NCBI GenBank assembly: GCA_965215605.1
Contig: OZ244070.1
Coordinates: 544,001-608,000 of the forward strand
Length of the DNA: 64,000 nt
From: an uncultured Candidatus Binatia bacterium
GTDB taxonomy: Bacteria; Desulfobacterota; Binatia; UBA9968; JAJDTQ01
Reading direction: 5' to 3'
The translations under genes and the position numbers were made by a program. Shown piece after piece: positions 1 through 64,000 of this stretch; positions within the stretch are counted from its first letter, which is position 1; every line of letters starts with the position of its first letter. The notes below the pieces were generated by a model, which saw only the letters and a program-made list of their open reading frames with translations, had not been told where the DNA came from and ran no database searches.

Positions 1-1
1 C

Positions 2-931
2 CGCATCGCCGACCGCACCGTGTTCGGGGACGACCCGCCGGTGTGTGTGCCGCCCCAGGACCGGAACTTCGGCATGGTGTTCCAGTCCTACGCCGTGTGG
101 CCGCACCTGACGGTGTTCGACAACGTGGCCCTGCCGCTCCGGGAGGGAGCCCAGAAGATCCCCCGCCAGCAGGTCGACGACCGGGTGCGGAACGCGCTCC
201 ACATGGTGCAGCTCGACGAGCAGACCGATCGCCCTTCCACGCTCCTGAGCGGCGGCCAGCAGCAACGGGTGGCGCTGGCCCGGGCCATCGCCGTGAACCC
301 CAAGGTGCTGCTCATGGACGAGCCCTTGAGCAACCTGGACGCACGCCTGCGCGAGGACGTGCGCGGCCGCATCCGCGACCTGGCCAAGCAACTCGGCGCC
401 ACCGTCCTCTACGTCACCCACGACCAGATCGAAGCCATGGCCATGGCCGACAAGATCGCCCTCATGAGCCTGGGCGAGTTGTTACAGTACGGCAGCCCCA
501 CGGACCTTTACCGCAGCCCCAACTGCACCGAGGTGGCCGAGTTCTTCGGCTCCGTGAACTGGCTCCCGGGCCGGCGCGTGGAGGACAACCTCGTGGAGAC
601 CCGCATCGGCCGCTTCCGCCCGTCGAGCGACGCCGATCCCGGCGCGGACGTGTTCGTCGGCTTCAGGCCCGAATGCATCCAGTACGCCGAGCCGTCAGAG
701 GAAGAGGGCGACAACACCTTCGCGGCGCGCCTGACCTCCAGCATTTTCCTCGGCGACCAGTTCGTCTACGACGCCACCGCCGGCGACATTCCGCTCACCG
801 GCAAGAGCCGCGCGGTGCCCACGACCCAAGGGGACATGCTCTCGCTCCGCGTGGCCCCCGAGGACGTCATGGTGTTTGCGGCTGACGAGAAGAACACGGC
901 CTTCGTGGACTCGGTGGGCAAGCAGGGCTAG
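2..931 (+). CDS. ABC transporter ATP-binding protein, FbpC/PotA-like (5' truncated by window edge)
   Basis: Q-loop FQSYAVWPHLTV, signature LSGGQQQRVALARA, Walker B LLMDEP, H-loop YVTHDQ; C-terminal TOBE-like region. Frame is open to the window start, so Walker A lies upstream. Confidence 0.93.
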   Translation, partial: RIADRTVFGDDPPVCVPPQDRNFGMVFQSYAVWPHLTVFDNVALPLREGAQKIPRQQVDDRVRNALHMVQLDEQTDRPSTLLSGGQQQRVALARAIAVNPKVLLMDEPLSNLDARLREDVRGRIRDLAKQLGATVLYVTHDQIEAMAMADKIALMSLGELLQYGSPTDLYRSPNCTEVAEFFGSVNWLPGRRVEDNLVETRIGRFRPSSDADPGADVFVGFRPECIQYAEPSEEEGDNTFAARLTSSIFLGDQFVYDATAGDIPLTGKSRAVPTTQGDMLSLRVAPEDVMVFAADEKNTAFVDSVGKQG

Positions 932-1040
932 CCTTGGTGCCGGCTCTCCGCCACTGACCACGCCGACCGGGCCGCCACCCCTTCCAGCGCGTACAGGTCC
1001 TCCAGCGTTGGTCAAGTCTTGATTCGACAAGGGACAATTA

Positions 1041-1058
1041 GACAAGTCATGACTTGTC
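1041..1058. promoter_or_regulatory. Perfect 18-bp palindrome, candidate operator
   Basis: GACAAGTCATGACTTGTC is its own reverse complement; it lies in an AT-richer intergenic patch with extra GACAA half-sites at 1026 and 1033. Confidence 0.5.
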
Positions 1059-1203
1059 GTAAATCCGGACCGGGCCCGGCGGAGCTGGCTTGGCGGCGGG
1101 TGAGCCCGAACCCGTACACGTCACCCGGCATGCGCTTGCAACGGCCTGGAAAATGGTACAAGGGTAGTCGGTGCCCCTAACTCAAACCCGAGGAGGAAAA
1201 CCG

Positions 1204-2310
1204 ATGCTCGATCTCAAGCGCAGAACCAGGTGGACCGTGACTCTGTGCACGGCCTTGTGTTCCCTGTTCCTGGCGGGAGCGGTCTTCGCGGCCGACGCGC
1301 CCAAGACCCTCAAGGAGCTGGTGGAGGGCGCGAAGAAGGAGACCACCCTCCGGGCCATGTGGTCTTCCCGCAGCCTCGACGGCAGCAAGGGCTTTTCGCA
1401 ACTGGTCGCCGCCATGAACAAGAAGTACGGCACCAACATCAAGCCGCAGTTCACGCCCGGTCCCAGCATGACCAAGATGATCGGCCGCCTCACCCGGGAA
1501 AAGAAGGCGGGCCAGCCGGCCAGCACCGACGTCCTTTGGAACAACTCGGGCGGCATGTTGAAGTCCAGCCAGACAGGATTGACGCGGTCCATGAACTGGA
1601 TGGCCTATCTGGACCGCCCCATGATAAAGGACGAGGGTTTCGATCCTCTGGCTCCGAAGGGCGTCGGACTGGCGTCGGCGTCCACCCTGGTGGGCATCAT
1701 GTACAACAGCGACATCGTCAAGGGCGACGACATCCCCAAGAGCATGAACGACGTCCTCCATCCCAAGTGGAAAGGCAAGATCGCTTCCACGCCCTATGCC
1801 GCCGGGCTGCGTGAGTTCGCCACCCCCACCCTGCTGGGGAGGGAAGTGATGATCGACTACGCCAAGAAGCTGTCCAAGCATGTCGGCGGCCTCATCCGGT
1901 GCGGCACGGTGGACCGCCTCACCAGCGGCGAGTTCGCCATGCTGGTGTTCAGTTGCGGCGACCAGTACGTGAACCAGGCCAAGCGCGACGGGCTGCCCCT
2001 GGGCTACTCGGTGGTGAACGAGGCGGTGGTGTCGCACACGCGCTACGGCGCCGTCCCGGTGCACTCCTCCGCGCCCAACGCCGCGGCCCTGTTCGTTGCC
2101 TACCTGCACACCAAGGAAGGACAGAAATGGATGTGGGAGGTCAACGGCTTCGACTTCCATCTCTATCCGGAGTCCCACGAACGGAAGATTCTGGCGGACG
2201 CCCGCGCCCGCGGCGCCAAGGTGGTGGTCAACTCGCCGCAGTGGCTGGGAAGCCAGAAGGACTACCGGAAGACCCGAAAAGAGATAGAGAAGATCCTGCA
2301 GGCCAAGTAG
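1204..2310 (+). CDS. ABC transporter extracellular solute-binding protein (AfuA/FbpA/PotD-like)
   Basis: GAGGAGG RBS before ATG 1204; Sec signal ending AVFA-ADAP; motifs IMYNSDIV, DVLHPKWKGKI, APNAAALFVAYL; lies between ATPase and permease. Confidence 0.88.
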   Translation: MLDLKRRTRWTVTLCTALCSLFLAGAVFAADAPKTLKELVEGAKKETTLRAMWSSRSLDGSKGFSQLVAAMNKKYGTNIKPQFTPGPSMTKMIGRLTREKKAGQPASTDVLWNNSGGMLKSSQTGLTRSMNWMAYLDRPMIKDEGFDPLAPKGVGLASASTLVGIMYNSDIVKGDDIPKSMNDVLHPKWKGKIASTPYAAGLREFATPTLLGREVMIDYAKKLSKHVGGLIRCGTVDRLTSGEFAMLVFSCGDQYVNQAKRDGLPLGYSVVNEAVVSHTRYGAVPVHSSAPNAAALFVAYLHTKEGQKWMWEVNGFDFHLYPESHERKILADARARGAKVVVNSPQWLGSQKDYRKTRKEIEKILQAK

Positions 2311-2334
2311 AGATCATTCCCGCAAACACCGACC

Positions 2335-2360
2335 GGGGCCGCCGCCGTGGCGGCGGCCCC
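2335..2360. other. GC-rich intercistronic hairpin (no U-tract)
   Basis: GGGGCCGCCGCC-GT-GGCGGCGGCCCC inverted repeat just after the SBP stop; a second imperfect stem spans ~2376-2429. Confidence 0.55.
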
Positions 2361-2454
2361 ATTCACCCACGGACAGGCCCCGGAAATCCCCGGTCGGGCA
2401 CCTCCGAGCACCGACCCCGCACCGGGGCCGTGAGCCTCAAAACGCGGCGTCCCT

Positions 2455-4194
2455 ATGGAAGCAGTCCTGAGACGACCCCTGCTCCGCGCGCTCCGCCCCA
2501 AGACATCGCCCTGGATGCTGGGGTTGGCCGTCGTGCCCATGTTCGTGATCGCGGTGCTGGTGGCCGTGCTGGTGTGGATCAGCTTCCAGACCGGCATGTT
2601 GGGAACGGCGGACGCCACCTACACGATCCGCAACTACTACGAGATCCTGGCCGATCCGTTCGTCGCCGAGGTCACCTACAACACCCTGATCTTTACCGTG
2701 GCCACGACGGTGGTGGCGCTGGCCATCGGCCTGCCCATCGCCTGGCTTACCGAACGCACCACCCTGCCCTACAAGGGGCTGGTCTACACCATCATGACCC
2801 TGGGCCTGCTGATTCCGGGCATCTACACCGCCATGGGGTGGACCTTCCTGGCGCACCAGCGCATCGGCTTCCTGAACCGCTGGCTGGTGAGCCTGTTCGG
2901 CCTGGAAGGAGGGCCCATCAACATCGCGACCCCGGTAGGCATGGGCTTCGTCCAGGGCCTCAGCCTGGCGGCGCTGGCGTTCATCCTCACCGCCCAGATG
3001 TTCCGGGCCATGAACCCGTCCCTGGAGGAGGCCGCCAAGATCCACGGCATGGGCTTCTTCGCCACCATGCGCCGGGTCACCCTGCCGCTGGCCTTCCCGG
3101 CCATTCTCGCCGCGGTCATCTACATGGCCACCATCGCCATCGCCACGTTCGACATCCCGGCCATCATCGGGCTCGGCAACCGCGTCTACATGCTCAGCAC
3201 CTTCGTCTACCTAAAGACCAATCCCGGCGACGACGAGTTCCCGGAGCACGGCATCACCGCGGCCCTGGGAGTGCTGATGATCGGCGTCGCGGTTCTGCTC
3301 ACCTGGTGGTACAGCTCGGTGCTGCGCCAGGGGCATCGCTACGAGGTGGTGACCGGCAAGGGCTACCGGCCCACCTTGATCGACTTGGGCAACTGGGGAC
3401 TGGTGGGCTGGGGCTTCATCGGGCTCTATATCCTGGCCTCGAAGCTGGTCCCGCTGCTGCTGATCGCGTACGTGGCCATGACCCCGTACCTGGCGCCGCC
3501 GTCATGGGCCATGCTCAACCGGGTCTCCTTTGCGGCGTTCTACAAAGTCGATTGGAGCCTCGTCTGGCGCGGCCTGGAGAACACCGCGCTGCTGGTGGCC
3601 GTGGTGCCGACGGTAACGCTGGTGGTGGCCTTCGCCATTTCCTGGCTCATCGTGCGCTCGGCCTCGCGCTACCGTTACGCCCTGGAGTTCGGGGCCTTCC
3701 TCCCTCACGCCCTGCCCGAGGTGATCCTGGCCATCGCCGCGCTGCTGGTGTCGCTGTTCGTGCTCAAGAACTTCATTCCGCTGTACGGCTCGGTCTGGCT
3801 GATCGCCATCGTCTACATGGTCTCACGGCTGGCCTTCGCCACCCGTGCGCTCAACAGCTCCCTGCTGCAGATTCACAAGGAGCTCGAAGAGGCCGCCTAT
3901 ACCGCGGGACTGTCCGCGGTGCGCACCTCCTGGCGGATCCTGGTGCCGCTGCTGCGCCCGACCATCCTGTCGGTGTGGATCTGGTCCGCCATCCTGGTGT
4001 ACCGGGAGCTCACGGTGGCGGTGTTCCTCATCAGCCACGACAACATCACCCTCCCGGCCGTCATCTGGAGCTACTGGTTCTCCGGCGCCACCAACCTGGC
4101 GGCAGCCGTCACCTTGGTGCTCACCGCGGTGCTGACACCGTTGATCCTCGTGTTCTGGTGGTTCGGCCGGCGCTCGCTCATGCCGGAATCGTGA
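2455..4194 (+). CDS. ABC transporter permease, FbpB-type (two fused TM domains)
   Basis: ~12 hydrophobic segments and two EAA loops (SLEEAAKIHGM; ELEEAAYTAGL). Confidence 0.92.
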   Translation: MEAVLRRPLLRALRPKTSPWMLGLAVVPMFVIAVLVAVLVWISFQTGMLGTADATYTIRNYYEILADPFVAEVTYNTLIFTVATTVVALAIGLPIAWLTERTTLPYKGLVYTIMTLGLLIPGIYTAMGWTFLAHQRIGFLNRWLVSLFGLEGGPINIATPVGMGFVQGLSLAALAFILTAQMFRAMNPSLEEAAKIHGMGFFATMRRVTLPLAFPAILAAVIYMATIAIATFDIPAIIGLGNRVYMLSTFVYLKTNPGDDEFPEHGITAALGVLMIGVAVLLTWWYSSVLRQGHRYEVVTGKGYRPTLIDLGNWGLVGWGFIGLYILASKLVPLLLIAYVAMTPYLAPPSWAMLNRVSFAAFYKVDWSLVWRGLENTALLVAVVPTVTLVVAFAISWLIVRSASRYRYALEFGAFLPHALPEVILAIAALLVSLFVLKNFIPLYGSVWLIAIVYMVSRLAFATRALNSSLLQIHKELEEAAYTAGLSAVRTSWRILVPLLRPTILSVWIWSAILVYRELTVAVFLISHDNITLPAVIWSYWFSGATNLAAAVTLVLTAVLTPLILVFWWFGRRSLMPES

Positions 4195-4266
4195 AACCGC
4201 GTCGGCTGTCGAAACCCGCAGCACGATCACAACTTGTGCGGCCCGGACTTGCCTGAGGAAGCGAAA

Positions 4267-6516
4267 ATGCCGGATACGAAGATCGTCGGCGCCGCGGTGC
4301 TGCGCGCCGAGGGCCCGGACAAGGTCACCGGACGCACCCGCTACGCCGCGGACATCCCGCGCGAGGGGATGCTCTGGGGCAAGATCCTGCGGAGCCCGCA
4401 CCCCCACGCGCGCATCCGCTCCATCGACGCGAGCCGGGCGCGGAACGCGCCCGGGGTCCGGGCCGTGGTTACGGGACTGGACGTCCCCAACCGCTTCATG
4501 GGCAAGCAGATCCGGGACCTGCCGGTGCTGTGCTGGGACCGGGTGCGGTATGTTGGCGACCGGGTGGCGGCGGCGGCGGCGGATACACCCGAGGCGGCGG
4601 AAGCCGCCCTGGCCCTCATCGAAGTGGACTACGAGATCCTGCCGGCGGTATTCGACCCCGTTGCAGCCACCGGGCCCGGTGCGCCGCTGCTGCACGACGA
4701 CGTCGCCGCCTACGACGGCGCGCCCCACGAACGTCTGGCCACGGACGTGCGCAACGGCCTCACCCGGCTGGCCTGGAGCAAGGGCGACGTGGAGCGCGGG
4801 TTCCGTGAGGCCGACGTTACCCTGGAGCACACCTTTCGAGTGCCCGCCCGGCATCAGGGCTACCTGGAACCCCATGCCGGGCTGCTGTCCATGGATCCCG
4901 ACGGGCGCGTCCAGGTTTGGGCCTCCACCAAGGACCCCTTCCGCACCCGCCGGATGCTAGCCGACACGCTGGGCATGGAGCACGCGCGCGTCCGCGTCCA
5001 TTCCGTGAACGTCGGCGGCGAGTTCGGCGGCAAGGGGGACGCGCGCGACCTGCCCGTGGCCTACTTCCTGGCGCGCGAATCCGGGCGGCCGGTGAAGATC
5101 GTCATGACCTACGCGGAAGAGCTCACCGCCAGCAACCCCGACGAGGCCACGGTGGTTACCGTCCGCACCGGAGTCAAGCGCGACGGCCGCATCGTCGCAC
5201 GGCGCATGAAGGCGTGGCACGCGGGCGGCGCCTACGGAGGCCTCAAGGCTAGCGCTTCCTTCGCCACCTGGCACTACGTCGGCGGCCTCTACCGGGTGGA
5301 GAACGCGGCGTTCGAGTTCCTCCAGATCTACACCAACACCACTCCAGGAGGCTATTACCGCAGCCCCGGCTCCATCCCCAACTTCTTTGCGCTGGAATCC
5401 CACACCGACCTCATCGCCCGGGAACTGGGCATGGACCCGGGGGAGTTCCGGCTCCGGAACGTGCTGCGCGACAACGAGGCGGACGCCATCGGCAAGCGGC
5501 TCCCCGGCCTCCGCATACATCCGGTGCTTTCGCGGGCGTTGGAGGCGGCAAACTGGAGCGGACCGAGGCCCGGCCCCAACCGCGGCCGCGGCGTGGCCAT
5601 CTACGGACGGCACATCTCCGGCGGCGAGACCGGCATCGCCGTCACGGCCGAGGCCGACGGCACGCTCACGGTGCTGAGCCCCACCGTGGACCAGGGGACC
5701 GGAACCCACACCATCCTGCGCCAGCTCGTGGCTGAGCGCATGCAGGTGGCCTTGGAGCAGGTCCGGGTGGTCACCGGCGACACCGACATCGCCCCCTACG
5801 ACACCGGTGCCAGGGCCAGCCGCGTCACCTACACCGCCGGACAGGCCGTGGAGAAGGCCTGCGACGGGCTGGAAGCCAAGCTCGCCGGCTACGCCGCCCG
5901 GATGCTGGAGTGCGAGCCATCGGAAGTGGTCTACCGAGACGGCGCCTTTGCGCTGCTCACCGATTCGGGACAGACTCTCACTCTGGCGCAGGTTGCGGCT
6001 CGATACCCGGACGACCGCACCGTAACCGTGCAGGAGGATTTCCGTTACCCGGACGAGATCACCTACGTGTGTGCCCAGGTGGCGGAGGTGGAAGTGGACC
6101 CCCAGACCGGAGCCACCCGCGTTGATCGCATCGTCACCGCCCACGATGTCGGCACGGTCATCAACCCCGTCACCCATCAGGGGCAGATCGACGGCGGCGT
6201 CGTCATGGGCGTGGGGCAAGCCGTCATGGAAGAGCTCGCGCTGGACAACGGCAAGATCGTCAACGCCAACCTGGGCGAATACAAGCTGCCCGGCATCCGC
6301 GACATCCCGGCGCTGGAGACGGTCCTGGTGAGTTCGGAAGGCGGGCTGGCGCCGCACGGCGGCAGGGCCATCGGAGAGTTCGCCAACAACGCACCGCCGG
6401 CCGCCATTGCCAACGCCGTGGCCGACGCGGTGGGCGTGCGCGTCTACGATATTCCGGTAACCGCGGAGAAAGTGTACATTGGGCTGAAAGCGAATTCCGG
6501 GTCGACTCCGGAATGA
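4267..6516 (+). CDS. Xanthine dehydrogenase/CoxL-family molybdopterin-binding large subunit
   Basis: KVTGRTRYAAD, LRSPHPHARI, HQGYLEPH, VGGEFGGK, DQGTG, HDVGTVINP, GQIDGG, GRAIGE, AIANAVADA motifs. Confidence 0.92.
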   Translation: MPDTKIVGAAVLRAEGPDKVTGRTRYAADIPREGMLWGKILRSPHPHARIRSIDASRARNAPGVRAVVTGLDVPNRFMGKQIRDLPVLCWDRVRYVGDRVAAAAADTPEAAEAALALIEVDYEILPAVFDPVAATGPGAPLLHDDVAAYDGAPHERLATDVRNGLTRLAWSKGDVERGFREADVTLEHTFRVPARHQGYLEPHAGLLSMDPDGRVQVWASTKDPFRTRRMLADTLGMEHARVRVHSVNVGGEFGGKGDARDLPVAYFLARESGRPVKIVMTYAEELTASNPDEATVVTVRTGVKRDGRIVARRMKAWHAGGAYGGLKASASFATWHYVGGLYRVENAAFEFLQIYTNTTPGGYYRSPGSIPNFFALESHTDLIARELGMDPGEFRLRNVLRDNEADAIGKRLPGLRIHPVLSRALEAANWSGPRPGPNRGRGVAIYGRHISGGETGIAVTAEADGTLTVLSPTVDQGTGTHTILRQLVAERMQVALEQVRVVTGDTDIAPYDTGARASRVTYTAGQAVEKACDGLEAKLAGYAARMLECEPSEVVYRDGAFALLTDSGQTLTLAQVAARYPDDRTVTVQEDFRYPDEITYVCAQVAEVEVDPQTGATRVDRIVTAHDVGTVINPVTHQGQIDGGVVMGVGQAVMEELALDNGKIVNANLGEYKLPGIRDIPALETVLVSSEGGLAPHGGRAIGEFANNAPPAAIANAVADAVGVRVYDIPVTAEKVYIGLKANSGSTPE

Positions 6517-6519
6517 CCG
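6492..6519 (-). repeat. CGTC/GGTC-type REP-like palindrome overlapping the 3' end of the Mo-subunit gene
   Basis: Minus strand reads GGTCATTCCGGAGTCGACCCGGAATTC, with stem ATTCCGG/CCGGAAT; resembles the element at 49914. Confidence 0.45.
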
Positions 6520-6584
6520 TTTGAAGCACGTTCATCGTGCGGCAACGGCCGGCCGGGCGATCCGGCTGCAGATGGAGGGTCGAA

Positions 6585-7331
6585 ATGCTGGAAGGCAAAG
6601 TGGTCGTGGTCACGGGGGGCGGCAAGGGCATCGGACGCCATGCCGCGCTGACGTTCGCACGGGCGAAGGCCAAGGTCGTCATCATCGACGTGAGCCAGGA
6701 ATGGCTCGACAAGACCGGCCCCGAGTTGGGAGAGCTGACCGATGCCCTGGGCATCAACGCGGACGTGCGGGACGAAAAGGCGGTGCGACGGGCGTTCGAC
6801 GAGGTGGTCTACCGGTTCGGGCACATCGACGTGCTGGTGAACGACGCCGCCATCGTGCCCCATTTCGCCTGGGGCACCCCCCGCTGGCCGCTGGTCCGGG
6901 ACATGGACGTGAATTTCTGGGACAAGGTCATCCAGACCAATCTGGGCGGCACCTTCCTGTGCTCGAAGCACGCCCTGGCCCACATGGAAAAACGCCGCTC
7001 CGGGCACATCGTCAACCTTTACGGCGGCGGCGGCACCACCCCCGGCGGGGCCTGCGCGTATGTGGTCACCAAGGACGCCATCTGGACCTTCAGCCGTTAT
7101 CTGGCTGAGGAAGTGCGGGAATCCAACGTGTGCGTGGTGACCTTTTCGCCACGAGTCGCCATCGTCACCGAGGGCGCGCCGGAGGAGGCCCACGGGCGCC
7201 TGCCCAGCCCGGAAGTCCTGGGACAGGGTTTCGTGCTGGCAGCCCAGGCGCCCATGGACGATTCCGGGAAATGTTTCTACTACGAGGACGGCAAGCTCGT
7301 CCCTTCCAAGGACGGGAGATACGACGAGTAG
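6585..7331 (+). CDS. Short-chain dehydrogenase/reductase (SDR)
   Basis: TGGGKGIG Rossmann motif, DVLVNDAA, catalytic YVVTK (YxxxK); GGAGG RBS before ATG 6585. Confidence 0.92.
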   Translation: MLEGKVVVVTGGGKGIGRHAALTFARAKAKVVIIDVSQEWLDKTGPELGELTDALGINADVRDEKAVRRAFDEVVYRFGHIDVLVNDAAIVPHFAWGTPRWPLVRDMDVNFWDKVIQTNLGGTFLCSKHALAHMEKRRSGHIVNLYGGGGTTPGGACAYVVTKDAIWTFSRYLAEEVRESNVCVVTFSPRVAIVTEGAPEEAHGRLPSPEVLGQGFVLAAQAPMDDSGKCFYYEDGKLVPSKDGRYDE

Positions 7332-7405
7332 CGGAGAGATCTTCGAGCTCGTGAAAGGCAAGTCCCCGCGGCATCACGTCGCCGGGAATCGGCCAGCGAG
7401 AGACG

Positions 7406-8257
7406 ATGAGAAAATCCGATCAGAAGCAACGCGCCGAAACCTTCGCGGCGATGCACGAAGGCAATGAACTCATCGTCCTGCCCAATGCGTGGGACGCCGT
7501 CAGTGCGTGCGTCCTGGTGGAAGCAGGTTTCGCCGCCGTGGCCACCACCAGCGGCGGCTGTGCGTTCGCACTCGGATACCGCGACGGCGAGAATATCTCC
7601 TTGCGGGAGATGGCGGGTGCAGTGCGCCGTATCGCCAACGCCGTGCCCGTTCCGGTCTCGGCGGATATGGAAGCGGGTTACGGTCCCGCGCCGGAGAACG
7701 TGGCGGAAACGACACGCCGGACCCTCGCAGCCGGGGCGGTGGGGATGAACATCGAGGACAGTGACAGGCGGAACCCGGGACACCTTATCGAGCTCGCGGC
7801 GGCGGTGGAACGCATCCGCGCGGCCCGCGCGGTCGCCGATTCGGCGGGCATTCCGATGGTCATCAATGCCCGCACCGACGGATTTCGCCATGGTGACGGC
7901 GAGGACGTGTTTTCCGAGACGGTCCGCCGTGCCAACGCCTACCTCCAGGCCGGCGCCCGTTGTGCGTTCGTGCCGTTCATCAGCGACGGCGCGCTGATCG
8001 GCCGGCTGGCCGCTGCCATCGACGGACCGATGAATGTGCTGGCCGGCGCCAGCACTCCGCCGGTTCCGAAGCTTCGTGACCTGGGTGTCAGGCGGGTGAC
8101 CGTCGGCAGCAACCTTGCCAAGGCGGCGATGTCGCTGGTGCGGAAGGCTGCCGATGAGTTGCGTGGACCGGGCACCTTCGAATTTGCCCGCGACGTTTAC
8201 ACGCAAGCCGACATCCACCGAATCCTGACCAGCCCGGGCGCGAAGGACGCGCCCTAA
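7406..8257 (+). CDS. Isocitrate lyase/PEP mutase family protein
   Basis: PNAWDAVSA, ATTSGG, SADMEAGYG, GMNIED, INARTD motifs; lacks the KKCGH loop of ICL/PrpB. Confidence 0.88.
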   Translation: MRKSDQKQRAETFAAMHEGNELIVLPNAWDAVSACVLVEAGFAAVATTSGGCAFALGYRDGENISLREMAGAVRRIANAVPVPVSADMEAGYGPAPENVAETTRRTLAAGAVGMNIEDSDRRNPGHLIELAAAVERIRAARAVADSAGIPMVINARTDGFRHGDGEDVFSETVRRANAYLQAGARCAFVPFISDGALIGRLAAAIDGPMNVLAGASTPPVPKLRDLGVRRVTVGSNLAKAAMSLVRKAADELRGPGTFEFARDVYTQADIHRILTSPGAKDAP

Positions 8258-9201
8258 CCCATTCTGGCCAGCGAGCCGTCGGCGGGGCCGAGGGCGGCCA
8301 CCATCTCGGAATAGGAAGCGAGCCCGAAACGGCTCTCCATGGCCTCACGCCAGATGCCGTCCAGGGCTGCCCGCACGTCCATCGGCAGCCTGTCCACGTG
8401 GTCGCCCACCCGGCCGCTCCTCAACTTGGACGATGCGCCTCCGGGCGGAAGGCCGTTGGCGGCATTTCGGGCGGCGCGCAACACGTGGTCGTCGAACTGG
8501 GTCCCGTGCGCTTTCATGAAACCAATCGAGGATTGGCGGACCACAATCTCCAGCAGCTCGTCGTCAAGCGGACAGCCAATGAACCCGGCGATGCGCCGCA
8601 CGGTTCCGGGCACGTCCGCCAGGGCCGACTCGTAGCTCAGCATCAACACGTCCTCGCGGCCGCGTTGCGGCCACCACGAGGCCACGTGTTTCCAGTAGCC
8701 ACGGTCCCGCTCCGGCGCCAGAAAGAAATTCCGGGAATAGTCCTCCAGGGTGATGGCCCCGGCCTCGAAACGCCAGCCTTCGTGGAAGTGGTACAAGGAC
8801 ACCAGCACATCCCCTGGGTCCCGGACCATGGTGATGTAACGGCCCCCCTTGGGAACGTCGTGCCAGCTCAGGTGGCTCTTGAAGGCCCGAGGCTCGGCCG
8901 CCTGTGGCGCGTCGGGGTCGATGCCGAGGTCCAGCGCCAGCTCGAGCCACGGCACCACAAGGGTGATCTCCTCGAAGTCCATGGAGCCCCGGGTCCTGAG
9001 CCCGTGGACGATCTGTTGCAGCCAAGTGGTGCCGCACTTGGGGAAGGTGGCGATAAGAACGTCGGCGGGTTTCGGGCGGAACGCCAGCGCCGCGGCCCGG
9101 CTGGCCGCGCTGCCGATGCCGCCCCGGAAGGAGCTCATCTCCGCAACCGACCGGGCACGCCTGAGAACAGGCGGCGCCCGGTCCGGGTCGTGGTTCACCA
9201 T
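8254..9201 (-). CDS. PAPS-dependent sulfotransferase (Sulfotransfer_1 family)
   Basis: 5'-PSB loop TFPKCGTTW, catalytic KSHL, 3'-PB motif RDPGDVLVSLY, C-terminal RSGRVGD. Confidence 0.9.
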   Translation of the reverse strand: MVNHDPDRAPPVLRRARSVAEMSSFRGGIGSAASRAAALAFRPKPADVLIATFPKCGTTWLQQIVHGLRTRGSMDFEEITLVVPWLELALDLGIDPDAPQAAEPRAFKSHLSWHDVPKGGRYITMVRDPGDVLVSLYHFHEGWRFEAGAITLEDYSRNFFLAPERDRGYWKHVASWWPQRGREDVLMLSYESALADVPGTVRRIAGFIGCPLDDELLEIVVRQSSIGFMKAHGTQFDDHVLRAARNAANGLPPGGASSKLRSGRVGDHVDRLPMDVRAALDGIWREAMESRFGLASYSEMVAALGPADGSLARMG

Positions 9202-9232
9202 ACGCTGAACGGCGGCGCCGCCCTCGGCCGCG

Positions 9233-10660
9233 TCACCACTCCTTGTTGATGAACGCCAGCATCCGCTCGGCGCCTTCGCGCTCCTTGAACTGCGCGTAGG
9301 CGCGCCGCCGCTGGTTGTCCGGGTCGCCGCTCTGAAGCCGCTCGTAGAGTTGTCCGCGCTTGCCGAAGGGCGTCATGACCAGATCGGCCGCCACCGCCAG
9401 CAGCCTCAGGTGCTCCCGGGTGCTGGGGGCGCAGCCGCGAAAATAGCGGTCCACCAGCGGCCCCAGCTCTCCGCTGGCCAGGTCCGAGCCGCCGCCGGTG
9501 AGCACCAGCGAGCTGGTCAACAGGCTCTCCATGTTGCCCTCGGCCCGGTCCGACGCCTCGATGCTGTGCACCCGGTAGGCCGGGGTGAGCCGCGGCGCCC
9601 AAAAGCCCCCGCTCGTGCGGAAGGCCCTGGCTTCGCCCATCTCCACGCAGTCGCGCAGGATTTCCAGGTCCTGCACGAACGCGGCCAGCCGGAGTTGCGA
9701 GTTGGGGTTCTTGTGCCGGCCGGACCATTCCGTCAGGAGCTGGGCCACCGCGAGGAACGTCTCGATCTTGATGATGAGGCGGACCAGGGTGGCGTAGGCC
9801 GCCCAGGTCTGGATGCTGCGGTGAAAGCCGGCCACGAGCTCGGGCTTGCGGTAGGCGAAGACCCGATTCCAGGGCACCAGAACGTCGTCGAAGATGAGCG
9901 TGGCGTCCACCTCGTCGAAGCGCGCGGTGAGCGGAAAGCGCTCCGGGTCGGCATGCTCGGCGTACAGGTCCCGGCAGACGATCTTCAGTCCCGGGGCGTT
10001 CATGGGGATGGCGAAGGCCAGGGCGTAGTCCGGCTCGTCCGGGTCCCGCGGACGGTTGGGATACACCAGGGCCTCGTCGGACAGGGGCGCCAGGGTCGCG
10101 AGGTTCCGGAGGCCGCGGACCACCGGCCCCTCCGAGGTCTCCCGGACCACGTGGAGGACCAGGTCCGGGTCGGACTGCTCGCTCACCCGCTTCGAGTGGT
10201 CGTAGAACTGGTCCTGCAAGGCATGGGTCAGGCACAGGTCGCCGGCGATGCAGTGACGGTAGTACTCCCGGGCGTTTTCGCCCCAGCGCGGGTCGTGGTC
10301 CGCCAAGGCGTCTGCGATGTCAAGGATGCCCACCACCAGTTCCGCGCAGAACTCCGGGTACCGTCCCATCTGGCCGAAGGTCTCCCGTGACCACAGCTCG
10401 ATGTTGCCGCGCTTGGCCAGGAGATCTTCCGCGTTCAACGGCGGCAGGTAGCTGCAGGAAATGCGCTCGCCGTTCCGCGCCACCGTCATGGTGTCGCCGT
10501 CCTCCGCCGACGACTGGCGATCGTACAGATCGGCAAGGGTCTTGATGGTGCCCGTGAAGCCGGGGTGGGTGGTGACGTCGTCGATGCGCCTTCCCGCGTG
10601 CCACACCTCGCGGCCGTCGCGCAACGACTCGATGTAGTTCTTGCCGGATCGAATGGCCAT
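9233..10660 (-). CDS. 4-hydroxyphenylacetate 3-hydroxylase (HpaB)-family flavin-dependent monooxygenase
   Basis: YIESLRDGREVW..G..IDDVTTHPGF, MGRYPE, ALAFAIPMNAPGLK, PLTARFDEVDA, FDDVLVPWNRVF, R.QLYER motifs. Confidence 0.88.
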   Translation of the reverse strand: MAIRSGKNYIESLRDGREVWHAGRRIDDVTTHPGFTGTIKTLADLYDRQSSAEDGDTMTVARNGERISCSYLPPLNAEDLLAKRGNIELWSRETFGQMGRYPEFCAELVVGILDIADALADHDPRWGENAREYYRHCIAGDLCLTHALQDQFYDHSKRVSEQSDPDLVLHVVRETSEGPVVRGLRNLATLAPLSDEALVYPNRPRDPDEPDYALAFAIPMNAPGLKIVCRDLYAEHADPERFPLTARFDEVDATLIFDDVLVPWNRVFAYRKPELVAGFHRSIQTWAAYATLVRLIIKIETFLAVAQLLTEWSGRHKNPNSQLRLAAFVQDLEILRDCVEMGEARAFRTSGGFWAPRLTPAYRVHSIEASDRAEGNMESLLTSSLVLTGGGSDLASGELGPLVDRYFRGCAPSTREHLRLLAVAADLVMTPFGKRGQLYERLQSGDPDNQRRRAYAQFKEREGAERMLAFINKEW

Positions 10661-10791
10661 TCCCCTGACCTCCTGCCGGGACCCCGCCGGGAACGCCTCG
10701 GGCCCGCGACTCCTTCCAATCGTTTTCGTGCCGAACGAGAAGCCGCTAAGAAGAATGGGGCGAGTTCACTTCCGTCCCCGGTCCACGCACC

Positions 10792-12294
10792 ATGACACCC
10801 TGGCTCAGAGACTTTATCGACAACCGCATCTTCGGCCCCAACCACCGCTGGTGGGCCCTGTGGGTCGTCGTGATCTCCGTCTTCATCGCCACCACGGATG
10901 TCGGGATGCTTACCATAAGCCTGCCGGTGATCATAACCGAGTTCCGCACGGATATCACTTTCGCCGGCTGGATCGTCTTCGTGTACGCCCTGGTCACGGG
11001 AGCCCTCTACCTGCCCTGCGGCAGGCTGTCCGATCTGCTCGGGCGCAAGCTCACCTTCTCCGCGGGCTTCCTGGTCTACGGCGTGGCCTCGATGGTGGCC
11101 GGCCTGTCCCAGGGGGCCACGCAACTGATGGCCTGCCGCGTGGGACAGGCGGTGGGCGCGGCCCTGATGATGACCAACACCTTCGCCCTGACCGGCTCCC
11201 TGTTCACGGGCGCCGACCGGGGCCGCGCCATGGGCCTGTCCGGCGGCCTGGTTTCCGCCATCGGCTTCACCCTGGGCCCCGTGGTGGGCGGATTCATCAC
11301 CTTCACCCTGGGATGGCGCTACATCTTCTTCATTTCCGGCACGTTGTCGTTCATCGGCTTCGCCGCCGCGCGCTTTCTCCTGCTGGACGACCGGGGGTCC
11401 GGTGAACAAGCGAAGCGGGAGCCCTTCGACTTCGCCGGCGCCGGCCTGTTCGCGGTGGCGTTGACGTTCCTGCTGCTGGGAATCACGCGGGGGGGATTGG
11501 GCTACTGGGGTTTCGCGTTGAGCGCGCTCTTCGCGGCCTTGTTCATCTGGCGGGAAGCCACCTTCCCCTACCCCATCCTGGATCTCGGGCTGCTCCGGAT
11601 CGTGCCCTTTGCCGCGGGCAACATCGCGCGCCTGTCCACCTTCGTGGCCCTCAGCACCAACGAGTTGATGATGCCGTTCCTGCTCCAGCTCGTGCTGCGA
11701 ATGGACCCGCTGGAGGCGGGCACCCTGATGACCGCCACCGCACTGGTGCTCATGGTGGTGTCGCCTTCGGCCGGCTGGCTCACCGACCGCGTCGGCTCCA
11801 CCCTGCCCGCCGCCGCCGGAGCCACGGTTATAGCCGTCGCGATGTACGCCATGAGCCACCTGGGTCCGGATTCCGGCCCGGCCGAGATCGTGCCACGGCT
11901 GGCGCTCCTGGGCGTCGGCCTCGGCCTCTTCCAGACCCCCAACAACCACGGCCTCATCGGCTCCGTGCCGCCCGAGCGGCTGGGAATCGCCTCCTCGGTC
12001 ATCTCCATCATCCGCAGCGTCGGCCGCTCGCTGGGCACAGCAACCGCAACCGCATTTGTCGGCATGCGGCTGGCGGCAGTCACCAACGATTCCGGGCCCC
12101 AGGACCTGGCCGCGTTGAACTTGGCGGACAACCCTCTGCTCCTTGGAGCGTTCATGGAAGGCTACGGTTACGCGTACATCACGGCGGCGTGCCTGGGCCT
12201 GAGCGCGCTGGCGTTCACGATGATTGCGGCGACGGGGAGCGGGCCAGGCGCACGATTTCGGCGGGCAGCAAGCCCACCGCATCCGCCCGGCTGA
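10792..12294 (+). CDS. MFS transporter, DHA2/EmrB-QacA-like (14 TMS)
   Basis: GRLSDLLGRK motif A, CRVGQAVGAA, GPVVGGFIT...GWRYIF, GWLTDRVG. Confidence 0.9.
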   Translation: MTPWLRDFIDNRIFGPNHRWWALWVVVISVFIATTDVGMLTISLPVIITEFRTDITFAGWIVFVYALVTGALYLPCGRLSDLLGRKLTFSAGFLVYGVASMVAGLSQGATQLMACRVGQAVGAALMMTNTFALTGSLFTGADRGRAMGLSGGLVSAIGFTLGPVVGGFITFTLGWRYIFFISGTLSFIGFAAARFLLLDDRGSGEQAKREPFDFAGAGLFAVALTFLLLGITRGGLGYWGFALSALFAALFIWREATFPYPILDLGLLRIVPFAAGNIARLSTFVALSTNELMMPFLLQLVLRMDPLEAGTLMTATALVLMVVSPSAGWLTDRVGSTLPAAAGATVIAVAMYAMSHLGPDSGPAEIVPRLALLGVGLGLFQTPNNHGLIGSVPPERLGIASSVISIIRSVGRSLGTATATAFVGMRLAAVTNDSGPQDLAALNLADNPLLLGAFMEGYGYAYITAACLGLSALAFTMIAATGSGPGARFRRAASPPHPPG

Positions 12295-12358
12295 GTCACA
12301 ACAGCGGCACCGCCGCGATCGCCGGTAGACCGGACGTTTTCACCCGGCTGCCTCCACA

Positions 12359-13465
12359 CTACAGTCCATAGAGCCGGCGCGCGTTGTCGCTCAGGATCTT
12401 GCGCTTGACGTCGTCGGTCAGGTCCGTCCGTTCACGGAAGACCTTGATGGCGTCCACGTCGCTGGAGACGTCGGTGTGGCCGTAGTCGGTGCCGATGACG
12501 AGTCCGTCCTCACCGCCCTCCTGCACCACATACGCCAGGTCGTCACTGTTCTCACAGGTGACGAATATGCCGAACTGCCCCATGGGGTTGTCCGGCCACT
12601 CCCGCCCCAACACACGGTAGCGGTGGTGGACCTCGCGCAGCATCCAGGGCACCCACTGGGAGCTGGCCTCGATGAAACCCCAGCGCAACTTCGGGAACAC
12701 ATCCGGGATCTCGCTCAGCAAGAGGTCGCCGAAAGCCCCCACGGTGGGGACCCGGAAGCTGTGGAAGTTTGCCGCCGTGGTTACCGGATGGTGGCAGAGG
12801 TCGGTGAACCAGGGGCTGCCGTTGGCGATGTGGATGGCGATGGCCATGTCCAGGCGCACAGCTTCCTCATAGATGGGGTAGAAGTACGGGTCCACCAGGA
12901 GGCGGTTGCCCTCGAAGGGCCGCATCAGCACCGCGCAGGCGCCGTGTTCCTTGCCGTAGCGGATCTGGTCCAGGGCGTCCGGCATACTCAGGGTCGGCGC
13001 CAGGCACGACCACCGGAGCCTGCCCTCGGACTGCGACCAGATGTCCGCCAGCCAGCGGTTCCAGCTCCCGCACAGCGCCACCTCCACCGGCGCCCGGTCC
13101 GTCACCTGCTCGATGAACATGGTGTTGTGCAGCACCTGCACGTCGACTCCGGTGTCGTCCATGTGCTCCAGCCGGAGTTCCACGTTGCCGAGCTCCACGG
13201 ACTCGTCGGCGCCGGCGAACTTGCGGCCCACCCGCCGCTCCCGCTGCTGCAGCGCTTCCTCCGAGAACGCCGGAAAGCGGAAGCCCCGCACCTTGCCGTC
13301 CACCACCCAGAACTGCTGCTTGATGCCCGCCTCCTCCGGTGACGCCAGCGGCACCGGGCGGTACTGCCGATCAGAGGGGTCGAGATAATCCCAGGTCCGG
13401 TCGCATTCCACCACATGGGCGTCCGAGTCCACGATCAAAGGGGTTCCGCTGCCGTTTCCACTCAT
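12359..13465 (-). CDS. Amidohydrolase family 2 protein (tandem paralog A)
   Basis: VDSDAHVVE, YFYPIYEEA, AIHIA, WGFIEASSQW, GTDYGHTD, KILSDNARRLYGL. Confidence 0.9.
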   Translation of the reverse strand: MSGNGSGTPLIVDSDAHVVECDRTWDYLDPSDRQYRPVPLASPEEAGIKQQFWVVDGKVRGFRFPAFSEEALQQRERRVGRKFAGADESVELGNVELRLEHMDDTGVDVQVLHNTMFIEQVTDRAPVEVALCGSWNRWLADIWSQSEGRLRWSCLAPTLSMPDALDQIRYGKEHGACAVLMRPFEGNRLLVDPYFYPIYEEAVRLDMAIAIHIANGSPWFTDLCHHPVTTAANFHSFRVPTVGAFGDLLLSEIPDVFPKLRWGFIEASSQWVPWMLREVHHRYRVLGREWPDNPMGQFGIFVTCENSDDLAYVVQEGGEDGLVIGTDYGHTDVSSDVDAIKVFRERTDLTDDVKRKILSDNARRLYGL

Positions 13466-13513
13466 GGCGTGCTCCTTCGGGACGAGTTCCGGGCCGCGCG
13501 GCGACCCGGGCGC

Positions 13514-13540
13514 GGGCGGGGTTCAAGCCCGCCTCCTACA
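13514..13540 (-). repeat. GTAG-family REP-like element
   Basis: Minus strand TGTAGGAGGCGGGCTTGAACCCCGCCC: GTAG followed by an imperfect GC palindrome. Confidence 0.5.
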
Positions 13541-13564
13541 TTCATGATCGGACCACGGCCGATG

Positions 13565-14671
13565 CTACAGCGCGTACAGCCGGCGCGCGTTGTCGCTCAG
13601 GATCTTGCGCTTGACGTCTTCGCCCAGGTCGGTGCGCTCCCGGAAAATCTTGATGGCGTCCACGTCGCTGGAGGTGTCGGTGTGGCCGTAGTCGGTGCCG
13701 ATGACCAGGCCGTCCTCGCCGGTCTGCTGCACGATGTACGGCAGGTCGTCGGTATTTTCGCAGGTCACGAACATCCGGAAGTGGTCCATGGGGTTGTCCG
13801 GCCACTCACGGCCCATGGTCCGGAAACGGTTGCCGACTTCGTGAAGGATCCAGGGCAGCCACTGGGAGCTGGCTTCGATGAAACCCCAGCGCAGCTTCGG
13901 GAACAGCTCCGGCACCTCGCTGAACAGCACGTCGGCGAAGCCCCCCACGGTGGGGATGCGGAACCGGTGGAAGGTGGCGCCGAGCCGGACCGGGTGGCTG
14001 TAGAGGTCGTTGAGCCAGGAGCTGCCGTTGGCGATGTGGATCGCGATGGGCATGTCCAGGCGGCTGGCCTCTTCGTAGATGGGGTAGAAGTAGGGGTCCG
14101 CCAGCAGCTTGCTCCCCTCCACCGGGCGCAGCAGCACCGCGCAGGCGCCGTTCTCCCTGGAGAAACGGATCTGGTCCAACGCGTCCGACATGCTGAGGGT
14201 GGGTGCCAGGCAGGACCAGCGCAGCCGCCCGTCCGACTGGGCCCAGATGTCCGCCAGCCAGCGGTTCCAGCTCCCGCACAGCGCCACCTCTACCGGCGGC
14301 CGCTCCGTCACTTGCTCGATGAACATGGTGTTGTGCAGCACCTGCACGTCCACGCCGGTGTCGTCCATGTGCTCCAGCCGAAGCGCCACGTTGCCCAGCT
14401 CCCGGGCCTCCTTGGCCTCGGCGAACTTGCGGCCCACCTGTTCCTGGCGCCGTTGCAACTCCTCCTCCGAGAAGGCCGGGAAGCGGAACCCCCGCACCTT
14501 GCCGTCCACCAGCCAGAACTGGAGCGCGGCGCCGTTTTCCTCCGGTGATGCCAGCGGCACCGGACGGAACTGCCGCTCCGAGGGTTCGAGATAATCCCAG
14601 GTCCGGTCGCATTCCACCACGTGGGCGTCCGAATCCACGATCAAGGGGTTGCCGTTGGCCTCTGTACTCAT
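13565..14671 (-). CDS. Amidohydrolase family 2 protein (tandem paralog B)
   Basis: True start is ATG 14671 (MSTEANGNP) behind AAGGAG; same 1107-nt length and motifs as paralog A. The 827-aa ORF-track entry is an upstream over-extension. Confidence 0.9.
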   Translation of the reverse strand: MSTEANGNPLIVDSDAHVVECDRTWDYLEPSERQFRPVPLASPEENGAALQFWLVDGKVRGFRFPAFSEEELQRRQEQVGRKFAEAKEARELGNVALRLEHMDDTGVDVQVLHNTMFIEQVTERPPVEVALCGSWNRWLADIWAQSDGRLRWSCLAPTLSMSDALDQIRFSRENGACAVLLRPVEGSKLLADPYFYPIYEEASRLDMPIAIHIANGSSWLNDLYSHPVRLGATFHRFRIPTVGGFADVLFSEVPELFPKLRWGFIEASSQWLPWILHEVGNRFRTMGREWPDNPMDHFRMFVTCENTDDLPYIVQQTGEDGLVIGTDYGHTDTSSDVDAIKIFRERTDLGEDVKRKILSDNARRLYAL

Positions 14672-14712
14672 GGCGTGCTCCTTTTCACGGGGCGTATTCG
14701 TTCGTCTGTTCC

Positions 14713-14732
14713 GGGCGGGACACGGCCCGCCC
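14713..14732. other. Hairpin after fumarase (terminator- or REP-like)
   Basis: GGGCGGG-ACACGG-CCCGCCC immediately downstream of the fumarase stop. Confidence 0.4.
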
Positions 14733-14739
14733 TTCTCTT

Positions 14740-16353
14740 TTACTGCAACTCGGCGAAAAAGTCGTTGCCCTTGTCGTCCACGATGATAAACGCCGGGAAG
14801 TTCTCGACGTCGATCTTCCACACCGCTTCCATGCCCAGCTCGGGATAGTCGAGCACCTCCACGTGCTTGATGTTGTCCTTGGCCAGGATCGCCGCCGGGC
14901 CGCCGATGGAGCCCAGGTAGAACCCGCCATGCTTCTTGCACGCATCGGTCACCTGCCGCGACCGGTTGCCCTTGGCCAGCGAGATCAGGCTGGCGCCGTG
15001 GGACTGGAACAACTCCACGTAAGAGTCCATGCGTCCCGCGGTGGTGGGGCCGAAGGAGCCGGAGGCGTAGCCCTCGGGGGTCTTGGCCGGCCCGGCGTAG
15101 TAGACCACGTGGTCCTTGAAATAGTCCGGCAACGGTTCGCCGGCGTCGAGCCGCTCCTTGAGCCTGGCGTGGGCCAGATCCCGGGCCACCACGATGGTGC
15201 CGTTCAAGGCCAGCCGGGTCTTCACCGGATGCCTGGAGAGGGTGCTCCGGATCTCGTCCATGGGCCGGCTCAGGTCGATGCTCACCACGGCGTCGGCGTC
15301 GTCTTCCTCGCGGAAGTCCGGCAGGTATTTCGCCGGATCGGTTTCCAGCCGCTCGAGGAACACCCCGTCCCGGGTGATCCTGGCCTTGGCCTGCCGGTCG
15401 GCGGAGCACGAAACGCCGATGCCCACCGGACAGGAAGCGCCGTGCCGGGGCAGACGGATCACCCGCACCTCGTGGGTGAAATACTTGCCGCCGAACTGCG
15501 CGCCCACGCCCATCTCGTGGCTGATGGCCTGGACCTTGGCCTCCAGGTCCAGGTCCCGGAACGCCCGGCCGTACTCGTTGCCGGTGGTGGGCAGGTTGTC
15601 CAGGTAGCGGGTGCTGGCCAGTTTGACGGTCTTGAGGTTGAACTCCGCGGACATCCCGCCCACCACGATGACCAGGTAGTAGGGCGGGCAGGCGGCGGTG
15701 CCGATGGTCTTGAGCTGCTTCTCCAGAAACGCCAACATCGACGCCTCGTTCAAGAGCGCCGGGGTCTGCTGGTACAGCACCGACTTGTTGGCGGAGCCGC
15801 CGCCCTTGGTGATGAACAAGAGCTCGTAGGCGTCGCCCGGCGTCGCGTAAAGCTCCACCTGGGCCGGCAGGTTGGTGCGGGTGTTCTGTTCCTCGTAGAG
15901 GCTCAGCGGCGCGAGTTGCGAGTAGCGCAGGTTGGTGCCGGTGTAGACGTCGTAGACGCCGGCGGAGAAAGCCTCCTCGTCGTTGGCGCCGGTGAAGACG
16001 TTCTCGCCCTTCTTGCCGATGACGATGGCGGTGCCGGTGTCCTGGCACGCCGGCAGCACGCCGCCGGCCGAGATGTTGGCGTTCTTGAGCTGCTGGATCG
16101 CCACGAAGCGGTCGTTCTTCGAAGCCTCGGGGTCCTCGAGGATGGCCCGCAGCTTGGCCAGGTGGCTGGGCCGGAACAGGTGGGAGATGTCATGGATGGC
16201 TTCCGCCGTGAGCTTCCGCAGCACCGCCGGGTCGACCTTCAGGATCGTGCGGCCGTCCAGCTCGATCTCGGATACTCCCTCCTTGCCCAGGCTGCGGTAC
16301 TCGGTGGTGTCCTCGCCGAGCTCGAAGATGGGCTGAAATCTGAATTCTGACAT
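14740..16353 (-). CDS. fumA: Fumarate hydratase class I (Fe-S)
   Basis: [66 protein letters not shown] motifs; start at MSEFRFQ. Confidence 0.95.
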
Positions 16354-16392
16354 GAAATGTTTCTCCTTGGGATTGGTCGGTTTGTACCGCAA

Positions 16393-16435
16393 ATTATACC
16401 CGGACCCTTGACGCTAACGCAAAGTCACGTATGAT
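16393..16435. promoter_or_regulatory. Overlapping divergent sigma70-type promoters (fumarase / thiolase operon)
   Basis: Plus strand TTGACG(16408)-N16-TATGAT(16430); minus strand TTGCGT(16422-16417)-N18-TATAAT(16398-16393). Confidence 0.6.
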
Positions 16436-16489
16436 TCGATTCCAGCAAACGAGGGGTCTCAGCCAGTCACACGAGGGAGTCCTTCATCC

Positions 16490-17695
16490 ATGAGCATTCG
16501 CGGCAACACGGCCATCGTCGGCATCGGCGAAACCCCTGTGGACCGCCTGGGCCGGCGCCCGGGCGAGCGGCGCCGGACCATTCCGGAGTACCTGACCTGG
16601 GCCGCCCGGCTGGCCATGGAGGACGCCGGACTCACGCGCAAGGACTTCGACGGCCAGGGGCTCGCCGCCATCTACACCACCAACTACCTGCAACCCTTCT
16701 GGCCCGAGGAGACCGCTTCCATCCTGGGCATCGCGCCGGCCCTTTCCATGGCCAACGCCAACGGCGGCGCCGCCACGGTGTCGGCGCTGGGACAGGCGGC
16801 CGCGGCCATCCAGGCCGGGTTGGTGGAGCGAGTCCTCTGCGTAGCCGCTTCGTGCACGTTCGTGGAAAACCACAACGGGGTCGAGCCCCGCGACGTGCGG
16901 GATCACGAGGTGCCCTACGGCCTCATGGGCGCCAACAGCGGCATCGCCCTGGTGATGCGGCGGCACATGCACCAATACGGCACCACCCTCGATGCCCTGG
17001 GGAACATCGCGGTGACCGCCCGCTACCATGCGTCGCTGAACCCCAACTCCTATCTCAAGAAGCCCATGACCCTGGAGGACTACAAGACCTCCCGCATGGT
17101 GGCCGACCCGGTGCGGCTGCTGGACTGCGTGATGCCGGCCAACGGCGGCAAGGCCTTCATCCTGACCTCGGCCGAGAAGGCCGCCTCGATGCCGCGGAAG
17201 CCGGTGTACCTCATGGGCTTCGGCGAGCAGGACAACCCCAGCTACGGCCCCCGCACCCACTCGGACGCAACCATCATGGGGATCAAGGACGCCGGCGCCC
17301 GGGCCTTCGACATGGCGGGGGCCACTCCGGCGGACATGGACTTCGCCGAGTTGTACGATGACTACGTGGTCATCGAGCTGATGCAGATCGAGGACCTGGG
17401 GTTCTGCGACAAGGGCGACACGAAGTTCTTCGAGTCCACCGACTTCTCCTTCAAGGGCACGCTGCCGATCCAGACCGGCGGCGGCATGATCAACTGCGGG
17501 CAGCCGTCCACCGCCGGCGGCATGATCCATATCCTGGAGGCCGTCACCCAACTGCGGGGCGGCGGCGGCGAGCGGCAGGTGGCCGACGCGCGCACCGGCA
17601 TCGTCACCGGCCTCGGCGGTCTCCCCTACGGCAAGAACCTCGGCTCCACCGCCGTGGCCATCCTGAGCAACGAGACAGGAAACTCCAATGGCTGA
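16490..17695 (+). CDS. Thiolase-superfamily protein, SCP-x/Ltp2-like, lacking the nucleophilic Cys
   Basis: AIVGIGET, RRHMHQYGTT, SRMVADPVRLLDC, AELYDDY, IEDLGFCDKG, EAVTQLRG..GERQV; NGGAAT occupies the CxS position. Confidence 0.88.
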   Translation: MSIRGNTAIVGIGETPVDRLGRRPGERRRTIPEYLTWAARLAMEDAGLTRKDFDGQGLAAIYTTNYLQPFWPEETASILGIAPALSMANANGGAATVSALGQAAAAIQAGLVERVLCVAASCTFVENHNGVEPRDVRDHEVPYGLMGANSGIALVMRRHMHQYGTTLDALGNIAVTARYHASLNPNSYLKKPMTLEDYKTSRMVADPVRLLDCVMPANGGKAFILTSAEKAASMPRKPVYLMGFGEQDNPSYGPRTHSDATIMGIKDAGARAFDMAGATPADMDFAELYDDYVVIELMQIEDLGFCDKGDTKFFESTDFSFKGTLPIQTGGGMINCGQPSTAGGMIHILEAVTQLRGGGGERQVADARTGIVTGLGGLPYGKNLGSTAVAILSNETGNSNG

Positions 17696-18119
17696 AGCTT
17701 CACGGGAACCCCGACGCCCGCTCCCGGAGATCACCGAGCTCACCGCACCTTTCTGGCAGGCCGCCAGGACAGGCCGGCTGGTGATGCAGCGCTGCCGCAC
17801 CTGCGGCGAGCTGGTGTGGTGCCCCCGCCCGTCGTGCGTGGAGTGCGGCGGCGAAGAACTGGAATGGGACGAACTCAGCGGCCGCGGCACCGTCTATTCC
17901 TTCACCATCATCCGCCAGTTGGCGGGCCGCGGCGCCCGCGCCTTCGAGAGGGACATCCCCTACGTCATCGCCTGGGTGGACCTGGAGGAAGGCCCCCGCT
18001 ACTACACCAACATCGTGGACTGTCCGGTGGACAACGTGGAGATCGGGATGGAGGTGGAAGTGGTGTTCGATCCCGTCAGCGACGACATCAGCCTCCCCAA
18101 GTTCAAGCCCCGCTCGTAG
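17688..18119 (+). CDS. DUF35 Zn-ribbon/OB-fold protein
   Basis: PFWQAA..GRL..QRCRTC...PRPSCVEC, SGRGTVYSFT, PYVIAWVDLEEGPR; overlaps the thiolase stop. Confidence 0.92.
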   Translation: MAEASREPRRPLPEITELTAPFWQAARTGRLVMQRCRTCGELVWCPRPSCVECGGEELEWDELSGRGTVYSFTIIRQLAGRGARAFERDIPYVIAWVDLEEGPRYYTNIVDCPVDNVEIGMEVEVVFDPVSDDISLPKFKPRS

Positions 18120-18177
18120 AGGCGACCGGCCGGTCGCCCGTGATTTGCCGCCCGGCCGGGGCGGCCCTCTCCCCTAC
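18116..18177. repeat. GTAG-type REP doublet (REPIN-like), degenerate
   Basis: GTAG-A-GGCGACCGGCCGGTCGCC (perfect 18-bp palindrome, 18121-18138) and an inverted degenerate copy ending CCCCTAC at 18177. Confidence 0.55.
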
Positions 18178-18246
18178 CTGTGCGCGCTAGGCAAGCAAGC
18201 CCGGTTTTGCTAATGCACTCCTATCAAGTCCGACCCGGAGGATGTC

Positions 18247-19338
18247 ATGCCAGTCATCGATGCCGATACCCACGTAGACGAAACCGAGGACACCTGGGCG
18301 TTCCTGCGCGACGGCGACGAGGCATTGAGGCCCACCACCGCCTATCCCAAGGGCCAGGACGCCAGCAACGCGATCATGCGCTACTGGATGATCGACGGAA
18401 GGCGCCAGATCCGCTTCGTCCGCACGGACGAGGAAACCCACACCACCGAGGGAGCCCGGGAACTCACGGACGTGAAACGGCGCCTGGCGGACATGGACCG
18501 CATGGGGGTGGACTATCAGGTGATGTACCCCACCCTGTTCCTGGTGGAGTTCACCGACAACCCTGAGATCGAGCTGGCGCTCCGCCGCAGCTACAACCGC
18601 TGGATGGGCGAACGCTGGGCCGAGTCCGAGGGCCGGTTGCGCTGGGTCATGCTCCCGCCCACCCAGAACATGGAGGCGCTCCCGGACGAGCTGCGCTTCG
18701 CCAAGGAACACGGCGCCTGCGGCGTACTCAAGAAGGGCGACCGGGAAGCCGGGGTGTGGGCCAACGATCCGTATTTCTTCCCGATGTACGAGGAAGCCCA
18801 GAAGCTCGACATGCCCATCTGCTTTCACACCGGCTCGGGCGTTCCGGATTTCACCCCCGCGCGGGAGTTCACCTTCAGCCGCTTCTACCGCATCCTGCTG
18901 CCGGTGGTACATGCGTTCCAGTCCCTGATCGTCCACGGCGTGCCGGATCGGTTCCCCACTCTGCGCTTCGGCTTCATCGAGGCTACCGCCTCCTGGGTGC
19001 CCTTCGTGCTGTACGAAATCCGCCGGCGGCTGGAGAAAAACAAGGAACGGCCCACCAGCGTGCTGCGCTCCACCATGGAGATCGAGGACATGCCGGAGGA
19101 CATCCTGCAGCGGAACCGCATGTACGTATCGTTCCAGGTTGACGAGGACCTGAGCTACGTCGTTCACCACACGGGCGAAGACAATCTCCTCGTGGGCTCG
19201 GACTACACGCACAACGATTCCGCCCAGGAGATGGATTTCCTGGGGCTCCTCAAGCAGCGTGCCGACAAGGGCGACATCTCCCATTCGGCGGTCACCAAGA
19301 TCACCCAGGACAACCCCAAGAACTTCTACGGTATCTGA
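18247..19338 (+). CDS. Amidohydrolase family 2 protein
   Basis: IDADTHVDE, QVMYPTLFL, YFFPMYEEA, CFHTG, FGFIEA, GSDYTHND. Confidence 0.9.
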   Translation: MPVIDADTHVDETEDTWAFLRDGDEALRPTTAYPKGQDASNAIMRYWMIDGRRQIRFVRTDEETHTTEGARELTDVKRRLADMDRMGVDYQVMYPTLFLVEFTDNPEIELALRRSYNRWMGERWAESEGRLRWVMLPPTQNMEALPDELRFAKEHGACGVLKKGDREAGVWANDPYFFPMYEEAQKLDMPICFHTGSGVPDFTPAREFTFSRFYRILLPVVHAFQSLIVHGVPDRFPTLRFGFIEATASWVPFVLYEIRRRLEKNKERPTSVLRSTMEIEDMPEDILQRNRMYVSFQVDEDLSYVVHHTGEDNLLVGSDYTHNDSAQEMDFLGLLKQRADKGDISHSAVTKITQDNPKNFYGI

Positions 19339-19401
19339 ACAGCAACGGGGCCGGGCGGGGAAAGCCGTGACCGGACCCCCCCTGCTCCGAGGAGAGATCG
19401 G

Positions 19402-20529
19402 ATGAAGGAATCCCCGGACAGGCCGCTGGCCGACGAAGACGTGGAAAAGCGCCTGTTTCCCGCACTTGGCCTCCCCGGCGGCGGCCAGCTCGAGGTGCGC
19501 ATGGAGGCGCCCTTGCTGCATCCGGACCCGGACGTGCGGGAAGTGGCACAGCGGTACAAGCCCTTCAACCTGGACAGTTGGCACACCGAATGGACCCGCA
19601 TGGCCGAGAAGAACGAGGCGCTGGCGGCGGGGTTCGAGGACGAGGGGCGCCGCGTCACCGCCCATGACTTCTATCGGCGGGCTGCGGAGTTCTACCGGCG
19701 GGCGCTGGTGTACATGCCGGACAGCGACCCACGCATGATGGAGAGCCACCGCAAGCTCAAGGAGACCTTCGACAAGGCCTGGAGCCTGGTCACGCCGCCC
19801 TTCGAGCGGTTGGAGATCCCCTACGAGGGCCACATGCTGGACGCGTTGTTCTACCCGGCCAGGGGCAAGGCGGGGACCCGGTTCCCCACCGTGTACAACT
19901 ACGGCGGCGCCGACGGCATCCTGCTGCGCGGGTTGGACGGCGACGCCGGGCAGTACGTGCGCCGGGGCATGTCCTTCATCGACGTGGACGGGCCGGGACA
20001 CGGAGCCGCCCTGCGGGAGGAGAAGCTCTACGCGCCGCCGGATTCGGAGCGGGTGGCCAAGGCCGTCATCGACTACCTGGTGACGCGCCCGGACGTGGAC
20101 CCGGACCGCATCGGCCTCCACGGCTCCAGCATGGGCGGGTATTCCGGACCCCGGTGCGCCACCGAGGAGAAGCGCATCAAGGCGGTGGCCGTGTGGAGCG
20201 GCGCCTACCACCTGGTGGACGACATCTTCGACTACTACCCGCCGATCCAGGACAGGCTGCGCTGGCTGATGGGCGCCAGGGACCTCAAGGAAGCCCGGGA
20301 ACGGATCCAGGAGTTCACCCTCGTGGGCCGGGCGCACAAGATCGAGTGCCCGCTGCTGGTGGGCTACAATCACGACGACCGGGTGATGGACCCGAGGGGC
20401 GCCATCCGCCTTTACGAAAACGCCGTGAATACCCCACGGGAACTGCTGGACGGCGTGGGGCACCACGAGAAGCGTTTCGACCGGCGAAGCTTCATCGTGG
20501 ACTGGTTCGCGAAGCAACTGATGGCCTGA
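19402..20529 (+). CDS. Alpha/beta hydrolase, DUF1100/FrsA/2,6-dihydroxypseudooxynicotine-hydrolase-like
   Basis: ERLEIPYEG, GGADG, DGPGHG, DYLVTRPDVDPDRIG, nucleophile GSSMGG, KIECPLL..DDRV, GHH. Confidence 0.85.
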   Translation: MKESPDRPLADEDVEKRLFPALGLPGGGQLEVRMEAPLLHPDPDVREVAQRYKPFNLDSWHTEWTRMAEKNEALAAGFEDEGRRVTAHDFYRRAAEFYRRALVYMPDSDPRMMESHRKLKETFDKAWSLVTPPFERLEIPYEGHMLDALFYPARGKAGTRFPTVYNYGGADGILLRGLDGDAGQYVRRGMSFIDVDGPGHGAALREEKLYAPPDSERVAKAVIDYLVTRPDVDPDRIGLHGSSMGGYSGPRCATEEKRIKAVAVWSGAYHLVDDIFDYYPPIQDRLRWLMGARDLKEARERIQEFTLVGRAHKIECPLLVGYNHDDRVMDPRGAIRLYENAVNTPRELLDGVGHHEKRFDRRSFIVDWFAKQLMA

Positions 20530-20539
20530 ACCTCCAAAC

Positions 20540-20689
20540 GGCTCGGGCTACGGCCACGCCGACAACGCCAGCGAGTTGCTGGCGCTCAAGGGGATCCCGG
20601 ACAAGGGCGGGATCGAGCCCGCGGTCATCGACAAGATCCTCGCCCACAACCCGGCCCGCTTCCACGGGCCGACCGAGCGGCGCGCCTGA
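20540..20689 (+). pseudogene. 3' relic of an amidohydrolase-2 gene (paralog of 20713..21744)
   Basis: Start-less 49-codon frame GSGYGHADNASELLALKGIPDKGGIEPAVIDKILAHNPARFHG... matches the C-terminus of the next gene at 30 of 43 residues by hand count. Confidence 0.8.
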
Positions 20690-20712
20690 CGCGCCCGCGA
20701 CTGGAGGAGAAC

Positions 20713-21744
20713 ATGCCGGCCATCGACGCTGACGCCCATGTCATCGAGACGGAACACACCTGGGACTACCTGGAGGGCCGCGACAAGCGGTTCCGCCCGG
20801 TGCCCGTTTCCGTGGACATGCCGGACGGCGCCACCCGGAATTTCTGGGTCATCAACGGCAAGCTCATCGGCGGACGCGACAACATCGGCCTGGACACCCC
20901 CAAGGAGTCTCGGGACATGGCCGACATCGACGCGCGGCTGAAGCACATGGACGAGATCGGCACCGACGTGCAGGTGCTCTACCCCACCCTGTTCCTGCGC
21001 CCGGTCACGGACCGCTCGGACGTGGAGCTAGCCCTGTGCCGTTCCTACAACCGCTGGCTCGCCGACGTCTGGGCCGCCGGCAAGGGGCGGCTGCGCTGGG
21101 CGGCGCAACTGCCGTTGCTCAGCATGGACGAGGCCCTGGAGGAATTGCGATGGGCCACGGAGCACGGCGCCTGCGCCGTGTTCATGCGCGGCCTGGAAAC
21201 CAACCACCCGCTGCACCACCCGTACTTCTTCCCGCTGTACGACGAGGCCCAGCGGCTCGACGTGCCCATCGGCATCCACTCCGGCATCGGCAACGCCGCG
21301 GTTTCGGAAGCCTTCGGCAACGACCCGTTCCGCACCGCCAAGCTGACGGTCATCGGCGCCGTCCACGCCATGATCATGCGCGGCATCCCGCGGCGCTTCC
21401 CGGAACTGCGCATCGGCGCCATCGAGGTGGCCGCCCAATGGGTCCCCCACGTGGTCCGGGACATCACGCTGCGGAACCGGAAAAGCGGAGTGGAGTCCGA
21501 CGGCGATCTGCTCCCCGCGAACCGTCTCTACGTCGCCTGCCAGACGGACGACGACCTGCCCTACGTCCTCGATCACGCCGGCGAGGACATGATCATGATC
21601 GGCTCCGACTACGGACACAATGACAACGCCAGCGAGTTGCTGGCATTGAAGGGCCTGCGGGAGAAGGGCGAGGTGGCGCCCCATGTCATCGACAAGATCC
21701 TGGATCAGAACCCCTCCCGGTTCTACGGGTTGTCGGAGGACTAA
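20713..21744 (+). CDS. Amidohydrolase family 2 protein
   Basis: IDADAHVIE, QVLYPTLFL, YFFPLYDEA, GIHSG, GSDYGHND; GGAGGAG RBS. Confidence 0.9.
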   Translation: MPAIDADAHVIETEHTWDYLEGRDKRFRPVPVSVDMPDGATRNFWVINGKLIGGRDNIGLDTPKESRDMADIDARLKHMDEIGTDVQVLYPTLFLRPVTDRSDVELALCRSYNRWLADVWAAGKGRLRWAAQLPLLSMDEALEELRWATEHGACAVFMRGLETNHPLHHPYFFPLYDEAQRLDVPIGIHSGIGNAAVSEAFGNDPFRTAKLTVIGAVHAMIMRGIPRRFPELRIGAIEVAAQWVPHVVRDITLRNRKSGVESDGDLLPANRLYVACQTDDDLPYVLDHAGEDMIMIGSDYGHNDNASELLALKGLREKGEVAPHVIDKILDQNPSRFYGLSED

Positions 21745-21806
21745 CGGGGATCCGGCGATGGCGTCCATCGCCAGTGGCGACAAACCGGCTCGAAAGGAGA
21801 TCCGCC

Positions 21807-22928
21807 GTGAGTGATGCTTTCGACCTTCTTCTGGTCAACGGAACCGTGATCAATCCCGCGGCGGGGCCGCGGCAGGAGCTGGACGTGGGCATTGCCGGAG
21901 GCCGTATCGCGGCCATGGGGAAGGACCTGCCGCAGGACGGTGCCAAGCAGGTGCTCGACGTCGGCGGCTGCTTCGTGACCCCGGGCCTCATCGATTTCCA
22001 CGTCCACAGCTACTGGGGCGTCAACCCTTACGGCACCGACCTCGACGCCGTGTGCGGCGCCAGCGGCGTCACCACGGCCGCGGACGCGGGCTCCGCCGGC
22101 CCGGTGAACTTCCCCGGGTTTCGGCACTTGGTGTACGAAAGATCCCGCACCCGCATGCTGTCCTTCGTGGCGGTTGCCCAGCACGGCGTCCTCAACGTCC
22201 CTGGAGAGCTCGAGAACATCGGCTTCGCCGACCCCGATGGCGCCGCCCGCACGGTGCGGGAAAATCCCGATGTCGCGGTGGGCATCAAGATCCGGCTGCA
22301 CGTCAAGTCGGTGGGGGAGAACGGCCGGCAGGCCCTTGGGATGGCGGTGGGGGCCGGCGATGCCAGCGATTCGCCGGTGATGGTGCACGTGGGCGACACC
22401 GGCATTCCCATGGAGGAGATCGTCGAGACCCTGCGCGCGGGGGACATCGTCACCCATTGCTACACGCCGAAGCAGCCGGCCATCGTGGACCCCTCCGGCC
22501 GTCTTCGCCCGGCCGTCCTGAAGGCGCAGCGGCGCGGGGTGGTCTTCGACGTGGCCCACGCCAACGGGCATTTCGACTTCGATCTGGTGGCCCGGGCCAT
22601 GGACCAGGGGCTCCGCCCGGACATCATCAGCACCGATCTCCACCGGATGAGCGGCTCCGGCCCCGTGGTGGACCTGCCCACCACCCTGACCAAGTTCCTG
22701 ATGCTGGGACTGGATCTCGACGAGATCATCGCCGACTGCACCGCCAACGCCGCCCGGGCCATCGGCTGGGAAGATCGCCTCGGCGTCCTCGAGGTCGGGC
22801 GCGAGGCCGACGTGGCCGTTTTGGAGGTGATGGACGAGAAGACCATCCTGGCCGACAGCGTCGGCAACCGCCGCACCACCGGACAACGAATCGCCGCCCG
22901 CCATACCATCCGCGCCGGTGTCTTGTAG
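21807..22928 (+). CDS. Amidohydrolase/deacetylase family metallohydrolase (dihydroorotase-like)
   Basis: PGLIDFHVH, GVTTAADAGSAG, VGIKIR, VMVHVG, GDIVTHCY, FDVAHANG, IISTDLH; AAAGGAG RBS before GTG 21807. Confidence 0.85.
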   Translation: MSDAFDLLLVNGTVINPAAGPRQELDVGIAGGRIAAMGKDLPQDGAKQVLDVGGCFVTPGLIDFHVHSYWGVNPYGTDLDAVCGASGVTTAADAGSAGPVNFPGFRHLVYERSRTRMLSFVAVAQHGVLNVPGELENIGFADPDGAARTVRENPDVAVGIKIRLHVKSVGENGRQALGMAVGAGDASDSPVMVHVGDTGIPMEEIVETLRAGDIVTHCYTPKQPAIVDPSGRLRPAVLKAQRRGVVFDVAHANGHFDFDLVARAMDQGLRPDIISTDLHRMSGSGPVVDLPTTLTKFLMLGLDLDEIIADCTANAARAIGWEDRLGVLEVGREADVAVLEVMDEKTILADSVGNRRTTGQRIAARHTIRAGVL

Positions 22929-22982
22929 GACTCGTTTGCGACCTCCCGTTCTTCTGGATATTGGCCAAGGGCGCGAGCACTG

Positions 22983-23043
22983 CTAGTGTCCTGTCTGGTT
23001 AGTTGGCATCCTAGTAAATTGGCATCATAAGATGCGCAGGATT
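22983..23043 (+). mobile_element. Putative MITE/IS-end remnant (copy A)
   Basis: CTAGTGTCCTGTC...GATGCGCAGGATT; both blocks shared with the minus-strand copy at 63572-63616. Confidence 0.45.
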
Positions 23044-23067
23044 GGCGGTAGCGTTGGAAAGTGAACC

Positions 23068-25470
23068 ATGAGCGAGTGGATCTTCCGCTATAACGGTTTC
23101 GACCCGGCCAAACAGGGCCTGCGCGAGGCGTTATGCACCCTCGGCAACGGCTACTTCGCCACCCGCGGCGCAGCGGAAGGGGGCGAGGCCGGCGACGTGC
23201 ACTATCCCGGCACCTATCTCGCCGGATGCTACAACCGGCTGGAGACCACGGTCGGCGACCGCGTGGTGGTCAACGAGGACCTGGTCAACCTGCCCAACTG
23301 GCTCCGGCTCCGGTTCCGCCTGGAGGACGAGCCGTGGTTCGAGCTTTCGGCGGTCGAGGTCCTGGCCTACCAACAGGAGCTGGACCTCAAGAACGGCTTG
23401 CTGACGCGAAGGCTGCGGTTCCGCGATCCCCAAGGGCGCACCAGCTTCATTCGCAGCCGGCGGCTTGTGCACATGCGGCATCCGCACCTGGGGGTCCTGC
23501 GCTGGACCCTGCTGGCGGAAGACTGGTCCGGACACGTCACCATCCGATCCTCCCTGGACGGCTCGGTCATCAACGCCGGAGTCCCGCGCTACCGCCAGCT
23601 CAACTCCAAGCACCTGGAGACCCTGGAGAAGGGGCGCGCGGGAGAAGACGGCGTGTACCTGGCGGTCCAGACCAACCAGTCGCACATACGGCTGGCGCTG
23701 GCGGCGCGCACCCGGCTCTTCCGCCAGGACGAGTACGAGGAAGTCGCCTCCCGCACCATCGAGGAACCGGAGGCCATCGCGCAGCAGTTCGTCATCACGG
23801 TGAGGAAGAGGCAGGTGATCACGCTGGAGAAGACGGTGGCCCTGTACGCGTCCCGGGACCGGGCCATCTCGGAATGCGGCCATGCCGCCCGGTCCGCGGC
23901 AGCGGCGGCGGGCCGGTTCGTGGAGTTGCTGGAATCCCATGCAAGCGCGTGGCATTCGTTGTGGCGCCGGTGTGACGTGGAGCTGCCCTCGCGGCCCGAG
24001 GAGGAGCGGATCCTGCGCCTGCACGCCTTCCACCTGCTGCAGACCGCGTCGCCGAACTCGGTGGATCTCGACGTTGCGGTAGGCGCACGGGGACTCCACG
24101 GCGAGGCCTATCGCGGGCACATCTTCTGGGACGAGTTGTACTTCCTGTTCTTCTACACGGTGCGGATCCCGGAGATCGCCCGGTCGCTGCTGCTGTACCG
24201 CTACCGCCGGTTGGATGCCGCGCGCAGGGCCGCCCGTAAAGAGGGATATGCCGGCGCCATGTACCCTTGGCAGAGCGGCAGCGACGGCACCGAGGAAACC
24301 CAGAAGCTGCACCTGAACCCCAACTCCGGACGCTGGCTGGAGGACAACAGCCACCGCCAGCGGCACGTCAACATCGCCATCGCCTACAACGTGTGGCGCT
24401 ACTACAAGACCACCGGAGACCAGGATTTCCTGTCCCGCTACGGCGCCGAGATGATCCTGGAGATCGCGCGCTTCTGGGCCAGCATGGCGGAGAAGAACGA
24501 AGGCACGGGGCGTTACGAAATCCACGGCGTCATGGGCCCCGACGAGTACCACGACATGTACCCCGACGCCGACACCGGCGGCCTGCGCAACAACGCCTAC
24601 ACCAACGTGATGGTGGTGTGGCTGCTGGAACGGGCCTTCGAGGTCCTGGACCTGCTGGGCGAGAAGCGGAGCGCCGAGCTCGCCGAGGAGATCGGCCTCG
24701 CGCCGGAAGACGGGCATCGGTGGCGCGACATCACCCGCAGGATGACCGTGCCGTTCCATGGCGAAGGCGTCATCAGCCAGTTCGAGGGGTACGAGGCGCT
24801 GGAGGAGTTCGACTGGGACGGGTACCGGGAGAAGTACGGCAACGTCGAGCGGCTGGACCGCATCCTCGAGGCGGAAGGCGACACCCCCAACCGCTACAAG
24901 GCATCGAAGCAGGCGGACACGGTCATGCTGTTCTACCTGCTGCGAACCGACGAGCTGCGACGAATATTCGGCCGACTCGGCTACGCCTTCGACGACGAGA
25001 CGGTGCTCAAGACCGTGGACTACTACAGCGCCCGCACCTCCCACGGCTCGACCCTGAGCCGGGTGGTGCACGCCGCGGTGTCGGCGCGCTCGGATCCGAG
25101 CGCCTCGTGGCGCTATTTCACGGAGGCGCTGCAGAGCGACGTCGCCGACATCCAGGGCGGCACCACGCCCGAGGGCGTCCACATCGGGGCCATGGGCGGC
25201 CTCGACGACGTCCTGCTGAGCCGCTACGCCGGCATCGACACCATGGGCGACACCCTGAGCCTCGACCCCTGCCTCCCGGACGAGTTGCCCGAACTGCGGC
25301 TTTCGATCCTCTATCGCGGGCGGCGGGTCGGACTGGACCTGACGCGCGAACGCGCGCGCATCTCACTGGACGGGGATGCGGCGGCGGACCTGGAAGCGGC
25401 AGTGCAGGGCACGCGGCACGAGCTTGCCGCAGGCGATACGGAAATCCGCCTGAATCAGCGACGATCGTAG
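23068..25470 (+). CDS. Glycoside hydrolase family 65 (trehalose/trehalose-6-phosphate phosphorylase-like)
   Basis: REALCTLGNGY, ARGLHGEAYRGHIFWDE, GAMYPWQS, catalytic GPDEYH, NNAYTN, KQAD, HGSTLS. Confidence 0.92.
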   Translation: MSEWIFRYNGFDPAKQGLREALCTLGNGYFATRGAAEGGEAGDVHYPGTYLAGCYNRLETTVGDRVVVNEDLVNLPNWLRLRFRLEDEPWFELSAVEVLAYQQELDLKNGLLTRRLRFRDPQGRTSFIRSRRLVHMRHPHLGVLRWTLLAEDWSGHVTIRSSLDGSVINAGVPRYRQLNSKHLETLEKGRAGEDGVYLAVQTNQSHIRLALAARTRLFRQDEYEEVASRTIEEPEAIAQQFVITVRKRQVITLEKTVALYASRDRAISECGHAARSAAAAAGRFVELLESHASAWHSLWRRCDVELPSRPEEERILRLHAFHLLQTASPNSVDLDVAVGARGLHGEAYRGHIFWDELYFLFFYTVRIPEIARSLLLYRYRRLDAARRAARKEGYAGAMYPWQSGSDGTEETQKLHLNPNSGRWLEDNSHRQRHVNIAIAYNVWRYYKTTGDQDFLSRYGAEMILEIARFWASMAEKNEGTGRYEIHGVMGPDEYHDMYPDADTGGLRNNAYTNVMVVWLLERAFEVLDLLGEKRSAELAEEIGLAPEDGHRWRDITRRMTVPFHGEGVISQFEGYEALEEFDWDGYREKYGNVERLDRILEAEGDTPNRYKASKQADTVMLFYLLRTDELRRIFGRLGYAFDDETVLKTVDYYSARTSHGSTLSRVVHAAVSARSDPSASWRYFTEALQSDVADIQGGTTPEGVHIGAMGGLDDVLLSRYAGIDTMGDTLSLDPCLPDELPELRLSILYRGRRVGLDLTRERARISLDGDAAADLEAAVQGTRHELAAGDTEIRLNQRRS

Positions 25471-25514
25471 CCTGCCTCACCCGGCGACGACTTGCAGGAG
25501 ATGCGCCAGACGTC

Positions 25515-27158
25515 TCACGCCTGGTACTTGACGTCGCCGCCCACCACCGTCATCTCCACCTTCAGGTCCTTGATCCGTTCCGCCTCCACCTCGAAGGGGT
25601 CCTCCGCCAAAACCGCCATGTCCGCGAGCTTGCCCACCTCCAGCGTGCCCTTGCGGTCTTCCTCGAAGCCGGCGAAGGCGGCGTGGGTCGTGTGCAGATC
25701 GAAGGCCTGCTGCACGCTCAGGGCCTCCTCGGGCGCCAGGGTCTCGCCCCACAGCATGCGGCGGGAGACGTAGGCGCCAATGTCGCGCAGGGGATCCACC
25801 GGCCAGTAACCCGGCGCGTCCGAGCCGCCGGCCATCTTCACGCCCGCGTCCAGCAGCGTCTTCAGCGGGAAAGCCTTCACCATGCGCTTGGCGCCGATGG
25901 CCTCGCGGATGGAGTCTCCCACGAAGTACCCGAGGGAGATGTTGGGGATGGCCACGATACCCATGCGCACCAGCTTCTCGATGCGCCGGGGCGACATCAG
26001 CCAGTTGCCCATGTGCTCGATGCGGTGACGGTGATCGTCCCGTGGAACCGCGGCCAGCGCCTTCTCGTACGCCTCCAGCGACATGTCGAAGGCGCGGTCC
26101 CCGATGGCGTGGACGCAGCAACGCATGCCCGCCCGGTGGCAGCGGAGCACGGTCTCGTCCAGCTCGTCCTGCTGGATGCGGATGAGCCCGCGGTATTCCG
26201 GGACGTCGAGATAGGGATCGTAGAAGAGCGCGTTCCGGCCGGTGATGCCGCCGTCGATGCTCATCTTCACGCCGCCCACCCGCAGCCACTCGTCGCCGAA
26301 GCCCACCTGCAGGCCGGTCTCCAGCACGCTGTCGGTGCTCATCTGGGACTCGATGATGCGTAGCAACAGGCTCGATCGCAGGTGCAGGCCGCCCTCGGCC
26401 TTGAGCTCCTGGTATGCGCGCACCGCGGCCGGGTCCTTGACGATGTCGTGAATCGTGGTGACGCCGCGTTCGAGACTCTGCTGGACCGCGTAGGCGATGC
26501 CCAGCTTGCGCTGGGTGGCGTCGAAGTCCGGGATCACGCCCGACACGATGTGCTGAGCCCGTTCGTTGAGGATGCCGGTGGGCTCGCCGGTGGCGGAGTC
26601 CCGGTCGATGGAGCCTCCGGCCGGGTCCGGAGTGTCCCGGTTGATCCCCGCCAGCGCCAGACCCTCGCTGTTCGCCACCGTCACGTGAGCGCCGAAGGAG
26701 ATCGAGACCGGGTGCCTGGGCGCCGCGGCGTCGAGATCCTTGCGGTCGGGGAAGCGTTTATCCTTCATGCGGAAGTCCTGCATCGGGCTCCCCTGCGCCA
26801 CCACCCACTCGCCCGCCGGAGTCGCCGCCGCCTTTCTGGAAAGGCGCGTCAGGACCGCATCGATGTTGGATACCGGCCCGTAGAAATCCCGGCAATCCAC
26901 CAGCTCCCGCTCCGCCAGACCCTTGTCCGCCAGGTGGACGTGGGCATCGGTCAGTCCCGGGATCACCGTGCGGCCCTTGAGGTTCACGTCGCGGGTATCG
27001 GCGCCGCACAGGCGCAGCACCTCGTCCGAAGCGCCGGCCGCTACGACTCGCCCGCCGGAGCAGGCGACGGCCTGCACCATGGGCGTCCCCGACGCGAACG
27101 TGCGGACCTTTCCGTTGAAGAACACGGTGTCGGGATAGGGCAAATGACTTCCAGCCAT
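25515..27158 (-). CDS. Amidohydrolase family 3 (YtcJ-like)
   Basis: PGLTDAHVH, PDPAGG.IDRD..TGEPTG, KMSIDGG, HAIGDRA, RHRIEH, GGSDAP, KGTLEVGKLADM; start MAGSH at 27158. Confidence 0.9.
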   Translation of the reverse strand: MAGSHLPYPDTVFFNGKVRTFASGTPMVQAVACSGGRVVAAGASDEVLRLCGADTRDVNLKGRTVIPGLTDAHVHLADKGLAERELVDCRDFYGPVSNIDAVLTRLSRKAAATPAGEWVVAQGSPMQDFRMKDKRFPDRKDLDAAAPRHPVSISFGAHVTVANSEGLALAGINRDTPDPAGGSIDRDSATGEPTGILNERAQHIVSGVIPDFDATQRKLGIAYAVQQSLERGVTTIHDIVKDPAAVRAYQELKAEGGLHLRSSLLLRIIESQMSTDSVLETGLQVGFGDEWLRVGGVKMSIDGGITGRNALFYDPYLDVPEYRGLIRIQQDELDETVLRCHRAGMRCCVHAIGDRAFDMSLEAYEKALAAVPRDDHRHRIEHMGNWLMSPRRIEKLVRMGIVAIPNISLGYFVGDSIREAIGAKRMVKAFPLKTLLDAGVKMAGGSDAPGYWPVDPLRDIGAYVSRRMLWGETLAPEEALSVQQAFDLHTTHAAFAGFEEDRKGTLEVGKLADMAVLAEDPFEVEAERIKDLKVEMTVVGGDVKYQA

Positions 27159-27244
27159 CGGAACCTCCGTTGATGAAGACCTGCGTCGCGATTGCGCCCC
27201 ATGAATATCGGCCACGCGCGACAAGGTCAATCCACGAATCAAGG

Positions 27245-27277
27245 TTGACTTCCGGCACGACAATTACCTATGTATCG
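27245..27277 (+). promoter_or_regulatory. Putative promoter of SBP gene 1 (duplicated at 28881)
   Basis: TTGACT-N18-TATGTATCG, 25/33 identical to 28881-28913. Confidence 0.5.
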
Positions 27278-27324
27278 CGGGTACGACTCATAACCGGGTG
27301 CGTTTCCAAAAGGAGGACTACGCG

Positions 27325-28863
27325 ATGAAACTCGAAACAGGTGTTCGCAGGATCTCGTGGAAGCCGGTGTGGACGCTGGCGGCGGCGCTGGCGCTCGTGG
27401 TGGGGATGCTCGCATCCGGTTCCGCATGGGCCGCTTCCAGGGACAGGGTAGTGGTCTATCACGCCGGCAGCATCGATTCCCTCCACCCCTACAACCACAG
27501 TCTGGGCCCGGCCTACTCCATCTGGGAGCACATCATGGAGCCGCTGGTGCAGTTGGACGAGGAGCGTGTCGAATACGTGCCCAAGCTGGCCGAGTCCTGG
27601 GAGTTGAAGGGCAAGGAGTGGGTGTTCAAGCTGCGCAAGGGCATCAAGTTCCACGACGGCACGCCGCTGACGGCGCACGACGTCGAGTTTTCGTTCAACC
27701 GCATCAAGACGGACAAGAAGAGCCTGCAGCGGCGACAACTGAAGGAACTGGTGGAAATGCGGGTCGTGGACGACCACACCATCGTCCTGGTGACCGACAA
27801 GCCCAACGTCGTGTTTCTCGACAAGCTCAAGACCCGCTTCGTCATGAGCAAGGCGGCCGCGGCGAAGTACGGCAAGGAGGTGGACAAGCACCCCATCGGC
27901 ACCGGACCCTACAAGTTCAAGAGCTTCAAGCGCGACGGCGACCTGGTGCTCGAGCGCAACGACGCCTACTGGGGCTCTCCGAAGCCGCAGATCAAGACCG
28001 TCGTGTGGCGGAAGGTCACCGAGGAGGCCGCCCGGGTAGCGGCCCTGGAGGCCGGACAGGCCGACGTGATCAACGCGGTGCCGGCCCACGACGTGGAGCG
28101 CCTGAGGAAGAACCCGAGGATCAACATCAAGACGGTGCCCGGGGGACGCATCTACTTCCTGGCCCTCAACCCGGGCTTCAAGCCCTGGGACAACAAGCTC
28201 GTGCGGCAGGCGGCCAACTACGCGGTGGACGCCTACCCCATCATCGAGAACATCTTCGATGGCCTCGGTTTCGTGGTGGAGGGCGCCGCCGGGAAGCAAC
28301 ACATCGGTTTCGACCCCAACGCCAAGCGCTATCTCTACGACCCCAAGAAATCCCGTGACCTTCTGGCCAAGGCCGGATACCCGGACGGCGTCTCCGTAAA
28401 GATGTACTATTCCGCGGGACGGTATCCCAAGGACAGCGAGGTGGTCCAGGCCGTCGCGGCCCAGATGAAAAAGGGCGGTTTCAACATCGAGCTGATCAGC
28501 CAGGAATGGGTGGTGTTCTGGGGCAAGTCCGGGGTCAACGGCGGCAAGCTGCCCTTCTACCACGTCAGCCGGGGCAGCGTCGTCGACGCGCACACGCACC
28601 TCGAGCAGTACTTCAAGACCGGCGCGAGCCGCCGTATCGACTACAGCAATCCCGAGTTCGACAGGATCATGGACCTGGAACAGGCAGAAGCCGATCCCGT
28701 GAAACGCGACAAGCTGTTGCACCAGTTGGGCCGGATCCTGAAGGAGGACTCACCGTGGGTGCCGTTGTGGAATCTGGCGGATATCTACGGTGCCGCCAGC
28801 AACCTCGAGTGGAAGCCTCGTTCCGACGAGAGAATCCGTGCCTGGGAGATGAGGATCAAGTAG
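27325..28863 (+). CDS. ABC transporter substrate-binding protein, family 5 (DppA/OppA/NikA-like)
   Basis: AGGAGG RBS; Sec signal; PKLAESW, FKLRKGIKFHDG.PLTAHDVEFS, PIGTGPYK, VRQAANYAVD. Confidence 0.92.
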   Translation: MKLETGVRRISWKPVWTLAAALALVVGMLASGSAWAASRDRVVVYHAGSIDSLHPYNHSLGPAYSIWEHIMEPLVQLDEERVEYVPKLAESWELKGKEWVFKLRKGIKFHDGTPLTAHDVEFSFNRIKTDKKSLQRRQLKELVEMRVVDDHTIVLVTDKPNVVFLDKLKTRFVMSKAAAAKYGKEVDKHPIGTGPYKFKSFKRDGDLVLERNDAYWGSPKPQIKTVVWRKVTEEAARVAALEAGQADVINAVPAHDVERLRKNPRINIKTVPGGRIYFLALNPGFKPWDNKLVRQAANYAVDAYPIIENIFDGLGFVVEGAAGKQHIGFDPNAKRYLYDPKKSRDLLAKAGYPDGVSVKMYYSAGRYPKDSEVVQAVAAQMKKGGFNIELISQEWVVFWGKSGVNGGKLPFYHVSRGSVVDAHTHLEQYFKTGASRRIDYSNPEFDRIMDLEQAEADPVKRDKLLHQLGRILKEDSPWVPLWNLADIYGAASNLEWKPRSDERIRAWEMRIK

Positions 28864-28880
28864 GACCCCTGTCTCTTGCG

Positions 28881-28913
28881 TTGACTTGGGACATCACAAT
28901 TTCATATGTGTCG
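28881..28913 (+). promoter_or_regulatory. Putative promoter of SBP gene 2
   Basis: TTGACT-N18-TATGTGTCG, homologous to 27245-27277. Confidence 0.5.
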
Positions 28914-28954
28914 GACCGTACGGGGGTCCGGTTTCAAAAAAGGGGGACGGTTCA

Positions 28955-30493
28955 GTGAAATTCAATGGATGCATTCGTGGAAGCTTGTCGAAGCGGACAG
29001 GGGCACTGGCGGCAGGTGCGGCGCTCCTTCTCGGTTTGCTCGCCTGCGGCTCCGCCTGGGCCGCCTCCAAGGACAAGGTGGTGATCTACCACGCGGGCGG
29101 CATTGATTCGCTCCACCCGTACAACCACAGTCTGAGCCCGGCCTACGGCATCTGGGAACACATCCTGGAGCCGCTGGTGCAGGTGGACCAGAAGGCCAAC
29201 CAGTACGTCCCGAAGCTCGCCGAGTCCTGGGAATTCAAGGGCAAGGAGTGGGTCTTCAAGCTGAAGAAAGGCATCAAGTTCCACGACGGCTCGCCCTTGA
29301 CCGCGCACGACGTGGAGTTTTCTTTCAACCGCATCAAGACGGACAAGAAGAGCCTGCAGCGGCGGCAACTGAGAGAGTTGACAGAGATGCGCGTGGTCGA
29401 CGACCACACCATCGTCCTGGTGACCAAGACGCCCAATGTCGTGTTCCTCGACAAGCTTCAGAGCCGCTTCATCATGAGCAAGACCGCCGCGGAGAAGGCC
29501 GGCAAGGACATGGACAAGCACCCCATCGGCACCGGACCCTACAAGTTCAAGAGTTTCAAGCGCGACGGCGACCTGGTGATGGAGCGCAACGACGACTACT
29601 GGGGCTCCCCCAAGCCGCAGGTCAAGACCATGGTGTGGCGCAAGGTGACGGAGGAGGCGGCCCGGGTCGCGGCCCTCGAGTCCGGGCAGGTGGATGTCAT
29701 CAACGCCGTCCCGCCCCACGAGGTGGCGCGGCTGGAGAAGAATCCCAGGATCACGATCAAGTCCGTTCCCGGATCGCGCATCTACTTCCTCGCCATCAAC
29801 CCGGGGTTCAAGCCTTGGGACAACAAGCTCGTGCGGCAGGCGGCCAACTATTCCATAGACGCCGACTCCATCGTCAAGAACATCTTTGACGGCCTCGGTT
29901 TCGTGGTGGAAGGCGCCGGCGCGAAAACGTACATCGGCCACGACCCCAACGCCAAGCGGTATCCCTACGACCCGGCAAAGTCGCGGGAGTTGCTGGCCAA
30001 GGCGGGCTACCCGGACGGCGTCTCGGTGAAGCTCTACTACTCGCAGGGCCGCTACCCCAAGGACAGCGAAGTGCTCCAGGCCATCGCCGCCCAGATGAAG
30101 AAGGGCGGATTCAACGTCGAGCTCATCTCCCAGGAGTGGGTGGTGTTCTGGGGCAGGTCCGGGGTCAACGGGGGCAAGATGCCCTTCTACTACATTGGCC
30201 GGGGCAGCGTCATCGACGTCCACACGCATGTCGAGCAATACTTCAAGACCGGCGCAAGCCCACGAATCGACTACAGCAACCCCGAACTCGACAAGCTGAT
30301 CGAAGCGGAGATGGCGGAAGCCGATCCCGAGAAGCGCGCCAGGATCCTGCACCAGATGGGCCGTATCCTGAAAGAAGATTCCCCGTGGGTGCCGCTGTGG
30401 AACCTGGCGGACATTTACGGATTCGCCAGCAACATCGAGTGGGATCCGCGGTCCGACGAGAGAATCCGTACCTGGGAGATGGCGATCAAGTAG
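28955..30493 (+). CDS. ABC transporter substrate-binding protein, family 5 (tandem paralog)
   Basis: GTG start after AGGGGGA; same 1539-nt length as the preceding SBP with long identical peptide stretches. Confidence 0.92.
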   Translation: MKFNGCIRGSLSKRTGALAAGAALLLGLLACGSAWAASKDKVVIYHAGGIDSLHPYNHSLSPAYGIWEHILEPLVQVDQKANQYVPKLAESWEFKGKEWVFKLKKGIKFHDGSPLTAHDVEFSFNRIKTDKKSLQRRQLRELTEMRVVDDHTIVLVTKTPNVVFLDKLQSRFIMSKTAAEKAGKDMDKHPIGTGPYKFKSFKRDGDLVMERNDDYWGSPKPQVKTMVWRKVTEEAARVAALESGQVDVINAVPPHEVARLEKNPRITIKSVPGSRIYFLAINPGFKPWDNKLVRQAANYSIDADSIVKNIFDGLGFVVEGAGAKTYIGHDPNAKRYPYDPAKSRELLAKAGYPDGVSVKLYYSQGRYPKDSEVLQAIAAQMKKGGFNVELISQEWVVFWGRSGVNGGKMPFYYIGRGSVIDVHTHVEQYFKTGASPRIDYSNPELDKLIEAEMAEADPEKRARILHQMGRILKEDSPWVPLWNLADIYGFASNIEWDPRSDERIRTWEMAIK

Positions 30494-30552
30494 CAGCCGG
30501 ATGCGTCGTCGCCCCCGCGGGCGCCCGACAGCCTTGTGATGGAGGTGCAAGA

Positions 30553-31641
30553 ATGAAGGCCGCGGTGCTGCTGGAGCAGAACACCCCTCTGGTGGTGGAG
30601 GACGTGGATATCGAGGGTCCCAAGGCGCAGGAGGTGCAGGTCCGCATCGGCGCCACCGGCATCTGCCACAGCGACCTGCACAACATCAAGGGCGAGTGGG
30701 ACAACCAGACCCCGGTGATTCTCGGCCACGAGGGCGCCGGCGTGGTGGAGGCCGTGGGCGACGGCGTCGACCACGTCAAGCCGGGCGACAACGTCATCCT
30801 TTCCTTCCGGGCCAACTGCGGCCGTTGCGAGAACTGCGCGCGCGGCATCCCGGTCCTCTGCAACGGCCACCACTCCCCCCGCCAGATGATGCACGACGGC
30901 ACCGCGCGGGTGAGCCTCAAGGGACAGCCGCTGTTCATTTCGGCGCGGCTCGGCACCTGGGCCGAGCAGGTGGTGTGTCCCGCGGAACAGGCCGTTCCGG
31001 TCCCCGGCGACGTTCCGCCCGAGGTGGCCGCCCTCATCGGCTGCTGCGTCACCACCGGCGTGTGCTCCGTCACCAACGCCGCCCGGGTGGAAGCCGGGGA
31101 CACCGTGGCCGTCATCGGCTGCGGCGGCGTGGGCCTCAACTGCATCCAGGGCGCCCGGCTGGTGGGCGCCAGCACCATCATCGCCATCGACATCCTCGAC
31201 GGAAAGCTGGAGTACGCCCAGGAGTTCGGCGCCACCCACAAGATCAACAGCTCGCGCGAGGACGCGGCCAAGCGCGTCCGCGAGATCACCGGCGGCGGCG
31301 TGGACTACGTCTTCGAGGCCATCGGCCTCGGCCCCACCGTGGAGCAGGCACTGGAGTGCGCTCGGGCGGGCGGCACCGTGGTGGTGGTGGGGATGGCTCC
31401 CCTGGACCACACGGCGTCCATCAACCCCTTGCGTTTCGTGAGGGAGCAGAAGACCCTTACCGGCACGGGCTACGGCAACGCCCGCCAACTCATCGACATC
31501 CCCAGGATGGTCGAGCACTACAAGGCCGGCCGGCTGGACCTGGATCGGCTGGTGTCACACCGCTACAAGATCGAGGAGATCAACGAGGGGGTCGAGCGGC
31601 TGAGGCAGGGGGAGGCGGCCCGAGGCGTGGTGGTATTCTGA
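30553..31641 (+). CDS. Zn-dependent alcohol dehydrogenase (class III/AdhC-like MDR)
   Basis: GICHSD, GHEGAGVV, structural Zn CGRCENC..C, GCCVTTG, GCGGVG; GGAGG RBS before ATG 30553. Confidence 0.92.
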   Translation: MKAAVLLEQNTPLVVEDVDIEGPKAQEVQVRIGATGICHSDLHNIKGEWDNQTPVILGHEGAGVVEAVGDGVDHVKPGDNVILSFRANCGRCENCARGIPVLCNGHHSPRQMMHDGTARVSLKGQPLFISARLGTWAEQVVCPAEQAVPVPGDVPPEVAALIGCCVTTGVCSVTNAARVEAGDTVAVIGCGGVGLNCIQGARLVGASTIIAIDILDGKLEYAQEFGATHKINSSREDAAKRVREITGGGVDYVFEAIGLGPTVEQALECARAGGTVVVVGMAPLDHTASINPLRFVREQKTLTGTGYGNARQLIDIPRMVEHYKAGRLDLDRLVSHRYKIEEINEGVERLRQGEAARGVVVF

Positions 31642-31671
31642 GTCATGCGCCACGCCCGTCGCGATTGAGCC

Positions 31672-32517
31672 ATGCCCATCGCCAACGTCAGCGGCCTGAA
31701 TTTCCACTACGAACTGCACGGCAGCGGCGAGCCGCTGGTGCTGGTGAGCGGCACCGGCATGTCCGGCGACCACTGGAATATCTTCCAGGTGCCCGGACTG
31801 GAGCAGCACTACCGGGTGCTGGCCTGGGACCACCGAGGCACGGGACGGAGCGACAAGCCCGACGTCCACTACTCCACCCGGATGTTCGCCGACGACTGCG
31901 TCAACCTGATGGAGGCGCTGGGAATCGGCCGCGCCCACTTCATGGGCCACTCCATGGGCGGCCGCGTGTGCCAGTGGATCGCCATCGACCATCCCGAGGC
32001 GGTCCACAGCCTCATCCTTTCGGGCTCCGGACCCGGCACTTCCTACGACGGCCAGTACTATGAGCGCGGCGTCCCCTACCCCACGGCCGTGGAGATGGCC
32101 GAGAAAGGCCATACGCAATACATGGAAGACCACTTCGGCGGCAGCTTCATGTTCCCGCCCGAGTTCGTCCGTGACCACCCGGACAAGGTGCAACGGTTCC
32201 GGGAGGTCAACATGACCTACTTCACCCCGCTGCGGCCCTACCTCCGGCACGTCGTGGCCCGCCAGGAACACGAGACCCGCCACCTGCTGGACCGCATCCA
32301 ATGCCCCACGCTGGTCATCTGCGGCGCGGGCGATACCGTGGACGCGGCCACCGGCAGCCACGTGGAGTCATCGAAGGTGCTGGCCGAGGGCATCGCCGGC
32401 GCCGAGCTCAAGCTGGTGGAAGGCGGCAACCACGGCTACCTGCGCCAAATGCCGGATGTGGCCAACGGCCACTTCCTGGAATTCCTGAAGCGGCATCCCA
32501 TGGACAAGGGAGAATAG
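31672..32517 (+). CDS. Alpha/beta fold hydrolase (enol-lactonase/PcaD-like)
   Basis: GSGEPLVLV, DHRGTGRS, nucleophile GHSMGG, PTLVICGAGD, GGNHG. Confidence 0.88.
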   Translation: MPIANVSGLNFHYELHGSGEPLVLVSGTGMSGDHWNIFQVPGLEQHYRVLAWDHRGTGRSDKPDVHYSTRMFADDCVNLMEALGIGRAHFMGHSMGGRVCQWIAIDHPEAVHSLILSGSGPGTSYDGQYYERGVPYPTAVEMAEKGHTQYMEDHFGGSFMFPPEFVRDHPDKVQRFREVNMTYFTPLRPYLRHVVARQEHETRHLLDRIQCPTLVICGAGDTVDAATGSHVESSKVLAEGIAGAELKLVEGGNHGYLRQMPDVANGHFLEFLKRHPMDKGE

Positions 32518-32555
32518 CCGAAGAACCAAGGACCTGAACGGAAAGGAGTTGTGAT

Positions 32556-34097
32556 ATGAGCGACGGAAGAAAACGGATCAGCCGGCGGGACGTGCTCAAG
32601 GGCGGCGCGGCCCTGGGGGCCGCGGCCCTGATAAATCCCTCGCTGGGACAGTTCGCGTACGCGGCGTCCAAGGACCGCGTGATCGTGTACAACGCCAGCA
32701 ACATGGACAACCTTCACCCCTACGACCACAGCAGCGGCGCCATATACGGCCAGTGGCAGCACATGCTGGAGCCGCTGGTGGAGTTCGACTATTCACAGGC
32801 CAAGTTCGTCGGACGGCTGGCGGAGTCGTGGGAGTTCCGGGGCAAGGAGTGGGAGTTCAAGCTGCGCAAGGGCGTCAAGTTCCACGATGGCAGCCCCCTC
32901 ACCTCCGCGGACGTGGCGTTCTCCATCGACCGGATGAAGAACGACAAGCGGAGCCTGCAGCGGCGCTCGTTCCGCAACGTCCAGGAGGTGCAGACGCCGG
33001 ACGAGCACACGGTCGTCGTCATCACCAAGAAACCTTCGGTCACCTTCCTTTCCCGGGGCGTCCGCAACCGCTTCATCATGAGCAAGACCGTGGCGGACAA
33101 GTACGGCAAGGACGTGGACAAGCACCCCACCGGCACGGGCCCCTACAAGTTCGTCAGCTTCAAGCGTGACGGGGACCTGGTGCTGACGCGGAACGACGAC
33201 TACTGGGGCGAGAAGCCGGCCATCAAGGAGCTGGTGTGGCGCAAGGTGGTGGAGGTCAACTCCCGCATGGCCGGACTCCAGGCAGGGCAGTGCGACGTCA
33301 TGGACCGGGTGCCGGTGCACGAGGTGGAGCGGATCAACCGCCACTCCCGGGTCTCGGTGCGCAGCGTACCGGGCCTGCGGATCTATTTCTTCGCGTTGAA
33401 CGTCAACTTCAAGCCCTGGGACAACAAGCTCGTGCGCCAGGCCGCCAACTACTGTGTGGACGCGGACGCCATCGTCAAGAACATCTTCGGCGGCAACGGC
33501 GAGGTGCTTCAGGGACCCGTGGGACCCCGCGTATACGGGTACAACCCCGACCTCAAGCGCTACCCCTATGACCCCAGGAAGGCAAAGGAGCTGCTGGCCA
33601 AGGCCGGATATCCCGACGGCGTGGACGTGAAGCTGCACTACTCGCCGGGCAAGTACGCGAAGGACACCGAGTTGGTGCAGGTGGTGGCCAGCCAGATGTC
33701 CAAGGGCGGCTTCCGGGTGGAGATCGTGCCGCAGGAATGGGTGGTCTTCTGGGGCCGCGATGGCGTCAACGGCGGCAAGAGCCCCTTCTACTACATCGGC
33801 AGGGGCAGCGTGCTGGACACCGACACGCCGCTGTACCAGTACTTCCGCACCGGCGGCTCCAAGCGCACCAACTTCAGCAACGCCGAATTCGACGCGCTGG
33901 TGGATGCGGAGCAGGCCGAGCCGGACGACGCCAAGCGGTTGAAGATCCTCCAGAAGATGAACGCGGTCATCATGGAGGAAGCCCCGATGATCCCGTTGTA
34001 CCAGCTCTTGGACCACTACGGAGCGGCCCGCAACCTCGTGTGGACGCCGCGTCCGGACGAGAAGATCCTGCTGGAGGACATGGACGTCAAGGTCTGA
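32556..34097 (+). CDS. ABC transporter substrate-binding protein, family 5, Tat-exported
   Basis: Twin-arginine SRRDVLK signal; mature part paralogous to the two upstream SBPs (KPWDNKLVRQAANY, QEWVVFWG, GVNGGK). Confidence 0.92.
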   Translation: MSDGRKRISRRDVLKGGAALGAAALINPSLGQFAYAASKDRVIVYNASNMDNLHPYDHSSGAIYGQWQHMLEPLVEFDYSQAKFVGRLAESWEFRGKEWEFKLRKGVKFHDGSPLTSADVAFSIDRMKNDKRSLQRRSFRNVQEVQTPDEHTVVVITKKPSVTFLSRGVRNRFIMSKTVADKYGKDVDKHPTGTGPYKFVSFKRDGDLVLTRNDDYWGEKPAIKELVWRKVVEVNSRMAGLQAGQCDVMDRVPVHEVERINRHSRVSVRSVPGLRIYFFALNVNFKPWDNKLVRQAANYCVDADAIVKNIFGGNGEVLQGPVGPRVYGYNPDLKRYPYDPRKAKELLAKAGYPDGVDVKLHYSPGKYAKDTELVQVVASQMSKGGFRVEIVPQEWVVFWGRDGVNGGKSPFYYIGRGSVLDTDTPLYQYFRTGGSKRTNFSNAEFDALVDAEQAEPDDAKRLKILQKMNAVIMEEAPMIPLYQLLDHYGAARNLVWTPRPDEKILLEDMDVKV

Positions 34098-34120
34098 TCG
34101 CCCATCTTCAGCGACCTGAA

Positions 34121-34160
34121 AACAGCCGCGTCGGAGATCCGGCGCGGCTGTTCCTTTTTC
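34121..34160. terminator. Rho-independent terminator between convergent genes
   Basis: AACAGCCGCGTCGG-AGAT-CCGGCGCGGCTGTT followed by CCTTTTT, with an A-run upstream; possibly bidirectional. Confidence 0.8.
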
Positions 34161-34177
34161 CGGCGGAAACGAAACCC

Positions 34178-35848
34178 TCAGGCTTCGTAAACCACCTCTC
34201 CTCCCACAAGGGTCCGCTCCACCGGGATGTTGCGGATCTCCCACGGGTCCACCGTCAGGGGGTTGTCCCCCAGCACCACCAGGTCGGCCAGCTTGCCCAC
34301 GGTGATGGAGCCCTTGATGCCTTCCTCGAAGGCCGCGTAGGCGGCGTTGATGGTGTAGGCGCGGAGACCCTCCATGGGAGTGATGCGCTCGTTCTCGCCC
34401 AGCACCACGCCCGCCCGGGTCTTGCGGTTCACCGCGCACCAGATGCCGAAGAGCGGATCGGTGGCGAAAAGCGGGTCCTTGGGCAGCGCGATGGGGGTAT
34501 CGGAATGGGCCACCGTGACCACGCCCAGATCGATGGCGGTGCGCATGGGGTCCAGCCGCTGCGCCCGCTCCATGCCGAGAAAATCATGGATGTGGCGGTC
34601 GCCCCAGTACCAGAGATGGTGCGGGTAGAACGACGCGATGACACCCAGGCGGCTCATGCGCTGCAGCGCCTCACGTGTGACCCCCTGGCAGTGCTCGATG
34701 CGGTGGCGCGGGTCGGGACGGGGGGCCTCGTTCATGGCGTTCTCCACCGCGTCCAGGGCCACGTCCACGCCGCGGTCGCCCTGGGCGTGGATGGCCACCT
34801 GGTAGCCCTTGCCGTGGGCCTCCCGCACCAGCTTCTTCTGGTCCTCGGGCGCGTACTGGAGCACGCCGCGCGGATCCTTGGTGGGATCGTCGGTGTCGCT
34901 GGTGATGTAGGGGTCGTAGAAGGCGCAGGTGTGCACCTGGATGGAGCCGTCGCTGCAGGTCTTGACCGCGCCCAACCGGAGCCAGTCCGAGCCGAAGCCC
35001 GTGCGGAGCCCCAGGTCCCTCTCCAGATAGAAGCGCTTGTAGGGCAGGTCGTGGATCATCAGGTAGACCCGCACCTTGAGCCGTCCCTCATCGATGGTCT
35101 CCTGGTAGGCCCGGTAGTAGTCGGGCGTGTCGCCGGTGCCGGCGTCGTGGGTGGAGGTGATGCCCACCGAGTTGTACTCGCGGCCCGCCAGTTCCACGCC
35201 GTCCTTGAGCTGTCGTAGCGTGGGATGCGGCACCAGGTTGTTCACCGGCCGGGCCGCGGCCTTCTCCCGCAGCACCCCGGTGAGCTTGCCCGTGCGCGGG
35301 TCCCGGTCCATGTGGCCGCCCTCGGGCTGGGGCGTGTCGTCGTCGATGCCGGCGAGCTTCAGCGCCGCGCTGTTGGCCATCCACACGTGGGACGAACGGT
35401 AGGTCATGACCAGCGGGTTGTCCGGGGCCGCGCTGTCCAGTTCGGCGAGCGTGGGCCAGCGCTTCTCGGCGACGGCAGTATGTTCGTAGCCCTGGGCCTC
35501 GATCCACTCCCCCTTGGGGGTCGTGGCGGCGCGCTCGCGGATGCGCGCGAGGACGTCTTCGATGGAGTTGTTGGGCGGGGTGCGCACGTTCACCATCCCC
35601 AGGCGGATGCCGAAGGACATGAAGTGGGTGTGGGGCTCGATGAACCCGGGCAGCACGGTCTTGCGGCCGCAGTCGATGACCCGCGTGTTCCGGCCGGCGC
35701 ACTGCCGCGCCTCGTCGTTGCTTCCCACGTACAGGATGCGGTCGCCCTTGAGGGCTACCGCCTCGGCCGTGGGATTCGCGTCATCCATCGTGATGACGGT
35801 GCCGTTGACGAGGATCGTATCCGCGTAGAGACTCTCCGGCAGCGCCAT
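34178..35848 (-). CDS. Amidohydrolase family 3 (YtcJ-like)
   Basis: Start MALPESLY at 35848; PGFIEPHTH, KTCSDGS, HAQGDRG, RHRIEH, HSDTP, KGSITVGKLADL. The 1068-aa ORF-track entry is over-extended. Confidence 0.9.
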   Translation of the reverse strand: MALPESLYADTILVNGTVITMDDANPTAEAVALKGDRILYVGSNDEARQCAGRNTRVIDCGRKTVLPGFIEPHTHFMSFGIRLGMVNVRTPPNNSIEDVLARIRERAATTPKGEWIEAQGYEHTAVAEKRWPTLAELDSAAPDNPLVMTYRSSHVWMANSAALKLAGIDDDTPQPEGGHMDRDPRTGKLTGVLREKAAARPVNNLVPHPTLRQLKDGVELAGREYNSVGITSTHDAGTGDTPDYYRAYQETIDEGRLKVRVYLMIHDLPYKRFYLERDLGLRTGFGSDWLRLGAVKTCSDGSIQVHTCAFYDPYITSDTDDPTKDPRGVLQYAPEDQKKLVREAHGKGYQVAIHAQGDRGVDVALDAVENAMNEAPRPDPRHRIEHCQGVTREALQRMSRLGVIASFYPHHLWYWGDRHIHDFLGMERAQRLDPMRTAIDLGVVTVAHSDTPIALPKDPLFATDPLFGIWCAVNRKTRAGVVLGENERITPMEGLRAYTINAAYAAFEEGIKGSITVGKLADLVVLGDNPLTVDPWEIRNIPVERTLVGGEVVYEA

Positions 35849-35850
35849 CC

Positions 35851-37443
35851 CTACCCCTCCTTCTTTCCGGGACCGTAGACCACCCGGCCGGGCCGGGCGC
35901 CGGTATGGTCGCCGTTCTCGATGACCATCCGGCCGTTGACGAACACGTACTCGACGCCCTTGGGGTACTGCTTGGGGTCCTCGAAGGTGGCCTGGTCCGC
36001 CACCGTGTCGGGATCGAACACCACCACGTCGGCCCAATAGCCTTCCCGGAGCAGCCCCCGGTCCTTGAGGCCCAGCACCTGGGCCGGCAGCGAGGTCATC
36101 TTGCGCACCGCGTCGGGCAGGGCCAGCACCTTCTCGTCGCGCACGTAGCGGCCCAACACCCGCACGTTGGTGCCGAAGCTGCGCGGGTGCGGCATGCCGC
36201 GGGACTTGAGGTTGAGGGCGCTGCCGTCGGAGCCGATGGAGATCCAGGGCACCTGCATGACGTCCTGCACGTCCTGCTCCCGCAGGGTGTGGTGGATGCC
36301 GTGGATGAAGATGCCCTCGCCGTAGATCAGGTCGAAGCAGGTGCTGGCGGGGTCCTGGCCGCGTATCTCCGCGATCTGGGCGATGGTCTTCCCCTCCCAC
36401 GCGTGGTGCTCGGGCTTGTCCAGACGCGCCGCCACGATGCCCTCCCAGCCGCCGTGCTCGCTGACGTACTGGGTGAACTCGGGATCGTCCATGACCCGCT
36501 GGCGGAACGACGGGCTCATGAACTCGCCGATGGTCTCCTGCACCGGCGCGTCCTGCACCCAGCGCGGGAACAGCCGCCGCCACGGATGCTGCATGGCGGT
36601 ATAGGGATACTGGTTGGCGGTGACGTCCAGGCCCTCCCGCCGGGCCTCCTCGATCTGTTCCACCACCTGCATCACCCGCCCCCAATTCTCCTTGGAACGC
36701 ATTTTCAGATGGTAGACGTGGATGGGGATGCCGGCTTCGCGTCCGACCTTCAAGGCCTTCTCCAACTCCTCCATGATGTCGAAGCCCTCGCTGCCCAGGT
36801 GCACGCCGTAGTAGCCGCCGTACTGCCGCACCACCCGGGCCATGGAGACCACCTCGTCCGGGTACTCCGGCCCCTTGGCGTGCCACGCGGCTGTCAGCCC
36901 CAAGGCCCCCTGCTCCATGGCCTGGGCCACGTAGCCGTTCATGCGCTCCTGCTCTTCCGCGCTGGCGGGGCGTTCCCCGAAGCCCACCACCACCCGCTTG
37001 ACCTGCTGCGGCGACACGCCCGAAGCCACGTTCATGGAGATGCCGCCGGCCGCGAGCCGGTCGAAGTACTCGCTGAACGTGCTCCAGTCCGCCTCGATGC
37101 CGTTCCGGTGGCGGTGCTCGGCCACGTATTCCTCGAACACCGGCCCCACCAGCGGCGCCACGGTCTGGCTCTCGCCGATGATGTCCAGGGTCACCCCCTG
37201 GCGGATCTTGCTCTCGCCGTTGCCGTCCGCGATCAGCGGCTGGTCGCTGTGGGTGTGCATGTCGATGTAGCCCGGAGTCACCATCTTGCCCCGGACGTCG
37301 ATGGAGCGCGCGCCCGAGCCTGGGTCCAGCCTGCCCATGGCCGCGATCCGGCCGTCCTTGATGGCCAGATCGCCGTAGTACCAAGGGTTGCCGGCGCCGT
37401 CGATGATGGCGCCGCCGTGAAGCACGGTATCGAAAATCGCCAT
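35851..37443 (-). CDS. N-acyl-D-amino-acid deacylase (D-aminoacylase) family
   Basis: PGYIDMHTHSD, KIRQGVT, AMEQGALG, HVYHLK, ANQYPYTA, GSDG, PHPRSFG, AVRKMTSLPA. Confidence 0.9.
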   Translation of the reverse strand: MAIFDTVLHGGAIIDGAGNPWYYGDLAIKDGRIAAMGRLDPGSGARSIDVRGKMVTPGYIDMHTHSDQPLIADGNGESKIRQGVTLDIIGESQTVAPLVGPVFEEYVAEHRHRNGIEADWSTFSEYFDRLAAGGISMNVASGVSPQQVKRVVVGFGERPASAEEQERMNGYVAQAMEQGALGLTAAWHAKGPEYPDEVVSMARVVRQYGGYYGVHLGSEGFDIMEELEKALKVGREAGIPIHVYHLKMRSKENWGRVMQVVEQIEEARREGLDVTANQYPYTAMQHPWRRLFPRWVQDAPVQETIGEFMSPSFRQRVMDDPEFTQYVSEHGGWEGIVAARLDKPEHHAWEGKTIAQIAEIRGQDPASTCFDLIYGEGIFIHGIHHTLREQDVQDVMQVPWISIGSDGSALNLKSRGMPHPRSFGTNVRVLGRYVRDEKVLALPDAVRKMTSLPAQVLGLKDRGLLREGYWADVVVFDPDTVADQATFEDPKQYPKGVEYVFVNGRMVIENGDHTGARPGRVVYGPGKKEG

Positions 37444-37567
37444 GATGAAGGTTCCTCTCTGTGCGGATGGATCCGGTGTGAATGAGCGTTCTGCGGTGCG
37501 CGCCTTATAGCATTCCTGCCATCGGGACACAACGTGGAGTGGGGTTGACTTTGTGCGGCCAATGTTG

Positions 37568-37585
37568 GGACACTAGTGTCCTGTC
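37568..37585. repeat. GGACACTAGTGTCC palindrome / CTAGTGTCCTGTC motif (copy B of the MITE-like end)
   Basis: 13 nt identical to 22983-22995; 14-bp palindrome centred on CTAG. Confidence 0.4.
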
Positions 37586-37672
37586 CGTTTCCCTGCCAAT
37601 CTCGCGCCCCGTGAGTCAATGCCAGCGCGAACCGGCGCATTGATGAGGCCCGCAACCAAAGGAGGTCCTACC

Positions 37673-39325
37673 ATGGCCGAAGAACAGTTATATGGCGACA
37701 ACCCCATCGCCCAGCGGCAGACCGACCAGTACAAGCGCGAATACGTGCACAGCTTCGTCCGGAAGTGGGACGAGCTCATCGACTGGGACGCCAGAGCCGC
37801 CAGCGAAGGAGACTTTTTCATCAACATCCTGAAGGAACGCGGCGTGGAGCGTGTGCTGGACGTGGCCACGGGAACGGGGTTCCACTCCATCCGGCTCCTG
37901 AAGGCCGGTTTCGACGTCACCAGCGTGGACGGCAGCCCTGAAATGCTGGCTCAAGCCTTCGAGAACGCCAGGGAGCAGGGCTTCATCATGAAGACCCTTC
38001 ACGCCGACTGGCGGTGGTTGAGCCGCGACGTCCATACCCAATACGACGCGGTCATCTGCTTGGGAAACTCGCTGACCCATCTGTTCTCGGAGCAGGATCG
38101 CCGGAAGGCTCTCGCGGAGTTCTACTCGGTGCTGGAGCATGACGGCGTTCTGGTCCTGGACCAACGGAACTACGACGACATCCTCGACGATGGGTTCACC
38201 TCCAAGCACATCTACTACTACTGCGGCGACAACGTCAGCGCCGCGCCCGAGTACGTGGACGAAGGGCTGGCCCGGTTCCGGTACGAGTTTCCGGACAATT
38301 CGGTTTTCCACCTGAACATGTTTCCCCTGCGCAAGGACTACGTCCGGAAGCTCATGGGGGAAGTCGGGTTCCAGCAAGTGAAGACGTTCGCCGACTTCCA
38401 GGAGACCCACCGGGTAGAAGACCCGGATTTCTTCATCCACGTGGCGGAGAAGCTCTACAAGAACGAGGAACGGGTCGCCAGGATCACTTCAGGAGCCAGC
38501 TACTCCCAGACGGTGGAGACGGCACGGGACTACTACAACAGCAACGACGCCGACCGCTTCTATGCCACGGTGTGGGGCGGCGAAGACATTCATGTCGGCC
38601 TCTACGAAGGCGAGGGCGATACCATCTTCGACGCCAGCCGGCGGACGGTGAATCGAATGGCGTCCATGATCGACGGGCTGGAGTCGACCACCCGTGTACT
38701 GGACATCGGCTCCGGGTACGGCGGCTCGGCCCGATACCTGGTCGAGAACTACGGCTGCCACGTCGGCTGTCTGAACCTGAGCGAGGTGCAGAACGCCCGG
38801 AACCGCGACCTCAACGGCCGCAAGAAGTGCTCCCTGGCCATCAACGTGGTGGACGGAAGCTTCGAGCAAATACCCATGCCCGACGACAGCGTGGACGTGG
38901 TGTGGTCGCAGGATGCCATCCTGCACAGCGGCAACCGGCGGCAGGTGTTCGAGGAGGTCGACCGGGTCCTTGCCAAGGGCGGACAGTTCATCTTCACCGA
39001 TCCCATGCAACGCGAGGATTGCCCCGCGGATGTGCTGCAGCCCATCCTGGACCGGATTCACCTGGATTCCCTGGGGTCGGTCCCCCAATACCGGACCATG
39101 CTTTCGAGCCTGGGCTTCGAAGAACTGGAGTTTGTCGACCTCACGCCGCAGCTCGCCACCCACTACGCGCGGGTCCTCGACGAGGTACAGGCCAATCATT
39201 GGGACCTGCTGAAGGTGTGCAGCGCCGAGTACATCGAGCGGATGAAGGCCGGTCTGCAACACTGGGTGGACGGCGGCAACGGAGGCCATCTCCAATGGGG
39301 GATTCTCCATTTCCGGAAAGTGTGA
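37673..39325 (+). CDS. Fused glycine/sarcosine N-methyltransferase + sarcosine/dimethylglycine N-methyltransferase (glycine betaine synthesis)
   Basis: N-domain KWDELIDW, LDVATGTGFHS, CLGNS, DQRNYD, YYYCG (GSMT); C-domain YYNSNDADRFY..VWGGEDIHVGLY, LDIGSGYGG, WSQDAILHS, FTDPMQ, ILDRIHL (SDMT). Confidence 0.92.
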   Translation: MAEEQLYGDNPIAQRQTDQYKREYVHSFVRKWDELIDWDARAASEGDFFINILKERGVERVLDVATGTGFHSIRLLKAGFDVTSVDGSPEMLAQAFENAREQGFIMKTLHADWRWLSRDVHTQYDAVICLGNSLTHLFSEQDRRKALAEFYSVLEHDGVLVLDQRNYDDILDDGFTSKHIYYYCGDNVSAAPEYVDEGLARFRYEFPDNSVFHLNMFPLRKDYVRKLMGEVGFQQVKTFADFQETHRVEDPDFFIHVAEKLYKNEERVARITSGASYSQTVETARDYYNSNDADRFYATVWGGEDIHVGLYEGEGDTIFDASRRTVNRMASMIDGLESTTRVLDIGSGYGGSARYLVENYGCHVGCLNLSEVQNARNRDLNGRKKCSLAINVVDGSFEQIPMPDDSVDVVWSQDAILHSGNRRQVFEEVDRVLAKGGQFIFTDPMQREDCPADVLQPILDRIHLDSLGSVPQYRTMLSSLGFEELEFVDLTPQLATHYARVLDEVQANHWDLLKVCSAEYIERMKAGLQHWVDGGNGGHLQWGILHFRKV

Positions 39326-39337
39326 TGGGCGGACCCC

Positions 39338-40189
39338 ATGAAGGAGAATCCTGCGGAGGGCCGCTATGCCGCGGCCGTGGAATCGGTCAGAAGCTACTAC
39401 AACAGCGATGACGTGCGCCGGATCTACGACGCCTCGTACGGCGAAGAGCACCTGCATCTCGGCATCTACGAGAACGACGAGGACACGGTAGACGAAGCCG
39501 GCCAGCGGACCGTGGAGTGGATCGCCTCCATGATCCACGAACTGGGCCCGGGCACCCGCGTGCTGGACATCGGCGCCGGCCATGGCGGGTCCGCCCGGTT
39601 CCTGTTCCGTGAATACGGCTGCCACGTGGCATGCCTCAACCTGAGCGAGGTCCAGAACGCGCGCAACCGGGATCTCAATGCCAGAGACAAGTGCTCTCTG
39701 GCCATCAACGTGGTGGACGGAAGCTTCGAAGACATCCCGGTTACGGACGAGAGCTTCGACGTGGTGTGGTCCCAGGACGCGATCCTGCACAGCACCCGGC
39801 GACGGCAGGTATTCGCCGAAGTCGCCAGGGTGCTGTGCAAGGGCGGACAGTTCATCCTTACCGACCCCATGCAGGGCGAACTCTGCCCTCCCGAAGCCCT
39901 GCAACCCATCCTCGACCGTGTCCACCTCGATTCCCTGGGATCCCTTCGGGAGTACCGGGCGGTGACGTCAGAGCTGGGTCTTCAGGAGATGGAGTTCACC
40001 GACCTCACGCCCCACCTCGCCATCCACTACGGGCGGATCCTCGATGGATTGCTCGCCAATGAGCAGGAACTGTCGGAGCAGTGCGGCGCCCATCATGTCC
40101 AACGCGTGAAGACCGGTCTGCGGCACTGGGTGGACGGCGGAAAGCGGCGCCACCTGCAGTGGGGAATCCTGCACTTCCGGAAAGCCTGA
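39338..40189 (+). CDS. SDMT-like class I SAM methyltransferase, diverged duplicate
   Basis: Collinear with the C-domain of the upstream gene (LNLSEVQNARN, WSQDAILHS, HLQWGILHFRK), but the N-terminal motif is changed to YDASYGEEHLHLGIY. Confidence 0.88.
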   Translation: MKENPAEGRYAAAVESVRSYYNSDDVRRIYDASYGEEHLHLGIYENDEDTVDEAGQRTVEWIASMIHELGPGTRVLDIGAGHGGSARFLFREYGCHVACLNLSEVQNARNRDLNARDKCSLAINVVDGSFEDIPVTDESFDVVWSQDAILHSTRRRQVFAEVARVLCKGGQFILTDPMQGELCPPEALQPILDRVHLDSLGSLREYRAVTSELGLQEMEFTDLTPHLAIHYGRILDGLLANEQELSEQCGAHHVQRVKTGLRHWVDGGKRRHLQWGILHFRKA

Positions 40190-40224
40190 CGGCGGCCGAA
40201 AGTGCAGACACCACCCTGACTCTC

Positions 40225-41295
40225 CTACCACCCCACCGGGCTTGCCAGCCGGCCGCCGATCTCCGGCGAGTCCGCGGCGTAGCGGTAGACCCGGAACATG
40301 CTGTTGGCCGGGCCGCGGCCTTCGTAGTCGGCGAAGAACGGGCAGACGTACTCCCAGACGATCTCGCCCGCCTGGGTGACCTCGAAGGCCCGTCCCATCT
40401 GCCCCTCGCAGATCAGGGTGTTGCCGTTGTCGAAGCGCTGGGCGCCGCTGATGTTGGGGCTGAAGAAGCTCCAGATGGGCGAGCCCTTGTAGTGCCAGAC
40501 GGTGTCGCCCGACTCCGGATCGAGCTCGATGACCCGGGAATGCGGGTTGTCGATGCAATGGATGCCGTTGGCGAAGAGCAGGATGTTGCCGTTGGGCAGC
40601 ACCTGGCAGTCGTGTTGATGGCCCCACGTGACGTCCTGGTGAGCCCAGCGCGTCTCGCAGGTCTCGCGGTCGATCATCATGATGGCGTTGAGGCGCCGGA
40701 AACTGAGCATCACGCCGCCGTCGTCGAGGGGGAAGCAGGCGTTGGCGTGGGCGAATTCATCCCTGCCGCAGCAGTGGCAGATCTCCCATCGGTCCAGGTC
40801 CAGGTCGCGCCAGGCGTGCCATTCCCATACTGTCTCGCCCGCGGGAGAGATCTCCCTCACGTAGTCGCCGTAGGTGACGCCTTCGTGCTCGCTGCCGGGC
40901 TGGCCGCCCCTGATCCGAGCCTGGACATCCGCGGGCACCGGTTCCCAGCCGATGTAGATGGTGCTGCCGTCCGGGCGACGTCGGAAGTCGTGGTGCTGGC
41001 CCGGGTCACAGTACTCCCACACCACGTCCCCGTCCCAGTTGTATTCCCGCAGCAGGCCGCCCTTGCCGCGCCGGAGCGGCGGACCCTCTTCCATGCGGCC
41101 GGCCCAGAGCAGGTTGCCGTTGGGCAGGAGGTAGGCGTAGTTCCCAGGACACAGGGGGAACGACCACTCGTGGAGCACCTCGCCGCGCATCCCGATGATG
41201 TACGCCTTGGTTGACGACTGGGGCACGATCAGCGTGTAGCCCGGCGTCGCCTTCGCATTGTCGTAGACCAGCACACCCAAGTCACGGTGTCTCAT
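40225..41295 (-). CDS. Aryl-sulfate sulfotransferase (ASST)-like beta-propeller protein, no signal peptide
   Basis: GYTL, LLPNGNLL, DGDVVWEY, QHHDF, HANA, HQHD, LPNGNILLFANG, ISGAQRFDNGNTLICEG, GEIVWEY repeats. Confidence 0.8.
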   Translation of the reverse strand: MRHRDLGVLVYDNAKATPGYTLIVPQSSTKAYIIGMRGEVLHEWSFPLCPGNYAYLLPNGNLLWAGRMEEGPPLRRGKGGLLREYNWDGDVVWEYCDPGQHHDFRRRPDGSTIYIGWEPVPADVQARIRGGQPGSEHEGVTYGDYVREISPAGETVWEWHAWRDLDLDRWEICHCCGRDEFAHANACFPLDDGGVMLSFRRLNAIMMIDRETCETRWAHQDVTWGHQHDCQVLPNGNILLFANGIHCIDNPHSRVIELDPESGDTVWHYKGSPIWSFFSPNISGAQRFDNGNTLICEGQMGRAFEVTQAGEIVWEYVCPFFADYEGRGPANSMFRVYRYAADSPEIGGRLASPVGW

Positions 41296-41329
41296 TGAAC
41301 CTCCTGTCCTTTATGAACGGAATCGCGAT

Positions 41330-42769
41330 TCAGGAGACCTGCGGCGGCCTTCGAGTGTGCCATCCGGCCGCCTGCTCGTAGGCGTGCGCCACCTGCAACA
41401 ACGCCGGTTCCTCGAAATGGGGCGCCGCGAACTGCAGGCCGATGGGGAGACCTCGGGCGGAAAACCCGCCGGGCACGCTAACCGCCGGCGCGCCGGTGAC
41501 GTTGAACGGGATCGTGCAAAGGGTCCCCCGAGTGCCGCGGGCGTCGGACAACGGGATCCGCCCTCCCGCCGTTTCCACATACCCTTGCTCGCACTCTTCG
41601 ATGGTCTCGGCCGGCATGCTCACCGCCGGGCTCACGATCACGTCCACCTGCTCGAAGGCCCGGTCGAAGGACTCGCAGATGAGCCGCCGGACACGCTGTG
41701 CGGTGACGTACGCGTGGGCGGGGAGCGTCAGTGCGAGGACCTGCCGGCACATCAGCCCCGGACTGTAGTCCCGCGGGCGGGTGCGCAGAAAAGGCTCGGC
41801 CGGAGACAGGTTCTCCGCCCGAGCCGTGATGAGCTGCACCATGGGGATGTACTCGACGTACGGGATCGACAGCTCCTGTACGGTCATGCCCAGGGACTCC
41901 AACAGCTCCACGGACGCGGCCGTGGCATCCTTGACCTCGTCCACCGCCAGGTCGTCGAAGTAGTCGCGGACGATCCCGACTTTCAGACCCGCCACCCCCT
42001 CGCCGAGGCGCGCGCCGAAGTCCGGCACGGGAGCGTGGCTCGACAGCGGATCCCTGGGGTCGGCGCCGGCGATGGCTTGCAGCATCAGCGCGCTGTCCCG
42101 CACCGTGCGGGTGAGCACGCCGAAATGGTCCGTGGAATAGCCGCCGGTGCCGGCAACGCCGCCGACCCGGCTCACCCGGCCGTAGGTGGCCTTGAGCCCC
42201 ACCACGCCGCACAGGGACGCCGGGTTGCGCACGGAGCCGGCGTTGTCGGTGCCGATGGAGCCCAGGGCCAGGCCCGCGGCCACGGACGCGGCCGAGCCGC
42301 CGCTGGAACCGCCGGAGACGCGGTTCCGGTCCCAGGGATTGCGGGTGGTGCCGTAGTAGGGATTGATGGTGGTGCAGCCGGCCGCCCACTCGTGCAGGTT
42401 GGTCTTGCCCAGGACCACGGCTCCGGCCTGCCTGAGCCGGGCCACCACCGTGGCGTCCTCGTCCGGGATCCAATCGGAAAGATGTTTCGAGCCCGCCGTA
42501 GTCCGGACACCCGCGGTGGCGAGACTGTCCTTGATGGAGACGGGGATTCCGTGCAACGCGCCGCGGTAGCGGCCCGCGGCCAGGTCGGCCTCGGCTTGGG
42601 CGGCATCCGCCAGCGCCTGCTCCCGGGTCAGGGTGACGAAGGTGTTGAGCTCGGGATCCAGCCGGTCGATACGTTCGAGAAACGCACGGGTCAACTCGAC
42701 CGGCGAGAGCTGCCGCGCCTCGATGCGGCGCGCGGCGTCGGCGATGGTCAGGTCCTGAAGGTCCGTCAC
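41330..42769 (-). CDS. Amidase-signature (GatA-like) amidase
   Basis: LHGIPVSIKD (Lys), GKTNLHE, GGSSGGS, GTDNAGSVRNPAS (Ser nucleophile), GLKATYGRVS; GTG start at 42769 overlaps the upstream TGA. Confidence 0.9.
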   Translation of the reverse strand: MTDLQDLTIADAARRIEARQLSPVELTRAFLERIDRLDPELNTFVTLTREQALADAAQAEADLAAGRYRGALHGIPVSIKDSLATAGVRTTAGSKHLSDWIPDEDATVVARLRQAGAVVLGKTNLHEWAAGCTTINPYYGTTRNPWDRNRVSGGSSGGSAASVAAGLALGSIGTDNAGSVRNPASLCGVVGLKATYGRVSRVGGVAGTGGYSTDHFGVLTRTVRDSALMLQAIAGADPRDPLSSHAPVPDFGARLGEGVAGLKVGIVRDYFDDLAVDEVKDATAASVELLESLGMTVQELSIPYVEYIPMVQLITARAENLSPAEPFLRTRPRDYSPGLMCRQVLALTLPAHAYVTAQRVRRLICESFDRAFEQVDVIVSPAVSMPAETIEECEQGYVETAGGRIPLSDARGTRGTLCTIPFNVTGAPAVSVPGGFSARGLPIGLQFAAPHFEEPALLQVAHAYEQAAGWHTRRPPQVS

Positions 42770-43722
42770 AGGTAACCCTGCTCCCTGCAGAACTTCTCTG
42801 CACCGGGGTGGAGCGGCACGTCCAGGGGCGTGGCCTCCGTGTCCTTCCACAACTGGTCGATGCCGGTCAGCGTCTCCCAGTAGATCTCGTTCTGGCGCTC
42901 CTTCAGCGCCGCGCACACCTTGTAGACGTCCTCGTCGGGCAGCGAGGCGCGGGTGTAGAGGGGCCATCCGCCGTAGTCGATGCAGGTGTGGTCCGCCTTG
43001 AGATGGGGGTAGCACCCGGCCGGCATGGTCACCGTGCGCCAGCCCAGGGCGTTGAGCCGCTCCATGGCAAAATCGTCAGGGGTGACGGGCTCCATGCCGC
43101 GCGACAGGGCGTCATCGAACCACAGCACCAGGCCCTCGTCGAAGACCGCGTCGATGGTCTCCTCCCTGAGCGCGGCCATCCGCCGCTCGTCCCCGGGCCC
43201 GCCGTTGAGCTGAAGGCTGCCGCCCCAGGATTCCAGGTCCGCCAGCGTGAACCCGTAGATCTCCAGGGTCTGGTCCAGCAGCACGCGGGTGGAATGAGTG
43301 GCGTCCTCGCGGATGGACAGCCGCAACGGGTATTTCCGTTCCTTGATCTGGGACAGCGACGTCAGTCCGGTGCGCGGGTGAATCATGAACACGAAGCGGT
43401 CCCAGGACGGGTAGCAGGCCACGACCCTGAGCGGCAGCGGCTCCTTGAAGAGCCCGACGCCCCGGTAGGCCTGGGTGAGGAATGCCGACGGGTTGACCAT
43501 GGACATCTCCAGATCCCCCTTGGCCACCGCGTGGGCGATGATGGGCGAGCCCGTGGACATGCGCAGCCAGGGGCGGAAATTCTCTCCGGACCCGCTCCCC
43601 ACCGAGATGCACATGTCCCGGTTGCCGTAGTAGGGCGTGTTCGGGTCGCCGGCGACATGCAGCCCGATCTGCCATAGCATCAGGCCGCGTTGAAAGTTGG
43701 CTCCGCGCGGGAGTCGCTCCAT
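42766..43722 (-). CDS. TAXI/TRAP solute-receptor-like (PBP2 fold) protein lacking a signal peptide
   Basis: GS....AVAKGDLEM, AYRGVGLF, LRVVA, GLTSLSQIK, LYTRASLPDEDVY, PLHPGAEKFCRE resemble TAXI receptors; N-terminus is not a signal peptide. Confidence 0.65.
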   Translation of the reverse strand: MERLPRGANFQRGLMLWQIGLHVAGDPNTPYYGNRDMCISVGSGSGENFRPWLRMSTGSPIIAHAVAKGDLEMSMVNPSAFLTQAYRGVGLFKEPLPLRVVACYPSWDRFVFMIHPRTGLTSLSQIKERKYPLRLSIREDATHSTRVLLDQTLEIYGFTLADLESWGGSLQLNGGPGDERRMAALREETIDAVFDEGLVLWFDDALSRGMEPVTPDDFAMERLNALGWRTVTMPAGCYPHLKADHTCIDYGGWPLYTRASLPDEDVYKVCAALKERQNEIYWETLTGIDQLWKDTEATPLDVPLHPGAEKFCREQGYL

Positions 43723-43752
43723 GGTTGACCTCCGATCCGGTGATGTAAGCAA

Positions 43753-45897
43753 CTACTCCAGCAGCCCCGCGCCCCTGGCCCACCTGTACTTGGCGCCCAG
43801 GATCGCCACCGGCAGCTCGGTGGTGTAGGGACAGGCCACGATGCCCCGCTCGTAGAGGTACTCCGAGGCCTCCTCCACCTGCACGTCGCCCACCAGCGAC
43901 ACCACCACGGGCTTGTCGATGCCCTTGTCGCGCCCTTCCTGCACCACCCGGGCGCACAGCTCGGCGAAGACCATGGGCGGCGTGATGATGGTGTGCCAAT
44001 AGCCCAGGATCAGGGCGTGGATGCGGTCGTCCTCCAGGCCGAACCGGATGGTGCGCTCGTAAGTGGTGGGCGGCTCGCCGCCGGTGATGTCCACTGGATT
44101 GCCCGAGGCGCCGAAGGGCGGGATGAACTGCTTGAAGCCTTGGTCCAGGTCCTGGGGAAACTTCATGAGCGAGAGCCCGTTGGCCACCACCGCGTCCGAC
44201 AGGAGCACCCCCGAGCCGCCGGCGCCGGTGATGATGACGATCTCCTCGCCCTTGGGCGCCGGCAGTACGGACAGGCCCCGGGCGAACTGGAGCATGTCGT
44301 TCAGCGAGTAGGCGCGCACCACGCCGCAGGCCTTCAGAAGGTCATCATAGACCTTGTCGTCGCCGGCCAGCGCGCCGGTGTGGGAGGCCGCGGCGCGGGC
44401 GCCGAGCTGGGTGCGGCCGGCCTTGAGCATGACCACGGGCTTCTTCTTCGACACGCGGCTGGCCACCTCGTAGAAGCTGCGGCCGTCCTTGAGGTCCTCG
44501 GCGTGCATGGCCACCACCTGGGTGTTGTCGTCCTGCTCGAAGTAGGTCAGCAGGTCGTCCTCGTCGAGGTCCGACTTGTTGCCAAGGCCGACGATGGCCG
44601 AGACCCCCATGCGGGTGGAGCGGCTGAAGCCGATGATGGACATGCCCACGCCGCCGCTCTGGGACGACAGCGCCACCGGCCCCTTGACGTCGTAGGGGGT
44701 GCAGAACGTGGCGCAGAGGTTGGCCGGCGTGTAGTAGAAGCCGTAAATGTTGGGTCCCATGACGCGCACATTGTGCTTGCGCGCCTCCGCCAGAAGCTCC
44801 TCCTGCATCTCCTTCTCGCCCACCTCGGCAAAGCCCGACGGGATCATCACGGCGCCCGGTATGCCCTTCTCCCCCACCTCGGTCATGGCCGCGGCGCAGA
44901 ACTTCGCCGGCACCGCGAAGATGGCCACGTCCACGTCCTCCGGGATGTCCTTGACGCTCTTGTAGCACCTCTTCCCCAGGATCTCGTCCGCCCTGGGGTT
45001 GATGGGGTAGAGGGCGCCGGCGTAGCCGCCGTTGATGATGTTCTTCATCACCGAGTTGCCGATCTTCCCTTCCCCGTCGGAGGCGCCGATGACAGCCACC
45101 GCCTTCGGGTTCATGATGCGCCGCATGGCCGAGACGATCTCGTCCCGGGACGGCCGGTAGGGCTCGGGCGGCGGCGCGAAGTCCACGGTCATCACGCTGT
45201 CCACCGCGGTGGCGCCGTCGGCCCCCGCCAGCACCGGGTTCAGGTCCACCTCCCGGATCTCGGGGAATTCACTCACCAGCTCCGATACGCCGACGATGAT
45301 GTCGGCCAGGGCCTCCCGGTGCACGGCGGCGGCGCCCCGGACTCCCTTGAGAACTTCCGCCGCGGCCACGCCGTCCAGCATGGACAGGGCGTCGTCACGG
45401 CTTGCCGGCGCCAGCCGGAAGGTGACGTCGCGCAGCACCTCCACCAGCACCCCGCCCAGTCCGAAGGCCACCACCTTGCCGAAGCTCGGATCGGTCACCG
45501 CGCCGACGATGACTTCCACGCCCTTGCCGGATACCTGTTGCTGGACCTGGACACCGTCCAGCACGGCGTCGGCCTTGTAGATCCGGGCGTTCTTGATAAG
45601 AGTCCGGTAGGCCTGCTCCGCCTGCTCCCGACCCGACACCCCCACCAGCACGCCGCCGGCCTCGGTCTTGTGCAGGATGTCCTTCGAGACGATCTTCATC
45701 ACCACCGGAAAGCCGATGTCCTCGGCCAGTTCCGAGGCATCCGCCGCCGATTGAGCCACCCCTTCCCGCGGCAGCGGAACGCCGTAGGCCCGCAGCAACG
45801 CGCTGCATTCCGACGGCGACAACGCGGTGCGTCCCTCGGACCTGACTTCATTCAAGAGCGCGAGGACTTGCTCCCGCCGATCCGTTCCCGCTTGCAT
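43753..45897 (-). CDS. ADP-forming acyl-CoA ligase (acetate--CoA ligase family), beta-alpha domain order
   Basis: N-terminal ATP-grasp (VMKIVS.DILHKTEAGGV, DLNPV), then CoA-binding (VAVIGAS, YPINP, GPN), SQSGG, GNKSDL, phospho-His ASHTGALAG, NPVDITG. Confidence 0.9.
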   Translation of the reverse strand: MQAGTDRREQVLALLNEVRSEGRTALSPSECSALLRAYGVPLPREGVAQSAADASELAEDIGFPVVMKIVSKDILHKTEAGGVLVGVSGREQAEQAYRTLIKNARIYKADAVLDGVQVQQQVSGKGVEVIVGAVTDPSFGKVVAFGLGGVLVEVLRDVTFRLAPASRDDALSMLDGVAAAEVLKGVRGAAAVHREALADIIVGVSELVSEFPEIREVDLNPVLAGADGATAVDSVMTVDFAPPPEPYRPSRDEIVSAMRRIMNPKAVAVIGASDGEGKIGNSVMKNIINGGYAGALYPINPRADEILGKRCYKSVKDIPEDVDVAIFAVPAKFCAAAMTEVGEKGIPGAVMIPSGFAEVGEKEMQEELLAEARKHNVRVMGPNIYGFYYTPANLCATFCTPYDVKGPVALSSQSGGVGMSIIGFSRSTRMGVSAIVGLGNKSDLDEDDLLTYFEQDDNTQVVAMHAEDLKDGRSFYEVASRVSKKKPVVMLKAGRTQLGARAAASHTGALAGDDKVYDDLLKACGVVRAYSLNDMLQFARGLSVLPAPKGEEIVIITGAGGSGVLLSDAVVANGLSLMKFPQDLDQGFKQFIPPFGASGNPVDITGGEPPTTYERTIRFGLEDDRIHALILGYWHTIITPPMVFAELCARVVQEGRDKGIDKPVVVSLVGDVQVEEASEYLYERGIVACPYTTELPVAILGAKYRWARGAGLLE

Positions 45898-45977
45898 CTT
45901 GTACGGCCTCCGTTCCTGGAGAATGAACCCGACGGCTTCCCCTGACGCGCGACGGGAGCATCTCAATTCGGAAGAAT

Positions 45978-47216
45978 CTATCGAGTGAACGCGCCGGCGC
46001 TTCTCAGCGCGGCGATCTCCTCCGCGCCGTATCCCAGGACCTCGCTCAGCACCTCGTCGGTGTGCTCGCCCAGAAGCGGCGAGCGCTCGACCTCCACCGG
46101 CGAGTCCGAGAGCTTGATGGGGCAACCCACGTTGTACCAGGCGCCCCGCTCGGGGTGGTCGACCTCGACCATCATTTCCCGGAGTTGGACATGCTCGTCA
46201 TGCGCCAGATCCTTGGTGCTCATGATGGGGCCACAGGGAACGTCGAGATCGTTCAGGATCTCCATCAGCTCCCATTTGGTGTAGTCCCGGGCGAATTCGG
46301 CCAGCAGGCGCCACATCTCCCCCTGGTTGGCGCGCCGGACGTCGATGTCCGTGAATCGCGGGTCCTCGGCCAGCGCCTCGCCGCCGATACGAGTAGCCAA
46401 GGCCGTCCACACGTGCTCCTGCACCACCACGTAGAGGTAGTCGTTGGCGCCGCCGGGTTTGCACGGGACGGCGTTGCCCAGTTGGCCGCCGCCGGAGTCG
46501 TTGCCCGCCCGGGGGGTGAAGTCCTCGAACTCCTGCACCGAATACTCGGCCAGGGGCCCGTGCTCGATGCGCTGATGGTCCCGGAACTTCACCCGGCACA
46601 GGTTCATGACGCAGTCCATCATGGCGCACTCCACGTACTGGCCGCGCCCGGTGCGCTCCCGCTGGAGCAGCGCCGCCAGGATACCGGCCAGCAGGTGCAC
46701 GCCGGTGCCCGAGTCGCCGATCTGCGCTCCGGTGACCACCGGCGGGCCGTCGAACATGCCGCTGGTGCTCATGGCCCCGCCCATGGCCTGGGCCACGTTC
46801 TCGTAGGCCTTGAAGGCGGCGTACGGCCCTTCACTGCCGAAGCCCTTGATGGAGCCCATGATCAGCCGGGGATTCAGCTCGTGCACCTTCTCCCAGCCGA
46901 AACCGAGACGGTCCAGCACGCCGGGGCCGAAGTTTTCCAGCAGGACGTCGCACTCCTTCACCAGCCGGGTGAACACCTCCTTGCCCCGGTCGTTCTTCAG
47001 GTTCACCGTGATGGAGCGCTTGTTGCAGTTCAGCATGGTGAAGTAGAGGCTATCCGCGTCGGGGATGTCCCGGAGCTGCTTGCGCGTGGCGTCGCCCGCG
47101 GGGGACTCGAGCTTGATGACGTCGGCGCCGAGGAAGGCCATGAGCTGGCTCGAAGTGGGGCCGGCCTGGACATGGGTCATGTCCAGGATGCGAATGCCTG
47201 AGAGTGCCTTGTCCAT
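45978..47216 (-). CDS. frc: Formyl-CoA transferase (CaiB/BaiF class III)
   Basis: LDMTHVQAGP, DSLYFTMLNCNKRS, IKGFG, KAYENVAQ, catalytic IGDSGTG, NLCRVKFRD, RAGNDSGGGQ glycine loop. Confidence 0.9.
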   Translation of the reverse strand: MDKALSGIRILDMTHVQAGPTSSQLMAFLGADVIKLESPAGDATRKQLRDIPDADSLYFTMLNCNKRSITVNLKNDRGKEVFTRLVKECDVLLENFGPGVLDRLGFGWEKVHELNPRLIMGSIKGFGSEGPYAAFKAYENVAQAMGGAMSTSGMFDGPPVVTGAQIGDSGTGVHLLAGILAALLQRERTGRGQYVECAMMDCVMNLCRVKFRDHQRIEHGPLAEYSVQEFEDFTPRAGNDSGGGQLGNAVPCKPGGANDYLYVVVQEHVWTALATRIGGEALAEDPRFTDIDVRRANQGEMWRLLAEFARDYTKWELMEILNDLDVPCGPIMSTKDLAHDEHVQLREMMVEVDHPERGAWYNVGCPIKLSDSPVEVERSPLLGEHTDEVLSEVLGYGAEEIAALRSAGAFTR

Positions 47217-47251
47217 GGGATTCCCTGGTTGCTTGTATCTTGTATCCCTGG

Positions 47252-49003
47252 CTACTTGTACATGGTCTGACGTTTGGTGCCGGGAGCCCATTCACCGGCG
47301 TTGACCCAGATGTTGACGACGGCCGACTTGCCGGAGGTCCGCACCGATTCCCGCGCCCGGCGCAGCGCCGGCGCGACCTCGCGGCAGTCGGTGACCTCCT
47401 CGCCGTATCCGCCCAGCATCTCCGCGAACTTCGAGAAGGGCACGTCACCGAGAAGGTTGCCGACGTTGCCGCGCTCGTCCCCGTACTTGGAGAGCTGGCC
47501 GTAGCGTATCTGGTTCATGGCGGAGTTGTTGCCGATGACCGCGATATAGGGAGCACCGAACCGGTTGGCGGTCTCCATGTCGAACGCGGTCATGCCAAAG
47601 GAGCCGTCGCCGTAGTAACACAGGACTTCCTTCTCCGGGTGCACCAGCTTGGAAGCCAAAGCAAAACCCGTGCCCACCCCCAGCGCGCCAAGGGCGCCGG
47701 GGTCCATCCAGTTGCCGGGCGCCCGGGGCTCCACCGCCTGGGCGCTGATGGTCACGACGTCGCCGCCGTCGCCGATGTAGATGGTGTCCTCGGTGAGGAA
47801 CTCGTTGAGCTCCCAGGCCACCCGCCAGGGGTGGATGGGATTGGCGTCGGACGTGAACAGCGGCATGAGCTTGGCCGCCCGCTCATCCTCGATGCCGCGG
47901 AGATGCTCAAGCCAACGGGCGCGGCCCTCGGCGCCGTTGTCCGGCCGTTCCTCCACCGCCGCGTGCACCGCCTTGAGGATCGCTCCCGGATCGCCCACCA
48001 TGCCCAGGCCGACGTCGCGGTTCTTGGCCACGGTCCGGTAGTCCATGTCGATGTGGACCACGGTGGCGTCGGCCCGCAGCCGCCGGCCGTAGCCCATGCG
48101 GAAATCGAAGGGCGTGCCGGCGATGACGATGACGTCGGCTTCGCCGAAGGCGTCGCCGCGGGTGCGGTTGAAGTAGTGTGGGTCGCCGGGGGGCAGCAGA
48201 CCCCGGGCGGCCCCGTTCATGTAACAGGGCACGTTGAGGGCCTTGAACAGCGAGGTGGCGGCCTCGTGGCCGCGGCAGGTCCACACCTGCGTGCCCAGCA
48301 GCACCGCCGGGCGCTCGGACCGCGCCAGCAGCTCCGCCAGCTTCTCGATGTCCGCGGGATCGCCGATGGTTTTCGTGGACGCCCGTGAGCGTCCGGCCTC
48401 CGGCACGATGGCCCTGTCCGCCGGCACCTCCCGGTCGAGCACGTCCCGAGGAATCTCCAGGTAGCTCGGTCCCGGCGCCCCGGCAAAGCACTCCCGCGCC
48501 GCCATGGCCACCATGTCGGCGATGCGTTCGGTGGAACGAACGCTGGCCGAGAACTTGGTGATGGGGGCGGCCACGTCGACATGGGGCAGGTCCTGCAGCG
48601 AGCCCATCTTGTGCTGGGTGAGGGCGCCCTGCCCGCCGATATGCAGCACCGGGCTCTCCGACCGGAACGCGGTGGCGATGCCCGTCAGCGCGTTGGTGAA
48701 GCCCGGGCCGGCGGTGGTCACCACGCAGCCCAGCCGCCCGGTCTGCCGCGCATAGCCGTCCGCCGCATGCGCCGCCACCTGTTCGTGGCGCACGTCCACC
48801 ACGCGGATGCCGTGGTCGATGCAGCCGTCGTAGATGTCGATGATATGCCCGCCGCAGAGAGTGAAGATGGTATCCACCCCCTCGTTCTTGAGCGCCGCCG
48901 CCACCAGATGACCGCCCGAGACCACGTTCTCGTCGCGGCTCTTGCGGGCCAGGGTGTCGTCGGCCGTGTTGGAAGTTCGAGTGTCGGTTGAAACCCTTGC
49001 CAT
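47252..49003 (-). CDS. ThDP-dependent enzyme, probable non-canonical oxalyl-CoA decarboxylase (HACL/ALS-like)
   Basis: TLCGGHI, VRHEQVAAHAADGYAR, TAGPG, GSLQD, DGGD, ThDP motif GDGSFG...GNN; directly upstream of frc. Confidence 0.8.
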   Translation of the reverse strand: MARVSTDTRTSNTADDTLARKSRDENVVSGGHLVAAALKNEGVDTIFTLCGGHIIDIYDGCIDHGIRVVDVRHEQVAAHAADGYARQTGRLGCVVTTAGPGFTNALTGIATAFRSESPVLHIGGQGALTQHKMGSLQDLPHVDVAAPITKFSASVRSTERIADMVAMAARECFAGAPGPSYLEIPRDVLDREVPADRAIVPEAGRSRASTKTIGDPADIEKLAELLARSERPAVLLGTQVWTCRGHEAATSLFKALNVPCYMNGAARGLLPPGDPHYFNRTRGDAFGEADVIVIAGTPFDFRMGYGRRLRADATVVHIDMDYRTVAKNRDVGLGMVGDPGAILKAVHAAVEERPDNGAEGRARWLEHLRGIEDERAAKLMPLFTSDANPIHPWRVAWELNEFLTEDTIYIGDGGDVVTISAQAVEPRAPGNWMDPGALGALGVGTGFALASKLVHPEKEVLCYYGDGSFGMTAFDMETANRFGAPYIAVIGNNSAMNQIRYGQLSKYGDERGNVGNLLGDVPFSKFAEMLGGYGEEVTDCREVAPALRRARESVRTSGKSAVVNIWVNAGEWAPGTKRQTMYK

Positions 49004-49056
49004 GTATGTGTTTCCTTCGCAGGGGCGTGTGCTGGCCAGCGGCCGGTAAGTGAAGT

Positions 49057-49085
49057 AGTTAATCCCTGTCCGCCACGTCTGTCAA
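49057..49085 (-). promoter_or_regulatory. Sigma70 promoter of the ThDP-frc operon
   Basis: Minus strand TTGACA(49085-49080)-N17-TTAACT(49062-49057), ~55 nt upstream of the ATG at 49003. Confidence 0.7.
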
Positions 49086-49107
49086 TCAGGCTTGTCCGGA
49101 GGTTCCC

Positions 49108-49902
49108 GTGACCTTGACCATCACTCAGGTCGACGCTTTCACCAGCGAACCCTTCGGCGGCAACCCGGCCGCCGTGTGCCTGTTGCCCGCTCCGGCCGAT
49201 GCCGGGTGGATGCAGAGGGTGGCGCGGGAGATGAACCTGTCGGAGACCGCCTTCCTGGTCCGCCGGGCAGACGGCGGGTTCGACCTGCGCTGGTTCACAC
49301 CCGCGGTGGAGGTCGACCTTTGCGGCCATGCCACGCTGGCGAGCGCTCATGTGCTTTGGGAGGAAAAGCACTTGCCGCCGGATGCAACCGCCGTCTTCCA
49401 CACCCGCTCCGGCCGGTTGTCGGCGGAACTACGCGACGGATGGATCGAGATGGACTTCCCGGCGGAGCCGGACGAGCCCGCGCCCGCTCCCTACGCGCTG
49501 GCCGCCGGCTTGGGCGCCGAGCTGGCCTACATCGGCCGAAACCGCTTCGACTACCTCGTGGAGGTCGACACGCAGGCCACGGTGGAGGGGCTCACCCCGG
49601 ACTTCAGCCGTCTCGCGGAGATCGACACGCGCGGGATCATCGTCACGGCGCGAGCGGACGCCGGCGGCATCGACTTCGTGTCGCGCTTCTTCGCCCCGAG
49701 AACCGGCATCGACGAGGATCCCGTCACCGGGTCGGCACACTGCTGCCTCGGGCCCTACTGGCAATCCCGCCTCGGCCGCGACGCGTTCACCGCACGGCAG
49801 GTGTCGGAACGCGGCGGACTCGTCAAGGTCGTTGTCCGCGGCCAACGCGTCACGCTGTCGGGTCAGGCGGTAACCGTCCTGCGCGGCACACTGCTGACGT
49901 AA
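49108..49902 (+). CDS. PhzF family isomerase/epimerase
   Basis: QVDAFT..PFGGNPAAV, EMNLSETAF, RWFTP..EVDLCGHATLA, SRFFAP..GIDEDPVTGSAHC. Confidence 0.93.
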   Translation: MTLTITQVDAFTSEPFGGNPAAVCLLPAPADAGWMQRVAREMNLSETAFLVRRADGGFDLRWFTPAVEVDLCGHATLASAHVLWEEKHLPPDATAVFHTRSGRLSAELRDGWIEMDFPAEPDEPAPAPYALAAGLGAELAYIGRNRFDYLVEVDTQATVEGLTPDFSRLAEIDTRGIIVTARADAGGIDFVSRFFAPRTGIDEDPVTGSAHCCLGPYWQSRLGRDAFTARQVSERGGLVKVVVRGQRVTLSGQAVTVLRGTLLT

Positions 49903-49913
49903 CCGCCGCTCGC

Positions 49914-50012
49914 CGTCATTTCGGGTTGAACCCGAAGTCGGGATGGCGGAACCAGCATGTTCAGGTCCCCGATTACAGCCAACCTGGAGCCCCGATCAAG
50001 TCCAGAGTAACG
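49914..50012. repeat. Degenerate CGTC-type REP doublet between convergent phzF-like gene and nuoN
   Basis: CGTCATTTCGGGTTGAACCCGAAG at the left and a degenerate inverted partner CCCCGATCAAGTCCAGAGTAACG at the right. Confidence 0.4.
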
Positions 50013-50035
50013 AGTTCCCGGTTCCCGGCCGCACT

Positions 50036-51478
50036 TCAGGCGAGGCTTCCGATGGCCGCCTGGATGACGCCCAGCAGCGGCGCGGGGTAGACCCCGAACC
50101 AGATCAGCAGCACCGTCAGCCCGGCGAGCACGAGGCCCTCGGGCAGGGAGAAGCGGCGGGTGGCGGGCAGGGGGGAGGACGGGTCTTCCAGCGGCGTCAG
50201 GTAGAGGGTGATGATGATGCGCAGGTAGTAGTAGAGGCCGATAACGCTGCTGACCACCAGCAGGATCACCAGTGTCCATTGATCGGACAGCACTCCGGCG
50301 GCGAGGACGTAGAATTTGCCCACGAACCCGGCGGTGAGCGGGATCCCGGCCAGGGAGAACAGCATCAGCGAGAGCGCGCCGCTGACCCAGGGGCGGCGCC
50401 AGAAGAGCCCGCGGTAATCGCTGACCTCGTCGGCTTCCTTGCGCTCGTCGGAGAGCGCGGTGATGATGCCGAAAATTCCCAGCGAGGTGATGAAATAGGC
50501 CACCAGGTAGAACGTCACCGCATGGGACCCTTCCCGTGACGCGGCGATCACCGCCACCAGCAGGTAACCGAGGTGGGCGATGGAGGAGTAGGCCAGCAGG
50601 CGCTTGATGTTCTCCTGCAACAGCGCCAGGAGGTTGCCGAGGAACATGGAGGCCACGGCGATGATGGCCAGCACCGCCACCACCGAGTCATAGTCCAGCA
50701 GCCCGCCGTACTGGCCGTAACGGAGCAGCAACGCCACCATGGCGCCCTTGGAGACCGTGGTCAGATAGGCCGTCACCGGGGTGGGGGCGCCCTGGTACAC
50801 GTCCGGCGCCCACATGTGGAAGGGTACCACCGCAAGCTTGAAGCCGGCGCCGATGACAACCATGGCGAAGCCCCCGAGCAGCAGCAAGGAGGGCTCCCGG
50901 GCCTTGCCGGCGAGAACGGCGGTCATGGCCGTGAAGTCCATGGTGCCCAGGTCCGCGTAGATGAGCGCCATGCCGAACAGCAGGAAGGCCGCGGACACCG
51001 CCGCCAGGATCAGGTACTTGACGCCGGATTCGAGAGCCGTCCGGGTGGTGCGGAGATAGGCCACCAAGCCGTACAGGGAGACGCTCAGGATCTCCAGCCC
51101 CAGGAAAAACGAAATGAAGTGATTGCTCGCGGTCAACACGGCGCAGCCGAAGGTGGCCAGCGTGAGCAGCAGGTAGAATTCCTCCCGATTCCCGGGAGCG
51201 CGGTCCAGGTAGCTGTACGACAGCACCACCACCACCATGGTGGCCGCCGTGAGCAGGCCCATATAGAACAGCGCATACGCGTCGATGACCAGCAGCGGAG
51301 CCGCCGGCGGCGCCGAGGGCCCGACCGCGGCGGGCAACACCGCCAGCGCCAGCGCCATCCCCGCCAGGGCCAGCACCGCCGTGAGCGCGTGGTTGCGGCG
51401 GAACGAGATCACCAGCATCAGCACCAGCGGCGTCAGGCCCAGGAGAACGATGGGGGTCAGTGCACCGAACAGGTTCAC
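50036..51478 (-). CDS. nuoN: NADH-quinone oxidoreductase subunit N
   Basis: ESGVKYLIL, FKLAVVPFHMWAPDVYQGAP, NIKRLLAYSSIAH, SLAGIPLTAGFVGKF. Confidence 0.95.
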   Translation of the reverse strand: MNLFGALTPIVLLGLTPLVLMLVISFRRNHALTAVLALAGMALALAVLPAAVGPSAPPAAPLLVIDAYALFYMGLLTAATMVVVVLSYSYLDRAPGNREEFYLLLTLATFGCAVLTASNHFISFFLGLEILSVSLYGLVAYLRTTRTALESGVKYLILAAVSAAFLLFGMALIYADLGTMDFTAMTAVLAGKAREPSLLLLGGFAMVVIGAGFKLAVVPFHMWAPDVYQGAPTPVTAYLTTVSKGAMVALLLRYGQYGGLLDYDSVVAVLAIIAVASMFLGNLLALLQENIKRLLAYSSIAHLGYLLVAVIAASREGSHAVTFYLVAYFITSLGIFGIITALSDERKEADEVSDYRGLFWRRPWVSGALSLMLFSLAGIPLTAGFVGKFYVLAAGVLSDQWTLVILLVVSSVIGLYYYLRIIITLYLTPLEDPSSPLPATRRFSLPEGLVLAGLTVLLIWFGVYPAPLLGVIQAAIGSLA

Positions 51479-53043
51479 GGCCGCTTACCTCCATCCGGCG
51501 CGGTGGATGCCACGGCATCCGCCTTGGGGGCTTCCGCGGCCGCGGAGCGCGCCGCCGGGGTCCGGGCCTTGTCGACGAACTCCCGCATCTGGGCCAGCGC
51601 GTTGCCCGACGTGGTCAACACCGGCTGCGGGTAGAGGCCCAGCCCAAGCGTCGCGCCTATGAGGGAGGCCATGACCACCGTCTCCCGGCCGCTGGTGTCA
51701 TCGAGCTTCCAGTCGCCCGTGCTGGCGCCGTAGTAGACCTTCTGCATCATCCACAGGGAATAGACCGTAGCGGCCACGAGGCCCACCGACGCCAGCACCG
51801 TGAGCGGGACGTTGACCTGAAACGCGCCCATGAGCACCAGGAACTCGCCTATGAAGCTGGCCAGACCGGGCAACCCCAGGGAGGCCATGGTGAAGAACAG
51901 GCCCACGCCGCCCATCCGGGGCATCATCGCCCACAAGCCGCCGAAGCTGCCCAGATCGCGGGTATGGGTACGGTGCTGGAGGTCTCCGACCATCATGAAC
52001 AACGCCGCCGCGCTGAAGCCGTGGGACAGCATGATGATGACCGCGCCCTGGAGCGCAAGCTCGTTCCACGCGAAGATCCCCAGCAGGACGAAGCCCATGT
52101 GGCTGATGCTGGTGTACGCCACCATGCGCTTCAGGTCGGTCTGCCCCAGGGCCAGCAGCGCGCCGTAGAGAATGCCCACCACCGCCAGGATCATGGCGAT
52201 GAGGGTGAAGTCGGCGGCGGCCTGGGGAAAGATCGGCACCACGAACCGGAGCATGCCGTAGGCGCCGATCTTCAGCACGAGGCCCGCCAGCGCCACACTG
52301 CCCGCGGTGGGCGCCTGGGTGTGGGCGTCCGGCAACCACGTGTGAAGCGGCACCACCGGCAGCTTGACGGCAAAGGCGACGAAGAAGCCCAGCATGAGCC
52401 ACCACGCGGTGCTCTCCGACAACGGAGTCCCCAGGAGATCCAGGTAGTCGAAGGTCATGACCCCGGTGCTCTGCCAGTGCGCCACCACCAGTCCCAGGAT
52501 GGCCAGCAGCATCAGGAGGCCGCTCCCCTGGGTGATGATGAAGAACTTGGTGGTGGCATAGACCCGGTTCTCGTAGCCCCAGATACCGATGAGGAAGTAC
52601 AGCGGCAGCAGGGAAATTTCCCAGAAGGCGAAGAAGAGGAACATGTCGAAGGCGATGAACACGCCCGACAGAGCGGTCAGAATCAGCAGCAGGTTGAAAT
52701 GAAAGAACCCCACCGACCGCGTCACCGACTTCCAGGACGTCAGCACCGCCAACACCGTCAGGAAGCTGGCCAGCAACAGCAAGAGCAGGCTGAGGCCGTC
52801 CACCGCCAGGTGAAAGCTGATCCCCAGTTGGGGGATCCAGGGCTGCTTGTAGACCATCAGCCACGTACCCTGCCCGGTCTCCACGCGGGCGAAGAAGACG
52901 CCCCAGGTGACCAGCAGCAGCAGCAGGTGCAGCAGCGCCGTCCCAAGCGAGATCCAGCGCGGCCACAGATCGCTCCAGCGTCCGGCAATCCACGCCGCCA
53001 GTCCGCCCGCCAGAGGCAGCAGCAGAATCCAGGCAAGGCTCAT
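51475..53043 (-). CDS. nuoM: NADH-quinone oxidoreductase subunit M
   Basis: WIPQLGISFHLAVDGLS, FAVKLPVVPLHTWLPDAH, DLKRMVAYTSISHMG, ASLGLPG..FIGE; start 53043 overlaps the nuoL stop. Confidence 0.95.
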   Translation of the reverse strand: MSLAWILLLPLAGGLAAWIAGRWSDLWPRWISLGTALLHLLLLLVTWGVFFARVETGQGTWLMVYKQPWIPQLGISFHLAVDGLSLLLLLLASFLTVLAVLTSWKSVTRSVGFFHFNLLLILTALSGVFIAFDMFLFFAFWEISLLPLYFLIGIWGYENRVYATTKFFIITQGSGLLMLLAILGLVVAHWQSTGVMTFDYLDLLGTPLSESTAWWLMLGFFVAFAVKLPVVPLHTWLPDAHTQAPTAGSVALAGLVLKIGAYGMLRFVVPIFPQAAADFTLIAMILAVVGILYGALLALGQTDLKRMVAYTSISHMGFVLLGIFAWNELALQGAVIIMLSHGFSAAALFMMVGDLQHRTHTRDLGSFGGLWAMMPRMGGVGLFFTMASLGLPGLASFIGEFLVLMGAFQVNVPLTVLASVGLVAATVYSLWMMQKVYYGASTGDWKLDDTSGRETVVMASLIGATLGLGLYPQPVLTTSGNALAQMREFVDKARTPAARSAAAEAPKADAVASTAPDGGKRP

Positions 53044-54947
53044 AGCAAGATCACCAGTCCCACGGTCAGCACCGCCCCCACCGCGATGCCGGTGGCGTAC
53101 CACCGCACCGCCCCGGTCTGGGTCAGGGTGGCCACGAAGTGCAGCATCTCCGTGGCGAAGGCCACGGCGCGGTAGCCGCCGTCGATGAAGTCGTCCTTGT
53201 TGACCCGCGCGCACCACAGGTACGGCTGGACGAAGAGCGTGTCATAGAGCCGATCGAAACCCCAGCCGGAGAGCCACAAGCGCTCCAGGTCGGACGCCCA
53301 CGGTAGCGCGGCGATACGCTGCATGGCGCCGGGCGGTCCCATGACCAGGACCCATACGAGGTAGATGCCGCCGAGAGAGGCGGCAGCGGCCAGCAGCTCG
53401 AACAGGAGCTCGGTGCCGTAGCTCGCGTGGGCGCCGTGAAACTCCGGCAACGCCGTGCTCAGGAAACCGGAAAACAGCGTAAGCTTCCCCATGGTATGGG
53501 GCAGCTCGATGACCCCCGCCACAACGGACAGGACCGCCAGCACCCCCAGCGGGATGTGGACGCAGGGTCCGGGCCGGTGGATGGGCATGAGCTTCTTCAC
53601 CCACTCGGTGGCATCCCGATAGAAAGTCAGGAACACCATCCGGAAGGTGTAGATGGAGGTCAGGAAGGCGCCGGCAAACGCGCCGGCCCAGAGCCAGACC
53701 CCGCCGATCTCCGAGTTGTAGGCGTTCCAGATGATCAGGTCCTTGCTGTAGAAGCCCGCAGTCACCACTGGAACGGCCGCCAGCGCCCCGGAGCCGATGA
53801 GGAAGCACCAGAAGGTAAACGGCATCAGCCGGCGCAGCCCGCCCATGCGGTACATGTCCTGCTCGTGGTGCAGGCACATGATCACCGCGCCCGCCCCCAG
53901 GAACAGCAGCGCCTTGAAGAAAGCGTGGATCATGAAGTGGAACAGCGCCGCGGACCACGCGCCCACCCCCAGGGCCAGAAACATGTAGCCGATCTGGCTG
54001 ATGGTGGAGTACGCCAGCACCCGCTTGATATCGGTCTGCACCAACGCCGCGAAACCCGCCATCAGCAACGTCAACGTGCCGATGACCGCCACCAGCGTCA
54101 GCACCGCCGGCGCCATGGTGAAGAGCACGTGGGTGCGCGCGATGAGATAGACACCGGCCGTGACCATGGTGGCGGCGTGGATCAGGGCGCTCACCGGCGT
54201 CGGACCCGCCATCGCGTCGGGCAGCCAGGTCTGGAGCGGGAGCTGGGCGGACTTGCCCACGGCTCCTCCCAGCAGGAGCAGCGCCACCGCCACCGCCAGG
54301 CCCGAGCCCGGCTGGAACTGCTGGCCGGCCCGCTGCAGCAGCTCCTGGATGTCCAGGGTCCCCAGCTCGGCGAAGAGCAGGAAGAGCGCCATGAGCATGG
54401 CCGTGTCGCCGACGCGGGTGACGATGAAGGCCTTGCTGGCGGCCCGGCCGTTGGCCTCGTCCTTGTAGAAAAAGCCGATCAGCAGGTAGCTGCAAAGGCC
54501 CACGCCCTCCCAGCCGAGCAGCAGCAGCATCAGGTTGTCCGCCAGCAGCAGCGTAAGCATGGCGCACACGAACAGGTTCATGTAGGCGAAGAAGCGGCTG
54601 TAGCCTTCCTCCTCCCTCATGTATTCGACGGAGTAGAGGTGGATCAGGAAACCCACGAACGTCACCACGAAGATCATCGTCAGCGACAAGGCGTCCAGAT
54701 AGAAGGCGAAGGCGGGCCGGAAACCGGCCACGTCCAGCCACACCCACAAGGTCTGGGTAAAGCGAGCTCCCGCGGGCGGCGCCGCCATGAAGCTCAGCCC
54801 CACGACCAACGTGACGACGGCGGAAAGGCCGATGGAGCCCGCACCCACGCAAGCCACCTCGGTGCGCGAGAGCCGCGATCCGACCAGCATGAGGATCAGG
54901 AAGCCCAGGAGAGGAAACGCGGGTATCAGCCACAGCAGCTCGAGCAT
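53040..54947 (-). CDS. nuoL: NADH-quinone oxidoreductase subunit L
   Basis: GWEGVGLCSYLLIGF, GKSAQLPLQTWLPDAMAGPTPVSALIHAATMVTAG, HAFFKALLFL. Confidence 0.96.
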   Translation of the reverse strand: MLELLWLIPAFPLLGFLILMLVGSRLSRTEVACVGAGSIGLSAVVTLVVGLSFMAAPPAGARFTQTLWVWLDVAGFRPAFAFYLDALSLTMIFVVTFVGFLIHLYSVEYMREEEGYSRFFAYMNLFVCAMLTLLLADNLMLLLLGWEGVGLCSYLLIGFFYKDEANGRAASKAFIVTRVGDTAMLMALFLLFAELGTLDIQELLQRAGQQFQPGSGLAVAVALLLLGGAVGKSAQLPLQTWLPDAMAGPTPVSALIHAATMVTAGVYLIARTHVLFTMAPAVLTLVAVIGTLTLLMAGFAALVQTDIKRVLAYSTISQIGYMFLALGVGAWSAALFHFMIHAFFKALLFLGAGAVIMCLHHEQDMYRMGGLRRLMPFTFWCFLIGSGALAAVPVVTAGFYSKDLIIWNAYNSEIGGVWLWAGAFAGAFLTSIYTFRMVFLTFYRDATEWVKKLMPIHRPGPCVHIPLGVLAVLSVVAGVIELPHTMGKLTLFSGFLSTALPEFHGAHASYGTELLFELLAAAASLGGIYLVWVLVMGPPGAMQRIAALPWASDLERLWLSGWGFDRLYDTLFVQPYLWCARVNKDDFIDGGYRAVAFATEMLHFVATLTQTGAVRWYATGIAVGAVLTVGLVILL

Positions 54948-54948
54948 G

Positions 54949-55257
54949 TCATCCTCTCATCTGGCTGACGGCATCCACGTCCAGGGTGTTGAACCGGTGG
55001 TAGATCTGCACCACCAGCGCCAATCCCACCGCCACCTCGGCCGCGGCCATGGCCAGGATGAAGAAGAACATGACCTGGCCGTCCGGCTGCCCCCAATGGG
55101 CGCCCGCCACCACAAAGGCCAGGGCCGCGGCGTTGAGCATGATCTCCAGGGACAGCAGCACGAAGATGATGTTGCGGCGCACCAGCACACCCGTCAGGCC
55201 CAGCCCGAACAGCACCGCCGCCAGCACGAGGCCGTGCTCCATGGGAACCGCGGCCAT
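54949..55257 (-). CDS. nuoK: NADH-quinone oxidoreductase subunit K
   Basis: [31 protein letters not shown]. Confidence 0.95.
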
Positions 55258-55772
55258 CAGGACTTACCCTCCTCGCCGCCCGACGGCACCCGGCGGCCCA
55301 AGTGAAAAGCTCCCACCAAACCCGCCAGGAGCAGCATGGCGGCCAGTTCCACCCCCAGCACGTAGGGTCCGTAGAGCGCGGCGCCCACGCGTTTGACCCC
55401 GACCGCGGCCGGGGCGCCCGCCGGGCCGGGCTCGACCGCCAGCAACACCAGGAACTCGACGAACAGGACGGCGCAGAGAACCGCCGGCCCCCGCCACGCC
55501 CTGGGCTCGAGCCATTGCCGCTCCCGGGCCGTGGCCTCGGCGCCGAGGTTGAGCATCATGATGACGAACACGAAGAGGACCACGATGGCCCCGGCGTAGA
55601 TGATCACCTCCAGCGCCGCCACGAAGGGCGCTCCCAGCGTGAAGAAGATCAACGCCAGCGACAACAGCGACACGATCATGTACAACAGCGCGTGCACCGC
55701 GTTGGAGCGGGTGATGACCATGGCCGTCGCGATCACCGCAACGATGGCCGCCAGGTAATAGATCAGGGTCAT
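55257..55772 (-). CDS. nuoJ: NADH-quinone oxidoreductase subunit J
   Basis: [37 protein letters not shown]. Confidence 0.95.
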
Positions 55773-56284
55773 GGGAGCAGGCTCTTCACGTCCACGGGCT
55801 GGTCCTCGTTCTCCGACGCCCCTTTTTCCTTGCCGCTGATGGCCAAGCCGGCGACCCGGTAGAAGTTGTAGTCGGGATATTTCCCGGGGCCGTCTATCAG
55901 CAGGTCCTCTTTTTCATAAACCAGGCTCTGCCGGTCGTAGTCGCACAGCTCGAAGTCCGGCGTCAGCTGGATGGCATAGGTGGGGCACGCCTCCTCGCAC
56001 AGCCCGCAGAAGATGCAGCGCGAGAAGTTGATGCGGAAGAATTCCGGATAACGCCGGCCGTCCTCCCGTTCCCCGGCCTGGAGGGCGATGCAGTCCACCG
56101 GGCAGGCGGCGGAGCATAGGTAGCAGCCCACGCAACGCTCGTCGCCGTCCGGATCCCGGGAGAGGATGATCCGGCCCCGGTAACGGGGCGGCAGATATGG
56201 CTTCTCCTCCGGATACTGAACCGTCACGGGCCGCCGGAACAGGTGCAGCAGCACCGTCCAAATGGTTCGTAGCATACTCAACAT
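55769..56284 (-). CDS. nuoI: NADH-quinone oxidoreductase subunit I
   Basis: QYPEE, RYRG, two 4Fe-4S motifs [12 protein letters not shown] and [12 protein letters not shown]. Confidence 0.96.
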
Positions 56285-56294
56285 CGGCGACTCC

Positions 56295-57251
56295 TCAACT
56301 CTTCAATAGCAGCAGCACTCCCGCGGTCACCACCAGGTTCAGCAGCGACAGCGGCAACAGCACCTTCCAGCCGAAGGCCATCAACTGATCGAACCGTGGC
56401 CGGGGCAGCGCCGCCCGCAGCGTGATGAACACCAGAATGAAGAACAGCATCTTCAGCCCGAACCAAACGATGCCCGGCAGCACCGGACCGTGCCAGCCGC
56501 CAAAGAACAGCGTCACGATCATGGCCGAGATCACGGTCACGCCGACGTACTCGCCGACGAAGAACATGCCGAACTTCATCCCCGAGTACTCGGAGTGGAA
56601 ACCCGCCACCAACTCGGCCTCGGCCTCGGGCAGATCGAAGGGCAGCCGATGGGTCTCGGCCAGCCCCGCGATGAAAAAGATCACGAAGCCGAGGAACTGC
56701 GGCACGATGAACCAAACGTTGCTTTGCGCCTCCACGATCTCCCGCAGGCTGAAGGAGCCGGCCAGCAGCACCACCCCCATGAGCGACAGGCCCATGAAGA
56801 CCTCGTAGCTGACCATTTGGGCCGCGGCCCGGAGCCCCCCCAGCAGGGCGTATTTGTTGTTGGAGGCCCAACCCGCCAGCACCACGCTGTAAACGCCCAT
56901 GGAGGACATGGCGAGGAAGAACAGCAGGCCGATGTTGAGGTCGACGACCCCGATGGTCTCGGTGATGGGTATCACGGCCACGGACATGAGCCCGGTGATG
57001 ACGATGACCGACGGCGCCAGGATGAACACGGCCCGGTCCGCGAACGGCGGCACCCAGTCCTCCTTGGTGAAGATCTTGATCATGTCGGCCAGCACGATGC
57101 CAAGGCCCAACGGCCCCACCCGATTGGGGCCGTAGCGGTCCTGCAACAGCGCCAGGAAGCGCCGCTCCAGCCAGATGAGCAGCGCCGCCAGGATCAGCGG
57201 GGCGTTGAGCACCCCCAGAACCACCAGGATCTGTAAAATCACGTCCTTCAC
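56295..57251 (-). CDS. nuoH: NADH-quinone oxidoreductase subunit H
   Basis: ERR....[48 protein letters not shown]; likely GTG start at 57251. Confidence 0.95.
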
Positions 57252-57252
57252 G

Positions 57253-59952
57253 TCACACCCTGCGGCACGGACTCCATGCTGGCACGTCAACGCCCCGCAC
57301 GCTGCCCACTCCCATGGGCACCCCGAGCACGCCCGCGGTCATGCCGGCCATGAGACGCGCCGGCAACCGATACGCGGCCCCGTCCAGCTCGATCTCCACG
57401 TACTCCCCTTCCTGCACGCCGAGATGCCGCGCATCCACGGGGTTCAGCGCGGCGTACGGCCCGGGGCTCCGCTGGGCCACGGCCGGCGCGGCCGCGCTCA
57501 ATTCGTCCGAACCGAATATGTGATAGAGCGGCACCACCAGGATCTCGCCGTCACGCCGCTCGAACGGCGCCGGCATGTCCGCGGTGTAGGCTCCGTCCCC
57601 GTCGGAGCCGGGCTCCAGCAACCGAACTCCGGGATCACCCCCGGTCAGCGCGCCGCCCACCTCGGACTGGAACTTGTTCAGGGACTGGACCGAGTTCCAC
57701 CCAGGAGCCCAGAACCGCGTGATGAGCGCCGACGGCGGCTGCTGGGGGGAGCCTTCCATGGAAAACGCCAACGGCGAATGCGGATCGCCGGGCGGCTTGG
57801 GCTCGTGAACGGTGATGTCGGCCTGAACGGCGGTGCGGCCGCTGGCCCGCGGCGACTGGCGCGGCACCTTCTCGCCGTTGACCCGGAACGACGCCGCGGG
57901 CAGGCCTCCGGGCAACGGCGCGAACACCGGCACGGCCCGGGCCAGCGCCGCCAGCAGGGCGTCCGGCGAACCGAGGGTGGAAAGCTCGGCGCGGCCGGCT
58001 GCCCGGGCCAGATCATGCAGCCAGCGCCATGCCGGCCTCGTCTCTCCCTGGGGAACGTAGACCTGGTAGAAACGCTGCGCCCGGCCCTCGTTGCTCACCA
58101 CGGTTCCCTCGGCCTCGGTGAACGCTCCGGCCGGCAGCGCCAGCGCGGCTCCCGCTGTGGTGTCATGGGTGGAATGATCCAACGCCACCACGCGCGCCGA
58201 GGCCAGCAGGGCATCCACCGCCGCCCGGGGAGCCCGGCGATAAAGGTCGTTCTCCAACACGACCACCGTGTCCACGTGCCCGTCGGCCACCGTTTGGAAG
58301 GCCTCCGACGTGTTCATGGCATTCAACAGACCCAGGCCGAAACTGTTGCTCTCCGCGGCGGCGAAACACAGGTCCGCGGGCCGTTCCCGCCCCAGCGCCA
58401 TGGCCACCTGCGCGGCCGCGTCGATGACCGCCTCGCTGCCGCTGCCCGATCCGGACATCACCACCGGCCGCTCGGCCGCCCGCAACGCGCCGGCGATGGC
58501 GCCGGCCAGCTCGCTCTCGCCGTCGGACAACCCATCCACCTCCGGAGCGGTCTCGTCCAGCGCCCGGGCCACGGCGAACCCCAGCCGCGCCACGTCGTCG
58601 GGCGCGCCGCGGTAGCTCGTGGCGGCCACCTCGTCCAGCCGGGTCTCGCCGGTGGCGGCGATATACAGCGGGCCCTTGTCCTGCTGCACGACCCCCCGGA
58701 GGGCCGCGTCATCCCACCTCGGGATCCGCAGCCCCATGGCCTGCCTGCGGGGCGCCTGCTTCACCGCCTGGCGCACGGCCAGGGCCAGCAGCGGCGCGGT
58801 CTGGGTCACGTCCTCGCCCAGAATGAAGACGGCGTCCGCGGACTCCACCTCGCGCAACGACGGCGTCCGGACCCGGCCGCCGCGCAGCACCCGCAGCATG
58901 CGGGCCACCAAGTGGTCCTCCCCGGCGGCCATGCCGCTGAAGAAGTTCCTGGCCCCCACCAGGGTGCGGAGCGCGAAGTTGGACTCCAGCGACGCCCTCG
59001 GCGAGCCGATGCCGATGACCCGCGACTCTCGGCCGAGCAGCGAGGCCCCCCGCTCCAGCGCCTCCGCCGCGCTCGCCGGCCGGCTCTCGCCGCCTTCGCC
59101 CAACCGCGGCTGCCGCAAACGCTTGTCGCCGTTGACGAAGTCGTAGCCGAACCGTCCCCGGTCGCACAGAAAGTAACCGTTGACTTCGGCGTTATAGCGG
59201 TTGAGGACGCGGCGAAGCTGGCCGTAGCGCTCGCCCGCGATGGTGTTGCAACCCAGGCTGCAATGGGCGCACACGGAAGGGGCCGTCTGCAGGTCCCATT
59301 TGCGGGTGTAGTGCTCCTTCAGGGTCTTGTCGGTGAAGACCCCGGTGGGGCAGATCTCCACCAGGTTGCCGCTGAACTCGTTCTCCAGGGCGCCGTCCTC
59401 GTGGCGGCCGAAATAGACGTGGTTGTGCGACGCGAACGCGTCCAGATCCTTGCCGCCCGCGTAGTCACGGTAGTAGCGCACGCAGCGGTAGCAGGTGATG
59501 CACCGGTTCATCTCGTGGTTGATGAACGGGCCCAGTTGCTGGTTGGTGAAGGTGCGCTTGCCGAACCGGTAGCCGCGGTAGTTGTGACCGGTCATCACCG
59601 TCATGTCCTGCAGATGGCACTCCCCCCCCTCGTCGCACACCGGGCAGTCGTGGGGGTGGTTGCTCATGAGGAGCTCGATGATGCCGGCGCGGAACTGCGC
59701 CGCGTCCTTGTCGCGGATGGAGAAGCGCGAGCCGTCCATGGCCGGGGTCATGCAGGCCATGACGATGCGGCCGCGCTGGTCGTTCTCGTCCCGGTACTGC
59801 TTGACCGCGCACTGGCGGCAGGCGCCCACCGAGCCCAACGCGGGATGCCAGCAGAAGTACGGCAGGTCCAGGCCCTTGGAGAGGCACTCCTCCAGCAGGT
59901 TCTTGCCGGGGTCGACCTCGTAGGGCCGGTCGTCGACGTAGATGGTAGCCAT
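57253..59952 (-). CDS. nuoG: NADH-quinone oxidoreductase subunit G (long form with N7 motif)
   Basis: Start MATIYVD at 59952; [45 protein letters not shown]...CDRGRFG. Confidence 0.95.
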
Positions 59953-59957
59953 GGTCG

Positions 59958-61244
59958 TTACGCTGCGTCGCTCTTGGGTATGAGCTTCTCGAAGTCCTCG
60001 CGAAAATACTTGAGCGCGCTCTGCAACGGCTCCATGGCGCCCGGCGCCAACGCGCAGAACGTATTGCCCGGTCCCATCATCCGGGTCTGCATCTCCAGCC
60101 GCTCCAGGTCGCCGGGCCGTCCCCGGCCCTCCAGGAGCCCCTGCAGGATACGGGCGGTCCACGGCAGACCGTCCCGGCACGGCGTGCACCAGCCGCAGGA
60201 CTCCTGGGCGAAGAAGCGCTCGAGGTTGAGCACCATGCCCACCACCGAGGTCTTGTCGTCCAGGACGACCATGAGTCCGGTGCCCAGCCGGCTGCCCGCC
60301 GCCTGCACCGAGCCGTAGTCCATCTTGGTGTCCAGGTGCTCTTCCACCAGGAAGTCGGTGGAGGCGCCGCCCGGGAGGACGCCGCGGAACTGGTAGCCGT
60401 CCCGCATGCCCCGGGCCCGCCGCTCGAGGATCTCCCGGATGGTCGTGCCCAGGGGCAGCTCCCAGGCCCCCGGCCGTTTCACCTTTCCGCTGACGCCGTA
60501 GAGCTTGGTGCCGCCGTCCTCGCTGCGGCTGAGGCCCAGGTACCACTGGGCGCCGTTACGAAGGATCGGAGCGATATTGCACAGGGTCTCGACGTTCTGG
60601 ACGATGGTGGGCTTGCCCCACAGGCCGCTCACCTGGGGAAACGGCGGCTTGGCCCGGGGATTGGCGCGCTTGCCCTCCAGCGCGTTGAGCAGCCCGGTCT
60701 CCTCGCCACACATGTAACGGCCCGCGCTGGTGTGCAGGTCCAGCTCGAAGCCGTAGCCGGAACCGAGGATGTTCTTGCCCAGATAGCCCTTGTCACGGGC
60801 CTCGGCCAGCGCCCGGGTGATGCGTTCCGCCGCCAGCTTGTAGGCCCAGCGGAGGAAGATGTACCCGTTTGTGGCCTGGATCGTGTAGGCCGCCAGGATC
60901 ATCCCCTCGATGAGGAGGTGCGGGTTGCCCTCCAGCAGCATGCGGTCCTTGAAGGTGCCCGGCTCCATCTCGTCGGCGTTGGCCACGAGGTACTTGGGCG
61001 TGGGCGCGTTCTCGCCCATGGGCACGAAGCTCCACTTCTGGCCCGTGGGGAAGCCCGCGCCGCCGCGGCCACGGAGCCTGGAGTCCGTTATCTCCTTCAG
61101 GACGTCCGCCGGAGTCATCTCCTTGATGACCCTGCGGAGCGCCTCGTAGCCGCCGGCCTTCTCGTAGGCCGCAAGATCCAGCACGCCGCCGTCCGACCGG
61201 AGGTCGCCGGTCAAGGGCCTGTCCATGGATGAACCGTTCGCCAT
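59958..61244 (-). CDS. nuoF: NADH-quinone oxidoreductase subunit F
   Basis: RGRGGAGFPTG.KW, NADEMEPGTFKDR, YMCGEETGLL, ESCGWCTPCR, FCALA. Confidence 0.96.
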   Translation of the reverse strand: MANGSSMDRPLTGDLRSDGGVLDLAAYEKAGGYEALRRVIKEMTPADVLKEITDSRLRGRGGAGFPTGQKWSFVPMGENAPTPKYLVANADEMEPGTFKDRMLLEGNPHLLIEGMILAAYTIQATNGYIFLRWAYKLAAERITRALAEARDKGYLGKNILGSGYGFELDLHTSAGRYMCGEETGLLNALEGKRANPRAKPPFPQVSGLWGKPTIVQNVETLCNIAPILRNGAQWYLGLSRSEDGGTKLYGVSGKVKRPGAWELPLGTTIREILERRARGMRDGYQFRGVLPGGASTDFLVEEHLDTKMDYGSVQAAGSRLGTGLMVVLDDKTSVVGMVLNLERFFAQESCGWCTPCRDGLPWTARILQGLLEGRGRPGDLERLEMQTRMMGPGNTFCALAPGAMEPLQSALKYFREDFEKLIPKSDAA

Positions 61245-61253
61245 AGCTCCGCC

Positions 61254-61733
61254 TCAAGCCTCCGGCGTTTGCCGGTAGCGGCCGAGTATCTCGTCCACCT
61301 TCTCGTTGTCGAGGTTGCGGTGAAGGTCGCTTCCCACCATCATGGCGGGGCCGCGGTCGCAGGTGCCCAGGCAGGCCATGGGCAGCAGCGTGAACTTCCC
61401 GTCGGCCGTGGTCTCCCCGAACTCCACGCCGAGACGCGTCTTGAGATGGGCGCAGATCTCCTCGTAACCGAGGATCCAGCAACTCACGCTGTCGCACAGG
61501 AGGATGACATTCTCTCCCACCGGCTTGCGGAAAATCAGATTGTAGAACGTGGCCACGCTGTCCAGCGCCTCCGGGCTCATGTCCAGCAGCCCGGCGACTT
61601 CCTTCACGTGTTCGTCCGACACCCAGCGGTGGCCTTCCTGGACGATCTTCAGCGCTTCCACGCACGCGGCCTGCGGGTAGTCGTAGTGGGCCGCCTCCGC
61701 CCTGATCCTCTCGCGTTCCTGTTCCGTCAGCAT
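61254..61733 (-). CDS. nuoE: NADH-quinone oxidoreductase subunit E
   Basis: VATFY, CDSVSC...CLGTC 2Fe-2S motif. Confidence 0.95.
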   Translation of the reverse strand: MLTEQERERIRAEAAHYDYPQAACVEALKIVQEGHRWVSDEHVKEVAGLLDMSPEALDSVATFYNLIFRKPVGENVILLCDSVSCWILGYEEICAHLKTRLGVEFGETTADGKFTLLPMACLGTCDRGPAMMVGSDLHRNLDNEKVDEILGRYRQTPEA

Positions 61734-61758
61734 GGAAACCTCGCCGTCACGACCCCCG

Positions 61759-63507
61759 TCACCGATCGATGTCCGCCAGCACGAAATCGATGCTCCCCAA
61801 TATCGCCAGCAGGTCCGGCACCATGGTGCCCCGGCTCATGAGCGGAATCATCTGCATGTGGGCGAAGGACGGTGTGCGGATGCGCACCCGGTAGGGGATG
61901 GTGCCGCCGTCGCTCACCAGCCGGTAGCCGTTGTTGCCCTTGGTGGCCTCGATGCCCACGAAGGATTCCCCCGGAGGAATCACCGGACCCCAGCTCACGC
62001 TCAGGAAATGGTTGATGAGCGTCTCGATGTCGTGCATCGTGCGCTCCTTGCGCGGCGGCGTGGTCAGCGGATGATCGGACTTGTAGTGTCCGGGGGGCAT
62101 GTTCTTCAGGCACTGGTCGATGATCCTGAGGCTCTGGCGCATCTCCTCGATGCGCACCACCGCGCGGTCGTAGCAGTCGCCCTGCCGGGCGATGGGGACG
62201 TCAAACTCGAACTGGTCGTAACCCGAGTAGGGCCGCTTCTTGCGGAAGTCCCAGTCGAAGCCGCAGGCCCGGAGCCCGGGGCCGGTCACGCCCCAGTCGA
62301 TGGCCTCTTCCACGGTGTAGGCGCCGATGCCCTGGGTGCGCGCCTTGAAGAGGCGGTTCTGCATCACGATCTTGTCGTATTCCAGGAGCCGGTCCGGCAG
62401 GTAGTCGACGAAGTCGCGCACCATCCCCTGCCAGCCCTTGGGCAGGTCGTGGGCGACGCCGCCGATGCGGAACCAGCTCGGATGCATGCGGCCGCCGCAC
62501 ACCGCCTGGACGATGTCGAAGATCCGCTCCCGGTCGTTGAAGGTGTAGAAGACCGTGGAGAGGGAGCCGACGTCCTGGGCAAAGGTGCCGTACCACACCA
62601 AGTGGCTGGCGATGCGAAAGAACTCGGACATCATCACCCGGATCACCTGGGCGCGGTCGGGCACGTCGATGCCGGCCAACTGCTCCACCGAGAGGACGTA
62701 GGCCAGATTGTTCATGACCCCGCCGAGGTAGTCGATGCGGTCGGTGTAGGGAATGAAGGAGTGCCACGACTGCCGCTCCCCCATCTTCTCCGCGCCACGG
62801 TGGTGGAAGCCGATCTCGGGCAGGCAGTCGACGATCTCCTCGCCATCGAGCTGCAGGATGATGCGGATGACGCCGTGGGTGCCCGGATGCTGCGGTCCCA
62901 CGTTGAGGAACATGAAATCGGTGCCCTCGTGGCTCCGCTTCATGCCCCAGTCCTCGGGACGGAAGCGGAGCGCCTCCTGCTCCCGGTCCTGGCGGTCGTC
63001 GGGAAGCTCGTACGGACCCATCTCCGTGGCCCGGGCCGGATGCTCCTTGCGGAGGGGATGGCCCTCCCAGGTGAGCGGCATGAGGATGCGGCGCAGCGCG
63101 GGATGGCCGTCGAAACGGACCCCGAACATGTCCCACACCTCGCGCTCGTACCAGTTGGCCGAAGGCCAGAGTCCGGTTGCCGTGGGTAGCGAAGAGTCGC
63201 CGTCGGCCAGGCCCACCTTGATGCACAGATCCTCGTTCCGCCCGTAGGAGAGCAGGTGGTAGAGCACGGTGAAATCGCTGTCGGGCTGGCCGTCCCGCTG
63301 CTTGCGGAAGCGTTCGTCGATGGCGGTAAGGTCGTACAGCGTGCCGAAAGGCCGGTCCACCTCGGTCTTGAGAAACTTCAGGACCGCGGGCAGGCGCTCC
63401 CTGGAGGTCCAGAGCGTGGGAAAGTCGCTCCGGGTCTCCTGCGCCGTGAAGGCGCCGGCACCGAAGCGGCCTTCGAGCTCGGTCACCACCGCGGGCGCAT
63501 CACCCAT
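61759..63507 (-). CDS. nuoC: Fused NADH-quinone oxidoreductase subunit C/D
   Basis: NuoC motifs [13 protein letters not shown] and GHPLRK fused to NuoD motifs [32 protein letters not shown]; start at 63507 (ATG) or 63516 (GTG). Confidence 0.95.
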
Positions 63508-63571
63508 CAGTCGCACCCGCTACCCTTTTCCCGTCGAATGCGGCTCGTGTGGTCCATGGTTGAGAACAGAA

Positions 63572-63616
63572 AATCCTGCGCATCCTTGTCAATGTTTACC
63601 TGGGGCACGACACTAG
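63572..63616 (-). mobile_element. Putative MITE/IS-end remnant (copy C) at the nuoB stop
   Basis: Minus strand CTAGTGTCGTGCC...GATGCGCAGGATT; its TAG is the nuoB stop codon. Confidence 0.45.
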
Positions 63617-63999
63617 ACTTCGTCCGGGGAACGCAGACTGGTGGCGCGGATGCGGTCGGGCCGTTTCACGTCCCGCATGGCCGCCATCGGCGCCTTCTCG
63701 ACGCCCTGGGGCCCCACCATCCAGCTCAGCGGCCGGCGCTCGCTGCCCACGGCCTTCTGCAACAATGTCAACGCTTCCAGGAAGGCCCAGGGACTGGGCG
63801 GACAGCCGGGCACGTACACGTCCACCGGAAGGATCTTGTCCACCCCCTGCACCACGCTGTAGATATCGTACATGCCGCCGGAGTTGGCGCAGGCGCCCAT
63901 GGAGATGACCCAGCGGGGCTCCATCATCTGCTCATACAGCCGCTTCACGATGGGCGCCATCTTGATGAAAGGGGTACCCGCGATGACGATGACGTCGGC
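63613..63999 (-). CDS. nuoB: NADH-quinone oxidoreductase subunit B (5' truncated)
   Basis: [45 protein letters not shown]. Confidence 0.95.
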
Positions 64000-64000
64000 C

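Follow-up and report, generated by a model that had tools for sequence, protein, structure and literature searches.

A formyl-CoA gene module, probably of oxalate type, stands upstream of a TAXI-fold protein and an amidase in one Binatia genus

Six open reading frames, all on the minus strand and with high third-position GC, follow one another in a 64,000-nt stretch of an uncultured Candidatus Binatia genome (GCA_965215605.1, contig OZ244070.1, positions 544,001 to 608,000), hereafter the window. The intergenic gaps, from the gene for the ThDP-dependent enzyme to that for the ASST-like protein, are 35, 80, 30, −4, and 34 nt, so the ORF coordinates bear out the co-oriented array described in the initial annotation, and Pfam backs the family labels of all six proteins (Table 1). 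The negative gap is a 4-nt overlap, in which the GTG start of the amidase lies within GTGA at the stop of the TAXI-like gene; GGAGG stands 6 nt ahead of the TAXI-like ATG. A terminator scan found no intrinsic terminator-like site between the six genes. Between the ASST-like gene and a convergent methyltransferase gene there is a hairpin with a minimum free energy (MFE) of −34.4 kcal/mol, as compared with a shuffle mean of −26.8 (z = −2.18; 3 of 200 shuffles fold as well). This hairpin, which is missing from the terminator-scan list because it has no T-tract, is likely a two-way transcript end.

Table 1. Features of the six-gene locus, in window coordinates
Feature	Position	Strand	Evidence
ThDP- and CoA-dependent enzyme, OXC/HACL family, 583 aa	47252-49003	-	three TPP_enzyme domains all present (Pfam)
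Frc, predicted formyl-CoA transferase, 412 aa	45978-47216	-	TIGR03253, PF02515
Fused ADP-forming (NDP-forming) acyl-CoA ligase, 714 aa	43753-45897	-	ATP-grasp_5, CoA_binding, Succ_CoA_lig, Ligase_CoA_2
Signal-less TAXI-fold protein, 318 aa	42766-43722	-	NMT1_3, AF2 model, Foldseek
Amidase-signature hydrolase, 479 aa	41330-42769	-	PF01425
ASST-like beta-propeller protein without signal peptide, 356 aa	40225-41295	-	PF14269, PF05935
Promoter-like or operator-like conserved element TTGACA-N17-TTAACT	49057-49085	-	conserved in upstream regions of the genus
Stable hairpin	40160-40220	.	MFE versus shuffles

The element TTGACA-N17-TTAACT, located 53 nt 5′ of the ThDP start codon, is the one exact match in the whole window to a search pattern that was defined post hoc. 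When 13 upstream regions of the genus are aligned, the block TTGACAG...GATTAACTA is identical in all of them (13 of 13) and the sequence on either side diverges. The element had been called a near-consensus promoter; it is present and invariant within the genus, but 'near-consensus' is too strong, given that the −10 half, TTAACT, matches TATAAT at 3 of 6 positions. Because of this fit, and because the half lacks the A at position 2, the element is not called by a sigma-70 consensus scan.

By sequence, the second protein of the array is a predicted formyl-CoA transferase. It passes TIGR03253 (583.1 bits, cut-off 504.2) and PRK05398 (598.4 bits, cut-off 442), is covered by PF02515 over residues 5–386 of 412, and matches Escherichia coli YfdW at 419 bits, its GDSGTG and GGGQ stretches aligning with GDSNTG and GGGQ. 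We take the GDSxTG stretch to be the catalytic Asp motif of the class III CoA-transferase fold, and GGGQ to be its glycine loop. The ligase carries all four domains in one protein (residues 18–713) and falls below the cut-off of every NCBIfam equivalog, among them the acetate, 3-hydroxypropionate, and 4-hydroxybutyrate equivalogs, with scores of 511 of 1300 bits (4-hydroxybutyrate-CoA ligase, its best NCBIfam equivalog), 488 of 1200, and 432 of 1300.

The ThDP enzyme is not recognisable as an oxalyl-CoA decarboxylase (OXC) on model scores and alignments, and scores closer to 2-hydroxyacyl-CoA lyase (HACL). It fails both OXC models (TIGR03254, 217.6 of 739.4 bits; PRK09259, 233.8 of 557 bits), and it is also below cut-off for PRK05858 (444.7 of 587 bits) and for the actinobacterial HACL model NF058623 (351 of 600 bits). 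Its top PDB match is 7pt3, an actinobacterial 2-hydroxyisobutyryl-CoA lyase (267 bits), as compared with 150–195 bits for three OXCs, that of E. coli scoring 187. A whole-genome search with the OXC model yielded no protein over the cut-off (best 217 of 739 bits), and the E. coli control passed.

The catalytic residues of MeOXC, as given in PMC8760513 and PMC8411744, are Tyr134, Glu135, Tyr497 (in an NNGGIY stretch), and Ser568 (in the C-terminal lid), with Y483 and S553 named for OfOXC. In an alignment with E. coli Oxc, whose motifs were mapped onto the MeOXC and OfOXC numbering by our own reading, the Tyr-Glu, Tyr, and Ser positions are occupied by Leu136-Gln137, Asn497, and Arg578, the last of which is Ala in other Binatia orthologues. 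These are the positions that were deliberately altered to convert OXC to a formyl-CoA carboligase; an engineered MeOXC with three of them and A415C changed kept less than 0.2% of OXC efficiency, according to PMC8411744. Leu136-Gln137 align with Leu127-Gln128 of AcHACL, and the catalytic Glu493 of AcHACL is replaced by Ile499 and its Ile492 by Gln498 (7pt3 alignment, chain numbering offset 11; residues as named in PMC8760513). No acidic residue occurs within positions 494–500 of the ThDP enzyme. The clade to which it belongs is 71–95% identical over 80 contigs. Its active site is unlike that of textbook OXC, which leaves the precise acyl group as the most uncertain point in the scheme proposed for the locus.

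The first three genes recur as a unit in relatives. In metagenome loci, for which neighbour genes were called by our own GC3-based heuristic and scans covered cluster representatives, Frc comes next after the ThDP gene in 56 of 59 testable cases, and the ligase next after Frc in 22 of 35. Four other Binatia genomes carry the trio without the distal genes (68–69%, 56–58%, and 72–73% identity), as do the nearest outgroup contigs (ThDP enzyme 80–84% identical), which have the trio only; in two Binatia genomes a three-subunit 2-oxoacid:ferredoxin oxidoreductase and a bicupin adjoin it. A major facilitator (MFS) protein that passes the oxalate/formate antiporter equivalog (565 versus 335 bits) is present in 34 of 79 metagenome loci and lies immediately upstream of the core in 24 of 60 testable ones. 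Counting OxlT or Tct importers gives 50 of 79 loci, with TctABC in 12–14. Other neighbours in these 79 loci are a GntR-FCD regulator (40–41), a PanE/ApbA reductase (11–12), AceK (9), and SucCD/malate-thiokinase-like genes (6–7). PanE2 is a characterised, putative oxalyl-CoA reductase in PMC8411744. It is this company of OxlT-equivalog antiporter, TctABC, PanE-type reductase, and GntR regulator that points to oxalate as the substrate. Gene content and conservation thus support a predicted formyl-CoA module of oxalate type for the proximal genes. The initial proposal of a ThDP oxalyl-CoA decarboxylase acting with Frc holds as far as the module is concerned, by the Frc equivalog, the recurrence, and the neighbours, but its ThDP enzyme fails the OXC models. 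The remark that the window has no OxlT-type gene was correct, and none exceeds the cut-off genome-wide (best 154.9 of 335 bits).

The fourth protein matches NMT1_3 (58.9 bits, cut-off 27) and reaches 51.5 of 84.35 bits for TIGR02122, below the cut-off for TAXI family TRAP proteins. Its AF2 model (pLDDT 92.3) confidently predicts a two-lobe TAXI fold: the seven best Foldseek matches are all TAXI-type, with E-values of 3e-15 to 6e-13 and TM scores of 0.54–0.62. The N-terminus is weakly hydrophobic (best 15-residue hydropathy 0.68), and the first 35 residues, including a Glu in mid-helix, are near-invariant in orthologues that are 59–74% identical. By these simple measures, hydropathy and N-terminal conservation, the protein is predicted to carry no export signal. 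Most of 120 close relatives have lengths of 318–322 aa, and relatives are named TAXI/TRAP binding proteins in their source annotations. A TRAP membrane gene was found neither next to it in the window nor among the scanned common neighbour clusters. The genome holds four paralogues, five copies in total, all signal-less.

The amidase matches PF01425 at 406.6 bits over residues 25–458 and passes no NCBIfam equivalog, scoring 364 of 481 bits for GatA (TIGR00132) and 323 of 461 for AtzE. Lys80, Ser155, and Ser179, presumably its catalytic triad by analogy with GatA, are invariant in 16 sequences. Each genome has 4–6 amidase paralogues, 55–62% identical, with unrelated neighbours. The ASST-like protein matches PF14269 (48.1 bits, cut-off 27) and PF05935 (36.7 bits, cut-off 24.2) and no NCBIfam model; hydropathy reveals no hydrophobic N-terminus. 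Its best PDB sequence match is the sulfotransferase 9kf4, which is weak (E 5e-4), and its Atlas neighbours are clusters of an aryl sulfotransferase family of about 355 aa.

Within this Binatia genus the TAXI-like, amidase, and ASST-like genes are consecutive in 22 of 22 loci, and the −4 gap is kept in 17 of the 22, in which the TAXI-like and amidase genes are predicted to be translationally coupled. Other junctions are looser. ThDP-to-Frc gaps are 11–60 nt, the Frc-to-ligase junction has inserts of 2.0–4.6 kb in 7 of 20 loci, and the ligase-to-TAXI gap ranges from 30 to 903 nt; genes are inserted at both of the last two junctions, one of them on the opposite strand. One species of the genus has lost the ligase, and in another a further ORF separates the ligase and TAXI-like genes. 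Because the genus genomes are 80–99% identical over the whole region, flanking genes included, this synteny is one observation and not 22. Outside the genus, loci with a TAXI orthologue have an Frc orthologue in none of 58 cases, a ligase upstream in none of 45 testable cases, and an amidase downstream in none of 50. Of 19 testable metagenome loci with the ligase, 2 have the TAXI-like gene next after it, both being one genus-type sequence, and orthologues of the ASST-like gene are located elsewhere. An RNA-library contig from a relative about 93% identical bridges the ligase-TAXI junction, which is no proof of a transcript, as the contig may be DNA. The gene-neighbourhood check proposed in the initial annotation thus finds a conserved trio that ends without the distal genes, and the suggestion that these three supply the pathway with a precursor in amide or sulfated form gains no comparative support, their linkage to frc being confined to one genus of near-identical genomes.

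With the sum of this evidence, our preferred reading, to which we give a probability of roughly 0.55, is that the locus is a composite of separate units and not one conserved pathway, and that its core most likely runs an oxalyl-CoA cycle. The first unit would be an old, widespread formyl-CoA module of ThDP enzyme and Frc, often with the ADP-forming ligase. In the cycle we infer for it, the ligase would prime the reaction by converting oxalate, CoA, and ATP to oxalyl-CoA, the ThDP enzyme would remove CO2 to give formyl-CoA, and Frc would release formate from formyl-CoA by handing the CoA on to a further oxalate. The second unit would be a coupled pair, a cytoplasmic TAXI-fold protein and an amidase-signature hydrolase, and the third the ASST-like propeller. 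Both appear to have been put downstream of the first only in this genus, and their likeliest role would be a separate catabolism of small amides. In this genome, the 30 and 34 nt gaps are short enough that transcription from the conserved upstream promoter-like element may read through, but any such co-expression would reflect a local arrangement.

Counting against oxalyl-CoA as the substrate of the ThDP enzyme are the failed OXC models, for this enzyme and genome-wide, the replaced OXC residues, the engineered MeOXC left with under 0.2% of OXC efficiency, and the lack of an OxlT over cut-off in the genome. The enzyme could instead be a 2-hydroxyacyl-CoA lyase or another formyl-CoA-forming lyase, the trio breaking down a short 2-hydroxy acid that the ligase activates and the lyase cleaves to an aldehyde or ketone and formyl-CoA, with Frc recycling CoA. 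Such a role, which we consider possible but unlikely, would fit the closest solved relative (267 bits versus 150–195 for three OXCs), the Leu-Gln pair shared with AcHACL, the loss of the whole OXC Tyr-Glu, Tyr, and Ser set, and the known lyase gene that adjoins an acid-CoA ligase gene (PMC7176365). It is at odds, however, with the missed HACL equivalog cut-off, the replacement of Glu493 by Ile499 with no acidic residue nearby, the oxalate-type neighbours in relatives (OxlT equivalog, PanE-type reductase), and an Frc that passes the oxalate-pathway equivalog model.

The composite reading also has to be weighed against one in which all six genes form a single pathway in the genus: an oxalyl amide, for instance oxamate, would be bound by the TAXI-fold protein and hydrolysed by the amidase, a conjugate may be dealt with by the ASST-like protein, and the oxalate formed in the cell would then enter the ligase/Frc/ThDP cycle. 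For a single pathway one can cite an adjacency that is universal in the genus, the short gaps and GTGA overlap with no terminator-like site between genes, the single conserved promoter-like element, and the RNA-library contig over the ligase-TAXI junction, of which the adjacency, the short gaps, and the contig also count against separate units; an internal source of acid would moreover fit a genome with no OxlT over cut-off, as compared with the OxlT or Tct importers of related loci. We nevertheless hold this to be quite improbable, since linkage is absent outside the genus, synteny within it counts once, the Frc-ligase and ligase-TAXI junctions accept inserted genes, the amidase is one of several paralogues with unrelated neighbours, and none of the papers searched joins 'oxamate', 'amidase', and 'oxalyl-CoA'. 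Equally doubtful is its fuller form, an importer-less oxalate-type module wired to an internal supply, in which the TAXI-fold protein and coupled amidase would free oxalate or a close analogue from oxamate or another small amide, to be burned in the ThDP/Frc/ligase cycle, the ThDP enzyme being a natural OXC/HACL-family catalyst that dispenses with the canonical Tyr-Glu/Tyr/Ser set. Finally, the confidently predicted fold and the TAXI/TRAP names of relatives might suggest an ordinary extracytoplasmic solute-binding protein that brings in oxalate, or a precursor, to supply the module. This we regard as highly improbable for a protein with no signal-peptide-like hydrophobic stretch, a near-invariant N-terminus with a charged mid-helix Glu, uniform length in most close relatives, no TRAP membrane gene in the neighbourhoods scanned, and a missed TIGR02122 cut-off.

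If the composite reading is right, the tidy six-gene 'operon' of one genome is a lineage-specific juxtaposition. On many environmental contigs the ThDP clade regularly accompanies Frc and OxlT-type antiporters, although it does not pass the OXC models. The positions at which it departs from OXC include the very ones that govern the choice between decarboxylation and carboligation in the engineered enzyme. If members of the clade work efficiently as OXCs, the catalytic residues now accepted would be dispensable; if they do not, part of the 'oxalate' clusters in metagenomes would act on another substrate, and either outcome is relevant to builders of formyl-CoA-based one-carbon pathways. The TAXI-fold family of about 320 aa without export signals, with five copies here and many relatives elsewhere, adjoins amide hydrolases, ThDP enzymes, and molybdenum hydroxylases and is annotated everywhere as transporter subunits, although its role is probably a different one.

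Among known systems, the core most resembles frc-oxc catabolism (E. coli yfdXWUVE, Oxalobacter OxlT/Oxc/Frc), in which an OXC/HACL-family ThDP gene likewise stands beside Frc (in E. coli, oxc adjoins frc); relatives of the locus, moreover, carry an OxlT-equivalog antiporter directly upstream. The locus differs in its order, ThDP gene before Frc, in a ThDP partner that is below the OXC cut-offs and has other residues at the Tyr-Glu, Tyr, and Ser positions of OXC, in an ADP-forming ligase in place of a second CoA-transferase such as YfdE, and in the lack of an antiporter over cut-off in this genome. The 2-hydroxyisobutyryl-CoA lyase-HCL cluster of Actinomycetospora chiangmaiensis, as described in PMC7176365 and PMC8760513, holds the closest solved ThDP relative, with the Leu-Gln pair in common, and similarly clusters a lyase-type gene with an acid-CoA ligase, with formyl-CoA as product (predicted for our locus). 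In contrast to that cluster, the locus does not keep the catalytic Glu493, has an ADP-forming ligase where HCL, with 465 aa, belongs to a different kind (PMC7176365), contains Frc, and has relatives with oxalate-type neighbours rather than alcohol and aldehyde dehydrogenases.

The distal pair has its own points of reference. The TAXI-like protein shares its predicted fold and NMT1_3 with TAXI-TRAP solute-binding proteins (PDB 1us4, 8u79, 9ibo) but is only 19–22% identical to solved TAXIs, has no signal peptide, has an extra conserved N-terminal helix (model residues 8–25), misses the TIGR02122 cut-off, and has no membrane partner gene nearby. Amidase-signature enzymes are known to work with partner subunits, GatA in GatCAB and AtzE with AtzG. 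GatA is the best-scoring relative of our amidase (332 bits to 4wj3, 364 to TIGR00132), which likewise has an overlapping or closely spaced partner gene beside it. No equivalog cut-off is passed and no GatB, GatC, or AtzG homologue adjoins the amidase; its coupled partner is instead a TAXI-fold protein.

We conclude that the locus joins an oxalate-type core of a known kind, in which the ThDP partner is atypical, to passenger genes specific to this lineage. Within a 4.06 Mb assembly, the ORF calls of the window place six minus-strand ORFs, all with high third-position GC, across 40225-49003: a ThDP enzyme, Frc, an ADP-forming ligase, a TAXI-like protein, an amidase and an ASST-like protein. The co-orientation reported in the initial annotation is borne out, with gaps of 35, 80, 30, -4 and 34 nt at the starts it implied. 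GGAGG precedes the ATG of the TAXI-like gene, and the GTG start of the amidase sits within GTGA, overlapping the TAXI-like stop codon. A terminator scan between the array genes found no terminator-like site; a hairpin of -34 kcal/mol lies 3' of the ASST-like gene, before the convergent methyltransferase genes.

The TTGACA-N17-TTAACT element annotated as a near-consensus promoter does exist, but it is not near consensus: the -10 half matches at only three of six positions, and a sigma-70 scan of the window does not call it. Because it is invariant across all 13 upstream regions compared within the genus while the adjoining sequence drifts, we regard it, on sequence grounds, as a real cis element, promoter or operator. 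In most relatives, the stretch from this element to the ThDP start holds an inverted repeat, TTTGCCGG...CCGGCAAA, which is shortened in the window (49004-49056). The leader hairpin of the relatives (TGCCGG...CCGGCA; 8 predicted pairs, -6 kcal/mol) includes one compensatory change, a weak covariation support. The leader of the window shows no folding advantage over shuffled sequences, and an Rfam scan of 39800-49500 gave no match at E <= 1.

Features of the array, its flanks and comparison loci (plain positions, the window; G000, the window's own genome; C1, its contig carrying the window; G031, another genome; L numbers, extracted loci)
Feature	Location	Strand	Remarks
Protein of 568 aa, two methyltransferase domains	37619-39325	+	convergent with ASST-like gene
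Methyltransferase, 283 aa	39338-40189	+	after the 568-aa protein
TTGACA-N17-TTAACT	49057-49085		sole occurrence in the window
PhzF-family gene	49108-49902	+	215 bits; divergent from array, common intergenic region
nuo (complex I) operon	50036-63519	-	reaches PhzF gene
ThDP>Frc junction	genus loci		gap 11-60 nt
Frc>ligase junction	genus loci		45-175 nt in 13 loci; inserted genes, 2.0-4.6 kb, in 7/20
ligase>TAXI junction	genus loci		gap 30-903 nt
TAXI>amidase junction	genus loci		-4 nt in 17/22
amidase>ASST junction	genus loci		gap 34-473 nt
Frc>ligase inserts	L033:12805-14681; L036:12995-17341; L037:12749-14600; L038		differ between several genus species
ORF of 283 aa in ligase>TAXI gap	L073:9143-9994		co-oriented; one genus species
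Leader inverted repeat	L065:4640-4722		example from relatives
Amidase block	G000:C1 778495-782458 (L241)		two amidase-signature and two Amidohydro_2 genes, alternating, co-oriented
TAXI-like paralogues (L242-L245)	G000:C1 1530814-1531581, 1591846-1592613, 2662470-2663234, 3275652-3276494		
GntR-FCD regulator with Fer4, POR_N and TPP_enzyme_C proteins	L060:13621-17800 (G031)		co-oriented, directly upstream of trio
Fmt-like formyltransferase	L224:10202-11116		directly 3' of Frc; likewise L165, L167, L180

The initial annotation had proposed that the three distal genes feed an amide or sulfated precursor into the oxalate route of the proximal ones. Within the genus, the linkage on which this depends is regular. 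In a sample of 27 species, each of the six genes was found in 26 per query, and the absences are cut or incomplete assemblies, besides one true ligase loss; the TAXI-like, amidase and ASST-like genes are consecutive in 22/22 genus-type loci from public genomes. Because the genus genomes are 80-99% identical over the whole region, flanking genes included, this synteny counts as one observation. The Frc>ligase inserts comprise an AAA_21/OLD-like ATPase with an ORF of 209 aa, a set of four genes for glycosyl or capsule synthesis including glycosyltransferases (one on the opposite strand), or three small ORFs without a Pfam match. The ORF in the ligase>TAXI gap of one species begins like a signal peptide and contains GQSGG, and its sequence suggests a secreted serine hydrolase. 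For transcription, the assembled contigs of two RNA libraries, both from roughly 90%-identical relatives, touch all six genes (29/30 and 26/30 bins), and one of 1008 nt crosses the ligase-TAXI junction; as such contigs reveal no transcript ends or strand and may be of DNA origin, this is a weak hint, and no proof, of read-through in a relative.

Of the flanking genes, the methyltransferase pair stays next to the array in most loci of the genus, and its layout, we presume, resembles that of betaine-synthesis enzymes, namely the fused N-methyltransferases for glycine/sarcosine and sarcosine/dimethylglycine. The PhzF gene is kept at the same place in the genus and is absent beside the trio elsewhere. 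Among the genes of the nuo operon are a NuoCD-type protein with fused 30-kDa and 49-kDa domains and a long ORF resembling NuoG.

Outside the genus, the six-gene pathway finds no comparative support, and it falls by the refutation test that the initial annotation set, linkage of the distal three genes to frc in relatives. The ThDP-Frc-ligase trio stands on its own in four other Binatia genomes. Around TAXI orthologues from Binatia and Burkholderiales (58 loci, 59-74% identity), no ligase lies upstream (0/45 testable loci), no amidase downstream (0/50) and no Frc orthologue anywhere (0/58). A TAXI-like gene follows the ligase in 2/19 testable metagenome loci, both of them one genus-type sequence. 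ASST orthologues (65% identity) occur elsewhere, among other neighbours. For the amidase, no orthologue comes nearer than the enzyme's own paralogues (55-62% identical, 4-6 per genome), which, like the ASST-like relatives, sit in varied, hydrolase-rich contexts. Given how varied the contexts of all three families are, the distal genes elsewhere form a unit neither with each other nor with frc. For this genus itself, we consider the six-gene pathway quite unlikely. A literature search found no paper joining oxamate, amidase and oxalyl-CoA.

The distal proteins themselves are recognizable by family. The amidase belongs to the amidase-signature enzymes, with GatA nearest to it and Lys80, Ser155 and Ser179 invariant; the ASST-like protein passes both ASST Pfam models, its PDB sequence relative being only weak. 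The alternating amidase block elsewhere in the genome belongs to the 4-6-fold amidase paralogue expansion of the genus. The TAXI-like protein matches the NMT1_3/TAXI-like family, below the TAXI subfamily cut-off (Pfam, NCBIfam). Its structural model from a 51-sequence alignment (pLDDT 92.3) replaced a discarded one built on 15 sequences (pLDDT 62, residues 1-98 unresolved), and in structural comparison it comes out nearest to TAXI binding proteins (E about 1e-15 to 1e-13, TM 0.54-0.62, 19-22% identity). The TAXI-like protein has an additional N-terminal helix. We call it signal-less from N-terminal hydropathy and conservation: residues 1-35 are weakly hydrophobic and nearly invariant in orthologues. 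With sequences clustered at 50%, it is matched by 1002 representatives (E <= 0.001), and of its 120 closest relatives most have a length of 318-322 aa. A search of titles and abstract starts found no paper on signal-less TAXI proteins.

Four TAXI-like paralogues in the window's genome, 32-36% identical, also have no hydrophobic N-termini; their neighbours are an M20 peptidase with a Mo-hydroxylase, a ThDP enzyme, an ABC importer operon, and an Amidohydro_2 and MFS pair. Among paralogues in that genome, no adjacency that would make a conserved TAXI-amidase cassette was found; one amidase paralogue is divergent from an NMT1-like gene. Outside the genus, another ThDP enzyme adjoins the TAXI orthologue in 18/58 loci; the other neighbours seen there are MFS, GST, M20, glyoxalase and PLP enzymes, an isochorismatase-like hydrolase, or XdhC/MobA-like genes with Mo-hydroxylase subunits. 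The recurrence of C-N hydrolases beside TAXI-like genes is at most suggestive. The predicted amidase-TAXI complex scored 0.00 ('no answer'), which speaks neither for nor against binding.

Genomic context supports reading the proximal genes as an oxalate/formyl-CoA module, but the ThDP enzyme cannot be classed as an OXC. Frc passes TIGR03253 (583 vs 504 bits, NCBIfam), and its alignment to E. coli YfdW scores 419 bits. The ligase is a fused ADP-forming acyl-CoA ligase that passes no substrate-defined equivalog (Pfam, NCBIfam); literature searches found nothing useful on a bacterial ADP-forming oxalyl-CoA synthetase, and no paper joining formyl-CoA transferase, oxalyl-CoA decarboxylase and ADP-forming. 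All three TPP domains are present in the ThDP enzyme (Pfam), and it reaches no equivalog cut-off (NCBIfam): two OXC models give 218 of 739 and 234 of 557 bits, and the model for actinobacterial HACL gives 351 of 600. Its best solved match is an actinobacterial 2-hydroxyisobutyryl-CoA lyase (267 bits), against 187, 195 and 150 bits for the E. coli, Methylorubrum and Oxalobacter OXC structures. In sequence alignments with E. coli Oxc (locus L158) as the one direct OXC/HACL reference, the enzyme has Leu136-Gln137 where OXC has the Tyr-Glu of 'DYEE', Asn497 in place of the 'NNGGIY' Tyr, and Arg578 (Ala in the orthologues of other Binatia) at the Ser of the 'GTESG' lid. Work on MeOXC names the corresponding Y134, E135, Y497 and S568 as active-site residues, and reports that changing three of these plus A415C left <0.2% of OXC efficiency (PMC8411744). 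These scores, the solved match and the active-site differences place the enzyme, as judged from its sequence, in an unassigned OXC/HACL-family clade, apart from textbook OXC. A whole-genome search with the OXC model found no passing protein, and a canonical OXC elsewhere in Binatia was rejected: the ThDP paralogues there, 33-36% identical, likewise score under the OXC cut-offs and do not adjoin frc.

A metagenome scan with the ThDP alignment gave 80 loci (71-95% identity), of which 79 distinct ones were used for neighbour counts, with genes called by a GC3-based heuristic, clustered by BLAST, and one representative per cluster scanned against Pfam/NCBIfam. Frc follows the ThDP gene in 56/59 testable loci, and the ligase is next in 22/35. 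An MFS passing the oxalate/formate antiporter equivalog (565 vs 335 bits) occurs in 34/79 and is the immediate co-oriented upstream gene in 24/60 testable loci. OxlT or Tct genes are present in 50/79 (TctABC in 12-14); the absence of OxlT noted for the window holds for its whole genome, where no OxlT-type gene exceeds the cut-off. Also recurring are a GntR-FCD regulator (40-41/79), a porin (12) and AceK (9).

These oxalate-type neighbours favour oxalate, the active site urging caution, and we put the probability that the core acts on oxalyl-CoA at roughly 55%. A 2-hydroxyacyl-CoA substrate, to which the best solved match points, is an unlikely alternative reading. Of the residues named for the actinobacterial lyase (PMC8760513), Leu127/Gln128 are retained, and the catalytic Glu493 is replaced by Ile499. 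Most worth experimental attention are this atypical clade of ThDP enzymes and the family of TAXI-fold proteins that lack signals.

In 18-19/79 loci an Fmt-like formyltransferase lies directly 3' of Frc, and it may pass the formyl group of formyl-CoA on to an acceptor. The protein, of ~305 aa with Formyl_trans_N and Formyl_trans_C domains, scores 163 of 201.5 bits, below the fmt cut-off. A three-subunit 2-oxoacid:ferredoxin oxidoreductase or a bicupin adjoins the trio in two Binatia genomes; the Fer4, POR_N and TPP_enzyme_C proteins in one of them may form an oxalate oxidoreductase-like enzyme. Moorella possesses oxalate oxidoreductase, and OxdC is a bicupin. Methylobacterium oxalate assimilation includes malate thiokinase and malyl-CoA lyase; SucCD- or malate-thiokinase-like genes occur in 6-7/79 core loci and a CitE/HpcH-type lyase in 3/79. 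A PanE/ApbA reductase is present in 11-12/79, and PanE2 is described as a characterised putative oxalyl-CoA reductase (PMC8411744).
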